Shown here: in pieces, positions 1 to 64,000 of the stretch | Layout of the letters: each line of letters starts with the position of its first letter | How positions within the stretch are numbered: the first letter of the stretch is position 1 | Assembly: GCA_963708135.1 (NCBI GenBank) | Contig: OY970192.1 | Coordinates: 3,680,001-3,744,000 of the forward strand | DNA from: an uncultured Gemmatimonadales bacterium | GTDB taxonomy: Bacteria; Gemmatimonadota; Gemmatimonadetes; Longimicrobiales; RSA9 | Direction of reading: 5' to 3' | Length of the DNA: 64,000 bases | Notes under the pieces: model-generated | Seen by the model: only the letters and a program-made list of their open reading frames with translations | The model's database searches: none | Told to the model about the DNA's origin: nothing | Program-made: the position numbers and the translations under genes

Positions 1-513
1 CGAGCGCGCCTCCCGCCGGTAGTCCACGAAGTCCGGCCACGACGCCGGCTCGCGGGTCGTGCCGCTGTTGCGGTCCGTCTCCCACGCGACCACCAGCCGG
101 CCGGCATCCGCCAGCGGCATCGGGCGCAGCAGCACTCCATCCACCACGCTGAAGATCGCCGTGTTCGCACCGATGCCGAGCGCCAGCGTGAGCACGATCA
201 CGAGCGTGAGGCCCGGCGCGCGCCCGAGGCCCCGCAGCCCGTAGCGCAGGTCCTGAACGACCCCGCTCAGCCAGTCCGCCCGCCGCTCCCTCCGCAGCAC
301 CGCCTCGTCGATCGAGCGGCACTCGGCCCGCGCGCCCGCCAGGTCGCCGAACTCCTCCCGCGCGCGCGCCCGCGCGACCTCGCGCGAGAGGCCCCCGGCC
401 ACCAGCTCGTCCTCCCGCGCGGCCAGGTGGAACTCCAGCTCATCCTCCACGTCGGCCCGCACATCCGGACCCCAAAGCCGGCGGTAGCGCCGCCAGATCG
501 GCTCCTCGCCCAT
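1..513 (-). CDS. ADOP-type (MacB/FtsX-like) ABC transporter permease, N-terminal part; runs off window
   Basis: Manual translation from ATG 513: [41 protein letters not shown]...[45 protein letters not shown], the typical permease prefix and first TM motif; directly downstream of padR. Confidence 0.9.
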
Positions 514-520
514 GCCCTCC

Positions 521-856
521 TCAGGCCGCCTGCTCGGTGGCGTTCAGGACCCGCCCGATCAGCTCGACGTAGCGCGCCCACCCCTCCGTCTCCGCCACCA
601 GCGCCTTCCGACCCGCCGCCGTCAGCCGGTAGTAGCGCGCCCGCCGGTTGTTCTCGCTCAGCCCCCATTCCGCCGACACCAGCCCCCGCGCTGCCAGCCG
701 GTGCAGCGCCGGATAGAGCGCCGCGTCCTCCACCCGCAGCGCGTCGTCCGTCGCCCGCCGCAGCCACCCCAGCACCGCGTACCCGTGCATCGGCCCCCAC
801 GTCAGCGCCTTCAGGACGAGCATGTCGAGGGTGCCCTGGACCAGGTCGAGCTTCAT
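521..856 (-). CDS. PadR family transcriptional regulator (ADOP-associated type)
   Basis: [26 protein letters not shown]...LYPALHRL...[26 protein letters not shown] upstream. Confidence 0.93.
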
Positions 857-865
857 GGGTTGCTC

Positions 866-915
866 CACTAAAGGATTTAGTGAAGAGGATGCGATGGAAG
901 GGAGGGCGATGTCAA
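866..915 (-). promoter_or_regulatory. Putative padR promoter (TTGACA-N18-CATCCT) with palindromic operator CACTAAA-GGA-TTTAGTG
   Basis: TTGACA on minus strand at 915-910; perfect 7-3-7 AT-rich palindrome at 866-882 between the -10 and RBS. Confidence 0.65.
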
Positions 916-1016
916 GGGGAACGGGCGGGGGCGGGAGCCGGGGGTCGGGCACTGAACCGGCGGGCGGGCAGAGGGGCACGGCCACGAGTGCGGGCGCCGT
1001 ACCGAGGGGCATGGCA

Positions 1017-2195
1017 TCAGCGCAGGAGGTCGAGCATCCGCTTCTGGATGTCGCGCAGGGCGGTGTCGTTGCCGGTGTTGATGACGGCCATGATGGCGTC
1101 CTTTCGGGCGGGGTCCAGCCAGTAGAAGGCGCGGAACCCGGCCTGGCTGCCGGTGTGGCCGATGAGGGTCTGGCCGTGCCGGTGGACGACCATGTAGCCG
1201 AGGGCCATGGAGGCGTCGTCGCCTCCCTCGTCGTCGGTCATGCGGACGACGGGGGTCCACATCTCCCGGAGGGTCGAGCGGGGGGCGACGAGCGCGTAGC
1301 GGTGGGCGAGCGCGGAGTCGCCGTGCGTGAAATCGAGGAGGAAGAGGGTGTAGCGGGCGAGATCCGAGAGGGGTGCGTTCCATCCGCCGTTGGGGATGGT
1401 GATGCCGGGATCGAAGTCGCGCCCGTTCTCGACCACGGAATCGCGGCGGGTCGTGGTGTCGCGGACGATGTCGTAGTTGTTGGATCGGTCCGGCTCGAGG
1501 TAGTACGGGGTGACGCCGAAGTAGCTGCTGTCGAGGTGGAGCGGCGCGAGGATGTTCTTGTGGACGTAGGTCTCCCAGGGGTCGCCGGTGAGCGCCTCGA
1601 TGATGCGGGCCAGATAGATGTAGCCGGGGTTGGAGTAGCCGAAGCGGGACCCGGGCCTGAAGTGCAGCTCCTGGTACGGCATCATGGCGACGAGCTGATT
1701 CCAGGTGGTGGGCTCGAAGGGCTCCCACGGCTTGCCGGCCTTGTAGGGCCAGGTCGGGTCCTGAAACCCGGCGGAGTGGGACAGCAGCATGCGGACGGTG
1801 ATGCTGTCGATCATTCCGTACGGGTCGTGGACGCGGCGCAGCTCCGGGACCCAGTGGGTGACCCTGTCATCGAGCGAGAGCCTGCCGCGGTCGCGCAGCT
1901 GCAGGATCGAGAGGGCGGTGAGGCTCTTGGTGATGGAGCCGTAATGGAAGATGGTGCTGGCGTCCACCGGCTGGCCGCGCCCGCGATCGGCGAGGCCGTG
2001 CTCGTGGCGCGCGACGATGCGACCGCCGCGGATGAGGAGCGCGCTCCCGCCGACCACGCGCCCGCTGTCCAGCCGGGCATCGAAGTAGCGCGTGAAGGCG
2101 GACCACTCCGGCGGCGGCGCGCCGGCGGGGCTCTTCTGGGCCTGCAGGGACGCACCGGCGAGGACCAGCGCGAGGGCGAGGCAGAGCGATCGCAT
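1017..2195 (-). CDS. Secreted serine hydrolase, beta-lactamase/PBP-like family
   Basis: Signal peptide MRSLCLALALVLAGASLQA; GSITK (SxxK), YSN and HTG motifs. Confidence 0.9.
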   Translation of the reverse strand: MRSLCLALALVLAGASLQAQKSPAGAPPPEWSAFTRYFDARLDSGRVVGGSALLIRGGRIVARHEHGLADRGRGQPVDASTIFHYGSITKSLTALSILQLRDRGRLSLDDRVTHWVPELRRVHDPYGMIDSITVRMLLSHSAGFQDPTWPYKAGKPWEPFEPTTWNQLVAMMPYQELHFRPGSRFGYSNPGYIYLARIIEALTGDPWETYVHKNILAPLHLDSSYFGVTPYYLEPDRSNNYDIVRDTTTRRDSVVENGRDFDPGITIPNGGWNAPLSDLARYTLFLLDFTHGDSALAHRYALVAPRSTLREMWTPVVRMTDDEGGDDASMALGYMVVHRHGQTLIGHTGSQAGFRAFYWLDPARKDAIMAVINTGNDTALRDIQKRMLDLLR

Positions 2196-2274
2196 CGGGT
2201 TGGCTCCGGGGGTGTGGGTGAAGCGGGCAAGATGGCCCGGGGCTACCGGGCCGGCAACAGGCGGAGGGCAGGGG

Positions 2275-2520
2275 GTGCACAACCCGCCGCTGGAGGCCCG
2301 GCGGCGTGCGGAGGCGGATCTGGTCGGTGGGCGCGCGGGGGCGACGGTGCACAACCCGCCGCTGGAGGCCCGGCGGCGTGCGGCCGGCGAGTCTTGCTGT
2401 TCAGGGCGGCACAACCCGCCACGCGCTGCTCCGCGGGGGATCGAGCGGCGGATCGTGACCGTAATGCGTGCGCAAGTCGCCTCTCGTTTCCCCGCTCGCC
2501 ACGACTGGCGAATTCTGCAC
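2275..2520. repeat. Intergenic direct repeats with an imperfect inverted copy
   Basis: GTGCACAACCCGCCGCTGGAGGCCCGGCGGCGTGCGG at 2275 and 2347, partial copy at 2409; inverted GGCGAATTCTGCAC at 2507-2520. Confidence 0.75.
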
Positions 2521-2617
2521 CTCCCGGCGCGGAGGATCGGGGAGCAGGTGCCGAGGGCAGACGAGGCCTCGAGGATAGCTGCGACGTGGACGGGCCCGCT
2601 CACGTGGAGTGGCGGCG

Positions 2618-2768
2618 GATCTTCCCCGCGCGCGGCGCTGTACCCGGCGCCGTCCATGTCTACGGGACCAGGGGCGGGGGATCTTCCCCGCGCGCTGCGC
2701 TGTACCCGGCACCGTCCATGTCTACGGCACCAGCGGCGGGGGATCTTCACCGCGCGCGGCGCTGTACC
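2618..2768. repeat. 62-bp tandem repeat, about 2.4 copies
   Basis: GATCTTCCCCGCGCGCGGCGCTGTACC... units start at 2618, 2680 and 2742. Confidence 0.85.
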
Positions 2769-2863
2769 AACGGCCTGACGTTGGGGCGGCGAGAGGCATC
2801 CCTGTCTCCCGCATGCGGGCCGCCAGCGGGGCGGCGAACGGAACCTCGGGAAAGAGAAGCGAG

Positions 2864-3553
2864 ATGCGGACGAAGTGGCAGATCCTCACGGCTGCGGCGC
2901 TGGTGGCGCCGCTCGCCGCGTGCGCGCCGAAGGCGACGGTGACTCCGCCGGACGGGGTGGATCTGAGCGGGACGTGGGTGCTGAACCGCGAGGCGAGCCG
3001 CCTCGGCGGGGAGGGTGGGAGCCAGGCGGTGCGGGGGGAGCGTGGCGAGCGCCCGGGCGGCGAAGGCGGCGAGGGCGGCGAGGGCGGCGAGGGAGGCGAG
3101 GGAGGTCGGGGCGGCAGGCGCGGCGGCGGCTGGGGGCGGGGCGGGGCTGAAGGCGGGCGGGGCGGGTACGGTCCGGGCGGCGGGATGGAGGGGATCCGCG
3201 AGGCAATGTCGTCGGCGCGGCCGTCGCCGCGGCTGGTGATCGTGCAGCGGGACTCTTCGGTCGAGGTGGACGCGCAGGACGACATCCCGCTCGACCTGGT
3301 GCCGGACGGCAGGACGCGGCCGGCGGCCGAGCGTCATGGGTCCGAGGTGAAGGAGCGGGATGTGAAGGCGCGCTGGAAGGACGGTGCGCTGGTAGTGGAG
3401 GAGTCGATGCCGGGCGGGCTGACGGTGGTGCGCCGCTACGAGCATCCGCGGGGATCGCCACGGCTGATCGTGGAGACGGAGGTGAAGGGGGCGCCGCGCG
3501 CCATGAAGCTCGTGTCCGCCTACGACGCGGCGCGGTCGAAGGCCGGCTCCTGA
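2864..3553 (+). CDS. Hypothetical lipoprotein with Gly/Glu/Arg low-complexity insert
   Basis: Lipobox MRTKWQILTAAALVAPLAAC; DLSGTWVLN; (GGE)n tract. Confidence 0.8.
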   Translation: MRTKWQILTAAALVAPLAACAPKATVTPPDGVDLSGTWVLNREASRLGGEGGSQAVRGERGERPGGEGGEGGEGGEGGEGGRGGRRGGGWGRGGAEGGRGGYGPGGGMEGIREAMSSARPSPRLVIVQRDSSVEVDAQDDIPLDLVPDGRTRPAAERHGSEVKERDVKARWKDGALVVEESMPGGLTVVRRYEHPRGSPRLIVETEVKGAPRAMKLVSAYDAARSKAGS

Positions 3554-3662
3554 GGGCGGCCTTGAGCCGACCGCCCGCCGCCGCGAGATTGGGGGGTGTC
3601 GATATCGTGAACGGACGGGGCCTCGCGACTGGCGTCGCGGTGCCCCCGCGGGGCGGTGAAGC

Positions 3663-4220
3663 ATGACGGCTCGGTCGAAGGACTGGATCATCCGTGCGGC
3701 GGGGCTCGCCGCGCTGCTGGCGGGAGTGGGCTTCGTGCTGCTCCGGCCGCCGCAGCTGCGTCCCGCGGCGTCGGGCGCGGCACGCGCACCGGCGTTCACG
3801 GCGCCGACGCTCCTCGGCGACACCGTCTCGCTGACGCAGTTTCGCGGCCGTGTGGTGGTGCTGAACTTCTGGGCCACGTGGTGCGGCCCGTGCAAGATGG
3901 AGATCCCCGCCCTGCAGCGCCTGTACCGGGAGATGGGGCCGCGCGGCCTCGCCGTGGTCGCGGTCAGCGAGGATGAGGACCCGCCCGGGAAGTCGCCGGT
4001 GAAGGACATCGGCAGCTTCGCGGTCACGCGGGGGATGACCTTCCCGATCCTGCTCGATCCCACCGGCCGCATCCAGGACCTGTACGGCGTGCGCGGGATC
4101 CCCACCACCTTCCTGCTCGACCGGGACGGCCGCGTCATCCGGCAGGTGATCGGCCCGGCCGCCTGGGACAGCCCGCCGTACAGCCAGCAGATCAGTCAGC
4201 TGCTGGCCGGCGGCCGCTGA
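3663..4220 (+). CDS. TlpA/ResA family thiol-disulfide reductase
   Basis: N-terminal TM; VLNFWATWCGPC; GIPTTFLLDRDG. Confidence 0.93.
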   Translation: MTARSKDWIIRAAGLAALLAGVGFVLLRPPQLRPAASGAARAPAFTAPTLLGDTVSLTQFRGRVVVLNFWATWCGPCKMEIPALQRLYREMGPRGLAVVAVSEDEDPPGKSPVKDIGSFAVTRGMTFPILLDPTGRIQDLYGVRGIPTTFLLDRDGRVIRQVIGPAAWDSPPYSQQISQLLAGGR

Positions 4221-4242
4221 TCGCCCCGGCGCGGGGGGGCCC

Positions 4243-5254
4243 TCAACGCTGCCGCCCCGCCTTCGTACGGTACGGCAGGTCCGCCGGTGGATCGCCGTTC
4301 GGCCAGTCGTTCACCTTCGGCGCGAAGTCCGGACGGGGGCGCGAGTCGAACGAAAGCCGCCACGTCCACGGCCTGCTGGTCGCTCAGCGTGCCCGGGTGG
4401 TCGAAGGGCATGTTCGCACGGATGAAGCCGGCCGCCGTGCGCGGCCGCGCCATGCCGGCGCCGATATTGAAGGAGCGCGGTCCCCAGAGCGGCGGCGCGA
4501 GCTCCGTCCCCTGTCCCTCCGGCCCGTGGCAGCGCGCGCACACGGTGGCGAACGTCCGCGCGCCGGCCGCCGTATCCGCCTCGAGCGCCGGAAGCTTCCG
4601 GAGCCCCTGCCCCTCGACCCGCGCGCCGACCGGCACCCCCGTCGAGAGCCACGCAATGTAGGAGACGATGTCCCTCATGGCGGGATCGTCCACCGCCAGC
4701 GCCTTTCCGCTCATGCTCCGCTGGAAGCACCCGTTGATCCGCTCCTCCAGCGTGATCACACGCGCGCCGCGGCTCCTGTACTGGGGAAACTGTCCGTAGA
4801 CGCCCGCCCACGGCGAGGACCACGCCCGCCGGCCCTCGTCCAGGTGGCAGCTCACGCACCGCAGCCCGTTCCCCACGTGGCCCGGCAGGCTGTCGCGCGT
4901 CGCCAGCAGGATCGCCCGGCCCCGCCGGATCGACGCCCCCAGCGGGCCGCCGGGAATCGCCGACAGCGGCGGCGGCCGGAGCGGCACCACCCCGGGCGCC
5001 GCCGCCGGCGCCGGGCTGCCCCCGGCGACCGCCCTCTCCCCACCGTCCGGCGCCGCAGCCGCGGCCGCCGCTCCGGCCGCGGAGTCGGAGGATACCCCGG
5101 TCCCGGCGGGCGCGGCGCGTCCGCACGCGGCGAGCAATGGAACGAGCATCGAGAGGAGGATCCCGCAGGCGGCGGGGCGGGCGCCACACGGGCGGAGGCC
5201 GGAGCCGCAGCGCCGGCCGGCCCGGCGAGGCCCGCTCGGAATGGATCGAGTCAT
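4243..5254 (-). CDS. tsdA: TsdA-like dihaem c-type cytochrome (thiosulfate dehydrogenase/tetrathionate reductase family), lipoprotein, +1 frameshift near 4350
   Basis: CVSCH and CARCH haem sites; RINGCFQRSM (Cys ligand), GAGMAR, ANMPF; plausible tail DSRPRPDFAPKVNDWPNGDPP lies in the next frame, stop at 4243; start uncertain (5254 or 5149). Confidence 0.75.
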
Positions 5255-5403
5255 CGGAAAGTCCCGGGGCTCGGTGGACGGGGGGAAACCGGGCGCCGCC
5301 CCGAGCACTCGTGCCCGCGGCGCGACGTGTCGCCCGGCCGCCGGCACCCAAGATCGATGCGTCGCGTTCGTCGGCGCAACCGTCGCCGCCGGAGGGGCTC
5401 CGC

Positions 5404-5453
5404 GTGCAATCTCCTGCACGGTCATGCAGTCGATTGCGTGCAGCCGGCTGCAC
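5404..5453. promoter_or_regulatory. Three TGCA-N6-TGC(A/G) palindromes, putative enhancer (UAS) sites
   Basis: GTGCAATCTCCTGCAC 5404-5419, ATGCAGTCGATTGCGT 5424-5439, GTGCAGCCGGCTGCAC 5438-5453; about 90-140 bp upstream of the predicted sigma54 start site. Confidence 0.6.
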
Positions 5454-5514
5454 GGTCGCTCTCGCAGGATCGGCGTAATGTGTTGGGGGAGAATGGATTC
5501 CAGGCGACGGCCGG

Positions 5515-5531
5515 CCGGCCCGCGGCTTGCC
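5515..5531 (+). promoter_or_regulatory. Putative sigma54 -24/-12 promoter of the Rieske operon
   Basis: CCGGCCCGCGGCTTGCC: GG 5517-18, 10 nt, GC 5529-30 preceded by TT. Confidence 0.6.
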
Positions 5532-5597
5532 CATGGTTCACGGCGTATTCGCGGCACTACTGGGGCCCGCGATGGGAAATGGGGCCAGGAGAGCAGG

Positions 5598-6080
5598 ATG
5601 GAGAAGGACACGGGCCGGGGTTCGTGCGAGAGATGTGGCGGGGTGACGCGCCGGGAGGCGCTGGCGGCCGCGGCGAAGGCGATGTTCGGGGTAACGGTGG
5701 TGGGCATCGCCCTTCCTGCGCTGGAGGGGTGCGGCGTGGGCAGCCTCACGGGGCTGGGCGGCGGGCCGACGGCGACGCAGTTCGACGTGACCCGGCTGAC
5801 GCAGGATGGTCAGGCGCTGGTGACGTCGGCGAACGGGCCGGACGGCGCGCCGGTGCTGATTGTCCGGGAGGCGGCGGACAGCTTCCTGGCGCTGTCGATG
5901 ATGTGCACGCATGCGGCGTGCATCGTCGGCGCGCCGAGGAGCGGGGTGCTTACGTGTCCCTGCCACGGCTCGCAGTACGACATGAAGGGGCAGGTGCTGC
6001 GCGGGCCGGCGTTCCGGCCGCTGGCGCGGTACTCGGTGACGTACAATGCGGCGACGAACATGGTGACGATCTCGGCGTGA
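5598..6080 (+). CDS. Tat-exported Rieske [2Fe-2S] protein, possibly lipoprotein
   Basis: TRREAL twin-arginine motif, LEGC; CTHAAC...CPCHGS. Confidence 0.88.
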   Translation: MEKDTGRGSCERCGGVTRREALAAAAKAMFGVTVVGIALPALEGCGVGSLTGLGGGPTATQFDVTRLTQDGQALVTSANGPDGAPVLIVREAADSFLALSMMCTHAACIVGAPRSGVLTCPCHGSQYDMKGQVLRGPAFRPLARYSVTYNAATNMVTISA

Positions 6081-6105
6081 GGCGGGCCGTGGAAGGGGGC
6101 TGTCA

Positions 6106-6909
6106 ATGGTAGGGGTGCTCGTGGCGGCGATGGTGCTGGCGGCTCCGGACACGGGCCGGGTGGCGCCGGTTGCGGGGCGGGTGGGGAGCGCGCCGGAGGC
6201 GGTGGTGGCGGCGGAGGCGGTGGACCGTGCGGCGCCGGCCGGGGAAGCGGCGTCGCCGGCGGCGCGAAACCTCGCGGCGCGGCCGGTGCCGCGCTTCGGG
6301 GCGACGGAATCGTGGCCGGCGCTGCTCACGGCGGGCGGGGCGGGCGACGCCGCGGCTGCGACGGCGCTGCCGGATGTGGGTCCGGCGCCGGCGGACACGC
6401 CGGTGACGAAGCGGAAGCGGCCGGTGCTGGTGGACTACTCGGACGCTTACTACACGCGGCTCAAGATCCACAAGATCGCGAGCTACGTGATGCTGCCGCT
6501 GTTCGGGCTCGAGTACTACTCGGGCACGCAGCTGTACAACAAGGGGCTGGCGGCGCCGCGGTGGGTGAGGGACGTGCATCGCCCGGTGGCCACGGCGATG
6601 GCGGGGCTGTTCTTGGTGAACACGGTGACGGGTGTGTGGAACCTATGGGAGGGGCGGAAGGATCCCGAGGCCCGCGGGTGGCGTACTGCACACGGGGTGC
6701 TGATGCTGCTGGCGGATGCGGGGTTCGTGGCGACGGGGCTGACGGCCCCGCACGAGCACCGGGAATCGGGCGTGTTCGGCCCGGGCTCCCCGCTGGAAGG
6801 AGAGGGCAGCCATGGCAACCCGCGGCTGCACAAGGAGATCGCGATTTCGTCAATGGGAGTGGCGATGGTGAGCTGGATCATGATGCTGCCGCCGTTCCGG
6901 AGGGATTGA
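6106..6909 (+). CDS. Membrane protein with four His-bearing TM helices (cytochrome b561-like candidate)
   Basis: Ala/Pro-rich N-terminus, then four hydrophobic segments each led by a His: KIHK, DVHR, TAHG, RLHK. Confidence 0.7.
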   Translation: MVGVLVAAMVLAAPDTGRVAPVAGRVGSAPEAVVAAEAVDRAAPAGEAASPAARNLAARPVPRFGATESWPALLTAGGAGDAAAATALPDVGPAPADTPVTKRKRPVLVDYSDAYYTRLKIHKIASYVMLPLFGLEYYSGTQLYNKGLAAPRWVRDVHRPVATAMAGLFLVNTVTGVWNLWEGRKDPEARGWRTAHGVLMLLADAGFVATGLTAPHEHRESGVFGPGSPLEGEGSHGNPRLHKEIAISSMGVAMVSWIMMLPPFRRD

Positions 6910-6913
6910 AGCA

Positions 6914-7411
6914 ATGCTGTTCTTGAACGCGCTGGCCACGACGCTGCGGCCGTGGTCGGACCTGTACAACGGAAGCGCGCTGGTGTCGGACGGGGTGACG
7001 TTCGCTCACCTGGGCGGGATGCTGGTCGCGGGCGGCTTCGCGGTGGCGGCGGACCGGACGGTACTCCGGTCGGGCCGGGCTCCCGAGGGGGACCGTTCGT
7101 TCGTGCTGCGGGAGCTCCGGGACGTGCACCGGCCGGTCCTCTGGGGGCTCGCTGTGGTGCTGCTCTCCGGCCTCGCGATGATGCTCTCGGACGTGCGGAC
7201 CTTCCTGCCCTCGTGGGTTTTCTGGGCGAAGATGGCCCTGATCGGGCTTCTGCTGCTGAACGGGCTGACGCTGGAGCGGGCGGAGCGGCGGCTGGCGGCG
7301 GACCCGCTGGAGCGGACCGCCTGGCGGCGGCTGCGGCGGGCGTCGCTGCGGAGTGGAGGGCTGTGGATTCTGACGGTGCTGTTCGGGGTGCTGCTGACGT
7401 CGGCCGGCTGA
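6914..7411 (+). CDS. Four-TM membrane protein (DUF2214/DUF6644-like)
   Basis: FAHLGGMLVAGG, SGLAMMLSD, FWAKMALIGLLLLNG; 4 nt after previous stop. Confidence 0.75.
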   Translation: MLFLNALATTLRPWSDLYNGSALVSDGVTFAHLGGMLVAGGFAVAADRTVLRSGRAPEGDRSFVLRELRDVHRPVLWGLAVVLLSGLAMMLSDVRTFLPSWVFWAKMALIGLLLLNGLTLERAERRLAADPLERTAWRRLRRASLRSGGLWILTVLFGVLLTSAG

Positions 7412-7474
7412 GGCGGCGGGGGTGCGGGCGCCGCCCGCGCGCCGCGTGAGAAGAGGACATGGACGAGCCGAGGG

Positions 7475-8026
7475 ATGGAGATGGATATGGCAGGGCAGGA
7501 ACAGGAGCTGGAGGCGTGCGCGTCGTGCGCGCTGGGGACCTCGCGGCGGGAATTCCTGAGGGACGCCGCGGTGGCGGCGGCGGTGCTGCTGGGGCTGGGG
7601 GCGAGGCGGGGGCAGGCGTCGGTGCTGCCGGGTCGGCTGGTGGCCACGGGCCGCTCGGGGGCGGGAACGGTGACGTATCCGCTGCCGGCCGGGGATGGCG
7701 TATCGATCGACCGCGAGCAGGAGATCATCGTGGCGCGGTGGCAGGGGAAGGTCTATGCCTTCTACCTCTCCTGCCCGCACCGCCACACGGCGCTCCACTG
7801 GATCCAGGGCGACAACCGGTTCGAGTGCCCGAAGCACCACTCGAAGTACCGGCCGGACGGGGAATACATCTCGGGGCGGGCGACGCGCAGCATGGACCGC
7901 TACGCCGTCCGGATCTCGGGGTCGCAGGTGATCGTGGACCCGGACCGGGCGTTCCGGCAGGACGAGGACCCGCAGGGCTGGAGCTCGGCCTACGCGGTGG
8001 TGCCTTCCGCGGGCGCATCCGGCTGA
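7475..8026 (+). CDS. Second Tat-exported Rieske [2Fe-2S] protein
   Basis: SRREFL; CPHRHT...CPKHHS; ATRSMDRY. Confidence 0.88.
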   Translation: MEMDMAGQEQELEACASCALGTSRREFLRDAAVAAAVLLGLGARRGQASVLPGRLVATGRSGAGTVTYPLPAGDGVSIDREQEIIVARWQGKVYAFYLSCPHRHTALHWIQGDNRFECPKHHSKYRPDGEYISGRATRSMDRYAVRISGSQVIVDPDRAFRQDEDPQGWSSAYAVVPSAGASG

Positions 8027-9393
8027 TCGTCGCCGCCGATCCCGAGCTTCTCGAGCTTGTACCAGAGGGTGCGGACGCTCACGCCGAGGATCCGCGCCGC
8101 CTGCGTCTTGTTGTCGCCCGTCGCCTGGAGCGCGGCCAGGATGGCGCTCCGCTCCGCGCGCTCGACGGCCTCGCGTAGCGGGGGTGGCGGGCCGGTCTGC
8201 GCGCCTGCGACGCTCGGCCGTACGGCGCTACCGTCCGCCTCCGGGAGGTCGAAATGACGGAGCATGCCGTTGCGCGCGAGCAGCACGGCACGCTCGACCA
8301 CGTTGTTGAGCTCCCGCACGTTGCCCGGCCAGGTGTACGCCTCGAGCTGGGCGACGGCCTCCGGCGCGAGGCGCACGTCGCGGCCGAGCGAACGGCCGAG
8401 GCGCTCGGCGGCGTGCAGCGCGAGCGGGGCCACGTCCTGGACGCGCTCGCGGAGCGGCGGGACGTGGACGGGGAAGACGTTCAGGCGATAGAACAGGTCG
8501 GCGCGGAATCGGCCCTCCGCCACGAGCGCGGCCAGATCGCGGTGCGTCGCGGCGACAATGCGCACGTCCACGCGCCGCACCACGTTGGAGCCGAGCCGCT
8601 CGAGCGTGCCTTCCTGGAGCACCCGCAGCAGCTTCGGCTGGAGCGAGGGCGGCATGTCCCCGATCTCGTCGAGGAACAGCGTGCCGCCGTCCGCCAGCTC
8701 GAACTTCCCCGCCCGCTCCTGCACCGCGCCGGTGAACGCGCCCCGGCTCACGCCGAACAGCTCCGCCTCCAGCAGCTCGCCGGGGATCGCCGCGCAGTTG
8801 AGGGCGACGAAGAGCGCCTCCGCGCGCGGCGAGCGGGCGTGCACTGCGCGCGCGACCAGCTCCTTGCCCACGCCCGTCTCCCCGGTCACCAGCACGGTCG
8901 TGGGCGCCGGCGCGACGCGGTCCACCGAGGAAAGCACCGTCCGCATGGCCGCGCTGGCGGCCACGATCCCCTCGGGGCCCGGCTGGACCTCGCGCAGATA
9001 GGCGTTCTCCCGCTCCGCCCGCGCCGCGCCGAGCGCGCGCGAGACGAGCGCCTCGATCTCCTCGACCGCGAAGGGCTTCACCACGTAGTCGAAGGCGCCC
9101 AGCTTGATGGCGCGCACGGCGCTCTCGACCGTGCCGTAGGCCGTGATCAGGATGACCGGCAGCTCGGCGCGGGTGCCGCGGATGCGCTCGAGGAGCTCGA
9201 TGCCGGAGCGGTCGGGGAGCTGAAGGTCGGTGAGCACGAGGTCCACCGGCTCCGCCTCGAGGACGCGCTCCGCGTCCGCGGCGGTACCGGCGCACAGCAC
9301 GCGGTAGCCCAGGTCGCTGAGCGAGAGCTCGAGGATCCGGCGGATCCTCGCCTCGTCGTCCACCACGAGGAGCGTGGGAATGCTGGGGCTCAT
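7990..9393 (-). CDS. Sigma54-dependent response regulator (NtrC/AtoC family)
   Basis: Receiver domain, GETGVGKE, GAFTGA, FLDEIG, WPGNVREL, Fis-type HTH. Confidence 0.96.
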   Translation of the reverse strand: MSPSIPTLLVVDDEARIRRILELSLSDLGYRVLCAGTAADAERVLEAEPVDLVLTDLQLPDRSGIELLERIRGTRAELPVILITAYGTVESAVRAIKLGAFDYVVKPFAVEEIEALVSRALGAARAERENAYLREVQPGPEGIVAASAAMRTVLSSVDRVAPAPTTVLVTGETGVGKELVARAVHARSPRAEALFVALNCAAIPGELLEAELFGVSRGAFTGAVQERAGKFELADGGTLFLDEIGDMPPSLQPKLLRVLQEGTLERLGSNVVRRVDVRIVAATHRDLAALVAEGRFRADLFYRLNVFPVHVPPLRERVQDVAPLALHAAERLGRSLGRDVRLAPEAVAQLEAYTWPGNVRELNNVVERAVLLARNGMLRHFDLPEADGSAVRPSVAGAQTGPPPPLREAVERAERSAILAALQATGDNKTQAARILGVSVRTLWYKLEKLGIGGDDQPDAPAEGTTA

Positions 9394-11084
9394 GCGTCTC
9401 TCCCGGACGGAATTCGAACGGTGGCGGTGGTGCCGGCGCCCGGCTCGCTCTCAAGGGCGACCTCGCCGCCGTGGGCCTCGACGATGCGCCGTACGATCGG
9501 CAGCCCGAGGCCGGTCCCTCCGCCGCCCGTGGTGAAGAACGGCGTCCACACCTCGGCCAGCTCCTCGGCCGGGATGCCGCGGCCGTGGTCGCGCACCTCG
9601 AGCACGGCGTACGAGCTTTCTGCGCGCGTGCCGACCTCGACGGGCTGGCCGGGCGCGGAGGCCTTTCGCGCGTTGGCCAGCAGGTTCAGCGTGACCTGGT
9701 AGAGCTGATCGGCGTCGCCCTCGAGGGGCGCCGCCTCGAGGGCGGCCTCGAGTGGCACGCCGGCCGCCTCGTACTCGCCGGCCATGGCGGTCGTGACCTG
9801 GCGGACGACATCGGCCAGATCGAGCGGGATGCGGCGGGGCGGGCGCGGCCGGGCGAAGGCGAGCAGATCGTTCACGAGCCGGCCCAGACGCGAGACCTCG
9901 CCGAGGATGAACGTGGTCAGCTCCTCCTCGCGCGAGCCGCCCGGCGCGGCGCGGGCCAGCATCTCGGCGGAGCCGCGCACGATGGAGAGCGGCGTGCGGA
10001 TCTCATGGGCCAGGGCGGCGGCCATCATGCCCATGGCGGCGAGGCTCTCCTGCCTGGAGAGCTCACGGCGCGAGGCGTCCAGGCGCGCCACCATCGTCTC
10101 GAGCGCGTCCGAGAGCACCCTGACCTCACGCGGGGCGGCGCTGCTCACCCGGTCGAAGTCGGGGCGGATGTCGAGCCGCACGTCGCGGGCGGTGTCGGTG
10201 AGTCGGCGCAGCTCGCGCGTGGTCGAGCGGGCGAAGAGGAGCGAGGCCGGCAGCGTCACGGCGAGGAAGACGAGCGCGAGGGTCAGCAGCTGGCGTCCGG
10301 TGTCGCGGAGCGGGCTCAACGCCTGGGACTCGGGCACCATCATCTCGGCCTGGAGGCGGAGTCCGCCCAGGTCGCGCATCGGGCGGCGGGCGGTGAGCGC
10401 GTGGGGATCCGCCGGCGGGTCCTGGCCGGCGACGATCCGGCCGTCCGCGGCGCGGATGGCCAGCCCGGCGCGGTCGTCGGGCGCCGCCTCCGCGAGCAGC
10501 TCGGACCAGGGGGTGAGGAGCGCGAGCCAGCCGAGCCGCTCGCCGCGCGGGCCGAACACCGGGCTCGCGGCCAGGACGCCGCCCTCGCCCGGGCCGCCGC
10601 GCAGGTAGAGGCGCGCGTCCGCTCCGCTGGTGCGGCGGAGCAGCGGGAGCCAGCCTTCGCCGAGCGTGCTGCGGCCGATCCAGGCGGGGTCGGAGGAGGC
10701 GACGACGCGGCCGCCGGGCTCCACGGCGAGCGCGAGATCGCGGCCGCGGAAGCTGCCGGCGAGCTGGGCGAGCGAGGCGGCCAGCCGCTTGTCAACATCG
10801 TCGACCGCGATGTCCTGCGCGGCGCCGAGGCCGGGCCAGACCTCAACGAGCCGGAGCCGGTCGCCGAGGGCGCGCTCGAGGCGGTCGCCGACGAGGCGGT
10901 CGCGGGCCTCGAGGCGCTGGGCGGCCTCGCGGAGCAGGGCGTCGCGGCCGCGGACGTACTCGATGGCGAGCACGGCCCCGGTGGCGAGGAGCACGAAAAG
11001 GGCGAGAGCGGAGGCCAGACGCCCCGCGAGGGTATCGGGCCAGCGTCTAGCGCGGCGCCGCGGCCGCCGCTCATCATCAGGCAA
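9390..11084 (-). CDS. Sensor histidine kinase (periplasmic domain, HAMP, HisKA, HATPase)
   Basis: Two TMs, LAHEIRTPL, GTGLGL; 4-nt overlap with regulator; start uncertain (TTG 11084). Confidence 0.9.
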   Translation of the reverse strand: MPDDERRPRRRARRWPDTLAGRLASALALFVLLATGAVLAIEYVRGRDALLREAAQRLEARDRLVGDRLERALGDRLRLVEVWPGLGAAQDIAVDDVDKRLAASLAQLAGSFRGRDLALAVEPGGRVVASSDPAWIGRSTLGEGWLPLLRRTSGADARLYLRGGPGEGGVLAASPVFGPRGERLGWLALLTPWSELLAEAAPDDRAGLAIRAADGRIVAGQDPPADPHALTARRPMRDLGGLRLQAEMMVPESQALSPLRDTGRQLLTLALVFLAVTLPASLLFARSTTRELRRLTDTARDVRLDIRPDFDRVSSAAPREVRVLSDALETMVARLDASRRELSRQESLAAMGMMAAALAHEIRTPLSIVRGSAEMLARAAPGGSREEELTTFILGEVSRLGRLVNDLLAFARPRPPRRIPLDLADVVRQVTTAMAGEYEAAGVPLEAALEAAPLEGDADQLYQVTLNLLANARKASAPGQPVEVGTRAESSYAVLEVRDHGRGIPAEELAEVWTPFFTTGGGGTGLGLPIVRRIVEAHGGEVALESEPGAGTTATVRIPSGRDA

Positions 11085-11106
11085 ATCTGAACCCCGGAAC
11101 CTGGGA

Positions 11107-12237
11107 ATGGAAGCGAGAAAACGGCCGCTCCCCGTGCGGTGGAGCAGGGCCATCCCGCTGGCGCTCGCGCTGGGCTGGACGGCGCCGCTTGCGGCGCAGC
11201 TGCCGGCCCCGGCGGTGAGCAGCCCGGATGCCATACACCTCGGCGGCTACGGAAGTGTCGTGCTGGGGCGGAGCCTGGGCGCCGCGCCGACGCCGCGCAC
11301 CGGCATCGATGCGGCCACCGCGGCCGCGCTCATCTCGGGCACGCTCCTGCCCCGCCTCAGCTACTTCGGCGACTTCGAGGCGGCGAGCTTCACGGAGGAG
11401 AACTGGACGGGTCGCCGCGAGGAGCGTCGCACGGAGATCGCGCGCCTGTACGCGGAGTACGCCTTCACCGATGCGTTCCGGCTGCGCCTCGGCCGCTTCC
11501 TCACACCGGTCGGCCAGTGGAACGAGATCTTCGCCGAGCCGCTGACCTGGACGGTGCTGCGTCCGCTCACGACCTACCGCCCGTTCGCGAAGAGCACGAC
11601 CGGCATTCTCGCGGCCGGCAGCGTCCCCGTGGCGGGCCACGACGCTGGCTACGCCGTCTACTTCTCGCCCGTCGGCTGGAGCCGCGAGGAAGGGCAGGAG
11701 ACGGGCTTCGCGCGGGCGCTCGGCGGGCGCGCGGCGGTCGAGCTCTTCCCGGGGCTCGTCGTCGGCGCCAGCGCCGCGGAGTTCCGCGTCTCGCGGCCAT
11801 ACGAGCCCAACGACCCGGAGTACGACCACCGGAACGCGCCTCCGGGCTCCACGCCGCCGGACTCCGTTGACGGGCCGGCGGAGGAGATGCGCGAGGCGGA
11901 AGACGACGCGCGCCGGCTCGTGGGCGGCGACGTCGCCTGGAACCTGGGGCGCGTCGAGCTGCTCTCCGAGGCTGTGGCGCTCTCCGGGACGACGCTGCGG
12001 CCGGCGGAGCACGGCGCCTTCGTGCAGGCCGCGGTGCGCGTGATCGATCCGCTCCACCTGGTGCTGCGCACGGAGGTCTACGACCCGGTGTACCAGTCCA
12101 CCGTGCACGTACAGACCCTCGGCGCGACGCTCCGCCTCCAGCGCCACTGGACGCTCAAGCTGGAGCGTCAGATCACCGACCACGCATCCGAGCGGGTCCG
12201 CGACGGATGGTTCGTCTCGGCATCGGCGCTCTTCTGA
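11107..12237 (+). CDS. Outer-membrane beta-barrel / porin-like protein
   Basis: Signal peptide; RLYAEY, LRLGRFLTPVGQWN; amphipathic strands; C-terminal Phe. Confidence 0.75.
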   Translation: MEARKRPLPVRWSRAIPLALALGWTAPLAAQLPAPAVSSPDAIHLGGYGSVVLGRSLGAAPTPRTGIDAATAAALISGTLLPRLSYFGDFEAASFTEENWTGRREERRTEIARLYAEYAFTDAFRLRLGRFLTPVGQWNEIFAEPLTWTVLRPLTTYRPFAKSTTGILAAGSVPVAGHDAGYAVYFSPVGWSREEGQETGFARALGGRAAVELFPGLVVGASAAEFRVSRPYEPNDPEYDHRNAPPGSTPPDSVDGPAEEMREAEDDARRLVGGDVAWNLGRVELLSEAVALSGTTLRPAEHGAFVQAAVRVIDPLHLVLRTEVYDPVYQSTVHVQTLGATLRLQRHWTLKLERQITDHASERVRDGWFVSASALF

Positions 12238-12668
12238 TCGCCGCGCTCGCCGCCCCGCCCGTCCGCGGGCAGGGCCGCGAGCGCGCGCCGGCACCCCTCG
12301 CGGTGATCGTGCACGAGGACGTCCCCGGCACGACCCTCGACGCCGCCACCGTGCGCCGCATCTTCCTGCGCCGCCAGCGCTTCTGGGAGGACGGCACGCT
12401 CGTGGCGCCCGTAAACCTGCCCGCCACCTCCCCCGTCCGCGACTCCTTCTCCCGCGCCATCCTCGGCCGCGCGCCCCGCGACATGGCCGAGTTCTGGAAC
12501 GACCTCTACTTCCACGGCATCCAGCCGCCGCCCGTGCTCGACAGCGAGCGCGCCGTCCTGCTCTACGTGGCGCGCACCCCCGGCGCGATCGGCTACGTGG
12601 CCGCGGACGCGCTGCCCGACCCGGACGATCGCACCGGATATCGGGTGGCGCTGGTCGTGCGACGGTGA
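12207..12668 (+). CDS. Small periplasmic binding protein (PstS/PBP2-like single domain)
   Basis: Signal peptide; LAVIVH, VRRIFL, VARTPGAIGYV. Confidence 0.8.
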   Translation: MVRLGIGALLIAALAAPPVRGQGRERAPAPLAVIVHEDVPGTTLDAATVRRIFLRRQRFWEDGTLVAPVNLPATSPVRDSFSRAILGRAPRDMAEFWNDLYFHGIQPPPVLDSERAVLLYVARTPGAIGYVAADALPDPDDRTGYRVALVVRR

Positions 12669-12704
12669 GGCCCGCCGGGGCTTTCCCGGCCCTCTCGCCA
12701 CCCC

Positions 12705-12880
12705 GAGTGGGAGAGTGGGAGAGTGGGTGACCGGGCGACGCGCGCGGGAACCTCGGGTCGCCGGGCCAGGCCGACTTCGCGGCGGCGCAGCTTCGCCGGG
12801 CCAGGCCGGCTTCGCGAAGCCTCTCGGGCCGCGGACACTCGGCCGCCGCGAACACCACCCACTCCCCCACTCCGCCACTC
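12705..12880 (+). repeat. GAGTGGGA-ended repeat element, copy 1 (short)
   Basis: Left GAGTGGGAGAGTGGGAGAGTGGGTGACCGGGCGACG; right CCCACTCCCCCACTCCGCCACTC. Confidence 0.8.
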
Positions 12881-12931
12881 AGCTGGAATTCCCCCTCGCC
12901 CTTCCCCGCCCGCGCGCCTAGCTTTCTCGGC

Positions 12932-13768
12932 ATGATCGAGCTCGCCACGCACACGGCCACGCGCTACGTCCAGCCGCTCCGCGAGGGGGGGTCGCTGCCG
13001 GCCGTGGTGGACACGGAGGGCGGCGGGCTGTTCGTTGCCAAGTTCCGGGGCGCGGGCCAGGGGGCGAAGGCGCTCGTGGCGGAGCTGATCGTGGGGTTGG
13101 TGGCGCAGGCGCTCGAGCTGCCGGTGCCGGAGCTCGCGCTGGTCGAGGTGCCGCCGTCGTTCGGGCGGAGCGAGCCGGATCCGGAGATCCAGGACCTGCT
13201 GCGGATGAGCCACGGCACCAACCTCGGGGTGCGCTACCTGGATGGCGCGTTCAACTTCGACGCGCACGCGGCGCTCGAGCTGGTGCCGGCGCGGCTGGCG
13301 GCGGAGACGGTCTGGCTGGACGCGTACCTGACCAACCCGGATCGCACGCACCGGAACCCGAACCTGCTCATCTGGCGGCGGCGGCCATGGCTCATCGACC
13401 ATGGCGCCGCGCTGTACGCGCACCACGACTGGAGCACGGTGGACGAGGCGCGCACGCGGACGCCGTTCCCGCTGATCCGCGAGCACATGCTGCTGACGCA
13501 CGCGGACGACATCGAGGCGGCGGATGCGCGGCTCGCGCCGCTGCTGACGGAGGAGCTGCTCGGGGACGTGCTCGCGGCGGTGCCGGACACGCTGCTGCTG
13601 GATCCGGTCGCCCGCGCCGGCTTCGCATCGGGGGAGGAAGCGCGCGCGCGCTACCACGCCTACCTGCGTTCGCGCCTCGAGGCGCCGCGGGCGTTCCTCG
13701 CGGAAGCGGTTCGCGCGCGCGAGGCCCGCCTCGCGGAGCCGCCGCGCATGCTGAGGGCGCGCCGATGA
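12932..13768 (+). CDS. HipA-like Ser/Thr kinase
   Basis: LREGGSLP, KFRGAGQG, AELI, NPDRTHRNPNLL, LIDHG kinase-like motifs. Confidence 0.85.
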   Translation: MIELATHTATRYVQPLREGGSLPAVVDTEGGGLFVAKFRGAGQGAKALVAELIVGLVAQALELPVPELALVEVPPSFGRSEPDPEIQDLLRMSHGTNLGVRYLDGAFNFDAHAALELVPARLAAETVWLDAYLTNPDRTHRNPNLLIWRRRPWLIDHGAALYAHHDWSTVDEARTRTPFPLIREHMLLTHADDIEAADARLAPLLTEELLGDVLAAVPDTLLLDPVARAGFASGEEARARYHAYLRSRLEAPRAFLAEAVRAREARLAEPPRMLRARR

Positions 13769-14163
13769 GCGCGCCGGGCCGCGTCGCCTACACGTTCGCG
13801 GTGCTGCGGGCCGTGCCGCACGTGTACGCGGGCAGCTTCGTCAACGTGGGGGTCGTGGTGCACGCGCGCACGGCGGAGTACCTGGGGATGCGTGCCCTGA
13901 CGGATCCGGAGGCGCTGCGCGCGCGCGTGCCCGACGCGGACGTGCCGCTGCTCGCGCGCTACCTGCGCTCGTGCGAGGCGGTGTGCGCCGGGGACGCGGC
14001 GGCGGGCCCCGTGGCCCTGCGGCCGTCGTCGGAGCGGTTCCACTGGCTGACCGCGCCGCGCTCGGACGTGCTGCAGGCCTCGCCGGTGCACGAGGGGGTG
14101 TGCGCGGACCCGGCCGTGGCGCTGGGGGAGCTGTTCGAGGAGCTTGTGCTTGTCGGGAGGTGA
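13765..14163 (+). CDS. DUF3037-like protein
   Basis: ATGA overlap with kinase; YTFAVLRAVP, FVNVGVVV, RFHWLTAPRS. Confidence 0.85.
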   Translation: MSAPGRVAYTFAVLRAVPHVYAGSFVNVGVVVHARTAEYLGMRALTDPEALRARVPDADVPLLARYLRSCEAVCAGDAAAGPVALRPSSERFHWLTAPRSDVLQASPVHEGVCADPAVALGELFEELVLVGR

Positions 14164-14259
14164 GAGGATAGTGATGCGGGACGCGGGCAGCGGTACGTGC
14201 CCGGCCCCGCCGCCCGCGAGTCATTCCCGCACCGCGGGCCCGGGAGCCCGCACCCCGTG

Positions 14260-14781
14260 TCACATCCTCCTCGACAGGTGCTCCTGGATGATCTTCCAGT
14301 GGCCGTTCAGGCGGCGGAACACGGCGGTCCAGGCGCCGCGGATCACGTGCGGCTGGCTGTCGGGCGCGATGTGGGGGATCGACCAGGTGCCGGTGAGCGT
14401 GGCGGCGTCGGGGCCCAGGCGCTGGACAAAGACGGAGTCCCACCGCCAGGTGGCGTTCCTCATGTTCTTGCCGACGTAGGTCCAGAAGGTGCGGATCCCC
14501 GCACGCAGCGAGTCCGGCGTCGTGATGAGCTGACCGCCGCTGGCGGAGATGACGCGGCCGCTGTCCGGATAGAGGGAGCTCATCCGTTCCACCACACCGG
14601 GGCGGCTGAAGTCGTAGGCGGCCTGGATGAGGTGCTCCAGCGTGTCGGCCAGGGCGGGATCGGGACCGGCAGGATGGGCCGGTGCGGCGCCGCCGCACCC
14701 TGAGGCCGACGCGGACAGGGCGCCGAGCAGGAGCAGCCGGCGAACTTTCCGGCGTTGCCGGTGGTAGAACGCTGTGCGCAT
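14260..14781 (-). CDS. NTF2/SnoaL-like (DUF4440-type) lipoprotein
   Basis: LLLLGALSASASGC; LGPDAA, WTAVFRRLNGHWKIIQEHLS. Confidence 0.8.
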   Translation of the reverse strand: MRTAFYHRQRRKVRRLLLLGALSASASGCGGAAPAHPAGPDPALADTLEHLIQAAYDFSRPGVVERMSSLYPDSGRVISASGGQLITTPDSLRAGIRTFWTYVGKNMRNATWRWDSVFVQRLGPDAATLTGTWSIPHIAPDSQPHVIRGAWTAVFRRLNGHWKIIQEHLSRRM

Positions 14782-14800
14782 CCCCGAACGGAAGGTCCCC

Positions 14801-15520
14801 ATGCGTACTCCCTCGCTAGTCGTCGCCATCTCGCTGGCCGCTCTCGCGGGTGCCTGCTCGGGCGCCGGATCGGCGCCGCGCGCGAACACGCGCCTGGACC
14901 GTGAGCTCGACCTTGCCATCGACCAGGCCGCACGCCCCGCGCCGGTGGTCTCGCAGCTCGAGCTCGCGGGGGAGGCGAAGGCGAAGACACCGGCCGCCGC
15001 CCCCACCCGCCAGCGCGCATCCGCGGCCAGGCACGCGAAGGTCCGGGCGGTCCGGAAGTCGAATCCGGCGCCCGCACCCGCGAAGCCGGCGCCGGAGAAG
15101 CCGACCGTCGCCGCGGCGCCGCAGCCCCATCCCGCGCCGGTGCCGGTCGCTTCGGCGCCCGCGCCCGCGCCGGATCCCGCGCCCCCCGCCACCTCGGGTC
15201 CCAAGAACGCGCCGCTTCCCGAGCCGATTCATACCGGCCATGGCGGCGGATGGTTTCCCGAGCCGACGGACATGGGCGTCCAACGGCCGGGGATGCCCGG
15301 CGGGGCCGGCATGCCGGGCATGCCGGGCAGCGGCGGGGTGATCATCATCCGCGGCGGCGGCTCGGGCGCCGATCCATGCGACGAGCGCCACCCGCACGCC
15401 CCGGGCGGAATCGGCGGGATGATCCTCCCGCGCCTTCCCGGCCTGCCCGGAGGCATCGGCGGCCGCGGCAGGATCGGCGGGCACGGCGGGATCGGCGGGA
15501 TCTTCCGGGGGCGTCACTAG
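14801..15520 (+). CDS. Pro/Ala/Gly-rich hypothetical lipoprotein
   Basis: Lipobox MRTPSLVVAISLAALAGAC; GVIIIRGG...DPCDERH. Confidence 0.7.
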   Translation: MRTPSLVVAISLAALAGACSGAGSAPRANTRLDRELDLAIDQAARPAPVVSQLELAGEAKAKTPAAAPTRQRASAARHAKVRAVRKSNPAPAPAKPAPEKPTVAAAPQPHPAPVPVASAPAPAPDPAPPATSGPKNAPLPEPIHTGHGGGWFPEPTDMGVQRPGMPGGAGMPGMPGSGGVIIIRGGGSGADPCDERHPHAPGGIGGMILPRLPGLPGGIGGRGRIGGHGGIGGIFRGRH

Positions 15521-15601
15521 GCGGTGACAGACGGAGTCGCGGAGCCGCCGGGTGCGGCTTCAGGGCGGCGGCGGCGCAATGCGCGGAAGGGTGCGGGACT
15601 C

Positions 15602-16354
15602 ATGCTCGGACGGCGGGTCCTGTCGGGTGTGTTGTGGATCGGCATCGCCCTCATCGTCGTGCTCTGGCTGCCGCTCCTCTCGCTGATCTTCCTCTTCACC
15701 GCCCCGTTCGATCCGGGCCGCTACACGGTCGGCCGCTGGTTCCGGCGGGCCGCGGTCACATGCGTGAAGATCAACCCGCTCTGGCAGTTCCGGACCTCGG
15801 GCGTGCGGATCGCGGATCCGCGGCGGCCATACGTGGCCGTCTCCAACCACGAGTCCTTCGCCGACATCTTCCTGATCAGCCACCTGCCGTGGGAGATGAA
15901 GTGGCTGTCGAAGGAGGCCATCTTCCGCATCCCCATCATGGGCTGGATGATGCGGATGGCCGGCGACATCGAGGTCCGCCGCGGTCGGGCGCGCAGCCGC
16001 GCGCAGGCGATGGAAGAGATCCGCGACCGGCTGGAGAAGAAGAAGGTGTCGGTGATGGTGATGCCCGAGGGCACGCGCTCGCCCACGGGGGAGATGCTGC
16101 CGTTCAAGGATGGCGCCTTCCGCATCGCCGTCGAGTGCGGCGTGCCGATCCTGCCGATGGCGCTGGCGGGGACCCGCCACGCCATGGCCAAGCACTCGCT
16201 GCTGTTCAACCGCGCGCGCGCCGAGGTCCGGGTGCTCGAGCCGGTGGAGACGGCCGGGCTGAGCGCGGCCGACGTCCCCGAGCTGCGCGACCGGGTGCGC
16301 GACCGCATCGCCGAGGCCCGCGCCCGCCTCCAGGAAGAGCTCTCCAGCCGCTGA
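15602..16354 (+). CDS. plsC: Lysophospholipid acyltransferase (PlsC family)
   Basis: NHESFAD (HxxxxD), PEGTRS, PFKDGAF. Confidence 0.88.
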   Translation: MLGRRVLSGVLWIGIALIVVLWLPLLSLIFLFTAPFDPGRYTVGRWFRRAAVTCVKINPLWQFRTSGVRIADPRRPYVAVSNHESFADIFLISHLPWEMKWLSKEAIFRIPIMGWMMRMAGDIEVRRGRARSRAQAMEEIRDRLEKKKVSVMVMPEGTRSPTGEMLPFKDGAFRIAVECGVPILPMALAGTRHAMAKHSLLFNRARAEVRVLEPVETAGLSAADVPELRDRVRDRIAEARARLQEELSSR

Positions 16355-16360
16355 GCCGCC

Positions 16361-17827
16361 TCAGTCCTCGCGTCGCGTCCGACCGCGCCCGCCGCGCCGG
16401 CGGCGATCGCCACGTGGCCGGTCCGTGGCTTCCGACCCGCGTTTCGCCTGGGCGACGGGCGGCCGGCGGGCCTCGGATGCGGCCCCGCGGCGGGCCTCGG
16501 GGGCGGGCGCACGGCCGGCGTCGGCCGCGGCGCTCCGCTCGGCCTTCGCGCGGGCGCGCGCCCGCTCCTCGGCCTTGCGGGCGCGGATCTCCCGGATCCG
16601 CTCCTCGAGCGGGATCTCGAGCCGCTCGCCGGACGGGGGCGCCGTATAGTCGAAGCCGTCGAGCTTGCGGCGCTCGATCGGCTTGCCGAGAGCGCGCTCG
16701 ATGGCGCGGACCTGGCTCTCCGTCTCGGGTGAGACGAACGTATAGGCGTCGCCGGTGGCTTCCGCGCGCGCGGTCCGGCCGACGCGGTGGATGTAGTCGT
16801 CCGGCGCGGCCGGGACATCGAAGTTGACCACGTGATCGAGCGCCTCCACATCGATGCCGCGGGCCACGATGTCGGTGGCCACGAGCACGCGGTAGCGCCC
16901 GTCCTTGAACCCCGCCAGCGCCTCGGTGCGCTGGGACTGGCTGCGGTTGCCGTGGATCCGGGCCACGGAGACGCCGCGCCTCGAGAGCTTCTCGGCCAGC
17001 CGGTTCGCGCGGTGCTTCGTGCGGCAGAACACGATGGCGTTGCCGATCTCGCCGCGGTCGAGCAGGGCGAGCAGCAGGTCGATCTTCAGGTGCGCGGCCA
17101 CCGGATAGAGCGCCTGGGTGATCCCGTGCGCCGGCGCCTGCTTCCGCTCGATGTCGATGCGCGCGGGCGAGCGGAGCAGCTCGCGCGAGAGCGTCACGAC
17201 CGGCGCCGGCATGGTGGCGGAGAAGAAGAGCGTCTGGCGCGGCGTCGCCGGCAGGTGGCGCAGCACGCGCCGGATCGCCGGCAGGAAGCCCATGTCGAGC
17301 ATCCGGTCCGCCTCATCCAGCACCAGCACCTCCAGCGCGTCCAGCCGCGCGTAGTCGTACTGGAAGTGGTCGAGCAGCCGGCCCGGCGTGGCCACCAGGA
17401 TGTCCACGCCGCGCCGGAACGCCTCCTCCTGCGGCAGCATCCCGACGCCGCCGAACACCGCCGCGCCCCGTACTCCCGTTCCGCGCGCGAGCTCCTTCAG
17501 GTGCTCCACCGTCTGCGCGGCCAGCTCCCGCGTCGGCACCACCACCAGCGCGCGCGTGCGGCCGCGCGGCCGGTCCAGCAGCCGCTCAAGGATCGGCAGC
17601 AGGAACGCCGCCGTCTTGCCGCTGCCGGTCATGGCGCACGCCAGCACGTCCCTGCCCTCCAGTGCCGGCGGGATCGCTCGCGCCTGGATCGGCGTCGGCC
17701 GCTCGAAGCCGAGCGCCGCCACCGCCTCCCGCAGCTCGGGCCCGACCCCCAGCCCGCCGAACCCACCATCCACCTGTCCGTCCCGTCCCGCCGCGCGGTC
17801 ATCCCCGCGCTCGATCACTGTCGCCAT
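16361..17827 (-). CDS. rhlE: DEAD-box ATP-dependent RNA helicase (RhlE-like)
   Basis: PTPIQ, TGSGKT, PTRELA, DEAD, SAT, HRVGRTAR; basic C-terminal tail. Confidence 0.92.
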   Translation of the reverse strand: MATVIERGDDRAAGRDGQVDGGFGGLGVGPELREAVAALGFERPTPIQARAIPPALEGRDVLACAMTGSGKTAAFLLPILERLLDRPRGRTRALVVVPTRELAAQTVEHLKELARGTGVRGAAVFGGVGMLPQEEAFRRGVDILVATPGRLLDHFQYDYARLDALEVLVLDEADRMLDMGFLPAIRRVLRHLPATPRQTLFFSATMPAPVVTLSRELLRSPARIDIERKQAPAHGITQALYPVAAHLKIDLLLALLDRGEIGNAIVFCRTKHRANRLAEKLSRRGVSVARIHGNRSQSQRTEALAGFKDGRYRVLVATDIVARGIDVEALDHVVNFDVPAAPDDYIHRVGRTARAEATGDAYTFVSPETESQVRAIERALGKPIERRKLDGFDYTAPPSGERLEIPLEERIREIRARKAEERARARAKAERSAAADAGRAPAPEARRGAASEARRPPVAQAKRGSEATDRPRGDRRRRGGRGRTRRED

Positions 17828-17847
17828 GCGGCTCCGTTTCGAAATAC

Positions 17848-17881
17848 AAAAAAAGGGACCCCGGCGGACGGCCGAGGTCTC
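17848..17881 (-). terminator. Intrinsic terminator-like hairpin + U7 in the helicase 5' leader
   Basis: Minus strand GACCUCGGC-CGUCC-GCCGGGGUC then CC-UUUUUUU, 20 nt before the ATG. Confidence 0.7.
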
Positions 17882-17985
17882 TCGATCGTACGCGCGCGGC
17901 AGACCCGTTCCGCCGCGCGCGCTCCGTGGACCGAATCTCGCGGAATCCCGACGGAAAATCAACCGCTCTGGACGGATGAGGCCGG

Positions 17986-18513
17986 ATGGTGATCCTGATG
18001 ACCGGCGTAGCCGGTGCGGGAAAGACCACGGTGGGCGTGGCGCTGGCGGCGGCGCTCGGCTGGCGGTTCGTGGAAGGCGACGCCTTCCATCCGCCGGAGA
18101 ACGTCCGCCGCATGCACGCCGGCATCGCGCTCACGGACGCGGACCGCGCGCCGTGGCTGGCGGCGCTCGGTGCCCGGATCGAGGCGCTGCTCGAGGAGGG
18201 TGCGTCGGCCGTCGTCGCCTGCTCGGCGCTGCGCGAGGCGTACCGTCGCGCGCTGCACGCGGACGACGCGCGGGTGCGGCTGGTCTACCTCCGCATCACG
18301 CCGGTGCTCGCGGCCGCGCGGCTGGCCGGGCGGAGGGGCCATTTCTTCCCGGCGTCGCTGGTGAGCTCGCAGTTCGAGGCGCTCGAGGAGCCGGTGGGCG
18401 CGCTGGTGCTGGACGCGAGCCGCCCCGTGGCCATGCTGGTGGACGAGGTCCTGGCGACGCTCGGCCTCACCTCGCCGCCGCCGTCGCGGCCGGGCGGCGA
18501 AGCTGGCGGATGA
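17986..18513 (+). CDS. gntK: Gluconokinase (GntK/IdnK type)
   Basis: GVAGAGKTT, EGDAFHP, LTDADRAPWL, ACSALR, HFFPASLVSSQFEALE. Confidence 0.93.
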   Translation: MVILMTGVAGAGKTTVGVALAAALGWRFVEGDAFHPPENVRRMHAGIALTDADRAPWLAALGARIEALLEEGASAVVACSALREAYRRALHADDARVRLVYLRITPVLAAARLAGRRGHFFPASLVSSQFEALEEPVGALVLDASRPVAMLVDEVLATLGLTSPPPSRPGGEAGG

Positions 18514-19201
18514 GCAGGTCGCCGATGTCGGCGAAGTCGCCGTCGAGGTGGTGGCCTCCCTGCATCGGCACGACGCTCACGTCCGGCCCGCCGAGCTCCG
18601 GGCACGTCGTGTCCGTCTCCTCCTCGCCGTAGACGCACACGATGGGGACCCCGGATGCGGCGAGCTTGCGGGTTTCCGGGAGGGTGGCCATGGACGTGGA
18701 TGCCCTGGAGCTGCCCCACAGGTCATTCAGGTGCAGCTTCAGATCCACCATGTGCTCCGGGCCGACCAGCCCGACCAGCGCCACGCGCGCGCGGAGGTCC
18801 TGCGGCAGACGCGAGACCATGAACGGGAGCACATCGGCGCCCCGGGAGTAGCCGACGAGCACGGCGCGCGGCTTGTTCCACGCCGCCAGGTAGTGGCGGA
18901 GTACCGCGGCCATGTCCGCGCCGATCTCCTCCGTCGTCTTCCGGTGCCAGAAGTAGTGCAGCGCGCTCCAGCCGATGACGGGGGCGCCGGCCGCGCGGAA
19001 GCGGCCGGCCATGGCGGGGGCGGGGCCGATCCAGCCGCCATCGCCCGAGATGACGATGACGAGATAGGGCGCGCTGTCCGCGGCGGGGAGGAGCTCCTTG
19101 AGCGGCAGCTTGCCCACTGCTTCCTGGGCGCTCACGGCCGGGGGTCGTGGCGGCGTGGCCGCGAGGGCGGCGGCCAGCGTGAGCAGGAGGATCGGCTTCA
19201 T
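18467..19201 (-). CDS. AcvB/VirJ family alpha/beta hydrolase
   Basis: Signal peptide; SGDGGW, GYSRGAD, GGHHLDGD. Confidence 0.88.
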   Translation of the reverse strand: MKPILLLTLAAALAATPPRPPAVSAQEAVGKLPLKELLPAADSAPYLVIVISGDGGWIGPAPAMAGRFRAAGAPVIGWSALHYFWHRKTTEEIGADMAAVLRHYLAAWNKPRAVLVGYSRGADVLPFMVSRLPQDLRARVALVGLVGPEHMVDLKLHLNDLWGSSRASTSMATLPETRKLAASGVPIVCVYGEEETDTTCPELGGPDVSVVPMQGGHHLDGDFADIGDLLIRQLRRPAATAAAR

Positions 19202-19409
19202 TGACATCGTCCGGTCGAGCGGTGGATTCGCATCGAATGGACGATGTACACGGCGCGAAGCGCCGGAGTGCCGTCGGGGGGGTCGCGCCGGGCCGGGCCG
19301 GGCTCGGGCGCGTCGGGGGGGCCGGGTCGCGCCGGGCCGGGCGGCTCGCGCGCGCCGGCGGGGCGGCTCGCGCGCGGCCGGGACATCGAGCGCGGGGGCA
19401 GCGCCTCGG

Positions 19410-21071
19410 CTACCGCCGGGCCAGCCGGAGGTCGTGCACGCCGCGGTCGGTGATGGCGATCGCGGTCACGCGGCCGGCGGCGTCGCGCAGGAAGCGCAGC
19501 GCGGGCAGGTCGTCGCTCGTGAACGCATCGCGGAAGAGCGGCTCGAGGGGCAGGTCGTCGCCCCGCCAGGAGTGCAGGTAGAGCCGGCCGCCGCGCGCGG
19601 CGACGTCCCACGTTACCGGGACGCCCGGCACCAGCTCGAGCTCCGGGCTGGCGTAGCTGCCGGCGTACTCCTCCAGCCGGGCGCCGACGTCGGGCGGCGG
19701 GGGCGCCACACGCTCGAAGGACTCGGGCGGGTAGAGCGGGCGCGTGGTCCCGGCGCCCGCGGCGTCGAAGGTCCAGGTGGTGCCGCTCTCGTCATCGCGG
19801 AAGCGCCCGCCACCGAGCCAGGTGAGCGCGACCGCCGCCTTTCCGCTCCCGCGGACGAGCGTGCCGTCGCGGACCTCAAAGCGCACGGGGTAGCCCTGGT
19901 CGCGGCTGACGTAGAGCCCGGCCCAGCGCTCCGGGTGCGCGGATCCAGGCGCGGCGCTGGCGCGGGGCGGCTCCGCCGCGGCGCCCAGGAACACGTCGGC
20001 CACGCCGTCGGCCAGCCGTTCCGTGCGCGCATCCGCGGCGTTGCAGAGCGTGATCACGGAGAGCCGCTCATCGGGGAAGCGCATGAGCATGGCGCGGAAC
20101 CCCTCCCACGCGCCGCCGTGCTGCACCCGCCGATGGCCGTGGTACTCATCGATGAAGAGCCCCATGCCGTAGGCCAGCGGGGTGCCGTCGTTCAGGTGCG
20201 CGCGCGTCTGGAGCAGCTCGGGCAGCCGTGCGCCGCCGACCTTCGGGTCGTGGAACTCGGCGTCCCAGCGGGCGAGGTCCTCGACGGTGGTCTGGACCGC
20301 GCCGTCGCCGACCTGCTCCCAGTCGGAGAGCTCGACGCGCCAGCCGCCGCTGTCCGCCGGGGTGTAGGCGGAGGCCTTGCGCGGCACGATCGTCCGCGTG
20401 TCGTCCAGGTAGCGGGTGTCCCTCATCCCGAGCGGCTCGAAGATCCGCTCGCGCGCGAACTCCCGGAGCGTCTTCCCCGACGCGCGGCGCACCACCTCGC
20501 CGGCCAGGAAGAAGCCGGTGTTGCTGTACCGCCAGCTGGTGCCGGGCGCGAAGTTCAATGCCGTCTGGCGGGTCAGCGGCTCGAGCGCCTCGCGGGCGGT
20601 GGTGTGGTCGCGCTCGTCCCATCCGGCCAGGACCATGAGGTCGATGTAGTCGCGCCAGCCGCTCGTGTGGGTGAGCAGGTGCCGCAGCGTGACGGTGGCG
20701 CCGAGGTCGGGCAGCTCGGGGATGAAGCGGCGCACATCGTCGTCCAGCGAGAGCTTGCCGTCCTCCTGCAGCAGCACCACGCTCGCGGCCGTGAACTGCT
20801 TGGAGGTGGAGCCGATGTCGAAGACCGTGCGCGGCGTGATCGGCACGCCGAGCTCGATGGAGGCGTAGCCGTAGCCCTTCTCGTAGAGGGAGCGCCCGTC
20901 GCGAACGACCTCGAGCGCGCAGCCCGGCGAGGCGGAATCGGGGCGGGTGAAGCGCGCGAAGACGGCGTCGATCCGCGCCGCACTGTCGGCGCCGAGCGTG
21001 CCCGGGCCCTGGGCGGCCGCGGGCGAGGCGGACAGGAGCGCCGCCGCGAGAAGGGCCGTGAGCCCCCTCAC
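19410..21071 (-). CDS. Secreted serine hydrolase, beta-lactamase-like, with C-terminal domains
   Basis: GSTSKQF, LLTHTSG, YSNTG, HGG. Confidence 0.9.
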   Translation of the reverse strand: MRGLTALLAAALLSASPAAAQGPGTLGADSAARIDAVFARFTRPDSASPGCALEVVRDGRSLYEKGYGYASIELGVPITPRTVFDIGSTSKQFTAASVVLLQEDGKLSLDDDVRRFIPELPDLGATVTLRHLLTHTSGWRDYIDLMVLAGWDERDHTTAREALEPLTRQTALNFAPGTSWRYSNTGFFLAGEVVRRASGKTLREFARERIFEPLGMRDTRYLDDTRTIVPRKASAYTPADSGGWRVELSDWEQVGDGAVQTTVEDLARWDAEFHDPKVGGARLPELLQTRAHLNDGTPLAYGMGLFIDEYHGHRRVQHGGAWEGFRAMLMRFPDERLSVITLCNAADARTERLADGVADVFLGAAAEPPRASAAPGSAHPERWAGLYVSRDQGYPVRFEVRDGTLVRGSGKAAVALTWLGGGRFRDDESGTTWTFDAAGAGTTRPLYPPESFERVAPPPPDVGARLEEYAGSYASPELELVPGVPVTWDVAARGGRLYLHSWRGDDLPLEPLFRDAFTSDDLPALRFLRDAAGRVTAIAITDRGVHDLRLARR

Positions 21072-23002
21072 GCCATCTCCTCCTCGCGCTCCGGCTCGAC
21101 CGCGGCCAGCGGCAGGCGCAACGTGAAGGTCGAGCCGGCGCCCGGACAGCTATCGACGGAGATGTCGCCTCCCATCATGAGCGCGAGCCGGCGGCTGATG
21201 GCCAGGCCCAGGCCGACGCCGCCGTGCGCACGCGTGTAGCCGCCCTCGGCCTGGACGAACGGCTCGAAGATGTGCTCCGCCTGCTCGGGAGCGATGCCGA
21301 TGCCGGTGTCGGCGACGCGGATCCACGCGACCTCGCCCGCGCCGTCCTCCACGCCGCGGTCGGCCGAAACCTCGACCCGCCCGCCGGCCGGCGTGAACTT
21401 GATCGCGTTGGTCAGCAGGTTGATCAGGATCTGCTCGACCCGGCCTGAATCTCCGAGGTAGCGGAGCCCCGCCTCCCCACCGCAGCCGTCCGACAGCGCG
21501 AGTCCCTTCTGCCGGGCCTGCGGCGCGACGACGGCGAGCGCCGCGGCGACGGCATCGCCCGCGCTCGCCGACCGCGCGTCCACCTGCACCCGGCCCGACT
21601 CGATGCGGGAGAGGTCGAGCACCTCGTCGACGAGCCCCATGAGGTGCCGGCCGCTGAGCCGGATCCGCTCCAGGTGCCGGCGCTGCTCGTCCGTGAGCGG
21701 ACCGGGAAGCTCGAGCTGCAACAGGTCCGTGTAGCCGATGATGGCGTTGATCGGGGTGCGGATCTCGTGGCTCATGGTGGCGAGGAAATCCGACTTCGCG
21801 CGGCTCGCCATCTCGGCCTCCGAGCGGGCCAGCTCCGCGATCTCCATGGCGTTCACGAGCTGCTGGTTCGCCTGCTCCAGATCGGAGGCGAGCCCGCGCG
21901 CCTCCTCGTACTGCAGCCGCAGCGCCCGCTGGCTGGCCTGCAACTCGTCCACCATGCGGTTGAAGCCGCTCGCGAGCGCGCCGATCTCGTCGTCGCGGGT
22001 GACCTCGACCCGGTGGCCGTAGTCCCGCGCGGCAATGCGGTGCGACGCACCGGCGAGCTGCTTCAGCGGGGCCGTGATCCCACGACTGAGCAGCCACGCC
22101 CCGGCCGCGCCCAGCAGCGCGAGCAGCAGCGCGCCCAGCAGCGCCCGGCGCAGGAACGTCGTCGGACGGGCCATCACCGCCGCCTGCGTCGAGGCGACCA
22201 CGATGGCGTAGGGGGTGCCGGGCACCGGCCGCGCGCGCGCCAGCAGCGGCGGTGCATGAGGCCGGGAGTAACGCATGATGGCCTCCAGCGGCAGGGCACC
22301 GGCGGGCGGCGTGACCTCGCCGCCGAGAGAGACCCATGGCCCGCCGGAGAGGTTCGCGAAATAGACCTCCACCCCGACACCGATCAGCCCCTCGATGCGG
22401 TGCGCCGACTCGGCGCTGCCGACGGGGCGGATCTCCTGTACGTACGCCGCGGGCCGTCCATCCACGAGAACCGGAGCGGTGACCGCCAGGTAGCTGCGGC
22501 CGTGCAGGATGCGCAGCGGCGAGTACTCGGCCGTGTCGGGGTGCCCGCCCGCGGCGCGCATCCCGGCCAGGTCCTGGGCCGTCCAGCCGGCCGGGAAGGT
22601 GCCGGTGCGCAGCAGCTCGTGCCCGTCCGGAGCGATGAGCTCGGCTGGCGCCGCGGCGTTGCCGGGCTGCGCCAGCCCCGCCAGCACCGCCCGCGCCGGT
22701 CCCTCGCGCGCGGGCGATGGCGCTCGAACGTACGCCAGGATCTCCGGTGCCTTCGCGGCGGCGGCCGTGGCGGCGCGCTGGACCGACGTCGAGCTCGCGG
22801 CCAGATCCTGGATCTCCCCGGCCACCCGCTCCAGGCGCTCCGCGGCCGCCGCCAGGGCCGCCTGCCTCACCTCCCGGTACGCCATGACCGAGCCGCCCAG
22901 GACGAGGGCGAGCAGCAGCCCCACGATGAGGAGGGGCAGCTTCCATTCGAGCGAGAGCCCCGACAGCGTCGGGACCGCGAAGCCGGCTGGCCTGCTGCGC
23001 AT
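21068..23002 (-). CDS. Orphan HAMP sensor histidine kinase
   Basis: Two TMs, HAMP (DEIGALA), FLATMSHEIRTP, NAIKFT, GVGLGL. Confidence 0.92.
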   Translation of the reverse strand: MRSRPAGFAVPTLSGLSLEWKLPLLIVGLLLALVLGGSVMAYREVRQAALAAAAERLERVAGEIQDLAASSTSVQRAATAAAAKAPEILAYVRAPSPAREGPARAVLAGLAQPGNAAAPAELIAPDGHELLRTGTFPAGWTAQDLAGMRAAGGHPDTAEYSPLRILHGRSYLAVTAPVLVDGRPAAYVQEIRPVGSAESAHRIEGLIGVGVEVYFANLSGGPWVSLGGEVTPPAGALPLEAIMRYSRPHAPPLLARARPVPGTPYAIVVASTQAAVMARPTTFLRRALLGALLLALLGAAGAWLLSRGITAPLKQLAGASHRIAARDYGHRVEVTRDDEIGALASGFNRMVDELQASQRALRLQYEEARGLASDLEQANQQLVNAMEIAELARSEAEMASRAKSDFLATMSHEIRTPINAIIGYTDLLQLELPGPLTDEQRRHLERIRLSGRHLMGLVDEVLDLSRIESGRVQVDARSASAGDAVAAALAVVAPQARQKGLALSDGCGGEAGLRYLGDSGRVEQILINLLTNAIKFTPAGGRVEVSADRGVEDGAGEVAWIRVADTGIGIAPEQAEHIFEPFVQAEGGYTRAHGGVGLGLAISRRLALMMGGDISVDSCPGAGSTFTLRLPLAAVEPEREEEMA

Positions 23003-23209
23003 GGATTCGCCGTCCGGTAAACGGGCTCGGTTTGCTGAAGGCCGCTGCGCGGCGCCGAGGAGAGCCGAAAATGAGGGAAAAAGACTCCGGATCACCATGG
23101 TAGCGGCGGAGAGCCCTGCCGGTCAACGGGCCAGGAGGGCGGGCCGCGGGCCGCTACCCCGCCTCGGTGATGCGAGCAGTCGGGCCGCGCGGCCGCTCCC
23201 GACCCGCGC

Positions 23210-24538
23210 TCAGGCCCGACCCAGCAGCCGGTCCGCCAGGCGGCGGGCCAGCGCGATGATGGTGAGGACCGTCGGGCGGCCGAGCGCCCGGGGGAAGACG
23301 CTGGCATCGCAGACGTAGAGGCCGCGCGCCTCGGTCTCGAGGTCCGGGGTAACCATGGCGCCGACGCGCACGGTGCCCGAGGGGTGGGTGCCGCGGAGCG
23401 GCGTGACCAGGATGGTGGAGGGCTCGCAGCCCGCGCGGCGCAGGACGTCGCCGGCCACGGCCTCGGCCCGCGTGAGACGCAGCCGGTCGGAGGAGGTGAG
23501 GCCCTTGCTCACGCGCCCCTTCGCGTCCACCTCGCCGCTGATCTCGTCCGTGAGCTTGATCATGACGCCGAGCGTGCGGCCCCAGCGTGACCACGTCGCG
23601 GCGTAGGCGGGGCCGAGCACCGTCATGATGATCGGGTACATGAGCCAGGGATCGATCAGCGTGGAATAGAGGACGCCCAGCTCCTCGTCCGGCGCGCTCC
23701 ACGTCATCGGTGGATCGCCGCCCAGCCCCTGTCCATCGCGCGTGGCGCCGTAAACCATGACGGTCGTGTCCATGGTCATCCCGCGGCCGGCATCCTCGAA
23801 TCCGCTCGCCCGCATGAGAACCGCCGAGCCGATCCCGCCGGCGGCGACGATGACCGTCTCCGCCTCCACCTCGAAGGCGACGCCGCCCGGCGCGCCACGC
23901 CGCCCGTGCAGCCCCCGGACCTGTCCACCCTCCACCAGCACACGGTCCACGCGCGCACGGGTCCACAGCTCCGCGCCCGCCGCCACCGCGTCGTCCACGT
24001 ACTCGGCGGCACTCCACTTGGCGCCGCAGCGGCAGCCCAGCATGCAGTGGGCGCCGCAGTCGAAGGGGTGCGCGCGGCCGGGCCGCATGAACTTGTCCTG
24101 CGGCGCCCAGTCCATCCCGAGCGCGGCGCCCGCCTCCGCGATGCGGGTGGAGGCGAATCCGCGCAGCTCGTCCGCGAGCGGCGCGACGCCGAGCTCGCGC
24201 GCCGCCGCCTCCGCGTGCGCGTCCAGGTCGATGCCGTAGCGCTCCCTCCACCACGGCCGCGGCGGCGAGGCGCACGCGCAGTACATGCTCGTCGCGCCGC
24301 CCACCATGAGCGGCCGGATGATGTTCATCCCCTCGCGCGTGAAGACCAGGCCGCCGCGGTCCGCGTACAGCAGCGCGCCCGGGTAGGTGCCGTACAGGCG
24401 GCTGCCGCGCCAGTCGCGCCCCCGCTCCAGCAGCAGCACGCGACGCCCCGCGCGGGCCAGCTCGCGCGCGAGCGTGGCGCCGCCCGGGCCCGTGCCGACG
24501 ATGGCGAAATCCGTGCGGTGCGTGGTCTTCAAGAGCAT
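23210..24538 (-). CDS. GMC family FAD-dependent oxidoreductase
   Basis: IVGTGPGG, LLLERG, VGGATS, HPSGT, LYVCDASVFP. Confidence 0.88.
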   Translation of the reverse strand: MLLKTTHRTDFAIVGTGPGGATLARELARAGRRVLLLERGRDWRGSRLYGTYPGALLYADRGGLVFTREGMNIIRPLMVGGATSMYCACASPPRPWWRERYGIDLDAHAEAAARELGVAPLADELRGFASTRIAEAGAALGMDWAPQDKFMRPGRAHPFDCGAHCMLGCRCGAKWSAAEYVDDAVAAGAELWTRARVDRVLVEGGQVRGLHGRRGAPGGVAFEVEAETVIVAAGGIGSAVLMRASGFEDAGRGMTMDTTVMVYGATRDGQGLGGDPPMTWSAPDEELGVLYSTLIDPWLMYPIIMTVLGPAYAATWSRWGRTLGVMIKLTDEISGEVDAKGRVSKGLTSSDRLRLTRAEAVAGDVLRRAGCEPSTILVTPLRGTHPSGTVRVGAMVTPDLETEARGLYVCDASVFPRALGRPTVLTIIALARRLADRLLGRA

Positions 24539-24588
24539 CAGGTGTTCTACAGCGCCGGCCGCCCGCCAGCAAGGCCGGAACGGGACTG

Positions 24589-24816
24589 GAGTGGGAGAGT
24601 CGGAGAGTGGGAGACCGGGCGACGATTGCCGCGGCCGGAACGGACCAGAGTGGGAGAGTGGGAGAGTGGGAGACCGGGCGACGATTGCCGCGGCCGACGG
24701 CTACCGGGCCTCGCGCGACTCCGGCGGACGCCGAGGGGCCGCTCGAGCCGCGCGTGCGTGCCTGCCCGGCACGGCGCCCACTCGCCCACTCGCCCACTCG
24801 CCCACTCCCCGACTCT
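24589..24816 (+). repeat. GAGTGGGA-ended repeat element, copy 2 (left module duplicated)
   Basis: Two (GAGTGGGA)3-GACCGGGCGACGATTGCCGCGGCCG modules; right end of CCCACTCG repeats. Confidence 0.85.
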
Positions 24817-24902
24817 CGCCGCCCGACACGGCCACCCCCGGAGGGAGCGGATTCTCCCGCGCCGCACTGGCGCCTCCGGCGGCGGCGGCCTACGCTGCGG
24901 GC

Positions 24903-25523
24903 ATGCCGGAATCAGGGTATCCGATTCCCGCGCGGGCGCACCGCGTGGAGAGCGTGGTGAGGCGGAGCCGCTTCATCGCCTCGCTGGGGCAGGCGGCGAG
25001 CGCGGAGGATGCGCGCGCGTTCATCGACTCCGTGCGGGCGGAGATGCCCGACGCGACGCACCATTGCTGGGCGTACGTGGCCGGCCCGCCGGGGAGCACG
25101 GCCGCGATCGGGATGAGCGACGCGGGCGAGCCGCACGGCACGGCCGGACGGCCGATGCTCGACGTGCTGCTGCATGCGGGGGTGGGCGAGGTGGCGGCGG
25201 TGGTGACGCGCTACTTCGGCGGGGTCAAGCTGGGCAAGGGCGGGCTGGCCCGCGCGTATGGCGGCGCGGTCCAGCAGGCGCTGGAGACGCTGGCGCGCGC
25301 CGAGCGGGTGAGGCGCATCGTCGTCGCCATCACGGCGGCATACGCGGACGTCAATGCGGTGCGGCGGGCGCTGGACGCGGCGGGCGCGGCGCTGCTGGAG
25401 GAGCGGTACGGGGCAACGGTCGAGTACGTCGCCGGCGTGCCGGATTCGCGGCTGGCGGCGCTCGAGGCGGCGATCGCCGACGCGACGGCGGGCCGCGCGA
25501 GGGTGGCGGCCAGCCAGGTCTAG
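24903..25523 (+). CDS. yigZ: IMPACT family protein YigZ
   Basis: RSRFIA, ATHHCWAY, SDAGEPHGTAG, VTRYFGGVKLGKGGLARAY. Confidence 0.93.
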   Translation: MPESGYPIPARAHRVESVVRRSRFIASLGQAASAEDARAFIDSVRAEMPDATHHCWAYVAGPPGSTAAIGMSDAGEPHGTAGRPMLDVLLHAGVGEVAAVVTRYFGGVKLGKGGLARAYGGAVQQALETLARAERVRRIVVAITAAYADVNAVRRALDAAGAALLEERYGATVEYVAGVPDSRLAALEAAIADATAGRARVAASQV

Positions 25524-25629
25524 CGTTCGGCGCGAACGCCTTTCGGCCCGAACCGCGGAGGCAGGCGACGGCGGATGGCGCAGGGCCGCCGGCGCGGCGC
25601 ACGATGTCGAACTTTCGGGGTGAGACTTC

Positions 25630-26994
25630 TCAGCCGAGGCCGTACTTCTCGAGGCGGTAGCGGAGCGTGTCGCGCGAGAGGCCGAGCAGCCTCGCGGCGC
25701 TGGTCTTGTTGCCGCCGGCGCGCTCGAGGGCCTGGCAGATCAGCTCGCGCTCGAGATCGTCGAGGCTCACGCCGGCGGCGGGCAGCACGAACGCGTGGCC
25801 GCTCGGGGTGGAGGAGCCGAGGATCTCCGGCGGGAGCTGCTCCAGCTGCACGGTGCCGTCGTCCTCGAGGAGCGCGATGCGTTCGAGGACGTTGCGAAGC
25901 TGCCGACCGTTGCCGGGCCACGGGTAGGCCTCGAGGGCCGCCATGGCGGGCGGCGAGATCGCGCGTGGTGGCTGGCGCATCTCGCGGCAGAGGATCTCGA
26001 GGAAGTGCGCGGCGAGGGGAGCGATGTCCTCCGGGCGCTCGCGCAGCGGCGGCAGCTCGATGCTGACCACGTTGAGGCGGTAGTAGAGGTCCTCCCTGAA
26101 GTCGCCCCTGGAGACCGCCGTCTCGAGATCGCGGTTGGTGGCGGCGATGACCTGCACGTCCACCTCGGTGTCGCGCACGCCGCCGACGCGCCGGAAGGAA
26201 TGGCTCTCGAGGAAGCCGAGCAGCTTGGCCTGCGCGGCGCGCGGCATGTCGCCGATCTCGTCGAGGAAGATGGTGCCGTTGTCGGCCAGCTCGAAGAGCC
26301 CCTTCTTGGGCTCGCGCGCGTCGGTGAAGGCGCCCGCCTCGTGGCCGAACAGCTCACTCTCGACCAGCATCTCGGGCAGCGCCGTGCAGTTGACGGCAAG
26401 GAAGGGGCGGCCGTGGCGCGGCCCGCGGGCGTGGATGGCGTGGGCGACGACGTCCTTCCCCGTCCCGCTCTCGCCGCGGATCAGCACGTTGGTCGGCGTG
26501 CCCCTGAGCGCGAGCCGAAGGACGAGCTCGGCGGTCTTCTTCATGGCGAAGGAGCGGCCGACGAGCGTGACGTCGGAGAACTGCCAGCGGTAGCCCTCGC
26601 GGTACTGCTCGAGCTCGTGGTGCAGGCGCCGTGTCTCGAGGGCCTGCTCGATCAGCAGGAGCAGCGCCGGCAGCTGGATCGGCTTCTCCAGGAAGTGGTG
26701 CGCGCCGGCCCGCACGGCGGCGACGGCGGTCTCCACCTCGCCGTAGGCCGTGATCATGATGACGGGAAGGCCGGCGTCGCGCTGCCTGATCCGGCCGAGC
26801 AGCTCGATGCCAGAGGCGTCCGGCAGGCGCAGGTCGAGCAGCACGAGGTCGGCAGGCGCGCGCTCGAGCGCCGCGACCAGCTCGGCGCCGTCGGCCACCG
26901 CCTCCGCCTCGTAGCCCACCTCGGCCAGGTGCTCCTGTAGCCAGAGCCGAATCAGCAGCTCGTCGTCGCAGATCAGGATGCGTTCCCGCGCCAT
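25630..26994 (-). CDS. Sigma54-dependent response regulator (AtoC/ZraR-like)
   Basis: Receiver domain, GESGTGKD, GAFTDA, FLDEIG, HTH. Confidence 0.95.
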   Translation of the reverse strand: MARERILICDDELLIRLWLQEHLAEVGYEAEAVADGAELVAALERAPADLVLLDLRLPDASGIELLGRIRQRDAGLPVIMITAYGEVETAVAAVRAGAHHFLEKPIQLPALLLLIEQALETRRLHHELEQYREGYRWQFSDVTLVGRSFAMKKTAELVLRLALRGTPTNVLIRGESGTGKDVVAHAIHARGPRHGRPFLAVNCTALPEMLVESELFGHEAGAFTDAREPKKGLFELADNGTIFLDEIGDMPRAAQAKLLGFLESHSFRRVGGVRDTEVDVQVIAATNRDLETAVSRGDFREDLYYRLNVVSIELPPLRERPEDIAPLAAHFLEILCREMRQPPRAISPPAMAALEAYPWPGNGRQLRNVLERIALLEDDGTVQLEQLPPEILGSSTPSGHAFVLPAAGVSLDDLERELICQALERAGGNKTSAARLLGLSRDTLRYRLEKYGLG

Positions 26995-28847
26995 TACCCT
27001 CGCTCCCCCCTGCCGGCGGCCGTGGCCGAACCGCCGAGCGGCAGCCGCACGATGAAGGTGGAGCCGCGCCCCAGGGCGCTCTCGACGCGGATGTTGCCGC
27101 CGTGCCGCTCCACGATCTCGTGGGTGATGGAAAGGCCCAGCCCGGTGCCGCTGTGGCGGGTCGTGAAGAACGGCCGGAAGACGTGCGGCAGGGTGTCCGA
27201 CGCGATGCCGCGCCCGGTGTCGGCGACCCGGTACTCGAGCGCGCCGTCCGCGGCCCTCGTCGACAGACGGACCTCGCCGCCGGCGGGTGTCGCCTGCACC
27301 GCGTTCATGAGCAGGTTGACCAGCGCCTGGCGCAGCATCTCCTCGTCGCCGGACAGCTCGGGCAGTCCCTCGCCGCAGTCCACGTCCAGGCGCACGCCGG
27401 CGTGCTCGGCGGCCGGCTGCACGAGCCGGGCGGCGCGCTCCGCCACGCGCCCCGGCGCCAGCGGTGCCAGCGCCGGCTGCGCGGGGCGCGCGAAGCTGAG
27501 CAGATCGCGCACGGCCGCCTCCATGCGCTGCAGCTGCCGCCCCATCTCGTCCATGATCGGCGCCACGGAAGCATCCTCCCCGGTCCGCCGCCTCACGAGG
27601 TCGAGCCCGTTGGATATGCCGACGAGCGGATTCTTGATCTCGTGGGCGACGCCGCTCGCCAGCTCCCCCACCGTGGCCAGCTGTTCGGCCCGCGCGATGT
27701 CGCGCCGGTGCAGCTCCTCCACACGCGCGGAGCTCTCCGCGAGCGCGGACGCCATCTCGTTGAAGGCCCGCTGAAGGGTGCCGATCTCATCCTGCTCGCG
27801 CGCCTCGACGCGTGCCGTCAGGTCCCCCCGCCCCAGCCGCCGCGCCGCATCCACCAGCCGCCCCACCGGAGCCACGACTCCGGCCGCGACCGCCCACGCG
27901 GCCACCGCCACCAGCAGCACCAGCAGCGCTTCGGCCAGCCCCGAGAGCCGGCCCAGCGTCCGCAGCGGACCGAGCGCGTCCTCCTGCGGAACCTCGAGGA
28001 TGTAGCGCCACGGAAGCCCCGGCACCCTCGTCGCCGCGACCATCATGCGCGTACCGTCCGGCCCGGTGTAGCGCAGCGGCGCGCCGCCCGGCCGCGCATT
28101 CAGCACTCCCGCCGGCAGCGGCCCGGCCCGCGCCGGCGGCAGGGGACCCGCCATGAAGATGGGCCGGCCCGCCGCGTCCACGACCACGCTCTCCAGCGGA
28201 CCCGAGAGCGGCGGCGCGATGTCCAGGAACGGAGCGAAGCGATGCGCCGCCACCACGCCCACCAGGAACGCCACGAACTGGCCCTCGCGACCCTGCAGCG
28301 GCACCATGAGCCGGAAACGGTCCTCCCCGCCCGCCGTGTTGACCACCTCGAAGGCGGGCGGCTCTCCCGACGGCGGCTGCTCGGACAGCGACGCCTCCAC
28401 GGGACCCGTCGCGGCAAGCACCCGCCCGGTCAGCGATTGCAGGTAGAGGAGATCGAACGAGGGCAGCCGCTCCAGCTTCGTGCGGAGGTGCCACACCACG
28501 GTGGCGCTGTCCGCCACCTGTCCCATCACGCCCGCCGGCTTGCCCTCGAGCCGCAGCGCCCCGGAGCCCAGGAACTCGTTGCCGGCCGCCAGCATCTGCA
28601 GCTCGAGCAGGTGACGGTCCACCTGGTCCCGCACGTGCCGCGCGCCCGCCCGCCCCAGCTCCGCCAGATAGCGCGACACCAGACCCTGGATGATCCGCTG
28701 GCTCTGGTAGTACCCGACGCCGTTCGAGATCACCAGCGGCAGGAGCGAGAAGACGAGCAGCCACGCCAGCAGCCGCCAGCGAAGGCGCCCGCGCAGCCCC
28801 GCGCGGACGACGCTCCCAGCCACTCTCAGCCTCGGCGACGGCACCAT
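26994..28847 (-). CDS. Sensor histidine kinase (Cache-like, HAMP, HisKA, HATPase)
   Basis: Two TMs, VAHEIKNPL, GTGLGL; stop overlaps regulator start. Confidence 0.9.
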   Translation of the reverse strand: MVPSPRLRVAGSVVRAGLRGRLRWRLLAWLLVFSLLPLVISNGVGYYQSQRIIQGLVSRYLAELGRAGARHVRDQVDRHLLELQMLAAGNEFLGSGALRLEGKPAGVMGQVADSATVVWHLRTKLERLPSFDLLYLQSLTGRVLAATGPVEASLSEQPPSGEPPAFEVVNTAGGEDRFRLMVPLQGREGQFVAFLVGVVAAHRFAPFLDIAPPLSGPLESVVVDAAGRPIFMAGPLPPARAGPLPAGVLNARPGGAPLRYTGPDGTRMMVAATRVPGLPWRYILEVPQEDALGPLRTLGRLSGLAEALLVLLVAVAAWAVAAGVVAPVGRLVDAARRLGRGDLTARVEAREQDEIGTLQRAFNEMASALAESSARVEELHRRDIARAEQLATVGELASGVAHEIKNPLVGISNGLDLVRRRTGEDASVAPIMDEMGRQLQRMEAAVRDLLSFARPAQPALAPLAPGRVAERAARLVQPAAEHAGVRLDVDCGEGLPELSGDEEMLRQALVNLLMNAVQATPAGGEVRLSTRAADGALEYRVADTGRGIASDTLPHVFRPFFTTRHSGTGLGLSITHEIVERHGGNIRVESALGRGSTFIVRLPLGGSATAAGRGERG

Positions 28848-29102
28848 TGCCCTTCCTCGACCCCTCGCCCGCAGCCCGCGGCGACTCCGCGGCCCACCGG
28901 ACGACGCTGCCCCGGAATATAGCGCGCGGACGGGCAAGACCGCCCGCCTCTCGTGGGGGCCACCCCTCCGGCGGGAGCGGGGCTTTTCCCCCTGCGTCCC
29001 GCGCCCGATCGGGGCAAATGGCCCACCCGGCGTCTCCCGACGGATGGGGTGGTGCAGCGCGCAGGTCGTTGCCTGCCAAGCCGTTGCGGCGGATGAACGG
29101 CG

Positions 29103-29119
29103 CCGGCTCGGGGCTTGCC
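29103..29119 (+). promoter_or_regulatory. Possible sigma54 -24/-12 promoter
   Basis: CCGGCTCGGGGCTTGCC: GG 29105-06, 10 nt, GC 29117-18; divergent from a sigma54 two-component system. Confidence 0.45.
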
Positions 29120-29485
29120 TTGAATGAAGCAACCGCCACCGGCACCCGCACCCGGCGGCGGTCTCCGGCCGGCATGCTGGAGACCGCCTTCATCGCCGGG
29201 CACCGGGAGTGCCGGGGCGAGCATACCGCCGGATCGACTTCAGCGCCTGGCCGGCCGCTCCTCCGGGAGCGCCGGAGCATCTCTTCGGCAGCGAGGCCCC
29301 GCCTGATTCGGGGCGGGCTTTCAGTCATACATATCGGGATTCCGAGCTGGGCTCCAGGCATACGGGCGGCCGTCCGCAGGTGGCGGTCGCGCCATACGCG
29401 CGGATTCGGATCCCCTCGCTCCGCCCACGCCGCGCCGCCGGCCTCCGCCGGGGCTCCGGCACGGGCCAAGGCCGTGGAGGCTGCC

Positions 29486-30166
29486 ATGAGCACGATGACC
29501 CGGGATCTGCCGCAGTCCGCGCCGCACGCCATCGGCCGGACCCGTCTGCTGGTCGGGAGCTGGACGGCCGCGGGCGGGGTGGCGGGCGGGTTGTTCGTGA
29601 CCACGCTGGTGCTGCTCGGCGACATGCACCCGGACGACGTGATGCTGCTCCTGACGGCGCTCCTGGTCGCCGTAGGCGCCGGCCTGGGGACGGTGCACGG
29701 CGCCGTGCTGGCGTGGCTGAGCCACCCGCCCAGGGAGGCGCCGCGCCCGGGCGGGCTGCTGTGGGATGCCGGGAGCGCCGCGGCAGGATTCACGGCGGCA
29801 CTGGTCATCTCGCTCTGGATCACGATGAGCGCGGCACTGCTGAGCGCGGGGATTGCGCTCGCCTGGCTGGGCGCGCTGACGGGGATCCCCGTCGCGGTCC
29901 TGCTCTGCCTGTGGGCGGCGGTAGTGGGCTGGGACGCGCTCCGGGCGGCCTACGGGCGCTGGCCGGAGCACCGACTCGGGTCCGTGCTGCTGGTCTCGGC
30001 CCTCGCGATCGTCACGGCGACCCTGCTCGCGCTGCGGCCGACGCTGCACTCGATGCACGTGGACATCTCGCCCCCGGTCGCGATCATGCTCGCCTGCCTG
30101 GCCACGCTCTGGGTGGCGGCGCCGGCGATCGTCGTGGCGCTCCACTACGGGCACTGGAGGCGCTGA
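29486..30166 (+). CDS. Hypothetical multi-pass membrane protein
   Basis: About six hydrophobic segments; GGAGG RBS before ATG 29486. Confidence 0.75.
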   Translation: MSTMTRDLPQSAPHAIGRTRLLVGSWTAAGGVAGGLFVTTLVLLGDMHPDDVMLLLTALLVAVGAGLGTVHGAVLAWLSHPPREAPRPGGLLWDAGSAAAGFTAALVISLWITMSAALLSAGIALAWLGALTGIPVAVLLCLWAAVVGWDALRAAYGRWPEHRLGSVLLVSALAIVTATLLALRPTLHSMHVDISPPVAIMLACLATLWVAAPAIVVALHYGHWRR

Positions 30167-30212
30167 CGCCGGGCGCCCGCCTGGCGGCGGCACCCGCCGG
30201 GCAGCGATGGCG

Positions 30213-30252
30213 GAACGGGCAGGGGGTCGATGGATCGACTCCCTGCCCGTTC
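30213..30252. terminator. Long hairpin between convergent genes (bidirectional terminator candidate)
   Basis: GAACGGGCAGGGGGTCGA-TGGA-TCGACTCCCTGCCCGTTC. Confidence 0.6.
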
Positions 30253-30279
30253 ATATTCAGCCGAGGCGGCCGCGGCGGC

Positions 30280-32824
30280 TCATGAGTTCGGGTCGAGGAT
30301 CTCCTTCACCCGGTGCTCCGCGCCCATGAGGTGGTAGCGGGTCTCCTGGTCGGCGGCGCGGCCAATGGCGCGGTGGAGGTCCGCCTGGAGGGCGATGAGG
30401 GAGCCGCGTACCTGGGCCTTGGCCTCATCGTTCAGCGGCTCGGCGTGGCGGAACCCCGGGAATCGGGCGGGCGCCTGCGTCGCCTGCTCCTTGGGGTTGA
30501 GCTTGCCATCGAGCAGCGAGAGGTACTCCATTCTGGAGCCCGCGGCGGTAGGGATCGATGCGGACGCTGCCGTCGGCGAGCTCGGTCCAGATGCCGCGAC
30601 GGATGCCGTCCAGCAGGTCGGCCAGGGTGTAGCTCCTGCCCCCATCGAGCGCCTCGGTGTCCAGCAGCCGGTTCATGCGCTCGTCGTTCAGGAGGCTGGA
30701 GAGCACCCGGCCCTGCGCCCGATTGATGCGCGCGATCATGGCGTCCGGCTCGATGCGCCGCTCGATCTCCGGCCGGACCAGGTAGGTCGGCGTGCGGAAC
30801 ACGTTGTCATCGAGGAAGCGGACCGCGGCCGCCTGCCGCGCCGCGGGGATCGGCGTGTAGACGGCGCCCTTCTGGCTGCCGGACTTGTACTGGACGGAAG
30901 CGCCGCCGACGAGGGTGGTGACGTGGCTCGCCTCGGTGGCCCACTGGCCGACGGTGCGGTCGTAGATCTCCTGCAGGTCCTCGTTGTCCTCGCCCGGGCG
31001 GATGGCCGCCTCCTCGACGTAGCCGATGACGCGCCGGATGTTCCGGAAGCCGAGGCCTGTGGACTGCACGGGGTCGGCGTCGCCGACCGCCTCGGTGAGA
31101 GTGCCGTAGCCGCCGAAGGCGTTGCTGGCCGAGAAGCGGTACCAGGGGACGGTGTCCTGGATGGCGGCCCACTTCTCGAGGGTGGCTCGCTCGGCGTCGG
31201 GGGTCGAGGCGCCGGGGATCGGCTTGTAGCCCCACATGATGGCGTAGCGGTCGTAGGGGCCGATGCGGGGGATGATGTCCGAGATGGCAATGCCATCGCC
31301 GGGCTGCGCGACGTAGTTGAAGCGCGAGTAGTCCATGATGCTCGGCGAGTGGCCCATGCGGTGGACCCACGTGGGGCTGCGCACGCTGTCGGCCGGATAG
31401 GTGGAGCTGCCGAGCTGGTCGTGCTGGAGGCCGATCGTGTGGCCGATCTCGTGGGCCACCACGAACTCGAGCAGCCGACCCATGAGCGAGTCCGGCATCG
31501 GGAAGCTGCGGGCGCGCGGATCGAGCTGCGCGGCCTGCGTGAAGTACCAGTCGCGCTGCAGGTTCAGCACGTTCTGGAAGATGCGGACGGAGCCGTTCAG
31601 GATCTCGCCCGTGCGCGGATCGCTGACGTGCGGGCCGACCGCGTTCTCGACCGTGGACGGCAGCCAGCGGATCATGGTGTGGCGGATGTCCTCCGGCGAC
31701 CAGTCCGGGTCGTTCGCGGGCGGGTCCCTGGCGACGATTGCGTCCTTGAACCCCGCCGCCTCGAACGCCGGCTGCCAGTCCGTGATGGCCTTGCGGATCC
31801 ACGGCTTCCAGACATCGGGGGTGGCCGGGTCAACGTAGTAGACGAGCGGCTTCTTCGGCACGCACAGCTCGCCCACCCGCTGGTCCGAGCACTCGAGCCG
31901 GTAGCGGGTGATGTACTGCCGCTGCGCCGCCCGCTGCTCCGCCCCGAAGTCCACCTGCCGGATCGAGAAGAAGCCGACCCGCTCATCGAAGCGCCGCGGC
32001 ATCATCGGCTGCTCCGGGAGCCGCACGATGCTCCAGTGCGCGAGCACGCTCTGCGCCGGCTCGCTCCGGCCACCCGGCCGGGCCGGCGCGCCGCGGCCCG
32101 CGCCGTTCTGGGCCGGCGTTCCCGTCTGGGTCGCCTCGACCTCGATGTTGTCGGGGAACGCAAGCGCCCGCTCGACGTAGGAGCGCTTCTCGTCGATGTT
32201 GCCGCGGATCGCCTCGATCTGCGGCACCGACGTCGTGAACAGCTTCGTCACCTCGACGACCACCGAGCTGTCCGGCCCCCAGGCGTCCACCGGCAGCACC
32301 GCCACCACCGGAGGGTAGTTGGCGTTCTCCACCGCCCGGTACACCGGCAGCGCCGTATCCGCCGTGATGGCGTACGACGGCGAGCGCAGGATCACCCGCT
32401 CGCCGTCCAGATCCCAGCGCAGCGTCGCCTCACCGAACTGGTCGCCGCCGTAGCTGCCGAAGCGGCCGCCGCCGCTCGGGTCGTTCGGGTCCTCCGCCGC
32501 CGCGCGCGCGTACCGGCCCACCAGCAGCATGTCCCTGCCGAGCTCCGCCCGCGGGATCTCGAAGTAGAGCTTCTCTCCCACCTGGTGCACCACGAACATG
32601 CCGCGGTGCGTCTTGGCCTCACGGGTGATCACCGTGGCGTACGGCCGCGGGTGCGCCTCCACGGGGCCGCCGCCGCGGCGGGCGCCGGCCTCGCCGGCCG
32701 CCTGCGGGCCGGCCGCCCCCGCGCGGGCACCGGGGCGGGGAGTGGGAGTGGGCGCGGCAGGATGGTGCGCGCAGGAGGCCGCCAGCAGCACGGCCGGGAC
32801 GATGGCCAGGGTTCGCTTGATCAT
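30280..32824 (-). CDS. Zinc-dependent metalloprotease lipoprotein (DUF5118/DUF5117/DUF4953 architecture), +1 frameshift near 30531
   Basis: Lipobox [22 protein letters not shown] Met-turn; tail [11 protein letters not shown]...TRYHL...ILDP in the next frame. Confidence 0.85.
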
Positions 32825-33221
32825 GGCTTCGTGGGTCGGTGGGACGGGACGAGTCGCGCACCGCCGGGCGGGCGCCCGGACCGAGCTCCGGTGCGCGGGG
32901 GACGACGCAATATGGATCTGCCGCTGCCGCTGTGGCAAGAATATGCATCAGTTGGCCGCGAAGAGCCTTGACGAGAGGAGGCGCTCCGGCCATCATTGGC
33001 CGTACTTCCTCCTGATCACGACCCGCCGGTGATCCCCGCCCGCATGCCCGGGTCCCGGTGTTTGTTCAGTAGCCGTATCTCCTGAAATTCGGCGATTCGC
33101 TGGCCCCGCCGCGCGCGAGCGCGTGGAGGGTCATGTTCGCAATTCACTACCGCGCCTGCCCGGAAGACGGTGCCCGGTCCGGGCGGAGCTTCACCCCCCC
33201 ATCCAACAGGAGAAGCGGCCA

Positions 33222-36203
33222 ATGAGTCTGCGAAGGTTGCTCCGGCCGGCCCTGCTGACCCTCGTGCTTCCTGCCGCGCTGGCCGCGCAGCAGGCGACGG
33301 TCATCACGGGGACGGTCCGGACCCGCACGTCGGAGCCCGTACGTGGCGCGTACGTGGCGCTCCCGGCGCTGAACATCGCGACGGTGACGAACGACGCCGG
33401 ATTCTACCGGCTCGTCGTCCCGGCTTCCCGGCTCACCGGCGCCGGCCCGCAGACGATCCACGTGCAGAGCATCGGCTACCGGCCGGTGGACATGCCGATC
33501 ACCCTGCAGGCGGGTGACATGCGGCAGGACGTGTCGATGACGGAGGAGGCGGTGCAGCTCCAGCAGGTGGTGGTGACGGGGACGGCGGGGCGGCAGGAGC
33601 AGCGGGCACAGGCGGCCAAGGTGGACAAGCTGGACGCCACGCGGATCACGCAGGTCGCGCCGATCATCAACACGCAGGCGATCCTCCAGTCGCGGGTGCC
33701 GGGGGTGACGGTCTCGCAGGGCTCGGGCTCCTCGGGCACGGCGGCGCGGATCCACATCCGGGGCATCTCCTCGATCTCGCTGTCGAACGATCCGCTGATC
33801 TTCATCGACGGCGTGCGGGCGGACAGCCGCGAGGGCACGTCGAGCTCCAACGGCGCGCAGGTGTACAGCGTGCTCGGGCAGGGGGTCAGCCGGCTGAACG
33901 ACATCTCGCCGGAGGACATCGAGTCGATCGAAGTCGTGAAGGGCCCGGCGGCCGCCACGCTGTACGGCGCGGACGCGTCGGCGGGCGTGATCAACATCAT
34001 CACGAAGCACGGCCGCTCGGGCGCGGGCTTCAACCAGGACATCTCGGTCGAGTACGGGCGGCTGACCACGAATTACTCGCCTCCGGCGAACTACGCGGTG
34101 TGCAGCGGCAGCGCGCTGAACCACCTGGCCTGCCAGGGCAAGCCGGACGGCACGATCATCTCCGACAACCCGCTCGAGCGCTACAACGTGTTCACTCCCG
34201 GGCACAACGAGCTCATCTCCTACCAGCTCCGGGGGGGCGGCAACAACTACAACATGTTCGTGTCGGCCGAGCACTCGAAGGAGGATGGCACGGTCCCGAA
34301 CAACCACGTGAACCACACCTCGGTACGGACGAACGCGGAGTTCTTCCCGGCCAAGAGCGTGCGCATCGAGTCCGGCTTCGGGCTGACGCGGACGAAGACG
34401 ATGCTGCCGAACAGCGACAACAGCATCTACGGCTTCGTGGCCGGCGGCATGCTGGGCAGCCCGACCTCGGTGGGCGAGCACGCGGACGGCTGGTACGCCG
34501 GGTTCGGGCAGAAGGAGGGGCGGGCGTCGCTGCAGAACATCGACGACGCGTGGCGGATCGAGCCGCGCGTGGCGATCAACTGGGCGACGAGCTCGCGGGT
34601 GAACCAGCGGCTCATCCTGGGCGGCGACCTGACGCGCACCGACGCCTCGCTGTTCTACCCGAAGAACGACCTGGCGTGGTTCGGGTCCGACCAGCTGAAC
34701 TCGGGCGAGATCAACCAGGCCCGGCAGAGCGATGACCACTGGACGATCGACTACCTGGCCACCGGCAACATGGACCTGACGAGCGCGCTGCGCGCGGACC
34801 TGTCGGTCGGGCTCCAGACCATCATCTACAACAGCGACGCCCTGTACACGACCGGCATCGGGCTGGTCTCCAACAGCGCCAACTCGGTCGGCGCGGCGTC
34901 GCAGCGCACGAGCGACGAGTCGATCACGAAGAACCGCTCCAACGGCTTCTTCAGCCAGCTCCAGCTCTCCGTGTGGGATCGCCTCTACCTGCAGGCGGCG
35001 GCGCGGCTGGACCGCAACTCCTCCTTCGGCACCAAGTCGCAGTACTTCCTCTCGCCACGCGTGGGCTTCAGCTACGTGATCTCGGAGGAGGACTTCTGGA
35101 AGAACGGCATCGGCCACCTGATCCCGACCATGCGCCTCCGCGCCGCGTATGGCACGACCGGCCGCTCGCCGACCGACGGCGCGCTCGCGCTCTACAACCC
35201 GACGCCGTACGCGCTCGTCTCGGGCGCGACACAGCCTGGAGTGGTCCCCTACGATCCGGGCAACGAGAACCTGAAGCCGGAGCGGGGGACGGAGCTCGAG
35301 GCCGGGCTCGAAGCGGGGGCGCTGAACGACCGGCTGAGCCTCGACCTCACCTACTTCGACAAGACGACGTCGGACGCGATCCTGCGCCGCCCGATCGCGC
35401 CCTCCCTCGGGTTCAGCCAGAACCCGTACGTGAACATCGGCAAGATCGTGAACCGCGGCTTCGAGGTCGCGCTCACCGGGCGGATCCTGACGCTGGAGAA
35501 CGCGGGCCTGGAGTCCCGCCTCTCGCTGAACACGCTGCACAACGAGGTGACCTCGCTCGGCGGGATCGCGCCGTTCGGCACGCTGAACCGGGTGGAGGAG
35601 GGCTACCCGGTGAACGCCTGGTTCAGCTACCGGATCAAGAACGTGGACACGCAGGCGGGCCGCGTCACCGTGGGCGACTCGCTCGAGTTCGTGGGCAACA
35701 CGCTGCCCGGCTGGGAGGGCACCTTCAGCAGCACGCTCAATCTCTTCAAGCACCTGACGCTCTACGGCCTGGTGGACTTCCACGGCAACGTGCGCCGCTA
35801 CAACGGCAGCGGCCAGTTCCGCGAGCGGCAGTTCCGCAACGACGCCAACTTCATCGTGCCGGACAAGCTCTCGCCCGAGGAGCGGCTGCGCCGCTTCGGC
35901 CCGTTCTTCGACTCGAACGGCAATCCGGTCACGTTCGGCAACGTGAACGAGGCCTACATCGAGGACGGCTCCTACGCCCGCTTCCGCGAGGTCTCGGTGA
36001 GCTACCACCTGCCGGAGAGCCTCACGCGGCGCTTGATCCACATGCAGGACGCCACACTCTCGGTCGCGGGGCGCAACCTGGCCACCTGGACCAACTTCAC
36101 CGGGCTCGACCCGGAGACGGTGAACTACTTCGGCGACAACTACGAGTTCTTCACCATCCCCGCCGACAAGCGCTGGGTGGTCCGCCTGAACGTCCGCTAT
36201 TAA
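33222..36203 (+). CDS. SusC/RagA family TonB-linked outer membrane transporter
   Basis: N-terminal carboxypeptidase-regulatory-like domain; PLIFIDG, DIESIEVVKGPAAATLYGADASAGVINIITK; NLKPE. Confidence 0.93.
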   Translation: MSLRRLLRPALLTLVLPAALAAQQATVITGTVRTRTSEPVRGAYVALPALNIATVTNDAGFYRLVVPASRLTGAGPQTIHVQSIGYRPVDMPITLQAGDMRQDVSMTEEAVQLQQVVVTGTAGRQEQRAQAAKVDKLDATRITQVAPIINTQAILQSRVPGVTVSQGSGSSGTAARIHIRGISSISLSNDPLIFIDGVRADSREGTSSSNGAQVYSVLGQGVSRLNDISPEDIESIEVVKGPAAATLYGADASAGVINIITKHGRSGAGFNQDISVEYGRLTTNYSPPANYAVCSGSALNHLACQGKPDGTIISDNPLERYNVFTPGHNELISYQLRGGGNNYNMFVSAEHSKEDGTVPNNHVNHTSVRTNAEFFPAKSVRIESGFGLTRTKTMLPNSDNSIYGFVAGGMLGSPTSVGEHADGWYAGFGQKEGRASLQNIDDAWRIEPRVAINWATSSRVNQRLILGGDLTRTDASLFYPKNDLAWFGSDQLNSGEINQARQSDDHWTIDYLATGNMDLTSALRADLSVGLQTIIYNSDALYTTGIGLVSNSANSVGAASQRTSDESITKNRSNGFFSQLQLSVWDRLYLQAAARLDRNSSFGTKSQYFLSPRVGFSYVISEEDFWKNGIGHLIPTMRLRAAYGTTGRSPTDGALALYNPTPYALVSGATQPGVVPYDPGNENLKPERGTELEAGLEAGALNDRLSLDLTYFDKTTSDAILRRPIAPSLGFSQNPYVNIGKIVNRGFEVALTGRILTLENAGLESRLSLNTLHNEVTSLGGIAPFGTLNRVEEGYPVNAWFSYRIKNVDTQAGRVTVGDSLEFVGNTLPGWEGTFSSTLNLFKHLTLYGLVDFHGNVRRYNGSGQFRERQFRNDANFIVPDKLSPEERLRRFGPFFDSNGNPVTFGNVNEAYIEDGSYARFREVSVSYHLPESLTRRLIHMQDATLSVAGRNLATWTNFTGLDPETVNYFGDNYEFFTIPADKRWVVRLNVRY

Positions 36204-36223
36204 CCCGCGAGGAGAGTGATCTG

Positions 36224-37477
36224 ATGAGACAGTCGATTCAGCGCACCCTCGGCGCCCTGCTGGTGCTCGCCACCGTGCAGGGGCTCGCGGGCTGCGACAG
36301 CTTCTTCAGCGTGACGGACCCGGACCGGCTGCAGGCCAACCGCATCGATCCGGTGAAGGACGGCGAGGTGCTGGCGCGCTCGGCGTACCAGAACTTCGCC
36401 GAGGCGTACGGAGACGTGCTCGTCTACAGCGCCTGGTGGTCCGACGAGGCGCGCGTGGGCGACACGTTCCCGACCCGGAACGAGTTCGGCCGCCGCTTCA
36501 TCGACGACACGAACGGCACGCTGAACAGCGAGGTATGGTCGCCGCTCTCGCGTGCCGCATCGACGGGCGAGCAGGCGGTGCAGACCTTCACTGGCGCAAA
36601 TGCGACCGGCCTGCCGCTCGTGATCGCGGCGTTCACGGCCGGCTACTCCGCGGAGCTCATGGCGGAGACGTTCTGCGAGGGTTCGGTGTCCTCGGAGGTG
36701 AGCGTGGACGGGCCGCGCATGAGCAAGGACGACCTGCTCAACCTGGCCATCGAGCGCTTCCAGATGGTGCAGGACGCAGCGGCCAGCGTGAGCGGCAGCG
36801 AGGCCGCGAACCTGGCCATGGCCGCCAAGGTCGGGCTGGCCCGCGCCTACCTGTTCCGCGCCGACAACGCCAATGCCGCCTCCGCGGCGGCCGGAGTGCC
36901 GGCGGACTTCGAGTTCGACGTGACGTACGTGGACGACCCGGCGAACCGCGGCCGCCTCGGCAACAACGTGTACGCCTTCACGACCGGCCGGCAGTCCCTC
37001 GTGGTGCCGCCGGAGTACCGGGCGCTGGCGGACGCGGGGGATCCCCGCATCACGTACGACGATGCCGGGCACCTCGCGCAGGACTCGGAGCTGGAGTTCT
37101 TCCGGCAGCAGAAGTTCCCGAGCTACGGCAGCGCCGTGCGGCTGGCGTCGGGGCTCGAGGCCCGCTACATCGCGGCCGAGGCGAGCGGCGACATGAGCAC
37201 GCAGCTGTCGCTGGTCAACGAGCGGCGCGCCATCGGCGGCGAGGGGCCGTTCACCTCGACCGATCCGCAGGCCGTGCTCGCCGAGCTCATGCGCCAGAAA
37301 GCGATCGACTTCTGGCTCGAGGGCCAGAAGATGGGCGACTACCGGCGCAACGGTGACCTCGTCCCCTGGGTGCCGCCGGCCGGAAGCGCGTACTACAAGT
37401 CCGGCGTGGGCGACATCGGCACGCAGACGTGCTTCCCGGTGCCTACCACGGAGAAAGACAACAACCCCAACTGGTGA
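36224..37477 (+). CDS. SusD/RagB family lipoprotein
   Basis: Lipobox LAGC; LARAYL; FWLEGQKMGDYRR; FPVPTTEKDNNPN. Confidence 0.88.
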   Translation: MRQSIQRTLGALLVLATVQGLAGCDSFFSVTDPDRLQANRIDPVKDGEVLARSAYQNFAEAYGDVLVYSAWWSDEARVGDTFPTRNEFGRRFIDDTNGTLNSEVWSPLSRAASTGEQAVQTFTGANATGLPLVIAAFTAGYSAELMAETFCEGSVSSEVSVDGPRMSKDDLLNLAIERFQMVQDAAASVSGSEAANLAMAAKVGLARAYLFRADNANAASAAAGVPADFEFDVTYVDDPANRGRLGNNVYAFTTGRQSLVVPPEYRALADAGDPRITYDDAGHLAQDSELEFFRQQKFPSYGSAVRLASGLEARYIAAEASGDMSTQLSLVNERRAIGGEGPFTSTDPQAVLAELMRQKAIDFWLEGQKMGDYRRNGDLVPWVPPAGSAYYKSGVGDIGTQTCFPVPTTEKDNNPNW

Positions 37478-37605
37478 CCCTCCGCGAGTCCGGGCCGGCG
37501 CGCGCAGGCAGCGACGCCGGCTCCGGACCCGGACCGAGCCACGATGCGGCGCCGCCGGGGACGAGCTGCCCCGGCGGCGCGCATCACTTTCGAGCGACGT
37601 CGCCC

Positions 37606-38781
37606 ATGCGAAGCTGCACGCTCCTCCTCGCCTTCCTTCTCGGCCCGGCCGCCCTCGCCGGCCAGCGCGCCACGCTCGCCGGGCGGGTCCTCGACGCCGA
37701 GGCCCGCACACCGGTGGAGGCCGCCACGGTCACGCTGCTTCCCACCGGCCGCGAGACGGTCACGGACGCGGACGGCTACTTCCGCTTCGCGCGCGTCGGT
37801 GCCGGGCGCGTCGCGCTGCGCGTGCAGCACCTGGCCTACGGCATCCACCGGGACTCGCTCGAGGTCGCGGCCGGCACCGAGACGACCATCGTGCTGCTCG
37901 TCTCGCGGCGCGCCATCGAGCTCCAGCCCGTACGCGTCATCGCCACGAGCGCGGGCGGCTCCGCGCGCCGCTCGAACGTGATCACGCGCGACCGGATCGA
38001 GGCGCTCACGCCGGGTGCACGGCACCTGGGCGACATCATCGTCGCCTCCATCCCGGGCTCGCGCCTGCGCGAGTACTCGACGGGGGACTTTTGCCTGGAG
38101 TTCCGCGGCGGCCGCGGCGCCCGCTTCCAGGCGGGGTGCAACACGCCGCTCATCGTGGTGGACGAGCTCCCGGTCTCGCACCCGAGCGACTTCCTGCGCG
38201 ACACGCCACCCGCCGAGATCGAGCGCATCGAGTACATCCCGGCCAGCGAGGCCGGCGCGCGCTACGGCGTGGGCAGCCAGTACGGCGTGCTCGTGATCCA
38301 GACGCGTCGCGCGCCGCGGCCCGCCTCCGCCGCTCCAGCCGGCGCGACCCGCTATCCCGGCTACGCATGGCCCACCGGGGAGCGCGCTCACCCCTGGGTG
38401 CGCGCCTGGACCGCCGCCACCGTAGGGAACGCGGCGGGAATGGCCGCTTCCCTGGCCGCCATGGGCTGTCTCTCGGGAGGCATCGACGTGGCGTGCGTGG
38501 CCGCCCATCAGGGCCCCGGCGCCTATGCCTCCCTCGCGCTCCCCGCGCTCGGCGCCGCTGCCGGCGCGCGCCTGTTCGGCGTGACACGGGGCTCGGCGGG
38601 ACGCCCGCTCTTCGCGTTCCTCGCCACCGCCGCGCCGCTCGTCCTCGGCTACGCCATGTACGCCGACGGCAGCCGCCACGGCTTCAGCGGCTCGCGCCGC
38701 GCCGGCGCCATCCTCGTCCTCATCGGCGCGCCGGCCGCCGCCACCGCGGCGGACGCGTTGTTCCGGAGGCGCAGGCCCTAG
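37606..38781 (+). CDS. Carboxypeptidase-regulatory-like + TonB plug-like protein with hydrophobic C-terminus, no barrel
   Basis: GRVLDAE, TDADGYF; PLIVVDE, EIERIEYI, RYG, GVLVIQT; Ala/Gly-rich hydrophobic tail. Confidence 0.7.
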   Translation: MRSCTLLLAFLLGPAALAGQRATLAGRVLDAEARTPVEAATVTLLPTGRETVTDADGYFRFARVGAGRVALRVQHLAYGIHRDSLEVAAGTETTIVLLVSRRAIELQPVRVIATSAGGSARRSNVITRDRIEALTPGARHLGDIIVASIPGSRLREYSTGDFCLEFRGGRGARFQAGCNTPLIVVDELPVSHPSDFLRDTPPAEIERIEYIPASEAGARYGVGSQYGVLVIQTRRAPRPASAAPAGATRYPGYAWPTGERAHPWVRAWTAATVGNAAGMAASLAAMGCLSGGIDVACVAAHQGPGAYASLALPALGAAAGARLFGVTRGSAGRPLFAFLATAAPLVLGYAMYADGSRHGFSGSRRAGAILVLIGAPAAATAADALFRRRRP

Positions 38782-38874
38782 GGCACGCGGAGCGAGGTGC
38801 CGGGACGGACAATGCGGTTGCCTGGATACGCTCCTGTATCCATCTTGCGGCGCACCCTACCCCACGAGGAACCC

Positions 38875-40287
38875 ATGAAGACGGCAAACGGCGGAGTCGC
38901 GCTGCTCCTTGGAATGCTGCTGACGGGTGCGGTCCGCGCGCCGACGGCGGCGCAGGCGGCACGCCCGATCGAGGCGGCCCGACTGGACAGCCTGATCCGG
39001 CACACCATGACGGAGCGGCACCTGGTGGGGCTCTCCGTGGGCGTGATGCAGGACGGCAAGGTGGCGTTCGCGCGCGGCTACGGCTCGGCCTCGCTCGAGC
39101 CGAGCCGGCCGGTGACGCCGCGGACGCTCTTCGCGATCGGGTCGGTGACCAAGCAGTTCACCTGCTCGACGGCGCTCCTGCTCCAACAGGACGGGAAGCT
39201 CTCGATGGCGGACCCGGTGGCGAGGTACTTTCCCGGCCTCACGCGGGCGCGCGACATCACCCTCCTCGACCTCGGCCAGCACGTCTCCGGCTACCGGGAC
39301 TACTACCCGCTCGACTTCATGGACCGGGAGATGCACCAGCCGCGCACGGCGGACCAGATCATCGAGGAGTACGCCACCCGGCCGCTGGACTTCGAGCCGG
39401 GCACCCGCTGGTCCTACAGCAACACGAACTTCCTGATCCTCGGGCGGGTGATCGAGAAGGTGGCCGGGGAGCCGTTCGCGGAGGTGCTCTCCGAGCGCAT
39501 CCTGGAGCCGCTCGGCATGCGCGACACGCGCTACCAGCCCGAGCGGGGCGGCCCCGGCATGGCCACCGGCTACACCTCCTTCGCCCTGGCCGCGCCGATC
39601 GCCGCGGAGCCGGAGGCCGAGGGCTGGGCCGGCACCGCCGGCGCGCTCTGGTCCACGCCCACGGACCTGCTCGCGTGGGACCTCGCCCTCATCGACGGGA
39701 GGATCCTCGCCCCGGCGTCCTATCACACGCTGACGACGCCGCGCCGGCTGGCCGATGGCCGCTCCACCGGCTACGGCTGCGGCGAGGGGGTGAACGATCG
39801 GGGGGACGCGGTGGTGCTCTCGCACGGCGGCGCGGTCGCGGGGTTCGTCGCCCAGAACGTGGTCATCCCCGCCACCCGCTCCGCGGTGGTGCTGCTGGCC
39901 AACACGGACTTCGGCGCGGTGGGCGCGCTCCAGCAGGCGATCGTGGCGGAGCTCATGCCTCCACACGCGGACGTGCCGGAGATCCACGGCCCCGCGGCGC
40001 TGGCCGCGGCACGCACGTTCCTCGAGGGCCTGGCCCGCGGCACGGTCAACCGGAGCACGCTGGCGCCCGACTTCGACGACTACCTCACGGACGACAAGGT
40101 GCGCGCGGCCGCCGCCGCGTGGCGGAAGCTCGGGCCGCTATCCGACCTCCAGCTCGTCGGCACCCGCGAGCGCGGCGCCATGGAGGTGGCGATCCTGCGG
40201 TTCAGGCTCGGGAAGACGGAGGCGCAGGCGCTGATGTACCGGACGCCGGACGGGAAGATCCAGGAATTCCTGCCGTCGTGGCGCTAG
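38875..40287 (+). CDS. Secreted serine hydrolase, beta-lactamase-like
   Basis: GSVTKQF, YSNTN, HGG. Confidence 0.9.
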   Translation: MKTANGGVALLLGMLLTGAVRAPTAAQAARPIEAARLDSLIRHTMTERHLVGLSVGVMQDGKVAFARGYGSASLEPSRPVTPRTLFAIGSVTKQFTCSTALLLQQDGKLSMADPVARYFPGLTRARDITLLDLGQHVSGYRDYYPLDFMDREMHQPRTADQIIEEYATRPLDFEPGTRWSYSNTNFLILGRVIEKVAGEPFAEVLSERILEPLGMRDTRYQPERGGPGMATGYTSFALAAPIAAEPEAEGWAGTAGALWSTPTDLLAWDLALIDGRILAPASYHTLTTPRRLADGRSTGYGCGEGVNDRGDAVVLSHGGAVAGFVAQNVVIPATRSAVVLLANTDFGAVGALQQAIVAELMPPHADVPEIHGPAALAAARTFLEGLARGTVNRSTLAPDFDDYLTDDKVRAAAAAWRKLGPLSDLQLVGTRERGAMEVAILRFRLGKTEAQALMYRTPDGKIQEFLPSWR

Positions 40288-40290
40288 CGC

Positions 40291-40860
40291 TCAGTCCTGC
40301 TTCACGGCCTGCGCGTCGATCTCGATCTTCACGTCGTTGCCGACGAGCACGCCGCCGGCCTCGAGGGCCTGGTTCCACGTCAGCCCGAAGTCGCGGCGGT
40401 CCACCTTCGTTCGGGCGTTGAAGCCGGCGCGCTCGCCGCCCCAGGGGTCCTTCCCCACGCCCTGGAAGGTGCAGTCCAGGGTGACCTCCCGGGTGGTGCC
40501 GCGGATGGTCAGGTCGCCGACCAACTGGAACTCGTCCCCCTCCTCGCGTGCCGCGCCATCGACCCGCCTGCTCCTGAAGGTGATTTCCGTGTGGTTCTCC
40601 ACGTCCAGGAAATCCGCCGAGCGCAGGTGCTTGTCGCGGTCCTCGACACCCGTGTCGATGCTCGCCGCCTCGATCTCGACCTCGACGTGCGAGGCGTCCG
40701 GGTCGTCGGGGTCGAGCGCGATGGTGCCGGAGACGTCCTTGAAGCGCCCCCGGACGGTGGTGAACATCATGTGCTTCACGGAGAACTCGACCGTCGTGTG
40801 CGCCGGGTCCAGGTTCCAGGTCTCCAGTCCGGTCAGCGTGCCCGTGCCTTGATCCGCCAT
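40291..40860 (-). CDS. yceI: YceI family protein
   Basis: WNLDPAHT, VRGRF, RDKHLRSADF, GDLTIRG, KDPWG. Confidence 0.93.
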   Translation of the reverse strand: MADQGTGTLTGLETWNLDPAHTTVEFSVKHMMFTTVRGRFKDVSGTIALDPDDPDASHVEVEIEAASIDTGVEDRDKHLRSADFLDVENHTEITFRSRRVDGAAREEGDEFQLVGDLTIRGTTREVTLDCTFQGVGKDPWGGERAGFNARTKVDRRDFGLTWNQALEAGGVLVGNDVKIEIDAQAVKQD

Positions 40861-41093
40861 GCTTGCCTCCTCGTCTGCCAGGGTGGGCCGCAGCGCAGCG
40901 GCCCGATCGCTCCTGGATGAACCGTAACTGCAAGAACCGGGCGGAGATGCGCGACGGGCAGCATGGCCCGAGCGCAAGCCGGCCAGCGCGCGGCCCGAAC
41001 CCTGCGCACATGCCTGGATCCGACGACGAGCGGGAGCGCGCACGGCGGTTCCAGCGTCGCCTCCCGCCAGGTCCATCCACGAGAGGAGCGCCC

Positions 41094-41570
41094 ATGGACA
41101 CGCTTCGCATCGGAGAGCCGTTCCCGACGCTCCGCGTCCCGCTGGTGAGCGGCTCGACGCTGGAGATCCCGGCCGAGCTGCACGACCTGCGCGCGGTGCT
41201 GCTCTTCTATCGCGGGCGCTGGTGAAGCCACTGCCGTCGGCAGTTGGCCGACTTCGAGAGTCACCTCGCGGCGCTGGACGCGCTCGAGACGCAGGTGGTC
41301 GCGCTGTCGTCGGACACGCTCGAGGAAGCGCAGGCGACGGTCGAAGAGCTGGGGCTCGAGTTCACGGTGGCGTGGGGCCTCGATGCCGAGGCGACCTCAC
41401 GCGCGATCGGCTGCTACACCGGCACCCACGAGGGACACCCGCACATCCAGCCGGCGGCGTTCGTGCTGGGTGGCGACGGGACGATCGTCCACGCCGTCTA
41501 CTCGAGCGGCAAGGTCGGCCGGCTGACGGCCGCGGACGCGATCAGCATCGTGGAGGGGATGGAAGGCTAG
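41094..41570 (+). CDS. Peroxiredoxin-like (AhpC/TSA, thioredoxin fold) selenoprotein candidate, Sec44 from TGA 41223-41225
   Basis: ORF pieces 41094-41225 and 41244-41570 are in frame: LLFYRGRW-U-SHCRRQL, where the family motif is FYRGxWCPxC; GAGGAG RBS; SECIS-like hairpin. Confidence 0.82.
41236..41252 (+). promoter_or_regulatory. Putative bacterial SECIS element
   Basis: GUCGGC-AGUUG-GCCGAC; stem begins after a 10-nt spacer, loop 16 nt after the UGA, GU at loop positions 2-3. Confidence 0.6.
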
Positions 41571-41591
41571 CCGCGCGCATGGCCTCCTCGC

Positions 41592-43259
41592 TCAGTGGTC
41601 GGCGGCGGAGACGTCGCGGAAGGTGATAAAGAAGTTCGGCTGGACCTCGAAAGCGGCCGGATCCGCCAGGTGGAAGGGCGTCTCCTGCCAGGCGGTGGTC
41701 GGGTGCAGGCGGGTCCAGCCGTCGCCGGAGAGCCGGACGTCGAGCGGCATGTCGAAGCCGGGCACCACGTCGGCCCAGCGGTAGCGGAGGGTGCCCGCGG
41801 CGACATGGTACTCGAGGACGGGCACCTTCGTGGTGCGCAGGTACTCGTCGAAGACCTTCGAGAGGTCGACCCCCGCCTGCTCGCCGATGTAGCGCTCGAC
41901 GTCGGCCCCGGTGACGACCTGGTGCCGGAAGGTGGTGTTCAGGCCGCGCAGGATGGCGCGCCACCGGACGTCGTCGTGCACGATCCGGCGGATCGTGTTC
42001 AGCATGTTGCCGCCCTTGTAGTACATGTCGCCGGAGCCCTCCGCGTTGACGCCGTAGACCCCGACGATCGGGCGGTCGTTCCTGATGTTGGCGCGCGTGC
42101 CGCGGACGTAGCGCTCGCCCGCGTCCTTGCCGAACTGACACTCCGTGTAGAGGCTCTCGGCGTAGTTGGCGAAGGACTCGTGGACCCACATGTCCGCGAC
42201 GTCCGCGCTCGTGATGTTGTTGCCGAACCACTCGTGCGCGCTCTCGTGGACGATGATGAAGTCCCACTGCAGCCCGATCCCGGTGTGGGAGAGGTCCCGG
42301 CCGAGGTAGCCGTTCTCGTAGTGGTTGCCGTAGGCGACGGCGCTCTGGTGCTCCATCCCGAGGTGGGGCGCCTCCACGAGCTTGTAGCCGTCGCGGTACC
42401 ACGGGTAGGGGCCGAACCACCCCTCGAAGCAGGCGAGCATCGGGCGCGCCTGCTCCCACTGCCCCTCGGCCGCCTTCAGGTGCTCGGCCAGCGGCCAGAA
42501 GTCCAGCGTCAGCGGGCCCGCGATCCCCTCGTAGATCTGCCGGTAGTGGGCATACGTGCCGGCGTTCACCGCCACGTCGTAGTTGTTGATCGGGTCGGCC
42601 ACGAACCACTCGTAGGTGGTGGTGCCGTCCCGGTTCTTCGTGGTGGAGCGCAGCCGCCCGTTGGAGACGTCCTGCATGGACGAGGGCACCGTGATGGCGA
42701 TCCGCTGGCTGTCCGGCTCGTCGGTCTGCGTGTCCTTGTCGGGCCACCAGATGCTCGCGCCGATGCCCTGGTTGGCCGTGGCCACCCACGCGTTGCCGGT
42801 GCTGTCGCGCGCCCAGATGAAGCCGCCGCCCCACGGCGGCCGCCTGGCCACGCGCGGGCGCCCGTGGTAGTAGACCGTGACCGTGTGCAGCGCCCCCTTC
42901 TCCTGCGGCGCCTCGAGCTTCGCGAAGAACGCGTTGCCGTCGCGGCGGTACGTGAGCCGCTTCCCCGCCTGCAGCATGCTGTCCACCACGAGCGGCGTCA
43001 TGAGGTCGATCTGCATCTCGCGCGACGCGCCGACCACCCGGTACGTGATGCCGTTCCAGCCGGAGATGCTGCTGTCCGCCGGATCCACGCGCACGTGCAG
43101 ATCGTAGAAGGCGACGTCCCACCACGCCCTCGCCGGCCCGACCGACCCACGCAGCGTGTCCGCGTGCGTGAACACCCGCGCCGTGTCCTGCGCGGCGGCG
43201 GGCGCGGGGCGCAGGGCGAGCGGAGCGAGCGCGAGGAGCGCGAGGGCGGTCGTTCGCAT
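41592..43259 (-). CDS. M1 family zinc aminopeptidase, secreted
   Basis: Signal peptide; LGMEH, HESAHEWFGN, WVHESFANY, YYKG. Confidence 0.93.
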   Translation of the reverse strand: MRTTALALLALAPLALRPAPAAAQDTARVFTHADTLRGSVGPARAWWDVAFYDLHVRVDPADSSISGWNGITYRVVGASREMQIDLMTPLVVDSMLQAGKRLTYRRDGNAFFAKLEAPQEKGALHTVTVYYHGRPRVARRPPWGGGFIWARDSTGNAWVATANQGIGASIWWPDKDTQTDEPDSQRIAITVPSSMQDVSNGRLRSTTKNRDGTTTYEWFVADPINNYDVAVNAGTYAHYRQIYEGIAGPLTLDFWPLAEHLKAAEGQWEQARPMLACFEGWFGPYPWYRDGYKLVEAPHLGMEHQSAVAYGNHYENGYLGRDLSHTGIGLQWDFIIVHESAHEWFGNNITSADVADMWVHESFANYAESLYTECQFGKDAGERYVRGTRANIRNDRPIVGVYGVNAEGSGDMYYKGGNMLNTIRRIVHDDVRWRAILRGLNTTFRHQVVTGADVERYIGEQAGVDLSKVFDEYLRTTKVPVLEYHVAAGTLRYRWADVVPGFDMPLDVRLSGDGWTRLHPTTAWQETPFHLADPAAFEVQPNFFITFRDVSAADH

Positions 43260-43335
43260 CGGGTCATCCTCTGAGTGGGGATCGCTCGCGGAATTTAGGG
43301 CGGGAGGCCGGCTGGCGTCTACCGGCCGGAGGCCA

Positions 43336-43710
43336 GAGTGGGAGAGTGGGAGACGATTGCCGCGGCCGAGGGAATGGCCAGAGTGGGAGAGTGGGAGACC
43401 GGGCGACGATTACCGCGGCCGAGGGAATGGCCAGAGTGGGAGAGTGGGAGAGTGGGAGACCGGGCGACGATTGCCGCGGCCGAGGGAGCATCGGCCTCGC
43501 AGCGCTCGTCGCAACGCTGCCCGAACCGACCGCTTCCTTGCGTGGCGCCAGGCGGCCCGCCGGGGCGGGGCCCGGCTGGCGGCCGGTCAGACCCTGGCGG
43601 CCGGGCCACAGGCCGAGCACGCGCGCCGCCGGAATGGGCGCGAGGCCCGGCACTGCGCGGGGCAAGACGCGGCCGGCCCGGGGTCCCCCACTCCCCCACT
43701 CCCCCACTCC
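43336..43710 (+). repeat. GAGTGGGA-ended repeat element, copy 3 (left module triplicated)
   Basis: Three left modules, a core homologous to copy 4, right end of CCCCCACT repeats. Confidence 0.88.
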
Positions 43711-43740
43711 ATGCTGTTCCGCCCACGCGCGCCGATCCGC

Positions 43741-46026
43741 TCAGAATCCCAGCCGCGCGCCCACGCGCACGACCCTACCCTCCAGCGGCGCCCACTGGTC
43801 GGTGGTCCAGCGGCCGCCCGGGCCCGGCGAGGGGAGGAGCAGCGGGTCCCAGCGCGTCTGGCGCACGTTCGTCAGGTCCTCGCCGTTCGCGAAGAGGGTG
43901 ACGCGGCCGAACCGCTTCGAGAGCAGCACCTCGAGCGTGGCGAAGCCGGGGGTGAAGGTGCGGTACGGGTCGTCCTCGACCCGCTGCCGGCCGGTGTAGA
44001 AGAGCTCGGCGGCCAGGCGGATCCCCGACTCGCCGGGCTCGTCCTCCTCGTAGGCGATGTCCACGCCGCCCGCGTTGCGCGGCGTGAGCGGGAGGGCGAT
44101 GCGCCGCCCCGCCTCGGGCGAGTCCTCGGAGGCGGTGGTGTGGGAGTAGGTCGCCGTGACGAGGAACGGCTCGCGGGCGTAGACGCCGAACAGCTCCGCG
44201 CCGGCACTGCGGATCGGGCCGGCGGCGTTGACGAGTGTGAAGGCGAGCGAGTCCGACGCCAGCCGCTCGGGCAGCACGGGGTGGTGCACGCGGACGAGGA
44301 AGAGCGTGCCGTTCAGCTGGAACGGGCCCGCGCCGCCGCCCAGGTCCACGGAGGCGCTGGCGCCACGCTCGGCGACGAGGGGACCGGGCGGCGAGAGGTG
44401 CACGAAGCCGGCCTCCTCGACCTCCGGGACGAGCGTCGTGGGAGCGAAGAAGCCGCTGCCGCCGGATGCGCGGATGCTCCAGTCCCCGCCCAGCCGCACG
44501 AGCGCGGACGCGCGGGGGGAGACGAAGGTACCGTAGCGCGAGTGGTGGTCGAGACGCGCCGTCGCCTGAATGGAGAGTGGCGCCACGGGCGTGTAGCTGT
44601 CCTCCGCGAAGAGCGAGAGGGTCGTGAAGCCGAAGTCGAAGACGGGACGCTCGCGCTGGGCGAAGCCGTCGCGCTGGGCGGAGGCGCCGATCACGGCCTC
44701 GTGGCGCGGCCGGGTGAGCGAGAGCGTCGCCTCGGCGAAGAGGGTCGAGCGGCGGTCGTGCTCGCGGTCGGCGCCGAGGCGGCGGTCGTGGCGCGTCGCC
44801 ATGGCGGAGCCCCGGATGCCGAGCAAGGAGCGCCGGCCGAGGATCAATCGGCCGATCGCGCCGGCATCCACGTGGCGCGTGTCGAGCGTCTGAGGGAAGG
44901 CGACGCCGGCGGGGACCACGCCCCCCGGCATCGTGCCGCCGGTGCGGTCCTCCGAGATCCCGCCGGCGGTCAGCAGAACGGAGCTCCCATCCCCTCCCGT
45001 CCAGAACAGCCGCGGTCTGGCCTCCGCACGGGTATAGCCGGGAACGTCCGTCCAGCCGTCGCCGCTCGGATCGCCTCGCCGCTGGTGGTGCGCACCGCCC
45101 AGGAAGGTGTAACCCCAGCGATCGCTCAGGCGGCGGGAGAGCCAGACGAGCCCGTCCTCCGCGCCGCGCGAGCCGCCGCTCAGGACCACCTGGCGCGCAT
45201 GGGCGGGGCCCTTCGAGACCAGGTCAACCACGCCGCCCAGCGCCGCCGGGCCATAGAGCGCCGTGGCCGCGCCCTTGATCACCTCGACCTGCCGGAGGTC
45301 CAGCGGCGGGACCTGCGCGAGCGAGAAGGACGGCGGCTCCGCGCCGTAGAGGGGCAGACCGTCGGAGAGGATCAGCGTGTAGCGGCCGGGCAGCCCCTGC
45401 ACGCGGATGGCCGCACCACCCAGTCCGGGCGCGACCGGCTGGATGTGGATGCCGCCCATCTCGACGAGCAGGTTCGTGATGTCGCCCGGGTGCGTCTGCG
45501 ACTTCTCGCCGACGTCCTCCGGCGCGAGCACCTCGATGCGCTCCGGCTCCTCCTCGATGCGCGTCTCCACGCGCGCCGCGCGCACCACGATCGGCGCGAG
45601 CTCCTGCGCCACCGGCACGACCGACGCGAACACCGCCGTGTCCTCGCCCGCGCGCAGGACGAGGTCGAGCGTGTCCACGGAGAAGCCGACCTTCCACACG
45701 AAGAGCCGGTGGTGGCCCGCCCCGAGCGTCAGGCGCGCCACGCCCGTGGTGTCGGTCAGGATAAGCCGGCCGCCGCCGCGCACTTCGGCGCCCGGAAGGA
45801 GCGCACCGCCCGCGGCCACGGTGACGGTGATGTGGGCAGGCGCCTGCCCGGCCGCGGCCCGGGGTGTGAATAGAAGCGCGGCGGCGAGCAGCGCCCAGGA
45901 GTTCCCGCGCGCGAGACCGGGAGCGCCCCCTCGGGCGCGTGTCGCATCCCGGTTCCGGCTGTGCTCAGGCGATCTCGGCAGCGTGGCTCTCCGACCAGGG
46001 TCCAACGCGGCCAACGCACCCAGCAT
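43741..46026 (-). CDS. TonB-dependent receptor
   Basis: IRVQGL, QVEVIKGAATALYG, GGVVDL; C-terminal GRVVRVGARLGF; start uncertain. Confidence 0.9.
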   Translation of the reverse strand: MLGALAALDPGRRATLPRSPEHSRNRDATRARGGAPGLARGNSWALLAAALLFTPRAAAGQAPAHITVTVAAGGALLPGAEVRGGGRLILTDTTGVARLTLGAGHHRLFVWKVGFSVDTLDLVLRAGEDTAVFASVVPVAQELAPIVVRAARVETRIEEEPERIEVLAPEDVGEKSQTHPGDITNLLVEMGGIHIQPVAPGLGGAAIRVQGLPGRYTLILSDGLPLYGAEPPSFSLAQVPPLDLRQVEVIKGAATALYGPAALGGVVDLVSKGPAHARQVVLSGGSRGAEDGLVWLSRRLSDRWGYTFLGGAHHQRRGDPSGDGWTDVPGYTRAEARPRLFWTGGDGSSVLLTAGGISEDRTGGTMPGGVVPAGVAFPQTLDTRHVDAGAIGRLILGRRSLLGIRGSAMATRHDRRLGADREHDRRSTLFAEATLSLTRPRHEAVIGASAQRDGFAQRERPVFDFGFTTLSLFAEDSYTPVAPLSIQATARLDHHSRYGTFVSPRASALVRLGGDWSIRASGGSGFFAPTTLVPEVEEAGFVHLSPPGPLVAERGASASVDLGGGAGPFQLNGTLFLVRVHHPVLPERLASDSLAFTLVNAAGPIRSAGAELFGVYAREPFLVTATYSHTTASEDSPEAGRRIALPLTPRNAGGVDIAYEEDEPGESGIRLAAELFYTGRQRVEDDPYRTFTPGFATLEVLLSKRFGRVTLFANGEDLTNVRQTRWDPLLLPSPGPGGRWTTDQWAPLEGRVVRVGARLGF

Positions 46027-46240
46027 GCCCGCATGGCGGACCTGGACCGGGCGACGATCCCGCGGGCCGCAGGACGCGCGAGCCGGCGTGAGGTGCGGAG
46101 CAGGTCACCTCGGCCGTATCGACGCGCGTGCCGGAACACGTCGCGCGGGAGCCGAATCGGGGGGCGGCACGGCGGGGCGGGCGGACATTTCTGCACGACC
46201 GTCGCCCGCTTTTCGGAGGACTCGCACTTCGAGTCGCCCA

Positions 46241-46359
46241 GCGGACCAAACTCCCCGCTGGTTCGGCGGCGCCGTCGACGCGACGGGACCTTGGTCCGCA
46301 TAGCGGCCCTTTCTGCAAGGGCGGCCCCCGCCCCTCGACGATCCGGGAGTTTGGTCCGC
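46241..46359. repeat. 119-bp element with perfect 15-bp terminal inverted repeats (MITE/REP-like)
   Basis: GCGGACCAAACTCCC 46241-55 and GGGAGTTTGGTCCGC 46345-59; internal variant GGGACCTTGGTCCGC. Confidence 0.7.
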
Positions 46360-46391
46360 CCCCGCGGAGGCGCGCCGGTCGCTCCACGAGG

Positions 46392-49100
46392 TCAAGCCTG
46401 GCGTGAGCCGTTCGGCGCCGTCTCCGCCACGGGCAGCGTGAAGCTGAACACGCTCCCGGGACCGGGACCGGAATCGACCCAGATGGCGCCGCCGTGGGCG
46501 CGGACGATCTCGCGGGCGATCGCCAGGCCGAGGCCGCTGCCCTCGGAGCCGTCGGCCCGACGCACGCGGACGAAGCGGTCGAAGATACGCGCCTGCTGCT
46601 CGATGGGGATGCCGGCGCCGTCGTCGGCCACGGAGAACTGGACGAATGGGCCGACGGCGTCCGCCGAGACAAGCACGTGGCCGCCGGACCCGGCGAACCG
46701 GATGGCATTGGAGAGGAGGTTCTCGAGGATGGTCTCGGCGCGCTCGGGATCGGCCTCGATGGCGGGCACATCGGCCGGGAGCTCGGCGCCCAGGTCGACG
46801 CCGGCCTGCTGCGCGGCGCTGCGGAAGGTGGCGAGCGCGCGCTCGACGAGCCGACCGGGCGCGACGGCGCGGCGTGCGAGCTCGAGGCGTCCGGCCTCCA
46901 GTCTCGAGAGGTCGAGCAGCTCGTCTACCAGGGAACGCAGGCGGGCGACCTCCTCGGTTGCGCCCTCGAGGAGCCGACCTTCGCGCGCTCCCGCGCCGGC
47001 CCGGTCGCCGTGCCCCTTCAGGTCCTCGAGGCGGGCGGCGAGGGCGGCGATGGGCGCGCGCAGCTCGTGTGAGGCGACGGCGACGAACTCGCTCTGCATC
47101 CGGTCCATCTCCCTCATCTCCTGAACGCGCAGCGCCTCCTCGGCCAGGTGGGCGCTCTCGAGGGAAGCCGCCATCTGGGCCGCGAACGTCTCGAGGAAAT
47201 GGAGCTGCTCGGGGTCGGCGAAGCGGGAGGAATCGCGCGGCCGCACGCCGACCGAGCCCACGGTGGCGCGGGCTCCGCGGAGTGGCAGATAGAGCATCGT
47301 CGCGGAGGGCAGAGTGTCGGTTCCCGCACCCGCGGGCCGAGCGTGGTCGAACACCCATTGCGCCACGGCGCGCTCGGCGTCGGCGGGGATGGTGGCCGCC
47401 GCGGTGTCGCTCCAGGGGGTCAGTCGCCCGGCCTGGTCGGGGAGGAGCACGGCCACGTCGGCATCGAACACGTCGCGGAGGTGGCGAGCGCCGATCCGCA
47501 GGATGTCGTCGGGCTCGGTGGCGTTCACGAGATCGCGGCTCATCTCGAGCAGCGCGGCGGTGCGCTGCTCGCGACGGCGCGAGATGCGCGCCTGATCGCG
47601 GGCGCGGGCAGTGAGCGCGCTGATCACGACGGCGACGACGAGCATCGCGGCAAAGGCGATGAGGTACTGCGTATCGGCGACGGCGAAGGTGAGGTAGGGC
47701 GGCACGCAGAAGAAGTCGAACGCCGCGACCCCCAGGACGGAGGCCAGGATGGACGCTCCCCGCCCGAAGCGCATCGCGACCAGGACGACGGTAAGCAGGT
47801 AGATCATGATCAGGTTGCCCGGATCGAAATGCGGCCGCACGGCGACCGCGGCTACGGTGGCGGCGGCCACGCCGCCGGCCGCCCACAGGTAGTCTCGGGC
47901 GCGCCCCGGCGCCGGTCCGCCTCGCCGGCCCCGCCGTCGTCCGGGCTCCATCTCCTCCGGCTCGCCCGTGATGACGTAGACGTCGATGTCGCCGCTGCCA
48001 CGCACGATCGCGTCGACCATCGAGCCGAAGACGACGTCTCTCCAGCGCGGGTGGGTGGGCTTGCCGACGACGAGCTTGGTGACGTTGTGCGCGCGGGCGT
48101 AGGCCAGGATCTCGGCGGCGGTGCCGGAGCCGGACAGCGTGGCCGTGGTGGCGCCGAGGGTCTCGGCGAGGGCGAGGGTCTCCCAGGCGCGCCGGCGATC
48201 CACCTCGGGCCAGTTGGCCGAAGCAGGAGTTTCGACGAAGATGGCGATCCACTCCGCGCCCAGTCGATCGGCCATCCGCTTGGTGGCGCGGACCAGCCGC
48301 TCCGAGGAGGGCGCGGGGCCGATGCCCACCAGCACGCGCTCGGCGATCGGCCAGGTCTCCGCCACCGCATGGGCCCGGCGGTAGACCTGCATCTGCGCGT
48401 CCACCCGCTGGGCCGTATGGCGCAGGGCGAGCTGGCGCAGGGCGATCAGGTTCCCCGGGCGGAAGAAGTTCTGCAGGGCCCGCTTCGCCTGCTCGGGGAT
48501 GTAGACCTTTCCCTCCTCGAGGCGCTTGAGCAGCTCCTCGGGCGGGATGTCGATCAGCTCGATCTCGTCGGCGCGCTCGAGAACCGCATCGGGCACGGTC
48601 TCGCGCACCTTCACGTGCGTGATCTGCGCGACCACGTCGTTCAGGCTCTCGACGTGCTGCACGTTCACGGTGGTATAAACGTCGATGCCGGCCGCGAGCA
48701 GCTCCTCGACATCCTGCCACCGCTTGGCGTGGCGCGACCCGGGGGCGTTCGTGTGCGCCAGCTCATCCATCAGGATGAGCTCCGGGCGGCGCTCGAGCGC
48801 CCGGTCGAGGTCGAACTCGCCGAGCGTGACCCGACGGTACTGGACCGCCTTGCGCGGGAGCACCTCGATCCCTTCCAGCAGCCGCTCGGTTTCCCAGCGC
48901 CGGTGCGTTTCCACCACGCCCACGACGACATCGACCCCGTCGCGCTTGCGCGCGCGGGCCTCCTCGAGCATCGCGTAGGTCTTTCCCACCCCGGCGGTCG
49001 CGCCGAAGAAGACCTTCAGGCGGCCACGCGCGCCGCCGGCCCCCTCGCCTCGCACCTGAGCCAGGAGCGCATCGGGATCGGGCCGCCCCTCATCCGGCAT
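46392..49100 (-). CDS. kdpD: Sensor histidine kinase KdpD
   Basis: RGRLKVFFGATAGVGKTYAML, DELAHTN, USP domain, four-TM DUF4118 region, GAF, HisKA/HATPase. Confidence 0.95.
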   Translation of the reverse strand: MPDEGRPDPDALLAQVRGEGAGGARGRLKVFFGATAGVGKTYAMLEEARARKRDGVDVVVGVVETHRRWETERLLEGIEVLPRKAVQYRRVTLGEFDLDRALERRPELILMDELAHTNAPGSRHAKRWQDVEELLAAGIDVYTTVNVQHVESLNDVVAQITHVKVRETVPDAVLERADEIELIDIPPEELLKRLEEGKVYIPEQAKRALQNFFRPGNLIALRQLALRHTAQRVDAQMQVYRRAHAVAETWPIAERVLVGIGPAPSSERLVRATKRMADRLGAEWIAIFVETPASANWPEVDRRRAWETLALAETLGATTATLSGSGTAAEILAYARAHNVTKLVVGKPTHPRWRDVVFGSMVDAIVRGSGDIDVYVITGEPEEMEPGRRRGRRGGPAPGRARDYLWAAGGVAAATVAAVAVRPHFDPGNLIMIYLLTVVLVAMRFGRGASILASVLGVAAFDFFCVPPYLTFAVADTQYLIAFAAMLVVAVVISALTARARDQARISRRREQRTAALLEMSRDLVNATEPDDILRIGARHLRDVFDADVAVLLPDQAGRLTPWSDTAAATIPADAERAVAQWVFDHARPAGAGTDTLPSATMLYLPLRGARATVGSVGVRPRDSSRFADPEQLHFLETFAAQMAASLESAHLAEEALRVQEMREMDRMQSEFVAVASHELRAPIAALAARLEDLKGHGDRAGAGAREGRLLEGATEEVARLRSLVDELLDLSRLEAGRLELARRAVAPGRLVERALATFRSAAQQAGVDLGAELPADVPAIEADPERAETILENLLSNAIRFAGSGGHVLVSADAVGPFVQFSVADDGAGIPIEQQARIFDRFVRVRRADGSEGSGLGLAIAREIVRAHGGAIWVDSGPGPGSVFSFTLPVAETAPNGSRQA

Positions 49101-49112
49101 GGGTCCGCGCTT

Positions 49113-49733
49113 TCAGCGGGCGACGCCGGTGGGGCGCGGCGCCGCCCCTGCCGCGGTGGCGGAGACGATGGAGTCCAGCGCGAGGTTCAGCTCGAGCACG
49201 TTCACGCGAGGCTCGCCGAGGAAGGCGAGCGGACGGGGCTGGACGTGGCGGTCGACGAGGGCGCGGACCGTCTCCTCGGGCAGGCTCCGCGCGCGGGCGA
49301 CCCGCCGGACCTGGTACAGGGCCGCAGCTGGCGAGATATCCGGGTCCAGCCCGCTGCCTGACGAGGTCACGAGATCCACGGGCACTGGAAACGCGTTTCC
49401 CGGATCGGCCGCCCGGAGGTCGGCGATCCGCCGCCGCACGGCCGCCATGAGGGCCGGATTCGTGGGCGCGAGGTTCGAGCCGGAGGAGGCGGCGGCGTTG
49501 TATGGGAAGGGAGTCGTCGCCGAAGGCCGGCTCCAGAAGTAGGCGGGGCTCCGGAAGGGCTGACCGATGAGGCGGGAGCCCACCGCGCGGCCGTCCCGCA
49601 CGATGATGCTGCCATTGGCCTCCGCCGGCCAGAGCGCCTGCGCGATCCCGGTCACGACGAGCGGATACGCAAGGCCGGTAAGGACCGTCATTGCCGCGAG
49701 AATGAGGAGCGCGGGCCGCAGCTGTTCACGCAT
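49113..49733 (-). CDS. kdpC: K+-transporting ATPase subunit C
   Basis: GSRLIGQPF, SSGSNL, TSSGSGLDPDIS, VNVLELNLALD. Confidence 0.97.
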   Translation of the reverse strand: MREQLRPALLILAAMTVLTGLAYPLVVTGIAQALWPAEANGSIIVRDGRAVGSRLIGQPFRSPAYFWSRPSATTPFPYNAAASSGSNLAPTNPALMAAVRRRIADLRAADPGNAFPVPVDLVTSSGSGLDPDISPAAALYQVRRVARARSLPEETVRALVDRHVQPRPLAFLGEPRVNVLELNLALDSIVSATAAGAAPRPTGVAR

Positions 49734-49766
49734 CGGGGTGGTCCTTTCCCCGGCCCGCCGGCCGGC

Positions 49767-51893
49767 TCATGCGACGCCTAGCGCGGCGAGCAGGAGATCG
49801 ATCAGCTTGATGCCGACGAACGGCACGATGAGGCCGCCGAGCCCGTAGAGCAGCAGGTTGTCCCGGAGCAGCCGTGCCGCGCCGTGGGGCCGGTACTTCA
49901 CCCCGCGGAGCGCCAGCGGGATCAGGAAGATGATGATCAGGGCGTTGAAGATCACGGCCGAGAGGATGGCGCTCCGCGGCGTGGCGAGGCGCATGACGTT
50001 GAGCGCATCGAGCTGCGGGTAGATCCCCACGAAGGCGGCCGGGATGATGGCAAAGTACTTGGCCACGTCGTTCGAGATGCTGAAGGTGGTGAGCGCGCCG
50101 CGCGTCATGAGGAGCTGCTTGCCGATCTCGACGATCTCGATCAGCTTGGTCGGGTTCGAGTCCAGGTCCACCATGTTGCTCGCCTCCTTGGCGGCCTGGG
50201 TGCCCGCGTTCATGGCCACGGCGACGTCGGCCTGGGCGAGCGCCGGCGCGTCATTGGTTCCGTCGCCCGTCATGGCCACGAGCTGGCCGCCCGTCTGGTA
50301 GCCGCGGATCAGCTCGAGCTTGGCTTCCGGGGTGGCCTCGGCCAGGAAGTCATCCACGCCGGCCTCGGCCGCGATCGCGGCGGCCGTGAGCGGATTGTCC
50401 CCGGTGATCATGACAGTCTTGATCCCCATCTCGCGCAGCTCGGCGAAACGCTCGCGGATCCCGCCCTTCACGATGTCCTTCAGGTAGATCACGCCCAGCG
50501 CCCGGGCGGCGCCGTCCCGCCGCTCCGCCACCACGAGGGGCGTGCCGCCCTCGCGCGCGATACGGTCGACCGCCTCGGTGAGCCCCGGCGGGATCCGGCC
50601 GCCGTTCTCGCGGACCCAGGTGGTGATGGCGTCCACCGCGCCCTTGCGCAGCTCGAAGTCCGGGGCGTTGACGCCGCTCATGCGCGTGGACGCGGAGAAC
50701 GGCACGAATTCCAGGTGGTCCGGGTGGTGCCGCCCGTCGGCCGGTGGGCGCGCTTCGGTGCGGCCGCCCACCTCGCGGCCGCGCAGCCCGTGCTCCTCCT
50801 TGGCCAGGACGACGATGCTGCGGCCCTCCGGCGTTTCGTCGGCCAGCGAGGAGAGCTGGGCGCGGTCGGCCAGGTAGCCGGCATCGACGCCGGGTGCGGG
50901 GACGAACTCCGTCGCCTGCCGGTTGCCGAGCGTGATCGTGCCCGTCTTGTCGAGGAGGAGGACGTTGACATCGCCCGCCGCCTCGACGGCCCTGCCCGAT
51001 GTGGCGATGACGTTGGCCTGGATCATCCGGTCCATCCCCGCAATGCCGATGGCCGAGAGCAGCCCGCCGATCGTCGTCGGGATCAGGCAGACCAGCAGCG
51101 CCACGAGCACGGTGATGCCGATCGGCGTCCCGGCCCCCGCCGCACGCACGCTGAAGATCGAGAACGGCAACAGCGTCGCCACGGCGAGCAGGAAGATGAT
51201 GGTGAGCGCGGCGAGCAGGATGTCGAGGGCGATCTCGTTCGGGGTCTTCTGTCGGGCGGCGCCCTCGACGAGGGCGATCATCTTGTCCAGGAAGCTCTCG
51301 CCCGGATTGGCCGTCACGCGCACGACCAGCCAGTCGGAAAGTACGCGCGTGCCACCCGTGACCGCGCTCCGGTCGCCGCCGCTCTCCCGGATCACCGGCG
51401 CGCTCTCGCCCGTGATGGCGCTCTCGTCCACCGATGCGACGCCCTCGATCACCTCGCCGTCCGCGGGGATCACCTCGCCCGCGCTCACGAGGACGGCGTC
51501 TCCCGTCCGCAGGTCGGGGGCGGCCACCATGCGGACCTCGTCGTGGTTGGCCGGGTCCGACAGCACGCGCGCCTGCGTGAGCGTGCGCGTCGCGCGCAGC
51601 GCATCCGCCTGCGCCTTGCCGCGCCCCTCCGCCATTGCCTCGGCGAAGTTGGCGAACAACAGCGTGAACCAGAGCCAGAGCGTGATGGCGAGGATGAAGC
51701 CCCACGGCGCCTCGCCGTGCCCCAGCAGCGCCTGGAAGAAGAGCAGCGTGGTCAGCACGCTGCCGACCCAGACGGTGAACATCACCGGGTTCCGGATCTG
51801 GTGGCGTGGATCGAGCTTGCGCAGGGCGTCCACGGCCGCACGCCGCGTGATCCGCGGGTCGAAGAGAGACCGACGCTCAACGCGATCCGACAT
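49767..51893 (-). CDS. kdpB: K+-transporting ATPase subunit B
   Basis: TGES, CLIPTT, DKTGT, KGA, GDGTND. Confidence 0.98.
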
Positions 51894-51911
51894 GCCTCCC
51901 GCCCTCCGCTC

Positions 51912-53669
51912 TCAGGGGATGCCGGCGCCCGTCAGGCGCAGGTGCTCGGCCACCGGGCCCAACGCGAGGGCGGGAATGAACGTGAGGGCGCCCACCACGA
52001 TCACGACCGCCACCAGCATCACCACGAACAGCGGACCGTGTGTGGGCAGGGTTCCGGCGCTCGGGGGCACCTTCTTCTTCCCCACGAGCGAGCCGGCGAT
52101 CGCCAGCGCCGGGAGCGCCACCCAGTAGCGGGCGAAAAGCATGGCCAGTCCACCGGTCACGTTAACCAGCGGCACGTTCGCGCCGTAACCCGCGAACGCG
52201 CTGCCGTTGTTGTTGCCCATCGAGGAAAACGCGTACAGGATCTGGCTGAGTCCGTGCGGCCCCGGATTCGTCGTGGCCGCGACCCCCGCAGGCGCCACCG
52301 CAGCGATGCCGGCGCCGATCAGCACCGCGGCCGGCGGCACCAGGATGGCGATGGAGGCCATCTTCATCTCGAACGGCTCGATCTTCTTGCCCAGCCATTC
52401 GGGCGTTCGACCCACCATGAGGCCGGCAACGAAGACGGCGACGATGGCGAAGATCAGCATCCCGTAGAGCCCCGAGCCCACACCGCCGTAGACCACCTCA
52501 CCGAGCTGGATCAGCCACATCGGCAGCAGCCCGCCGAGCGGCGTGTAGGAGTCGTGCATCGAGTTCACGGAGCCGTTGGAAGCGGCGGTCGTGGCCGCGG
52601 CCCAGGTGGCCGAGCTGGCGATCCCGAGACGGACCTCCTTCCCCTCCATGTTGCCGCCCGCCTGGAGCGCTCCGGCCTGCTGCGACACGCCGAGCGGGGC
52701 GAGCGCCGGGTTGCCGTGCTGCTCCGCCACGGCCGTGCCAATGAGGAGCGGCACGAAGATGACGGTCATCGCGGCCAGCACGGCCCACCCCTGGCGCGTG
52801 TCGCCGACCATGCGGCCGAAGGTGTGGGTCAGCGCGGCCGGGATCAGCAGGATCGCCAGCATCTCGAAGAAGTTGGAGAGCGGCGTGGGGTTCTCGAACG
52901 GGTGCGCGGAGTTGACGTTGAAGAAGCCGCCGCCGTTGGTGCCGAGCTGCTTGATGGCGACCTGGGAGGAAGCGGGGCCGAGGGCCAGCACCTGTCGCGT
53001 CACGGCGTGCCCGTCGGCGCCGACCGCCGGCTGAAGCAGCTGCACGGTGCGGTAGGGAGCGAACGTCTGGACCACCCCCTGCGAGGTCTGAGCGAGCGCC
53101 AGCACGAGCGAGAGGGGAAGCAGGATGTAGAGCGTGGTCCGGGTGAGGTCCACCCAGAAGTTGCCGATGGTCGTCGCCTCGCGCCGCGAGACGGCACGGA
53201 TGAGCGCGACCAGGATCGCCATTCCCGTGGCCGCCGAGACGAAGTTCTGGACGGTCAGCCCGACCATCTGGGTCAGGTAGCTCAGCGTCGTCTCGCCGCC
53301 GTAGTTCTGCCAGTTGGTGTTGCTGGCGAAGCTGACGGCCACGTTCCAGGCCGAGTTCGGCGCCACGGCGCCAATGTGCTCGGGGTTGAGAGGCAGCCAT
53401 CCCTGCACCCGCTGGAGCAGGTAGACGAGCAGCAGCCCGGCGGCATTGAATACGAGCATGGCCAGCGCGTAGCCGGTCCAGCGCTGCTCGCGTGCCGGAT
53501 CGACTCCGGCGGCGCGGTAGATCAGGCGCTCGAGCCACCGGAAGCCGCGGTCGAGCCCGAAGAGCGGGCGCCCCTCGTAGACGCGGGCCATCCAGGCGCC
53601 GAGCGGCTTCACCAGCACGAGCAGGACGGCCATGTAGACGGCGATCTGGAACCAGCTCACGGCGCTCAC
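51912..53669 (-). CDS. kdpA: K+-transporting ATPase subunit A
   Basis: [36 protein letters not shown]. Confidence 0.98.
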
Positions 53670-53758
53670 GAGAAGCGCTCCGGCCTGAGCAGCGCGATGA
53701 CAAGGTAGACCAGGAGGGCCAGGGCGACGATCGCGCCGATCCAGTACCAGGCCGTCAT
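53666..53758 (-). CDS. kdpF: KdpF, 30 aa (absent from ORF track)
   Basis: [42 protein letters not shown] overlap with kdpA. Confidence 0.93.
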
Positions 53759-53771
53759 CAGGATGCCTCCA

Positions 53772-53855
53772 TCACAGCCGCTCGGCCAGGCGCACGAACG
53801 CCCAGGAGAGGGCGAAGAACAGCACCGTCAGGAGAATAAAGATGAGATCCGCCAT
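53772..53855 (-). CDS. 27-aa hydrophobic small protein upstream of kdpF
   Basis: MADLIFILLTVLFFALSWAFVRLAERL; GAGG RBS; stop 13 nt before kdpF start. Confidence 0.75.
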   Translation of the reverse strand: MADLIFILLTVLFFALSWAFVRLAERL

Positions 53856-53879
53856 GCCTCGCTCCGCATTGTCGGCGGT

Positions 53880-54722
53880 TCAGCGCCGCAGCCGCACGGC
53901 GGCTCCCAGGCCGAACAGCCAGTCCTCCGCCGCGGCATCGAGACCCCGATCCACAAAGGCGTCCAGCTGAAGCCGCCGACGCAGCAGCCAGGTCGCTCCG
54001 GCGCCCACATAGGCCGGGTTCTCGCCGCCCGGGGTGGGGTACGCGCCGGCCTCGAGGTAGCCGGAGAGGCGCTGGCTCAGCCACCGTCCGAGTGCCGCCG
54101 CGAGCGCGCCCGTCGTCGTGTGCCCGGCCGTGCCGTCGGGAACGATCGCGATCCCTCCGAGCAGGTTCAAGCCCAGGGCCTGCGGGAGCGCCCACGTGGT
54201 CACGGCGTTCAGCGTATAGCTCGGACGCTGGCCGGCGAAGCGAGCATCCCCGACCGGCAGGACCACGGACGGGATGAGGGCCACGGCGGGCCAGCCCCCG
54301 CTGCCGCCGGCGGCGAGCTTCGCTCCCACCTCGAGGCCCCCGAAGCCGCTCGATTCGGTAGCCGTACCGTCAGAACTCTCGCGGAGGAAGCTGAACAGTG
54401 GCGTCCCGAGGCGCAACTCGGCGCCGCTCACGAGCCCGAAGCGGACCAGCGCCGGAAAGTTCACCAGACAGTCGCGCGCGCCGGCCTCCGTGCGCAGCGA
54501 GAATGCCGGAGCCCCGAGCTCCAGCTGCACCGCGCCGGGGGGAACGGCCAGGCTGCTGAAGCCCAGACCGGGCCGATCGGTCGCGATGGTCTGCTGCGCC
54601 CGCGCGCCCGGTATCGCCAACCAGAGGAGCGCGCCCGCCAGCACCACCGCGCCCGGCGGGCGAGGCCGCCGGCGCACCCGCCGGATTCCGAGCACCTCAC
54701 GAGCCCGCCCGTTCCCGATCAT
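53880..54722 (-). CDS. Outer-membrane beta-barrel channel (SphA/phenol-MetA-deg 'transporter'-like)
   Basis: Signal peptide; IATDRPG, VPPGAVQLE, LVRFGL, LQLDAF; start uncertain. Confidence 0.75.
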   Translation of the reverse strand: MIGNGRAREVLGIRRVRRRPRPPGAVVLAGALLWLAIPGARAQQTIATDRPGLGFSSLAVPPGAVQLELGAPAFSLRTEAGARDCLVNFPALVRFGLVSGAELRLGTPLFSFLRESSDGTATESSGFGGLEVGAKLAAGGSGGWPAVALIPSVVLPVGDARFAGQRPSYTLNAVTTWALPQALGLNLLGGIAIVPDGTAGHTTTGALAAALGRWLSQRLSGYLEAGAYPTPGGENPAYVGAGATWLLRRRLQLDAFVDRGLDAAAEDWLFGLGAAVRLRR

Positions 54723-54897
54723 CGCACCTCCGCACCGCACTCCCGAGACGGCGGCGCTTCGGCCGTCCGCGTCCGCCTCCCCGCCCGACCGGGGACGGAT
54801 CGGCATCCCGGCCTGCAGCCGGCCTCAAACGTTCCGGCTTGAGAATGGCCGCCGGAGGCGTGCCCTCACAAGCGCAAGGGCGTGGCGTCCGGGCGCT

Positions 54898-54916
54898 TCT
54901 TTGTCCACTCTTTGTG
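54898..54916 (+). promoter_or_regulatory. Putative KdpE (OmpR-type) direct-repeat site
   Basis: TCTTTGT repeated at 11-bp spacing in the divergent kdp/kdpE region. Confidence 0.5.
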
Positions 54917-54980
54917 GCGCCGCGTTGTGGCCGGCCGGTTGCCCCGTGCGCCGCGGGTTGGGCCGACTTAGCTTTGACCC

Positions 54981-55673
54981 ATGACTCCGAACCTCGCCCT
55001 CGTCATCGATGACGAGCCGCAGATCCGGCGCGCGGTGGCGCACGCGCTGGGCGGCGAGTTCGAGCGCGTGCTGGAGGCGGCCACGGCGGAGGAGGGGATC
55101 GCGCAGACGGCGGCGGCGCGGCCGGCGCTCGTGATCCTAGACCTGGCGCTGCCGGACCGGGACGGCGCGGCGGTGTGCCGGGAGATCCGCTCGTGGTCCA
55201 CGGTGCCGATCATCGTGCTCTCGGCCCGGCACTCGGAGCGGGAGAAGGTGGCGCTCCTCGACGCGGGCGCGGACGACTACATCACCAAGCCGTTCGGCAC
55301 CCTGGAGCTGCAGGCGCGGGTGCGCGCGCAGCTGCGTCGGGCGCGAGCCGCCGAGCCGGGTGACGAGGGAGTGGTCGACATCGGCGAGCTGCGCATCGAT
55401 CTCGTGGGCCGCACGCTGACCCGCGCCGGCGAGGACGTGCACCTGACACCCACCGAGTGGGCCCTGCTCAGGACGTTCATCCGCCACGCCGGGAAGACGC
55501 TCACGCACCGGCAGCTCTTCCGCGAGGTCTGGCCGAACTCCGCCGGCGACCCGCAGCAGTACCTTCGCGTGTACGTGGCCAACCTGCGGCGCAAGATCGA
55601 GCGCGACCCGGTGCGGCCCGCGCTCATCCACACGGAGCCCGGTGTCGGCTACCGGTTCACCGCGCTCGACTGA
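54981..55673 (+). CDS. kdpE: Response regulator KdpE
   Basis: LDLALPDRDG, KVALLDAGADDYITKPF, HLTPTEW, YLRVYVANLRRKIE, TEPGVGYRF. Confidence 0.93.
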   Translation: MTPNLALVIDDEPQIRRAVAHALGGEFERVLEAATAEEGIAQTAAARPALVILDLALPDRDGAAVCREIRSWSTVPIIVLSARHSEREKVALLDAGADDYITKPFGTLELQARVRAQLRRARAAEPGDEGVVDIGELRIDLVGRTLTRAGEDVHLTPTEWALLRTFIRHAGKTLTHRQLFREVWPNSAGDPQQYLRVYVANLRRKIERDPVRPALIHTEPGVGYRFTALD

Positions 55674-55719
55674 GCCAGGCGCGACCGCACCGGGCCAGCC
55701 GGGCGCCACCGCGCCGGCT

Positions 55720-57261
55720 TTGAGCCAGCCCGGCGCGATCGGGGGGCTGCCGTGGCTCCTGCTGGTCGCGGCGGCCACGGCGCTGCTGGTGGCCGCCCGC
55801 GCACAGCTGCAGGCGGCGCACGCGGCGCTGATCTACCTGCTCATCGTGCTGGGGGGCAGCTCCCGGCTGGGACGGGCGTGGGGCGTGGCGCTGGCCGTGC
55901 TCTGCTTCCTCACCTTCAACTTCTTCCTGCTCCCACCGTACTACACGTTCGCCATCCGCGACCCGCTGGACTGGCTGGTCCTGGTCGCGTTCCTGGCGAC
56001 CGGCGTCACGGCGGCGCACCTGCTCGACCGGGCGCAGCGGGAGGCACGCGCCGCGCGCGAGCGCGCGGGCGAGGTGGACCGGCTCTCGGTGGTCGGGGCC
56101 GAGGCGCTGAACGCGGGGCGGGCGGAGGACGGCGTGGCGGCGATCGCGCGCGTGCTGCGCGAGCGGCTGGCGCTCGGCTGCTGCGAGATCTACCAGCGCA
56201 CGGAAGGCGACGCGGGACTCCGCCGCGTCGCCCGCGACGCCGCCCCCGACTACGACGAGTACTCGGAGGCCGCGCGCGAGAACGCGGTCGCGCGGGCGGC
56301 CCGCGGAAGCGGCGTCGCCGAAGGCGGCGGCGGCGAGGCGCGCGAGATCCCCGGGGCGCCCGGGCGGGTGCTGGCGTACGAGGGTGAGGCCCGCGCCCTG
56401 GCGCTCCCGCTGCGCGTGCGGGAGCGCACGGTGGGCGTGCTGCGACTCGCCAGCGAACGGCCGATCCGCCTGGACGAGCCGGCCCGGCGGTTCGCCGAAG
56501 CGCTCGCTTACTACGCCGCACTGGGCGTGGAGCGCGTGCGGCTCGTGGCGGAGGCGGAGCACGCCGAAGCCCTGCGCGAGGCCGACCGGCTGAAGGATGC
56601 GCTGCTCGCCTCGGTGTCCCACGACCTGCGCACGCCGCTCACTACCATCAAGGCGCTGGCCCATGAGATCGGCGAGGGCGGCGACACGCGCGCCGGCGTT
56701 CTCGAGGCCGAGGCCGACCGGCTGAACCGCTTCGTCTCCGACCTGCTCGACCTCTCCCGCATGAACAGCGGCGCGCTCCCCGTGGCGCCGGAGCTCGTCC
56801 CCGCGGAGGACCTCGTGGGTGCGGCGCTCGACCAGATCCGAAGCACGGCCGGGCCTCACGAGATCGCCGTCCGGCAGCCGGACGGGGGGCGCCTGCTCGT
56901 CGGCCGCTTCGACTTCGTGCTCGCTCTTCGCGCCCTCGTCAACCTCATCGAGAACGCATGCAAGTACGGCGGGGCGGCGCCCGTCGAGGTCGAGGTCGCA
57001 GGCGACGGCACCCGCCTCACCTTCACCGTGGCCGACCGCGGCCCCGGCGTACCGGAGGCCGATCGGGAGCGTATCTTCGAGCCATTCTACCGCGGCGCAG
57101 GCACCGCGGGCAGCCGCGGGACGGGCCTCGGCCTGAGCATCGCGCGGCGGCTGGCTGAAGCGCAGGGCGGCGGCGTCCGCCACGAACCCCGCCCCGGCGG
57201 CGGGAGCCGGTTCGTGCTCACCCTCCCGGCAGTGGCCGGCGTCGAGCTGGAGCCCGGCTGA
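55720..57261 (+). CDS. Second KdpD-like histidine kinase (DUF4118-GAF-HisKA-HATPase) lacking KdpD/USP input domains
   Basis: FNFFLLPPYYTFAI, ALLASVSHDLRTPL, GTGLGL; start uncertain (TTG 55720). Confidence 0.88.
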   Translation: MSQPGAIGGLPWLLLVAAATALLVAARAQLQAAHAALIYLLIVLGGSSRLGRAWGVALAVLCFLTFNFFLLPPYYTFAIRDPLDWLVLVAFLATGVTAAHLLDRAQREARAARERAGEVDRLSVVGAEALNAGRAEDGVAAIARVLRERLALGCCEIYQRTEGDAGLRRVARDAAPDYDEYSEAARENAVARAARGSGVAEGGGGEAREIPGAPGRVLAYEGEARALALPLRVRERTVGVLRLASERPIRLDEPARRFAEALAYYAALGVERVRLVAEAEHAEALREADRLKDALLASVSHDLRTPLTTIKALAHEIGEGGDTRAGVLEAEADRLNRFVSDLLDLSRMNSGALPVAPELVPAEDLVGAALDQIRSTAGPHEIAVRQPDGGRLLVGRFDFVLALRALVNLIENACKYGGAAPVEVEVAGDGTRLTFTVADRGPGVPEADRERIFEPFYRGAGTAGSRGTGLGLSIARRLAEAQGGGVRHEPRPGGGSRFVLTLPAVAGVELEPG

Positions 57262-57272
57262 GAGACGCTGCT

Positions 57273-57351
57273 TCTTTGTGTTTCCTTGACGCCATCCACG
57301 CCGACCTTTACACGCCCTTCCCGGCGATCCCCCCATTGTGAGTTCTTTGTG
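57273..57351 (+). promoter_or_regulatory. Putative KdpE-type boxes upstream of the APC permease
   Basis: TCTTTGTG at 57273 and 57344, CTTGACG at 57285, CTTTACA at 57306. Confidence 0.4.
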
Positions 57352-57380
57352 CTGCTTTCGCGCACGGGGGGCGAGGGGAC

Positions 57381-59342
57381 GTGCTTTCGCGGCTGAAGCG
57401 GCTGCTGGTGGGGCGGCCGAGGGACATCACGAACCCCGAGGTCTTCCACAAGATCTCGCTCATCGCGCTACTGGCGTGGGTCGGGCTGGGGGCGGACGGG
57501 CTGTCGTCGTCGGCGTACGGGCCGGACGAGGCGTTCCGCGCGCTGGGCGGAGCCCACTACCTGGCCATCAGCCTGGCGCTGGCGAGCACGGTGACCGTGC
57601 TCGTGATCGCGCTCGCGTACTCGCAGATCATCAAGCGGTTTCCATACGGCGGCGGCGGCTACGTGGTGGCGACGGAGCTGCTGGGGCCGCGGCTGGGGGT
57701 GATCTCGGGGTCCGCGCTGCTCGTGGACTACGTGCTCACGATCTCGGTCTCGATCGCGGGCGGCGGCGACCAGGTCTTCAGCGTGTTCCCGCCGGCGTGG
57801 GCGCACTGGAAGGTTGCCGCCGAAGCGGTGGTGATCGCGCTGATGGTGATCCTGAACCTGCGGGGGGTGAAGGAGTCGGTCACCATCCTGGCGCCGATCT
57901 TCGGGGCGTTCCTGCTGCTGCACGCGTTTCTGATCGTGGCCGGGATCGGGGCGCACGCGGGGGAAGTCGCGCCGACGGCCGCCCGCGTGGCGGCCGGGTA
58001 CCGGCACGGCTTCGCGACGCTCGGGATCCTCGGCATGGGCAGCCTGCTGCTGCGGGCGTACTCGATGGGCGCGGGGACGTACACGGGGATCGAGGCGGTG
58101 TCGAACGGGATCCAGATCATGCGCGAGCCGAAGGTCGAGACGGCGAGGCGCACGATGACCTACATGGCGATCTCGCTCGCGCTGACCGCGGGCGGAATCC
58201 TCGTCCTGTACCTGCTCTACCAGGTCCGGCCGGAGGCGGGAAAGACGCTCAACGTGATCGTCACGGAGCGGTTCGTCGAGCGGGTGCCGATCGGGCACTG
58301 GTTCGTTGCCGCCATCGCGGCGTCCGAGGCGGCGCTGCTCTTCGTGGCGGCGCAGGCCGGGTTCGTGGATGGCCCGCGCGTCATGAGCTCCATGGCGCTG
58401 GACTCGTGGCTGCCGCACCGCTTCGCGCAGATATCGGACAGGCTGGCCATGGCGAACGGCGTGCTGCTCATGGGCGGCGCGGCACTGCTCACGCTGTTCT
58501 ACACGCGCGGCGACATCACCACGCTGGTCACCATGTACTCGATCAACGTCTTCGTGACCTTCTCGCTCTCACAGGCCGGGATGCTGCGCTACTGGCTGCG
58601 GCACCGGAAGCGGGAGGGACACGAGCGCGGGCTCGCGATCCACGGCGTCGCCTTCATTCTGTGCTTCGGCATTCTGGTCGGCGTGCTCTACGAGAAGTTC
58701 GCCATCGGGGGCTGGGTGACCACCGTGGCGACGACGGTGATCATCGCGCTCTGCTTCTGGATCCGGCACCACTACCGTGGCGTGCAGAAGCACATCCGGC
58801 GGCTCGACGAGGTGTTCGCGGAGATGCCCGCGCACGGCGAGGCGGAGCCGCAGCCGCTGGACCGCTCCAGGCCGACGGCCGTGCTGTTCGTGGGCGCCTA
58901 CAGCGGCCTGGGCGTTCACGCGCTGCTGACCATCCAGCGACTCTTCCCCGGATTCTACCGGAATTTCCTCTTCGTCTCGATCGGCGTGATCGACGCCGCC
59001 ACGCTGCACGGCGTCGAGGAGGTTGACCGGCTGCGAGGCGAGACCCAGGAATCGCTCCGCCGGTACGTCGGCCTCGCCCGCAAGCTGGGGCTCTCGGCCG
59101 ACTACCGCATGGAGATCGCGCCCGACGCACTGATCGCGGCGGAGCAGCTCGCGGCGGCCATTGCGAAGGAGTACCCGCGCGCCGTGTTCTACCTCGGCAA
59201 GCTCATCTTTCAGAAGCCGACCTGGCTCGAGCGCCTGCTCCACAACCGGACCGCCGAGAACATCCAGCAGCGCCTCCAGTTCATGGGCCTCTCCGCCGTC
59301 ATCCTGCCCGTCCGGGCCATGGCCGAGGCGCGGGCGGCCTGA
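57381..59342 (+). CDS. APC-superfamily permease, KimA/YdaO-like K+ transporter candidate
   Basis: ADGLSSSAYG, YSQII..FPYGGGGY, DYVLTI, TGIEAVSNG, C-terminal soluble domain with LHNRTA. Confidence 0.85.
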   Translation: MLSRLKRLLVGRPRDITNPEVFHKISLIALLAWVGLGADGLSSSAYGPDEAFRALGGAHYLAISLALASTVTVLVIALAYSQIIKRFPYGGGGYVVATELLGPRLGVISGSALLVDYVLTISVSIAGGGDQVFSVFPPAWAHWKVAAEAVVIALMVILNLRGVKESVTILAPIFGAFLLLHAFLIVAGIGAHAGEVAPTAARVAAGYRHGFATLGILGMGSLLLRAYSMGAGTYTGIEAVSNGIQIMREPKVETARRTMTYMAISLALTAGGILVLYLLYQVRPEAGKTLNVIVTERFVERVPIGHWFVAAIAASEAALLFVAAQAGFVDGPRVMSSMALDSWLPHRFAQISDRLAMANGVLLMGGAALLTLFYTRGDITTLVTMYSINVFVTFSLSQAGMLRYWLRHRKREGHERGLAIHGVAFILCFGILVGVLYEKFAIGGWVTTVATTVIIALCFWIRHHYRGVQKHIRRLDEVFAEMPAHGEAEPQPLDRSRPTAVLFVGAYSGLGVHALLTIQRLFPGFYRNFLFVSIGVIDAATLHGVEEVDRLRGETQESLRRYVGLARKLGLSADYRMEIAPDALIAAEQLAAAIAKEYPRAVFYLGKLIFQKPTWLERLLHNRTAENIQQRLQFMGLSAVILPVRAMAEARAA

Positions 59343-59422
59343 GCCGACGCCTCTTCACGGAGTCTTAGCGGTCCGCACTCCGATCCTCGCGCGCCATTCA
59401 CGGGTCACCGGCCAACTTGACA

Positions 59423-59998
59423 ATGCCGGCGGATGCACCGCCGGCGCCGCGGCCACGGCCGCGCCTCGCCGCCACCGGCTCCGGACCCATGATCGGCCTC
59501 TACCTCGACCTGCTGCCCCACGCGGCGCGCCGGCGCATCGTGACTGCCCGCCGGTGGACGACTCGCGCCTATGCCGACGCCTGCGGTGGGCACTGCCTCC
59601 TCGGCCATGCGGAGAACTGGGGATGGGACGGACGGCGCCCGAGCGCCAACGAAGTCAACTTCGAGACGTTCTCGCTGCGCCGCCGCGCCGGCAATGATCC
59701 GTGGAACCATCCGCCCCTGCTCGCCCACCGCTTCGACCGCCTCTGCGAGAGGTACGGCACCGACCGCGTCGCCGGCTGGATTCGCGCCCGGGCCGAACGG
59801 AAAGAGTGGGAGAGTGGGAGAGTGGGAGACCGGGCGAGGATCGCGGCGGCCGAGCGGGCAACGGCCTCGCAGCGCACGTCGCGACCGCGGCCGCGAACGG
59901 GCCCCGCTTCCGCTTGCGCGCCGCGAGGCGGCCCGCCGGGGCCGGGCACGCGCAGCGTCAGAACCGTAGGCCACGCACGCGCGCCGTCAGAACCGTAG
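59423..59998 (+). CDS. Hypothetical protein; 3' end runs into repeat element copy 4
   Basis: Protein-like core MIGLYLDLL...CLLGHAE...RFDRLCERYG; alternative start 59489; tail from 59804 is repeat-derived. Confidence 0.55.
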   Translation: MPADAPPAPRPRPRLAATGSGPMIGLYLDLLPHAARRRIVTARRWTTRAYADACGGHCLLGHAENWGWDGRRPSANEVNFETFSLRRRAGNDPWNHPPLLAHRFDRLCERYGTDRVAGWIRARAERKEWESGRVGDRARIAAAERATASQRTSRPRPRTGPASACAPRGGPPGPGTRSVRTVGHARAPSEP

Positions 59999-60222
59999 GC
60001 CGGGCACGCGCGGCGTCAGAACCGTAGGCCGGGCACGCGCGGCGTCAGAACCGTAGGCCGGGCACGCGCGGCGTCAGAACCGTGGGCCGGGCACGCGCGG
60101 CGTCAGAACCGTGGGCCGGGCACGCGCGGCGCCGGAATGGGCGCGAGGCCCGGCATCGCGCGGGGCAGGATGCGGCCGGCCCGGAGTCCCCCACTCCCCC
60201 ACTCCCCCACTCCCCACTCTCC
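59804..60222 (+). repeat. GAGTGGGA-ended repeat element, copy 4 (internal tandem expansion)
   Basis: Homologous to 43434-43710 along its length, with an internal 29-bp array. Confidence 0.88.
59941..60131. repeat. 29-bp tandem repeat, 6 full copies plus a partial
   Basis: GCCGGGCACGCGCGGCGTCAGAACCGTAG at 59941, 59970, 59999, 60028, 60057, 60086; no spacers. Confidence 0.92.
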
Positions 60223-60294
60223 GCCCCGAGCGCGGCGCCGGAACGGCCGCCAAGCCCGGCATCGCGCGGGGCGCAATGAACCCGCCCTCGCCCC

Positions 60295-60651
60295 CTACCC
60301 CGGCTCCGGCAGGTCCAGCACGCGCAGCCAGCCGCCGTCCGGCTGCCGCCGGGCGACCTGGACCCGAATCCCGGTCCCGTCGCGGCGACGCGTGGAGGTG
60401 AGCGCCAGGTCGCCCGCGCGCAGAGTCGGCAGCGGCGCCTCCGGCTCGAAGCGGGACACGCGCGCGAGCATGCCCTCGTAGAGGGCGCGGATCGCGTCCC
60501 GGCCCGACGTCGTCTGCCCCGGCGGGTACGCCACCACGGCATCCTCCTCGTACAGCGCGGCGAGACCCGCGGCGTCGCCGGCGTTCGCGCGCTCGACGAA
60601 CAGCCGCGTCAGATCCTCGGGCGTCCCTGCCCGCTCCTCGTTTCGTGCCAT
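60295..60651 (-). CDS. SnoaL/NTF2-like small protein
   Basis: NAGDAAGLAALYEEDAV, GRDAIRALY, VARRQPDGGWLRVLD. Confidence 0.85.
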   Translation of the reverse strand: MARNEERAGTPEDLTRLFVERANAGDAAGLAALYEEDAVVAYPPGQTTSGRDAIRALYEGMLARVSRFEPEAPLPTLRAGDLALTSTRRRDGTGIRVQVARRQPDGGWLRVLDLPEPG

Positions 60652-60970
60652 CCAGGTTCCTCCTTCCGGATCATAGCATCCCTGCCGCGCCCGCGCGCGC
60701 GGCGTTCCTCGAGGTCCAGGAGCATCTTCCGCAACAGGCCATCCAGCCTCTCCCGCTCCGCGGCGGTGAGCGGGACCAGGAGCCGCTCCTCGTTGGCGAG
60801 GTGAGCCTCCAGCGCGCGATCGATCCTCTCCCGCCCCGCCTCCGTCAGCCGGACCCGCGTCCCGCGACGGTCCGAGGGGTCCGGGCGCCGCTCCACGAGC
60901 CCCGCGTCCGCCAGCCGGTCCAGCCGCTTCGTCATGCCGCCGCTCGACAGCAGCGTCGCCCGCATGAGCT
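60609..60970 (-). pseudogene. MarR family regulator, N-terminally truncated
   Basis: LMRATLLSSGGMTKRLDRLADAGLVERRPDPSDRRGTRVRLTEAG present; N-terminal helices missing. Confidence 0.75.
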
Positions 60971-61383
60971 TCGGCACGGCGTCGCCTGCGGGAATGGCGG
61001 CGGCGCGCGCGACGGGCGCGGACGAGGTGCTCGACTGGACGGCGGCCGGATACGCGGCAGGGCTCGCGCCGGTGGACCTGGTGTTCGACACGGTGGGCGG
61101 CGCGGCGCTCGCGGAGTCGCCGGCGCTGGTGCGCGCGGGCGGGCGGGTGGTTTCGGTGGCGGAGGAACCGCCGGCGGGCGTGGACGCGTTCTACTTCGTC
61201 GTCGCGCCGAGCCGGGAGCAGCTGATCGAGATCGGTCGGCTGGGGGATGCGGGAGCGATCGAGCCGGCCGTCGATTCCGTGTTTTCACTGGGCCAGGCGC
61301 GGGCGGCGTTCGAGCGGGTCGAGCGTTCGGGGAAGCGCGGCAAGGTCGTGATCGAGGTGGCGGATGACGAGACAGGAGCGTAA
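60971..61383 (+). pseudogene. NADPH:quinone reductase / MDR-family oxidoreductase, C-terminal fragment
   Basis: GTAS...GADEVLD...VDLVFDTVGG...RGKVVI present; GroES domain and Gly-rich nucleotide loop absent. Confidence 0.8.
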
Positions 61384-62161
61384 GGCGGAGGCGTTTCGCG
61401 CCCTGCACGCGGGGGAGGCGTTCGTGATCCCCAACCCGTGGGACGCCGGCTCGGCGCGGGTGCTCGAGGCGCTCGGTTTCCGGGCGCTCGCGAGCACGAG
61501 CTCGGGCTTCGCATTCACGCTCGGGCGGCTGGACGGCGACGCCACGCTGGAGGAGGTCGCGGCGCACGCGACGGCGCTGGACGTTGCCACGGAGCTGCCC
61601 CTCTCGGTGGACCTGGAGAACGGCTACGGCGCCGCGCCCGAGGCCGCCGCGGCGGCGGTGACGCGCATCGCCCGGGCGGGCGCGGTGGGCGGCTCGATCG
61701 AGGACTGGGACCGCGACGAGGGCCGGCTCTACGACCTCGCCCACGCGCTGGAACGGGTCACCGCGGCCGCCGAGGCCGCGCGCCGGCTGCCGTTCCCATT
61801 CACGCTGACCGCCCGCGCCGAGAACCACATTCGCGGCAACCCGGACCTGGAGGACACGATCCGCCGGCTACAGGCCTTCGAGGCGGCCGGCGCGGATGTC
61901 CTCTACGCGCCGGGGCTCGGCACGCTGGAGGAGATCCGGACGGTCTGCGAGGCCGTCTCGAAGCCCGTGAACGTGCTGGCTCGCCCGCATCTCACGTTCG
62001 CGCAGCTGGCGGAGGCAGGCGCGCGGCGGGTCAGCGTCGGCGGCGCGCTGGCATGGGTGGCCGCGCGGGCCATGGCCGACGCGGCCACCGGGATCCGCGA
62101 GCGCGGGGATTTCTCCGCGCTGTCGGCGCGCATCCCGGTGGAGGAGTGGCTGGGCGACTGA
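61364..62161 (+). CDS. Isocitrate lyase/PEP mutase family protein
   Basis: PNPWDAGSA, ASTSSG, VDLENGYG, GGSIED, AGADVLYAPG. Confidence 0.92.
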   Translation: MTRQERKAEAFRALHAGEAFVIPNPWDAGSARVLEALGFRALASTSSGFAFTLGRLDGDATLEEVAAHATALDVATELPLSVDLENGYGAAPEAAAAAVTRIARAGAVGGSIEDWDRDEGRLYDLAHALERVTAAAEAARRLPFPFTLTARAENHIRGNPDLEDTIRRLQAFEAAGADVLYAPGLGTLEEIRTVCEAVSKPVNVLARPHLTFAQLAEAGARRVSVGGALAWVAARAMADAATGIRERGDFSALSARIPVEEWLGD

Positions 62162-62393
62162 GACGAGCCGGGACGCTCGGGGCCCTGCCCCGGGCGCGAA
62201 GCCTCCGGTGGGGAGCCCCCGCATCTTGACGCCTGGACTCGGCGCGGGGCGGGCGGGGGTGACGGAGGCGACACCGCCCGCGGAGGCCGCGCGGCCGGCC
62301 GCGGCGCCGGCGGCGCCGGCGGGCGAAGCCTCGTCGCCTGATGGGGTGCCCTCGCCCGCCGCCGGCCCCGGTCCCGCGTGCGCCGCGAGGACG

Positions 62394-62420
62394 CCCGGGG
62401 TCCCCACTCTCCCACTCTCT
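62394..62420. repeat. Orphan end of the GAGTGGGA element
   Basis: CCCGGGGTCCCCACTCTCCCACTCTCT between convergent genes. Confidence 0.55.
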
Positions 62421-62453
62421 CCGTCCAGGCTCCGCGCAGCCGGAGGACTCCCG

Positions 62454-64000
62454 TCAGCCGCCGGACACCCCCGCTCCGGCCTGACCCACCTCCGGCACGC
62501 TCTGCTCGAAGCGGGCGAACGCCTGCTCGAGAGCCCACTCGAGGCGCGCCTTCTCGCTGGTCCTGAGGACCGCTTCGCATGCCGGGCCGGGTGCGGAGGC
62601 GACGACGGCGCCGGGGGCCCCCGTCGCCTGACTTCCGGCACCGGGGGCCCCGGCGCACGCGGCGATCGGGCGGAACGCGCGGCGGTCCTTCCAGAGGCTC
62701 GCTCCCTCGACGAAGCCGTGCTCGAGGCTGCTGCGGGCCATGCGCTTGAGAGTCGGATAGTCCAGTCCCTGCTCCTCCACGGCGCGCAGGTACTCGTGGC
62801 TCATGTCGGAGCGGGACACGCCCTCGTCGTCGGTCGAGAGCGCGACGGGGACGCCGTACGCCAGATACGTGGCGAGCGGGTGCGCGGCGCCGGCGACCCC
62901 GAGGATCACGGCGTTGCTGGTCAGGTTGATCTCGACCAGCACGTCCTTCGCGGCCATCTCGCGGAGCAGCTCGAAGGGGTGGTCCTCCGAGAGGATGTCC
63001 ACGCCGTGGCCGATGCGGCGGGCGCCCGCCACCTCGACCGCCTGCCGGATGTGGAAGCGCAGGCCCTCGGGCGGCACCAGCCCGGGCGCGAGCTCGCCCG
63101 CGTGAAGCGAGACGTTCACCTCCGGATCGAGCCGGTGCAGCCAGCCGATCATGCGCATGTGCAGCGTGTAGTCGCGCATGGCAATCCGGTCGTCCTCCGG
63201 CTGCACGAGGTTCAGCCCGACCACGCGCGGGTCGGCCCTGGCCAGCTCGAAGCCGGTCAGGATCTGCGCGAATACGCGCTCCGGCGCCTGCGCGCGGAGC
63301 ACCTGATAGAGGTAGCGGATGGCGACGTCGCAGCCGGGATCCGGGGCCGCCGGCCCGCAGCCGAGGTCCTTCCGCTCCCGGGTCTCGGCGGCGTCCAGCG
63401 CCTGCCTTGCCGCCCCGACGGCCCTGCGAATGTCGGGCAGCAGCTTCTCCCGCAGCCTCGGGAGCGAGTCGTCCCACCCGGCCATGGCGCCGGCGCGCGC
63501 CGCTATTCCCTGGTCCGGCGTGAGCATGAGCTCGAGGTAGGCGACGTGGTCCTCCGCCGCCCGCGTCGCCGTCTCCGCGATCATGTCCCCGGTGTGTCCC
63601 GCGCCCGCGCGCCCGAAGCGGCCGAAGGTGTCGAAGAACTGGTCGTGGCCGTTCACCCGCGCCGGGCTCCAGTTGCGCATCGACCAGGCGTCGATCAGCC
63701 GGCCGTAGAGTCCCGCATCGCGCAGCGCCGCGGCCGCCGGAACCGTGTCCGCCGCCGGGTGGCAGGGCGGCGAGGTGGCGGTCAGCGCGGCGAGGGCGAT
63801 GCAGAGCGAGTCCTCCGCCGCCCAGCGCAGGAAGCTCTCCGCGTAGACCGCCCCCGAGAGGTGGTTGTGCAGGTCGCCGCCCTTGGGCATCTCGCGCAGA
63901 AAGGCGAGAGCAAGGCCGGGGCGGTCGCGGACCGATTCGAGGTAGCGCTCGGCGCGCACTTCGCCGGCGGTGGCGGCGGGGACACGGGCGGCGGCCGGAA
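62454..64000 (-). CDS. Adenosine deaminase family protein; 5' end off window
   Basis: MPKGGDLHNHLSG, HAGEL, RIGHG, STDD; frame stays open to the window edge. Confidence 0.9.
   Translation of the reverse strand, partial: PAAARVPAATAGEVRAERYLESVRDRPGLALAFLREMPKGGDLHNHLSGAVYAESFLRWAAEDSLCIALAALTATSPPCHPAADTVPAAAALRDAGLYGRLIDAWSMRNWSPARVNGHDQFFDTFGRFGRAGAGHTGDMIAETATRAAEDHVAYLELMLTPDQGIAARAGAMAGWDDSLPRLREKLLPDIRRAVGAARQALDAAETRERKDLGCGPAAPDPGCDVAIRYLYQVLRAQAPERVFAQILTGFELARADPRVVGLNLVQPEDDRIAMRDYTLHMRMIGWLHRLDPEVNVSLHAGELAPGLVPPEGLRFHIRQAVEVAGARRIGHGVDILSEDHPFELLREMAAKDVLVEINLTSNAVILGVAGAAHPLATYLAYGVPVALSTDDEGVSRSDMSHEYLRAVEEQGLDYPTLKRMARSSLEHGFVEGASLWKDRRAFRPIAACAGAPGAGSQATGAPGAVVASAPGPACEAVLRTSEKARLEWALEQAFARFEQSVPEVGQAGAGVSGG

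Follow-up and report, generated by a model that had tools for sequence, protein, structure and literature searches.

The interval 3663–12668 of the analysed DNA stretch (64,000 nt, hereafter the window) carries a real, conserved and uncharacterised module, in which Rieske proteins are combined with a putative cytochrome b and which is not a member of the bc1/b6f group. The gene set containing the four-histidine membrane protein, here termed P4, probably forms an undescribed membrane electron-transfer unit. The best explanation, to which we give an even chance, is that the operon is transcribed under sigma-54 and encodes a small membrane-bound electron-transfer module with P4 as its haem-b core together with Rieske proteins. 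The wire of quinol, haem b and Rieske protein drawn in the preliminary description is a reasonable reading of these sequences.

Through ORF calling combined with Pfam and NCBIfam searches, the gene positions given in that description were confirmed, and so was its statement that 3663–12668 contains no domain of a PetB-type cytochrome b, a cytochrome c1, a molybdoenzyme or an oxygenase. The operon lies on the forward strand in the order Rieske-1 (5598–6080), P4 (6106–6909), P5 (6914–7411) and Rieske-2 (7475–8026), in which P4 and the CopD-like P5 are both four-TM proteins and the intergenic gaps are 25, 4 and 63 nt, respectively. Two of the called ORFs are too long: the likely start of Rieske-1 is 5598 (ORF 5241–6080), and that of the TsdA-like gene is 5254 (ORF 4196–5749). 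Beyond the operon lie an NtrC/kinase pair, a porin-like gene and a PstS-like gene, the latter two of which had not been named before. This arrangement is not due to chance, because most of 80 related loci again combine genes for P4, P5 and Rieske proteins.

Relatives of P4 were found at 389 genome loci in a collection with one genome per species, and the best 80 of the 389, which are those most similar to P4, were analysed using ORFs from a composition-based caller. Seventy-two of them belong to Gemmatimonadota, six to Acidobacteriota and two are unclassified, and the module would appear to be peculiar to Gemmatimonadota and some Vicinamibacteria. Among these best 80 loci, the Rieske-2 type follows P4 in 69 of the 74 loci long enough to tell and P5 follows it in 63 of 76, which bears out the claim that a Rieske protein, the four-His protein and a four-TM protein form a conserved unit. 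ORF clustering over 81 loci placed P4 in 79, Rieske proteins in 78 (119 copies) and P5 in 66. With Rieske types designated A (Rieske-2), B and C (Rieske-1), the gene orders were P4-P5-A-B (30), P4-P5-A (19), C-P4-P5-A (6), P4-A (6), P4-B (4) and P4-B-P5-A (2); that is, the gene set is constant while its order varies in the 80 related loci. In the same loci, no other gene family was common beyond subclades, no terminal electron donor or acceptor was conserved near the module, and no conserved cluster of CxxCH-bearing ORFs indicative of a c-type subunit was detected, nor does any of the four operon products contain a CxxCH. Pfam searches identified PetB/Cytochrome_B and Cytochrom_B_N domains neither in 3663–12668 nor among 110 P4 and 59 P5 relatives. 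The module can also still be called undescribed, with no curated family above cut-off and no solved relative for P4 or P5, and nothing describing P4, P5 or the module was found in solved structures or the literature.

P4 is a putative cytochrome b, for which haem binding is suggested by four invariant histidines and by sub-threshold profile matches. H122, H158, H196 and H242 are invariant both in a 30-sequence set and in 110 sequences; the latter also conserve Gly, Arg and Asn/Thr motifs, and in the former, Met200, Asp204 and Met260 are invariant alongside the His residues. In the AF2 model (pLDDT 88.3), P4 folds into four helices with each His located 3–7 residues from a helix start, and model and 110 sequences together display the hallmark of dihaem four-helix proteins, in which each of four consecutive TM helices carries a conserved His and the His pair up at opposite membrane faces. 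Most likely, P4 would bind two b-type haems, with one invariant His per helix start and one His pair per membrane face. From the helix register of the model, the two His levels are estimated to be 20–31 Å apart, and the upper end of this range would be long for direct haem-to-haem transfer. Among 110 family members, weak Pfam matches were obtained to DUF4079 (105 members, best 2.2e-6), Ni_hydr_CYTB (42), DUF420 (32) and PepSY_TM (4), and thus concentrate on haem-b membrane families; DUF4079, DUF420 and Ni_hydr_CYTB we take to be one Pfam clan. P4 itself fell under every Pfam and NCBIfam cut-off (DUF4079, 19.1–21.3 bits versus 31.4 needed), a Foldseek search with the P4 model returned generic helix bundles only (best E 0.36), the P4 profile matched a single solved structure, a designed dihaem protein (E 0.011), and hhalign against E. 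coli CybB was negative (probability 0.2%). The family comprises 790 clusters among 1.84 billion representatives, and one P4–P5 fusion protein is known (P0053). The topology cues for P4 conflict, with the K+R pattern pointing to N-in, and the signal-like N-terminus and the P4–P5 fusion pointing to N-out.

P5, modelled by AF2 with a pLDDT of 95.3, has invariant H32, D47, H72, D93, K106 and N116 in 59 sequences, and its K+R pattern suggests an N-out/C-out orientation. The 59 family members weakly match DUF2214 (45 members, best 2.8e-7), DUF6644 (32), UPF0093 (24) and CopD (12, best 4.3e-5), and P5 is therefore described as CopD-like (DUF2214/DUF6644 kind) following these profiles and the Atlas label of its cluster, ‘Copper resistance D domain’. 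All CopD-like profile matches of the window P5 are below cut-off (DUF2214, 14.8 bits versus 34.1). In the 59 sequences, H32 of the first helix and the glycines G35, G40 and G41 are invariant or nearly so, and H32 may correspond to the CopD/HemJ histidine, which is a reading and not an alignment result. The nearest families of P5 are copper-handling or HemJ-like, not quinone-binding, which counts against an electron-transfer reading, as do the sub-cut-off scores of P4 throughout, the lack of a conserved terminal partner and the presence of an NtrC pair in only 14 of 65 loci.

Both Rieske proteins exceed the PF00355 cut-off of 20.3 bits and contain the CxH...CxxH boxes. Rieske-1 (47.4 bits) is a Tat-exported (TRREAL), bc-type protein with the boxes CTHAAC and CPCHGSQY and a possible lipobox, LEGC; this type C precedes P4 in just 6 of 81 loci. 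Rieske-2 (38.1 bits; TAT_signal 17.8 versus 16.7), also Tat-exported, has the boxes CPHRHTA and CPKHHSKY and lacks the disulfide cysteines, while C51, H53, C69, H72, S74 and Y76 are invariant in 70 sequences of its type. Its best solved relative is 9rk3_A (1.1e-10), and it matches AioB/AroB at 4.3e-7. To judge from the sequences, type A would be the universal partner of P4. A twin-arginine motif was detected in 70 of 73 sequences for type A and in 38 of 40 for type B; most type B sequences have a canonical lipobox, and conserved cysteine pairs are found in the Rieske signal peptides. P4 would seem always to be accompanied by at least one Tat-exported Rieske [2Fe-2S] protein, and most loci would supply in addition P5, as a CopD-like four-TM subunit, and a second Rieske protein that is predicted to be a lipoprotein.

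The proposed sigma-54 control of the operon was strengthened by −24/−12 sites enriched upstream of P4 in the relatives and by a variant site in the window. In the 36 kb upstream of P4, the perfect element TGGCAC-N5-TTGC was counted 11 times, in 11 loci other than the window, against not once in the other 2.18 Mb, and the one-mismatch form 8 and 27 times, respectively; in 10 of the 11 cases, the perfect site ends 28–36 nt ahead of the start codon. In the window, the element CGGCCC-N5-TTGC (5516–5530, forward strand) lies 67 nt ahead of the Rieske-1 start codon, differing at two positions from TGGCAC-N5-TTGC and retaining GG and GC, and the variant GGCCC-N5-TTGC is also found in L001, L007, L031, L042, L066 and L078. 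Upstream of this promoter, at 5403–5454, the inverted repeats GCAATCTCCTGCA/TGCAGTCGATTGC and the palindrome CGTGCAGCCGGCTGCACG form a candidate activator-binding site, and GCAAT..ATTGC-like repeats are visible by eye upstream of the operon in L001–L003.

An NtrC-type system had been placed immediately downstream of the operon; it is indeed present, but the pair converges on the operon and is not its same-strand continuation. Its sigma-54 activator (7990–9393, reverse strand) is a response regulator with Sigma54_activat (3.6e-70), Response_reg (2.3e-28) and HTH_8 (1.1e-12) domains and a GAFTGA motif, and an NtrC-type gene occupies this position in 14 of 65 loci. The sensor histidine kinase (9390–11234, reverse strand; HAMP, HisKA and HATPase_c in Pfam) has an unassigned periplasmic domain and counterparts in 13 of 58 loci; as its ORF extends into the porin-like gene, translation probably begins downstream of 11234. 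The porin-like gene (11107–12237, forward strand), divergent from the kinase and with counterparts in 13 of 55 loci, encodes a porin-like outer-membrane protein for which no Pfam match was found in the window, while its relatives weakly match Porin_O_P (L007, 22.5 bits versus 20.9; 3 of 10 at E≤0.05). The PstS-like gene (12207–12668, forward strand; 13 of 54 loci) encodes a small secreted protein, PstS/PBP_like_2-like, that may sense a ligand in the periplasm; it matches the PstS family at E 1.3e-3, far below cut-off, and its relatives weakly match PBP_like_2 in 4 of 11 cases. A TGGCAC-N5-TTGC-type site was found ahead of the porin-like gene in none of 14 loci, which makes the P4 operon the sigma-54 target closest to the adjacent activator. 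In the clade of the window, this two-component system would probably activate the operon when it senses a periplasmic solute, accompanied by the porin-like and PstS-like proteins.

Outside oxygenases and arsenite oxidase, a Rieske protein is the textbook partner of a PetB-type cytochrome b, and this pairing is used for tracing the history of chemiosmotic energy conversion. The module resembles bc1/b6f complexes in that a Tat-exported Rieske protein is encoded next to a putative dihaem protein with four TM helices and to another small membrane protein, recalling cytochrome b6 and subunit IV, in the bc-type CTHxxC/CPCHGSxY boxes of Rieske-1, and in that Rieske subunits of such complexes are the nearest solved relatives of Rieske-2. 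The module differs from these complexes in several respects. P4 has no PetB/Cytochrome_B homology, and its His are spread singly over the helices, where cytochrome b has two on helix B and two on helix D. The module lacks a c1, f or dihaem c subunit, its Rieske proteins appear to be soluble or anchored through a lipid and not through a helix, and each operon has two or three different Rieske genes. With the Ni_hydr_CYTB cytochromes b (HyaC, FdnI and CybB) and the b561/DUF4079 group, P4 shares four TM helices, four conserved His and a periplasmic iron-sulfur partner, a combination that recalls the redox loops of hydrogenase and formate dehydrogenase; however, this partner is a Rieske protein and not a ferredoxin-type dehydrogenase subunit, and the scores below cut-off, the negative hhalign result against CybB and the lack of a structural match set P4 apart. 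Regulation of aioBA is sigma-54-dependent. According to PMC7565993, control of this operon, the first product of which is a Tat-exported Rieske protein, lies with AioXSR, a periplasmic binding protein together with a sensor kinase and an activator. In the window, the module is likewise accompanied by a binding-protein-like gene, a kinase and a sigma-54 activator, its first product is a Tat-exported Rieske protein, and Rieske-2 matches AioB/AroB, but no AioA molybdoenzyme was found in 3663–12668 or among the conserved neighbours, and the binding-protein-like gene encodes only 153 aa that weakly match PstS-type families.

Within the electron-transfer reading, P4 together with P5 would link the quinone pool with periplasmic Rieske carriers, electrons passing either across the membrane or along it. 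The physical complex of P4, P5 and Rieske proteins, its coupling to quinone, the direction of flow and the identity of the acting activator we infer. More tentatively, and with a probability clearly short of even, P4, P5 and Rieske proteins may constitute a second, non-homologous Rieske/cytochrome b solution, a PetB-independent quinol:Rieske (or Rieske:quinone) oxidoreductase under sigma-54 control, in which the b561-like dihaem P4 would act as cytochrome b6 and the CopD-like P5 as subunit IV, feeding a relay of soluble and lipid-anchored Rieske proteins. If true, this would mean that Rieske proteins can be coupled to an unrelated membrane protein with four His, a new building plan for membrane electron transfer, and two families of unknown function would gain a role. 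Gemmatimonadota, which are abundant in soil and whose physiology is poorly understood, would gain a testable, regulated respiratory branch, and the clear −24/−12 promoters make its regulation directly testable.

It is also conceivable, though rather unlikely, that the module handles copper or iron, with P5 as a CopD-like metal importer, P4 as a CtaM/DUF420-like or b561/Dcytb-like metal reductase or exporter, and the Rieske proteins either as electron source for Cu(II)/Fe(III) reduction at the membrane or as clients. We know of no role of Rieske proteins in copper trafficking and of no association of the CopD, YcnJ or CtaM families with them. In favour of metal handling are the DUF2214, DUF6644 and CopD matches and the Atlas label of the P5 family, the weak resemblance of P4 to CtaM through DUF420, and the invariant Met200, Asp204 and Met260; PMC13344008 proposes copper import by CopD domains through a conserved His and copper export or reduction by CtaM in B. 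subtilis. All of these family matches are nevertheless under the curated cut-offs, the module has no CopC, YtkA or Sco domains or oxidase genes nearby, and its surroundings in the 80 loci show no conserved CopC, Sco, multicopper oxidase or P-type ATPase. Moreover, 13 of 76 loci lack P5 and still have P4 and a Rieske protein, which indicates that the constant pair is P4–Rieske. Least probable of all, we consider, is a redox-sensing device, in which the Rieske proteins and P4/P5 would inform the kinase about an oxyanion or the redox state of the periplasm instead of carrying respiratory flux. It would fit the kinase/NtrC pair, porin-like and PstS-like genes beside the module in 13–14 of about 55–65 loci as well as the cysteine pairs of the Rieske signal peptides; against it, a regulator next to the module is missing from 51 of 65 loci, the operon, a target of sigma-54 in its own right, is separate from the regulator operon, and several Rieske paralogues per operon suit electron transfer better.

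The preliminary description had also tentatively proposed a dedicated quinol–haem b–Rieske wire serving TsdA in thiosulfate oxidation or tetrathionate reduction, with TlpA assisting, which we now regard as very improbable. The product of 4196–5254 (reverse strand) is a genuine TsdA homologue by its sequence, a dihaem cytochrome c of the type with a His/Cys-ligated first haem: it has two CxxCH motifs, scores 50.9 bits against the SoxA/TsdA domain (cut-off 27), and aligns over 220 residues with solved A. vinosum thiosulfate dehydrogenase chains (E 1.4e-60), with which it shares both CxxCH motifs and the Cys-ligand column, whereas its N-terminus is lipoprotein-like and Lys208 is replaced by Asn, with Met as the next residue. 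This gene is divergent from the operon across a spacer of 343 nt, and Rieske-1 bears a complete high-potential bc-type signature, both of which would suit such a wire. The tlpA-like gene (3663–4220, forward strand), encoding a TlpA/ResA-like periplasmic thiol:disulfide oxidoreductase (AhpC-TSA 1.1e-29, Redoxin 2.2e-25, WATWCGPC; 109.6 bits against the ResA subfamily in NCBIfam, where the cut-off of 170 is not reached), does no more than converge on the tsdA-like gene, with a 25-nt overlap. TsdA-like genes within 8 kb and TlpA were each found in 0 of the 80 loci, including the closest relatives L001–L003, and a PadR regulator occupies the TsdA position in L001 and L002. A functional tie of the module to either protein is thus unsupported, and because of this, so is a thiosulfate or tetrathionate role; from the gene neighbourhoods, TsdA and TlpA look like unrelated neighbours. 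The sole TsdA-like trace near the 80 loci is a weak match at +8.1 kb in L008. In L003, the divergent position of TsdA is taken by another periplasmic dihaem enzyme, a CCP_MauG peroxidase (1.1e-25), which hints that such enzymes may sometimes be served by the module; across the 80 related loci and the window, c-type cytochromes close to the module are limited to the window, L003 and L074.

Because the G+C content of the region is about 74%, raw ORF lists were full of shadow frames, and real genes were chosen by third-position G+C together with Pfam and NCBIfam matches. Four forward-strand genes, separated by gaps of 25, 4 and 63 nt, constitute the operon: Rieske-1 (5598-6080; Rieske domain, 47.4 vs 20.3 bits), the four-His membrane protein P4 (6106-6909), the 4-TM protein P5 (6914-7411), for both of which every family match was below cut-off, and Rieske-2 (7475-8026; Rieske 38.1 bits, TAT-signal model 17.8 vs 16.7). 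Upstream, a TlpA/ResA-like thioredoxin gene (3663-4220, +; AhpC-TSA 1.1e-29) is convergent with a dihaem cytochrome c gene (4196-5254, −; SoxA/TsdA domain, 50.9 bits vs a cut-off of 27). Downstream, and convergent with Rieske-2, lies an NtrC-type activator gene (7990-9393, −; REC, sigma-54 AAA+ with GAFTGA, HTH_8), followed by a histidine kinase gene (9390-11234, −; HAMP, HisKA, HATPase_c), a porin-like gene (11107-12237, +), whose window copy had no family match, and a 153-aa PstS-like gene (12207-12668, +; PstS family E 1.3e-3, below cut-off). All genes named in the preliminary description were thus confirmed by ORF, Pfam and NCBIfam evidence, with starts corrected to 5598 and 5254 and two genes added, and the absence of the usual Rieske partners was likewise borne out: neither Pfam nor NCBIfam found a PetB-type cytochrome b, c1, molybdoenzyme or oxygenase domain in 3663-12668. 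An Rfam scan of 3000-13000 gave zero matches. As listed, the kinase ORF runs >100 nt into the start of the divergent porin-like gene (11085-11234). An alternative TTG start near 11085 would leave only ~20 nt between both start codons, so the start of either the kinase or the porin-like gene is in doubt.

Relatives of P4 were numerous, with 1745 among 2042 candidates at E <= 0.001, and an exhaustive profile search of 1.84 billion representatives yielded 790 clusters at 50% identity, 634 of which reached E <= 1e-10. The best 120 relatives listed were nearly all without a name or 'hypothetical' and belonged to Gemmatimonadota where a taxon was given, and the best 150 clusters were all 174-343 aa long. 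A one-genome-per-species scan identified 389 P4 loci, and the best (most similar) 80 were analysed: going by record titles, 72 from Gemmatimonadota (including Longimicrobiales), 6 from Acidobacteriota/Vicinamibacteria and 2 unclassified. By tblastn with the window proteins, and taking as denominators the loci long enough to tell, the Rieske-2 type was found in 69/74 and P5 in 63/76 loci, indicating that the Rieske/P4/P5 set is conserved in gene neighbourhood, and a further Rieske was present in 43/70. The NtrC gene (>= 54% identity, position and strand as in the window) was found in 14/65, the kinase in 13/58, the porin-like gene in 13/55 and the PstS-like gene in 13/54 loci. Independent ORF clustering of the 81 loci including the window, based on a crude ORF caller, recovered P4 in 79, Rieske in 78 (119 copies) and P5 in 66; the remaining recurrent neighbours were subclade-specific housekeeping genes (fatty-acid oxidation, ABC-F, PaaX and MacB-like genes). 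P4 and Rieske are therefore the constant pair, often joined by P5.

With the Rieske proteins typed as A (the Rieske-2 kind), B (a further kind, usually downstream of A) and C (the Rieske-1 kind), the commonest architectures among the 81 loci were P4-P5-A-B (30) and P4-P5-A (19), followed by C-P4-P5-A as in the window (6), P4-A (6), P4-P5-A-P4 (5), P4-B (4) and P4-B-P5-A (2), the remainder being incomplete calls. The second P4, in loci L025, L040, L047, L059 and L061, is diverged (37-46% identity) and follows the type A gene about 1.4-2.0 kb downstream of the first; an NtrC-like gene (38-46% identity) occurs at ~+3.7 kb in L025, L040, L047 and L059, and the L061 locus ends short of there.

The dihaem cytochrome beside the operon is a real TsdA as judged from its sequence. 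As the preliminary description had proposed, its product is TsdA-like: over 220 residues it aligns at E 1.4e-60 with the thiosulfate dehydrogenase of Allochromatium vinosum, whose structure is solved. It keeps the cysteine-ligand column as well as the two CxxCH motifs, Asn stands at the Lys208 column followed by a conserved Met, the top-matching solved chain is a variant bearing Asn at that column, and the N-terminus resembles a lipoprotein signal. The suggested functional tie of the module to tsdA and tlpA did not hold up across relatives: tblastn found a TsdA-like gene within 8 kb of P4 in 0/80 loci (one weak match lay at +8.1 kb, in L008) and TlpA near P4 in 0/80. Of the loci analysed, only the window and two others have c-type cytochromes near the module. 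L003, one of the closest relatives, carries a dihaem CCP_MauG peroxidase gene (L003:5645-6928, −; 1.1e-25) divergent upstream of its Rieske-first operon, the position held by TsdA in the window, and in L074 a gene for a small CxxCH lipoprotein (cytochrome c) immediately precedes P4 in the same orientation. With such genes in three loci, the module may, with low probability, occasionally serve periplasmic dihaem enzymes; no terminal partner was conserved among the examined loci.

Searching upstream of P4 for TGGCAC-N5-TTGC, with the GG and GC dinucleotides obligatory, we found 11 perfect and 8 one-mismatch sites in 36 kb, compared with 0 and 27 in the remaining 2.18 Mb of the loci on both strands, which bears out the sigma-54 control proposed earlier. 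For ten of the 11 perfect sites the distance from the site's end to the start codon is 28-36 nt; the eleventh belongs to an over-extended ORF call. All perfect sites belong to one subclade, and those with one mismatch are spread over several others. In the window, positions 5516-5530 read CGGCCC-N5-TTGC, 67 nt ahead of Rieske-1, a site that is unconvincing alone since the sigma-54 pattern is not enriched across the window (29 matches vs 49.6 expected); a GGCCC variant occupies the equivalent place in L001, L007, L031, L042, L066 and L078. Inverted repeats at 5403-5454 resemble, by eye, repeats upstream in L001-L003 and could be an activator site. Scans for sigma-70 promoters and terminators gave chance-level results.

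The sigma-54 motif preceded the porin-like gene in 0/14 loci, leaving the P4 operon as the nearest sigma-54 target where the NtrC pair adjoins, and on the kinase strand it occurred only in the window and L002, within coding sequence. The porin-like protein weakly resembles phosphate-selective porins, and the small secreted protein PstS-type binding proteins. This layout of binding protein, kinase and sigma-54 activator beside a Rieske-led operon is reminiscent of AioXSR-aioBA (PMC7565993), but AioA is absent here.

Four histidines of P4 (H122, H158, H196 and H242) were invariant in sets of both 30 and 110 sequences, together with Gly in three helices, several pre-helix or loop Arg, NTVTGxWN and ADAGF motifs and two Met. 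In the AlphaFold2 model the core comprises four helices (pLDDT 88.3), each beginning 3-7 residues from a His, so that the histidines would form two pairs, one at either face of the membrane. Scanned singly, the 110 family members matched DUF4079 (105, best 2.2e-6), the prokaryotic cytochrome b561 family Ni_hydr_CYTB (42), DUF420 (32) and PepSY_TM (4), as well as off-target families such as Na_H_antiport_1 (29/110), all below cut-off. In a Foldseek search of the PDB the model met nothing beyond generic helical bundles (E >= 0.36), and the hhalign comparison with E. coli CybB was negative (probability 0.2%). From the four invariant His and the sub-threshold profile matches, haem b binding by P4 is the best inference; no solved structure resembles the protein significantly. 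The sole match of the P4 profile among solved-structure sequences was the designed dihaem protein 4D2 (E 0.011), a de novo design whose resemblance is convergent and which was rejected as a homologue; its loop-plus-His-helix repeats align, His on His, with profile positions 95-127, which cover the loop joining helix 1 to helix 2 and the start of helix 2. K+R counts point to an N-in/C-in P4 (9.3 vs 4.7), and both the signal-like N-terminus and P0053, the only P4-P5 fusion, point to N-out. P0053 (368 aa) has Trp at the position of the window's stop codon. A search for longer P4 forms returned one protein, P0121 (480 aa), with an anti-sigma-like N-terminal part (HxxxCxxC), a P4 domain and a clear signal peptide between them, probably an ORF read-through rather than a true fusion.

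Type A Rieske proteins (73 sequences including the window) have the boxes CPHQNTA...CPKH[HK]SKY, without the disulfide cysteines of bc-type proteins and with Ser and Tyr retained; these two residues raise the potential in bc1 Rieske proteins. As its signal appears cleavable (AxA), type A is probably soluble in the periplasm. Among solved structures, Rieske-2 comes closest to the Rieske domains found in Rieske/cytochrome b complexes (9rk3_A, 1.1e-10; b6f) and next to arsenite oxidase small subunits (4.3e-7). Type B (40 sequences; C[PT]HxGT...CPNHGAxF), mostly downstream of type A, generally combines a twin-arginine motif with a canonical lipobox. Type C (6 sequences; CTHxxC...CPCHGS) has the complete bc-type signature and a lipobox-like Cys, and its gene precedes P4 in the window, L001-L003, L043 and L067 alone. 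In both window Rieske proteins a cysteine pair immediately precedes the twin-arginine motif (CERC...TRREAL, 5622-5666; CASC...SRREFL, 7511-7558). A hand count of the printed type A N-termini (n=73) gave CxxC in 52 and C-x1/x3-C in 17 more, at <=22 residues from RR, with the pair absent in one and the RR motif not found in three; many type B sequences have C-x3-C there. We know of no described role for such a pair, which could serve in metal binding or as a pre-export checkpoint. PMC5449189 deals with Sec/Tat proteins other than these.

P5, modelled at pLDDT 95.3, is clearly N-out/C-out by the positive-inside pattern and has H32, D47, H72, D93, K106 and N116 as invariants. It is no paralogue of P4 (hhalign probability 5.7%). 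Against the PDB its model met only generic helical bundles (Foldseek, E >= 0.63), its profile had no meaningful match among solved-structure sequences, and a search for longer, fused forms found zero, which is weak evidence. Among 59 relatives, weak matches were to DUF2214 (45), DUF6644 (32), HemJ/UPF0093 (24) and CopD (12). These CopD-like matches, the Atlas label 'Copper resistance D domain' of the P5 cluster and what PMC13344008 says about CopD domains and CtaM/DUF420 would support a rival reading in which P4/P5 handle copper, but P4-Rieske pairs exist without P5, and copper chaperone or oxidase genes are not conserved near the module.

From sequence, we rate the module as a membrane Rieske plus putative b-cytochrome electron-transfer unit. 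The gene set, its conservation, the invariant residues, the export signals and the promoters are observed; in the likeliest scheme of electron transfer, P4 would bind two b haems and link the quinone pool electronically to the periplasmic face. At that face the soluble type A Rieske would dock, giving electrons to, or taking them from, a lipid-anchored Rieske, and P5 may be an accessory subunit that offers, say, a site for quinone or another cofactor. The boxes of types A and C are high-potential-like and those of type B low-potential-like, a pattern that would fit a relay running downhill from quinol as well as a redox loop of the Hya/Fdn kind that feeds quinone. The module would work in the manner of a Rieske/cytochrome b unit, but having neither a PetB-type cytochrome b nor c1/f, it falls outside that family by its defining test. 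P4 is alike in pattern to four-helix dihaem cytochromes, above no threshold. No paper was found on the module or on the function of DUF4079, DUF6644, DUF6992 or DUF2214.

Elsewhere in the window, a second NtrC/kinase pair (25630-28847, −), whose activator is a 46% identical paralogue of the first, is divergent from a 365-aa protein without family (29069-30166), unrelated to the porin-like protein; sigma-54-like motifs occur at 29104 and 29198. The PadR regulator with the start of an ADOP/MacB-type permease, three serine beta-lactamase-family genes and a complete kdpABC operon with kdpD (jointly 1-1012, 1017-2657, 19410-21071, 38845-40287 and 46392-53669) have no bearing on the module. At 2609-3553 (+), a 314-aa ORF without family match combines a lipoprotein-like start with a long Gly/Glu/Arg low-complexity stretch (GEGGEGG...RGGRRGGG). 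Within 12932-14163, a DUF3037 gene (5.7e-33) comes after a HipA_2-like kinase gene (5.5e-14) and overlaps it by 4 nt, so the two may form one unit. A YceI-like gene (7.4e-56) adjoins two short ORFs (40291-41570), the second matching only the AhpC/TSA C-terminal part (profile 45-123), and these ORFs may represent a split or frameshifted thioredoxin-fold gene.
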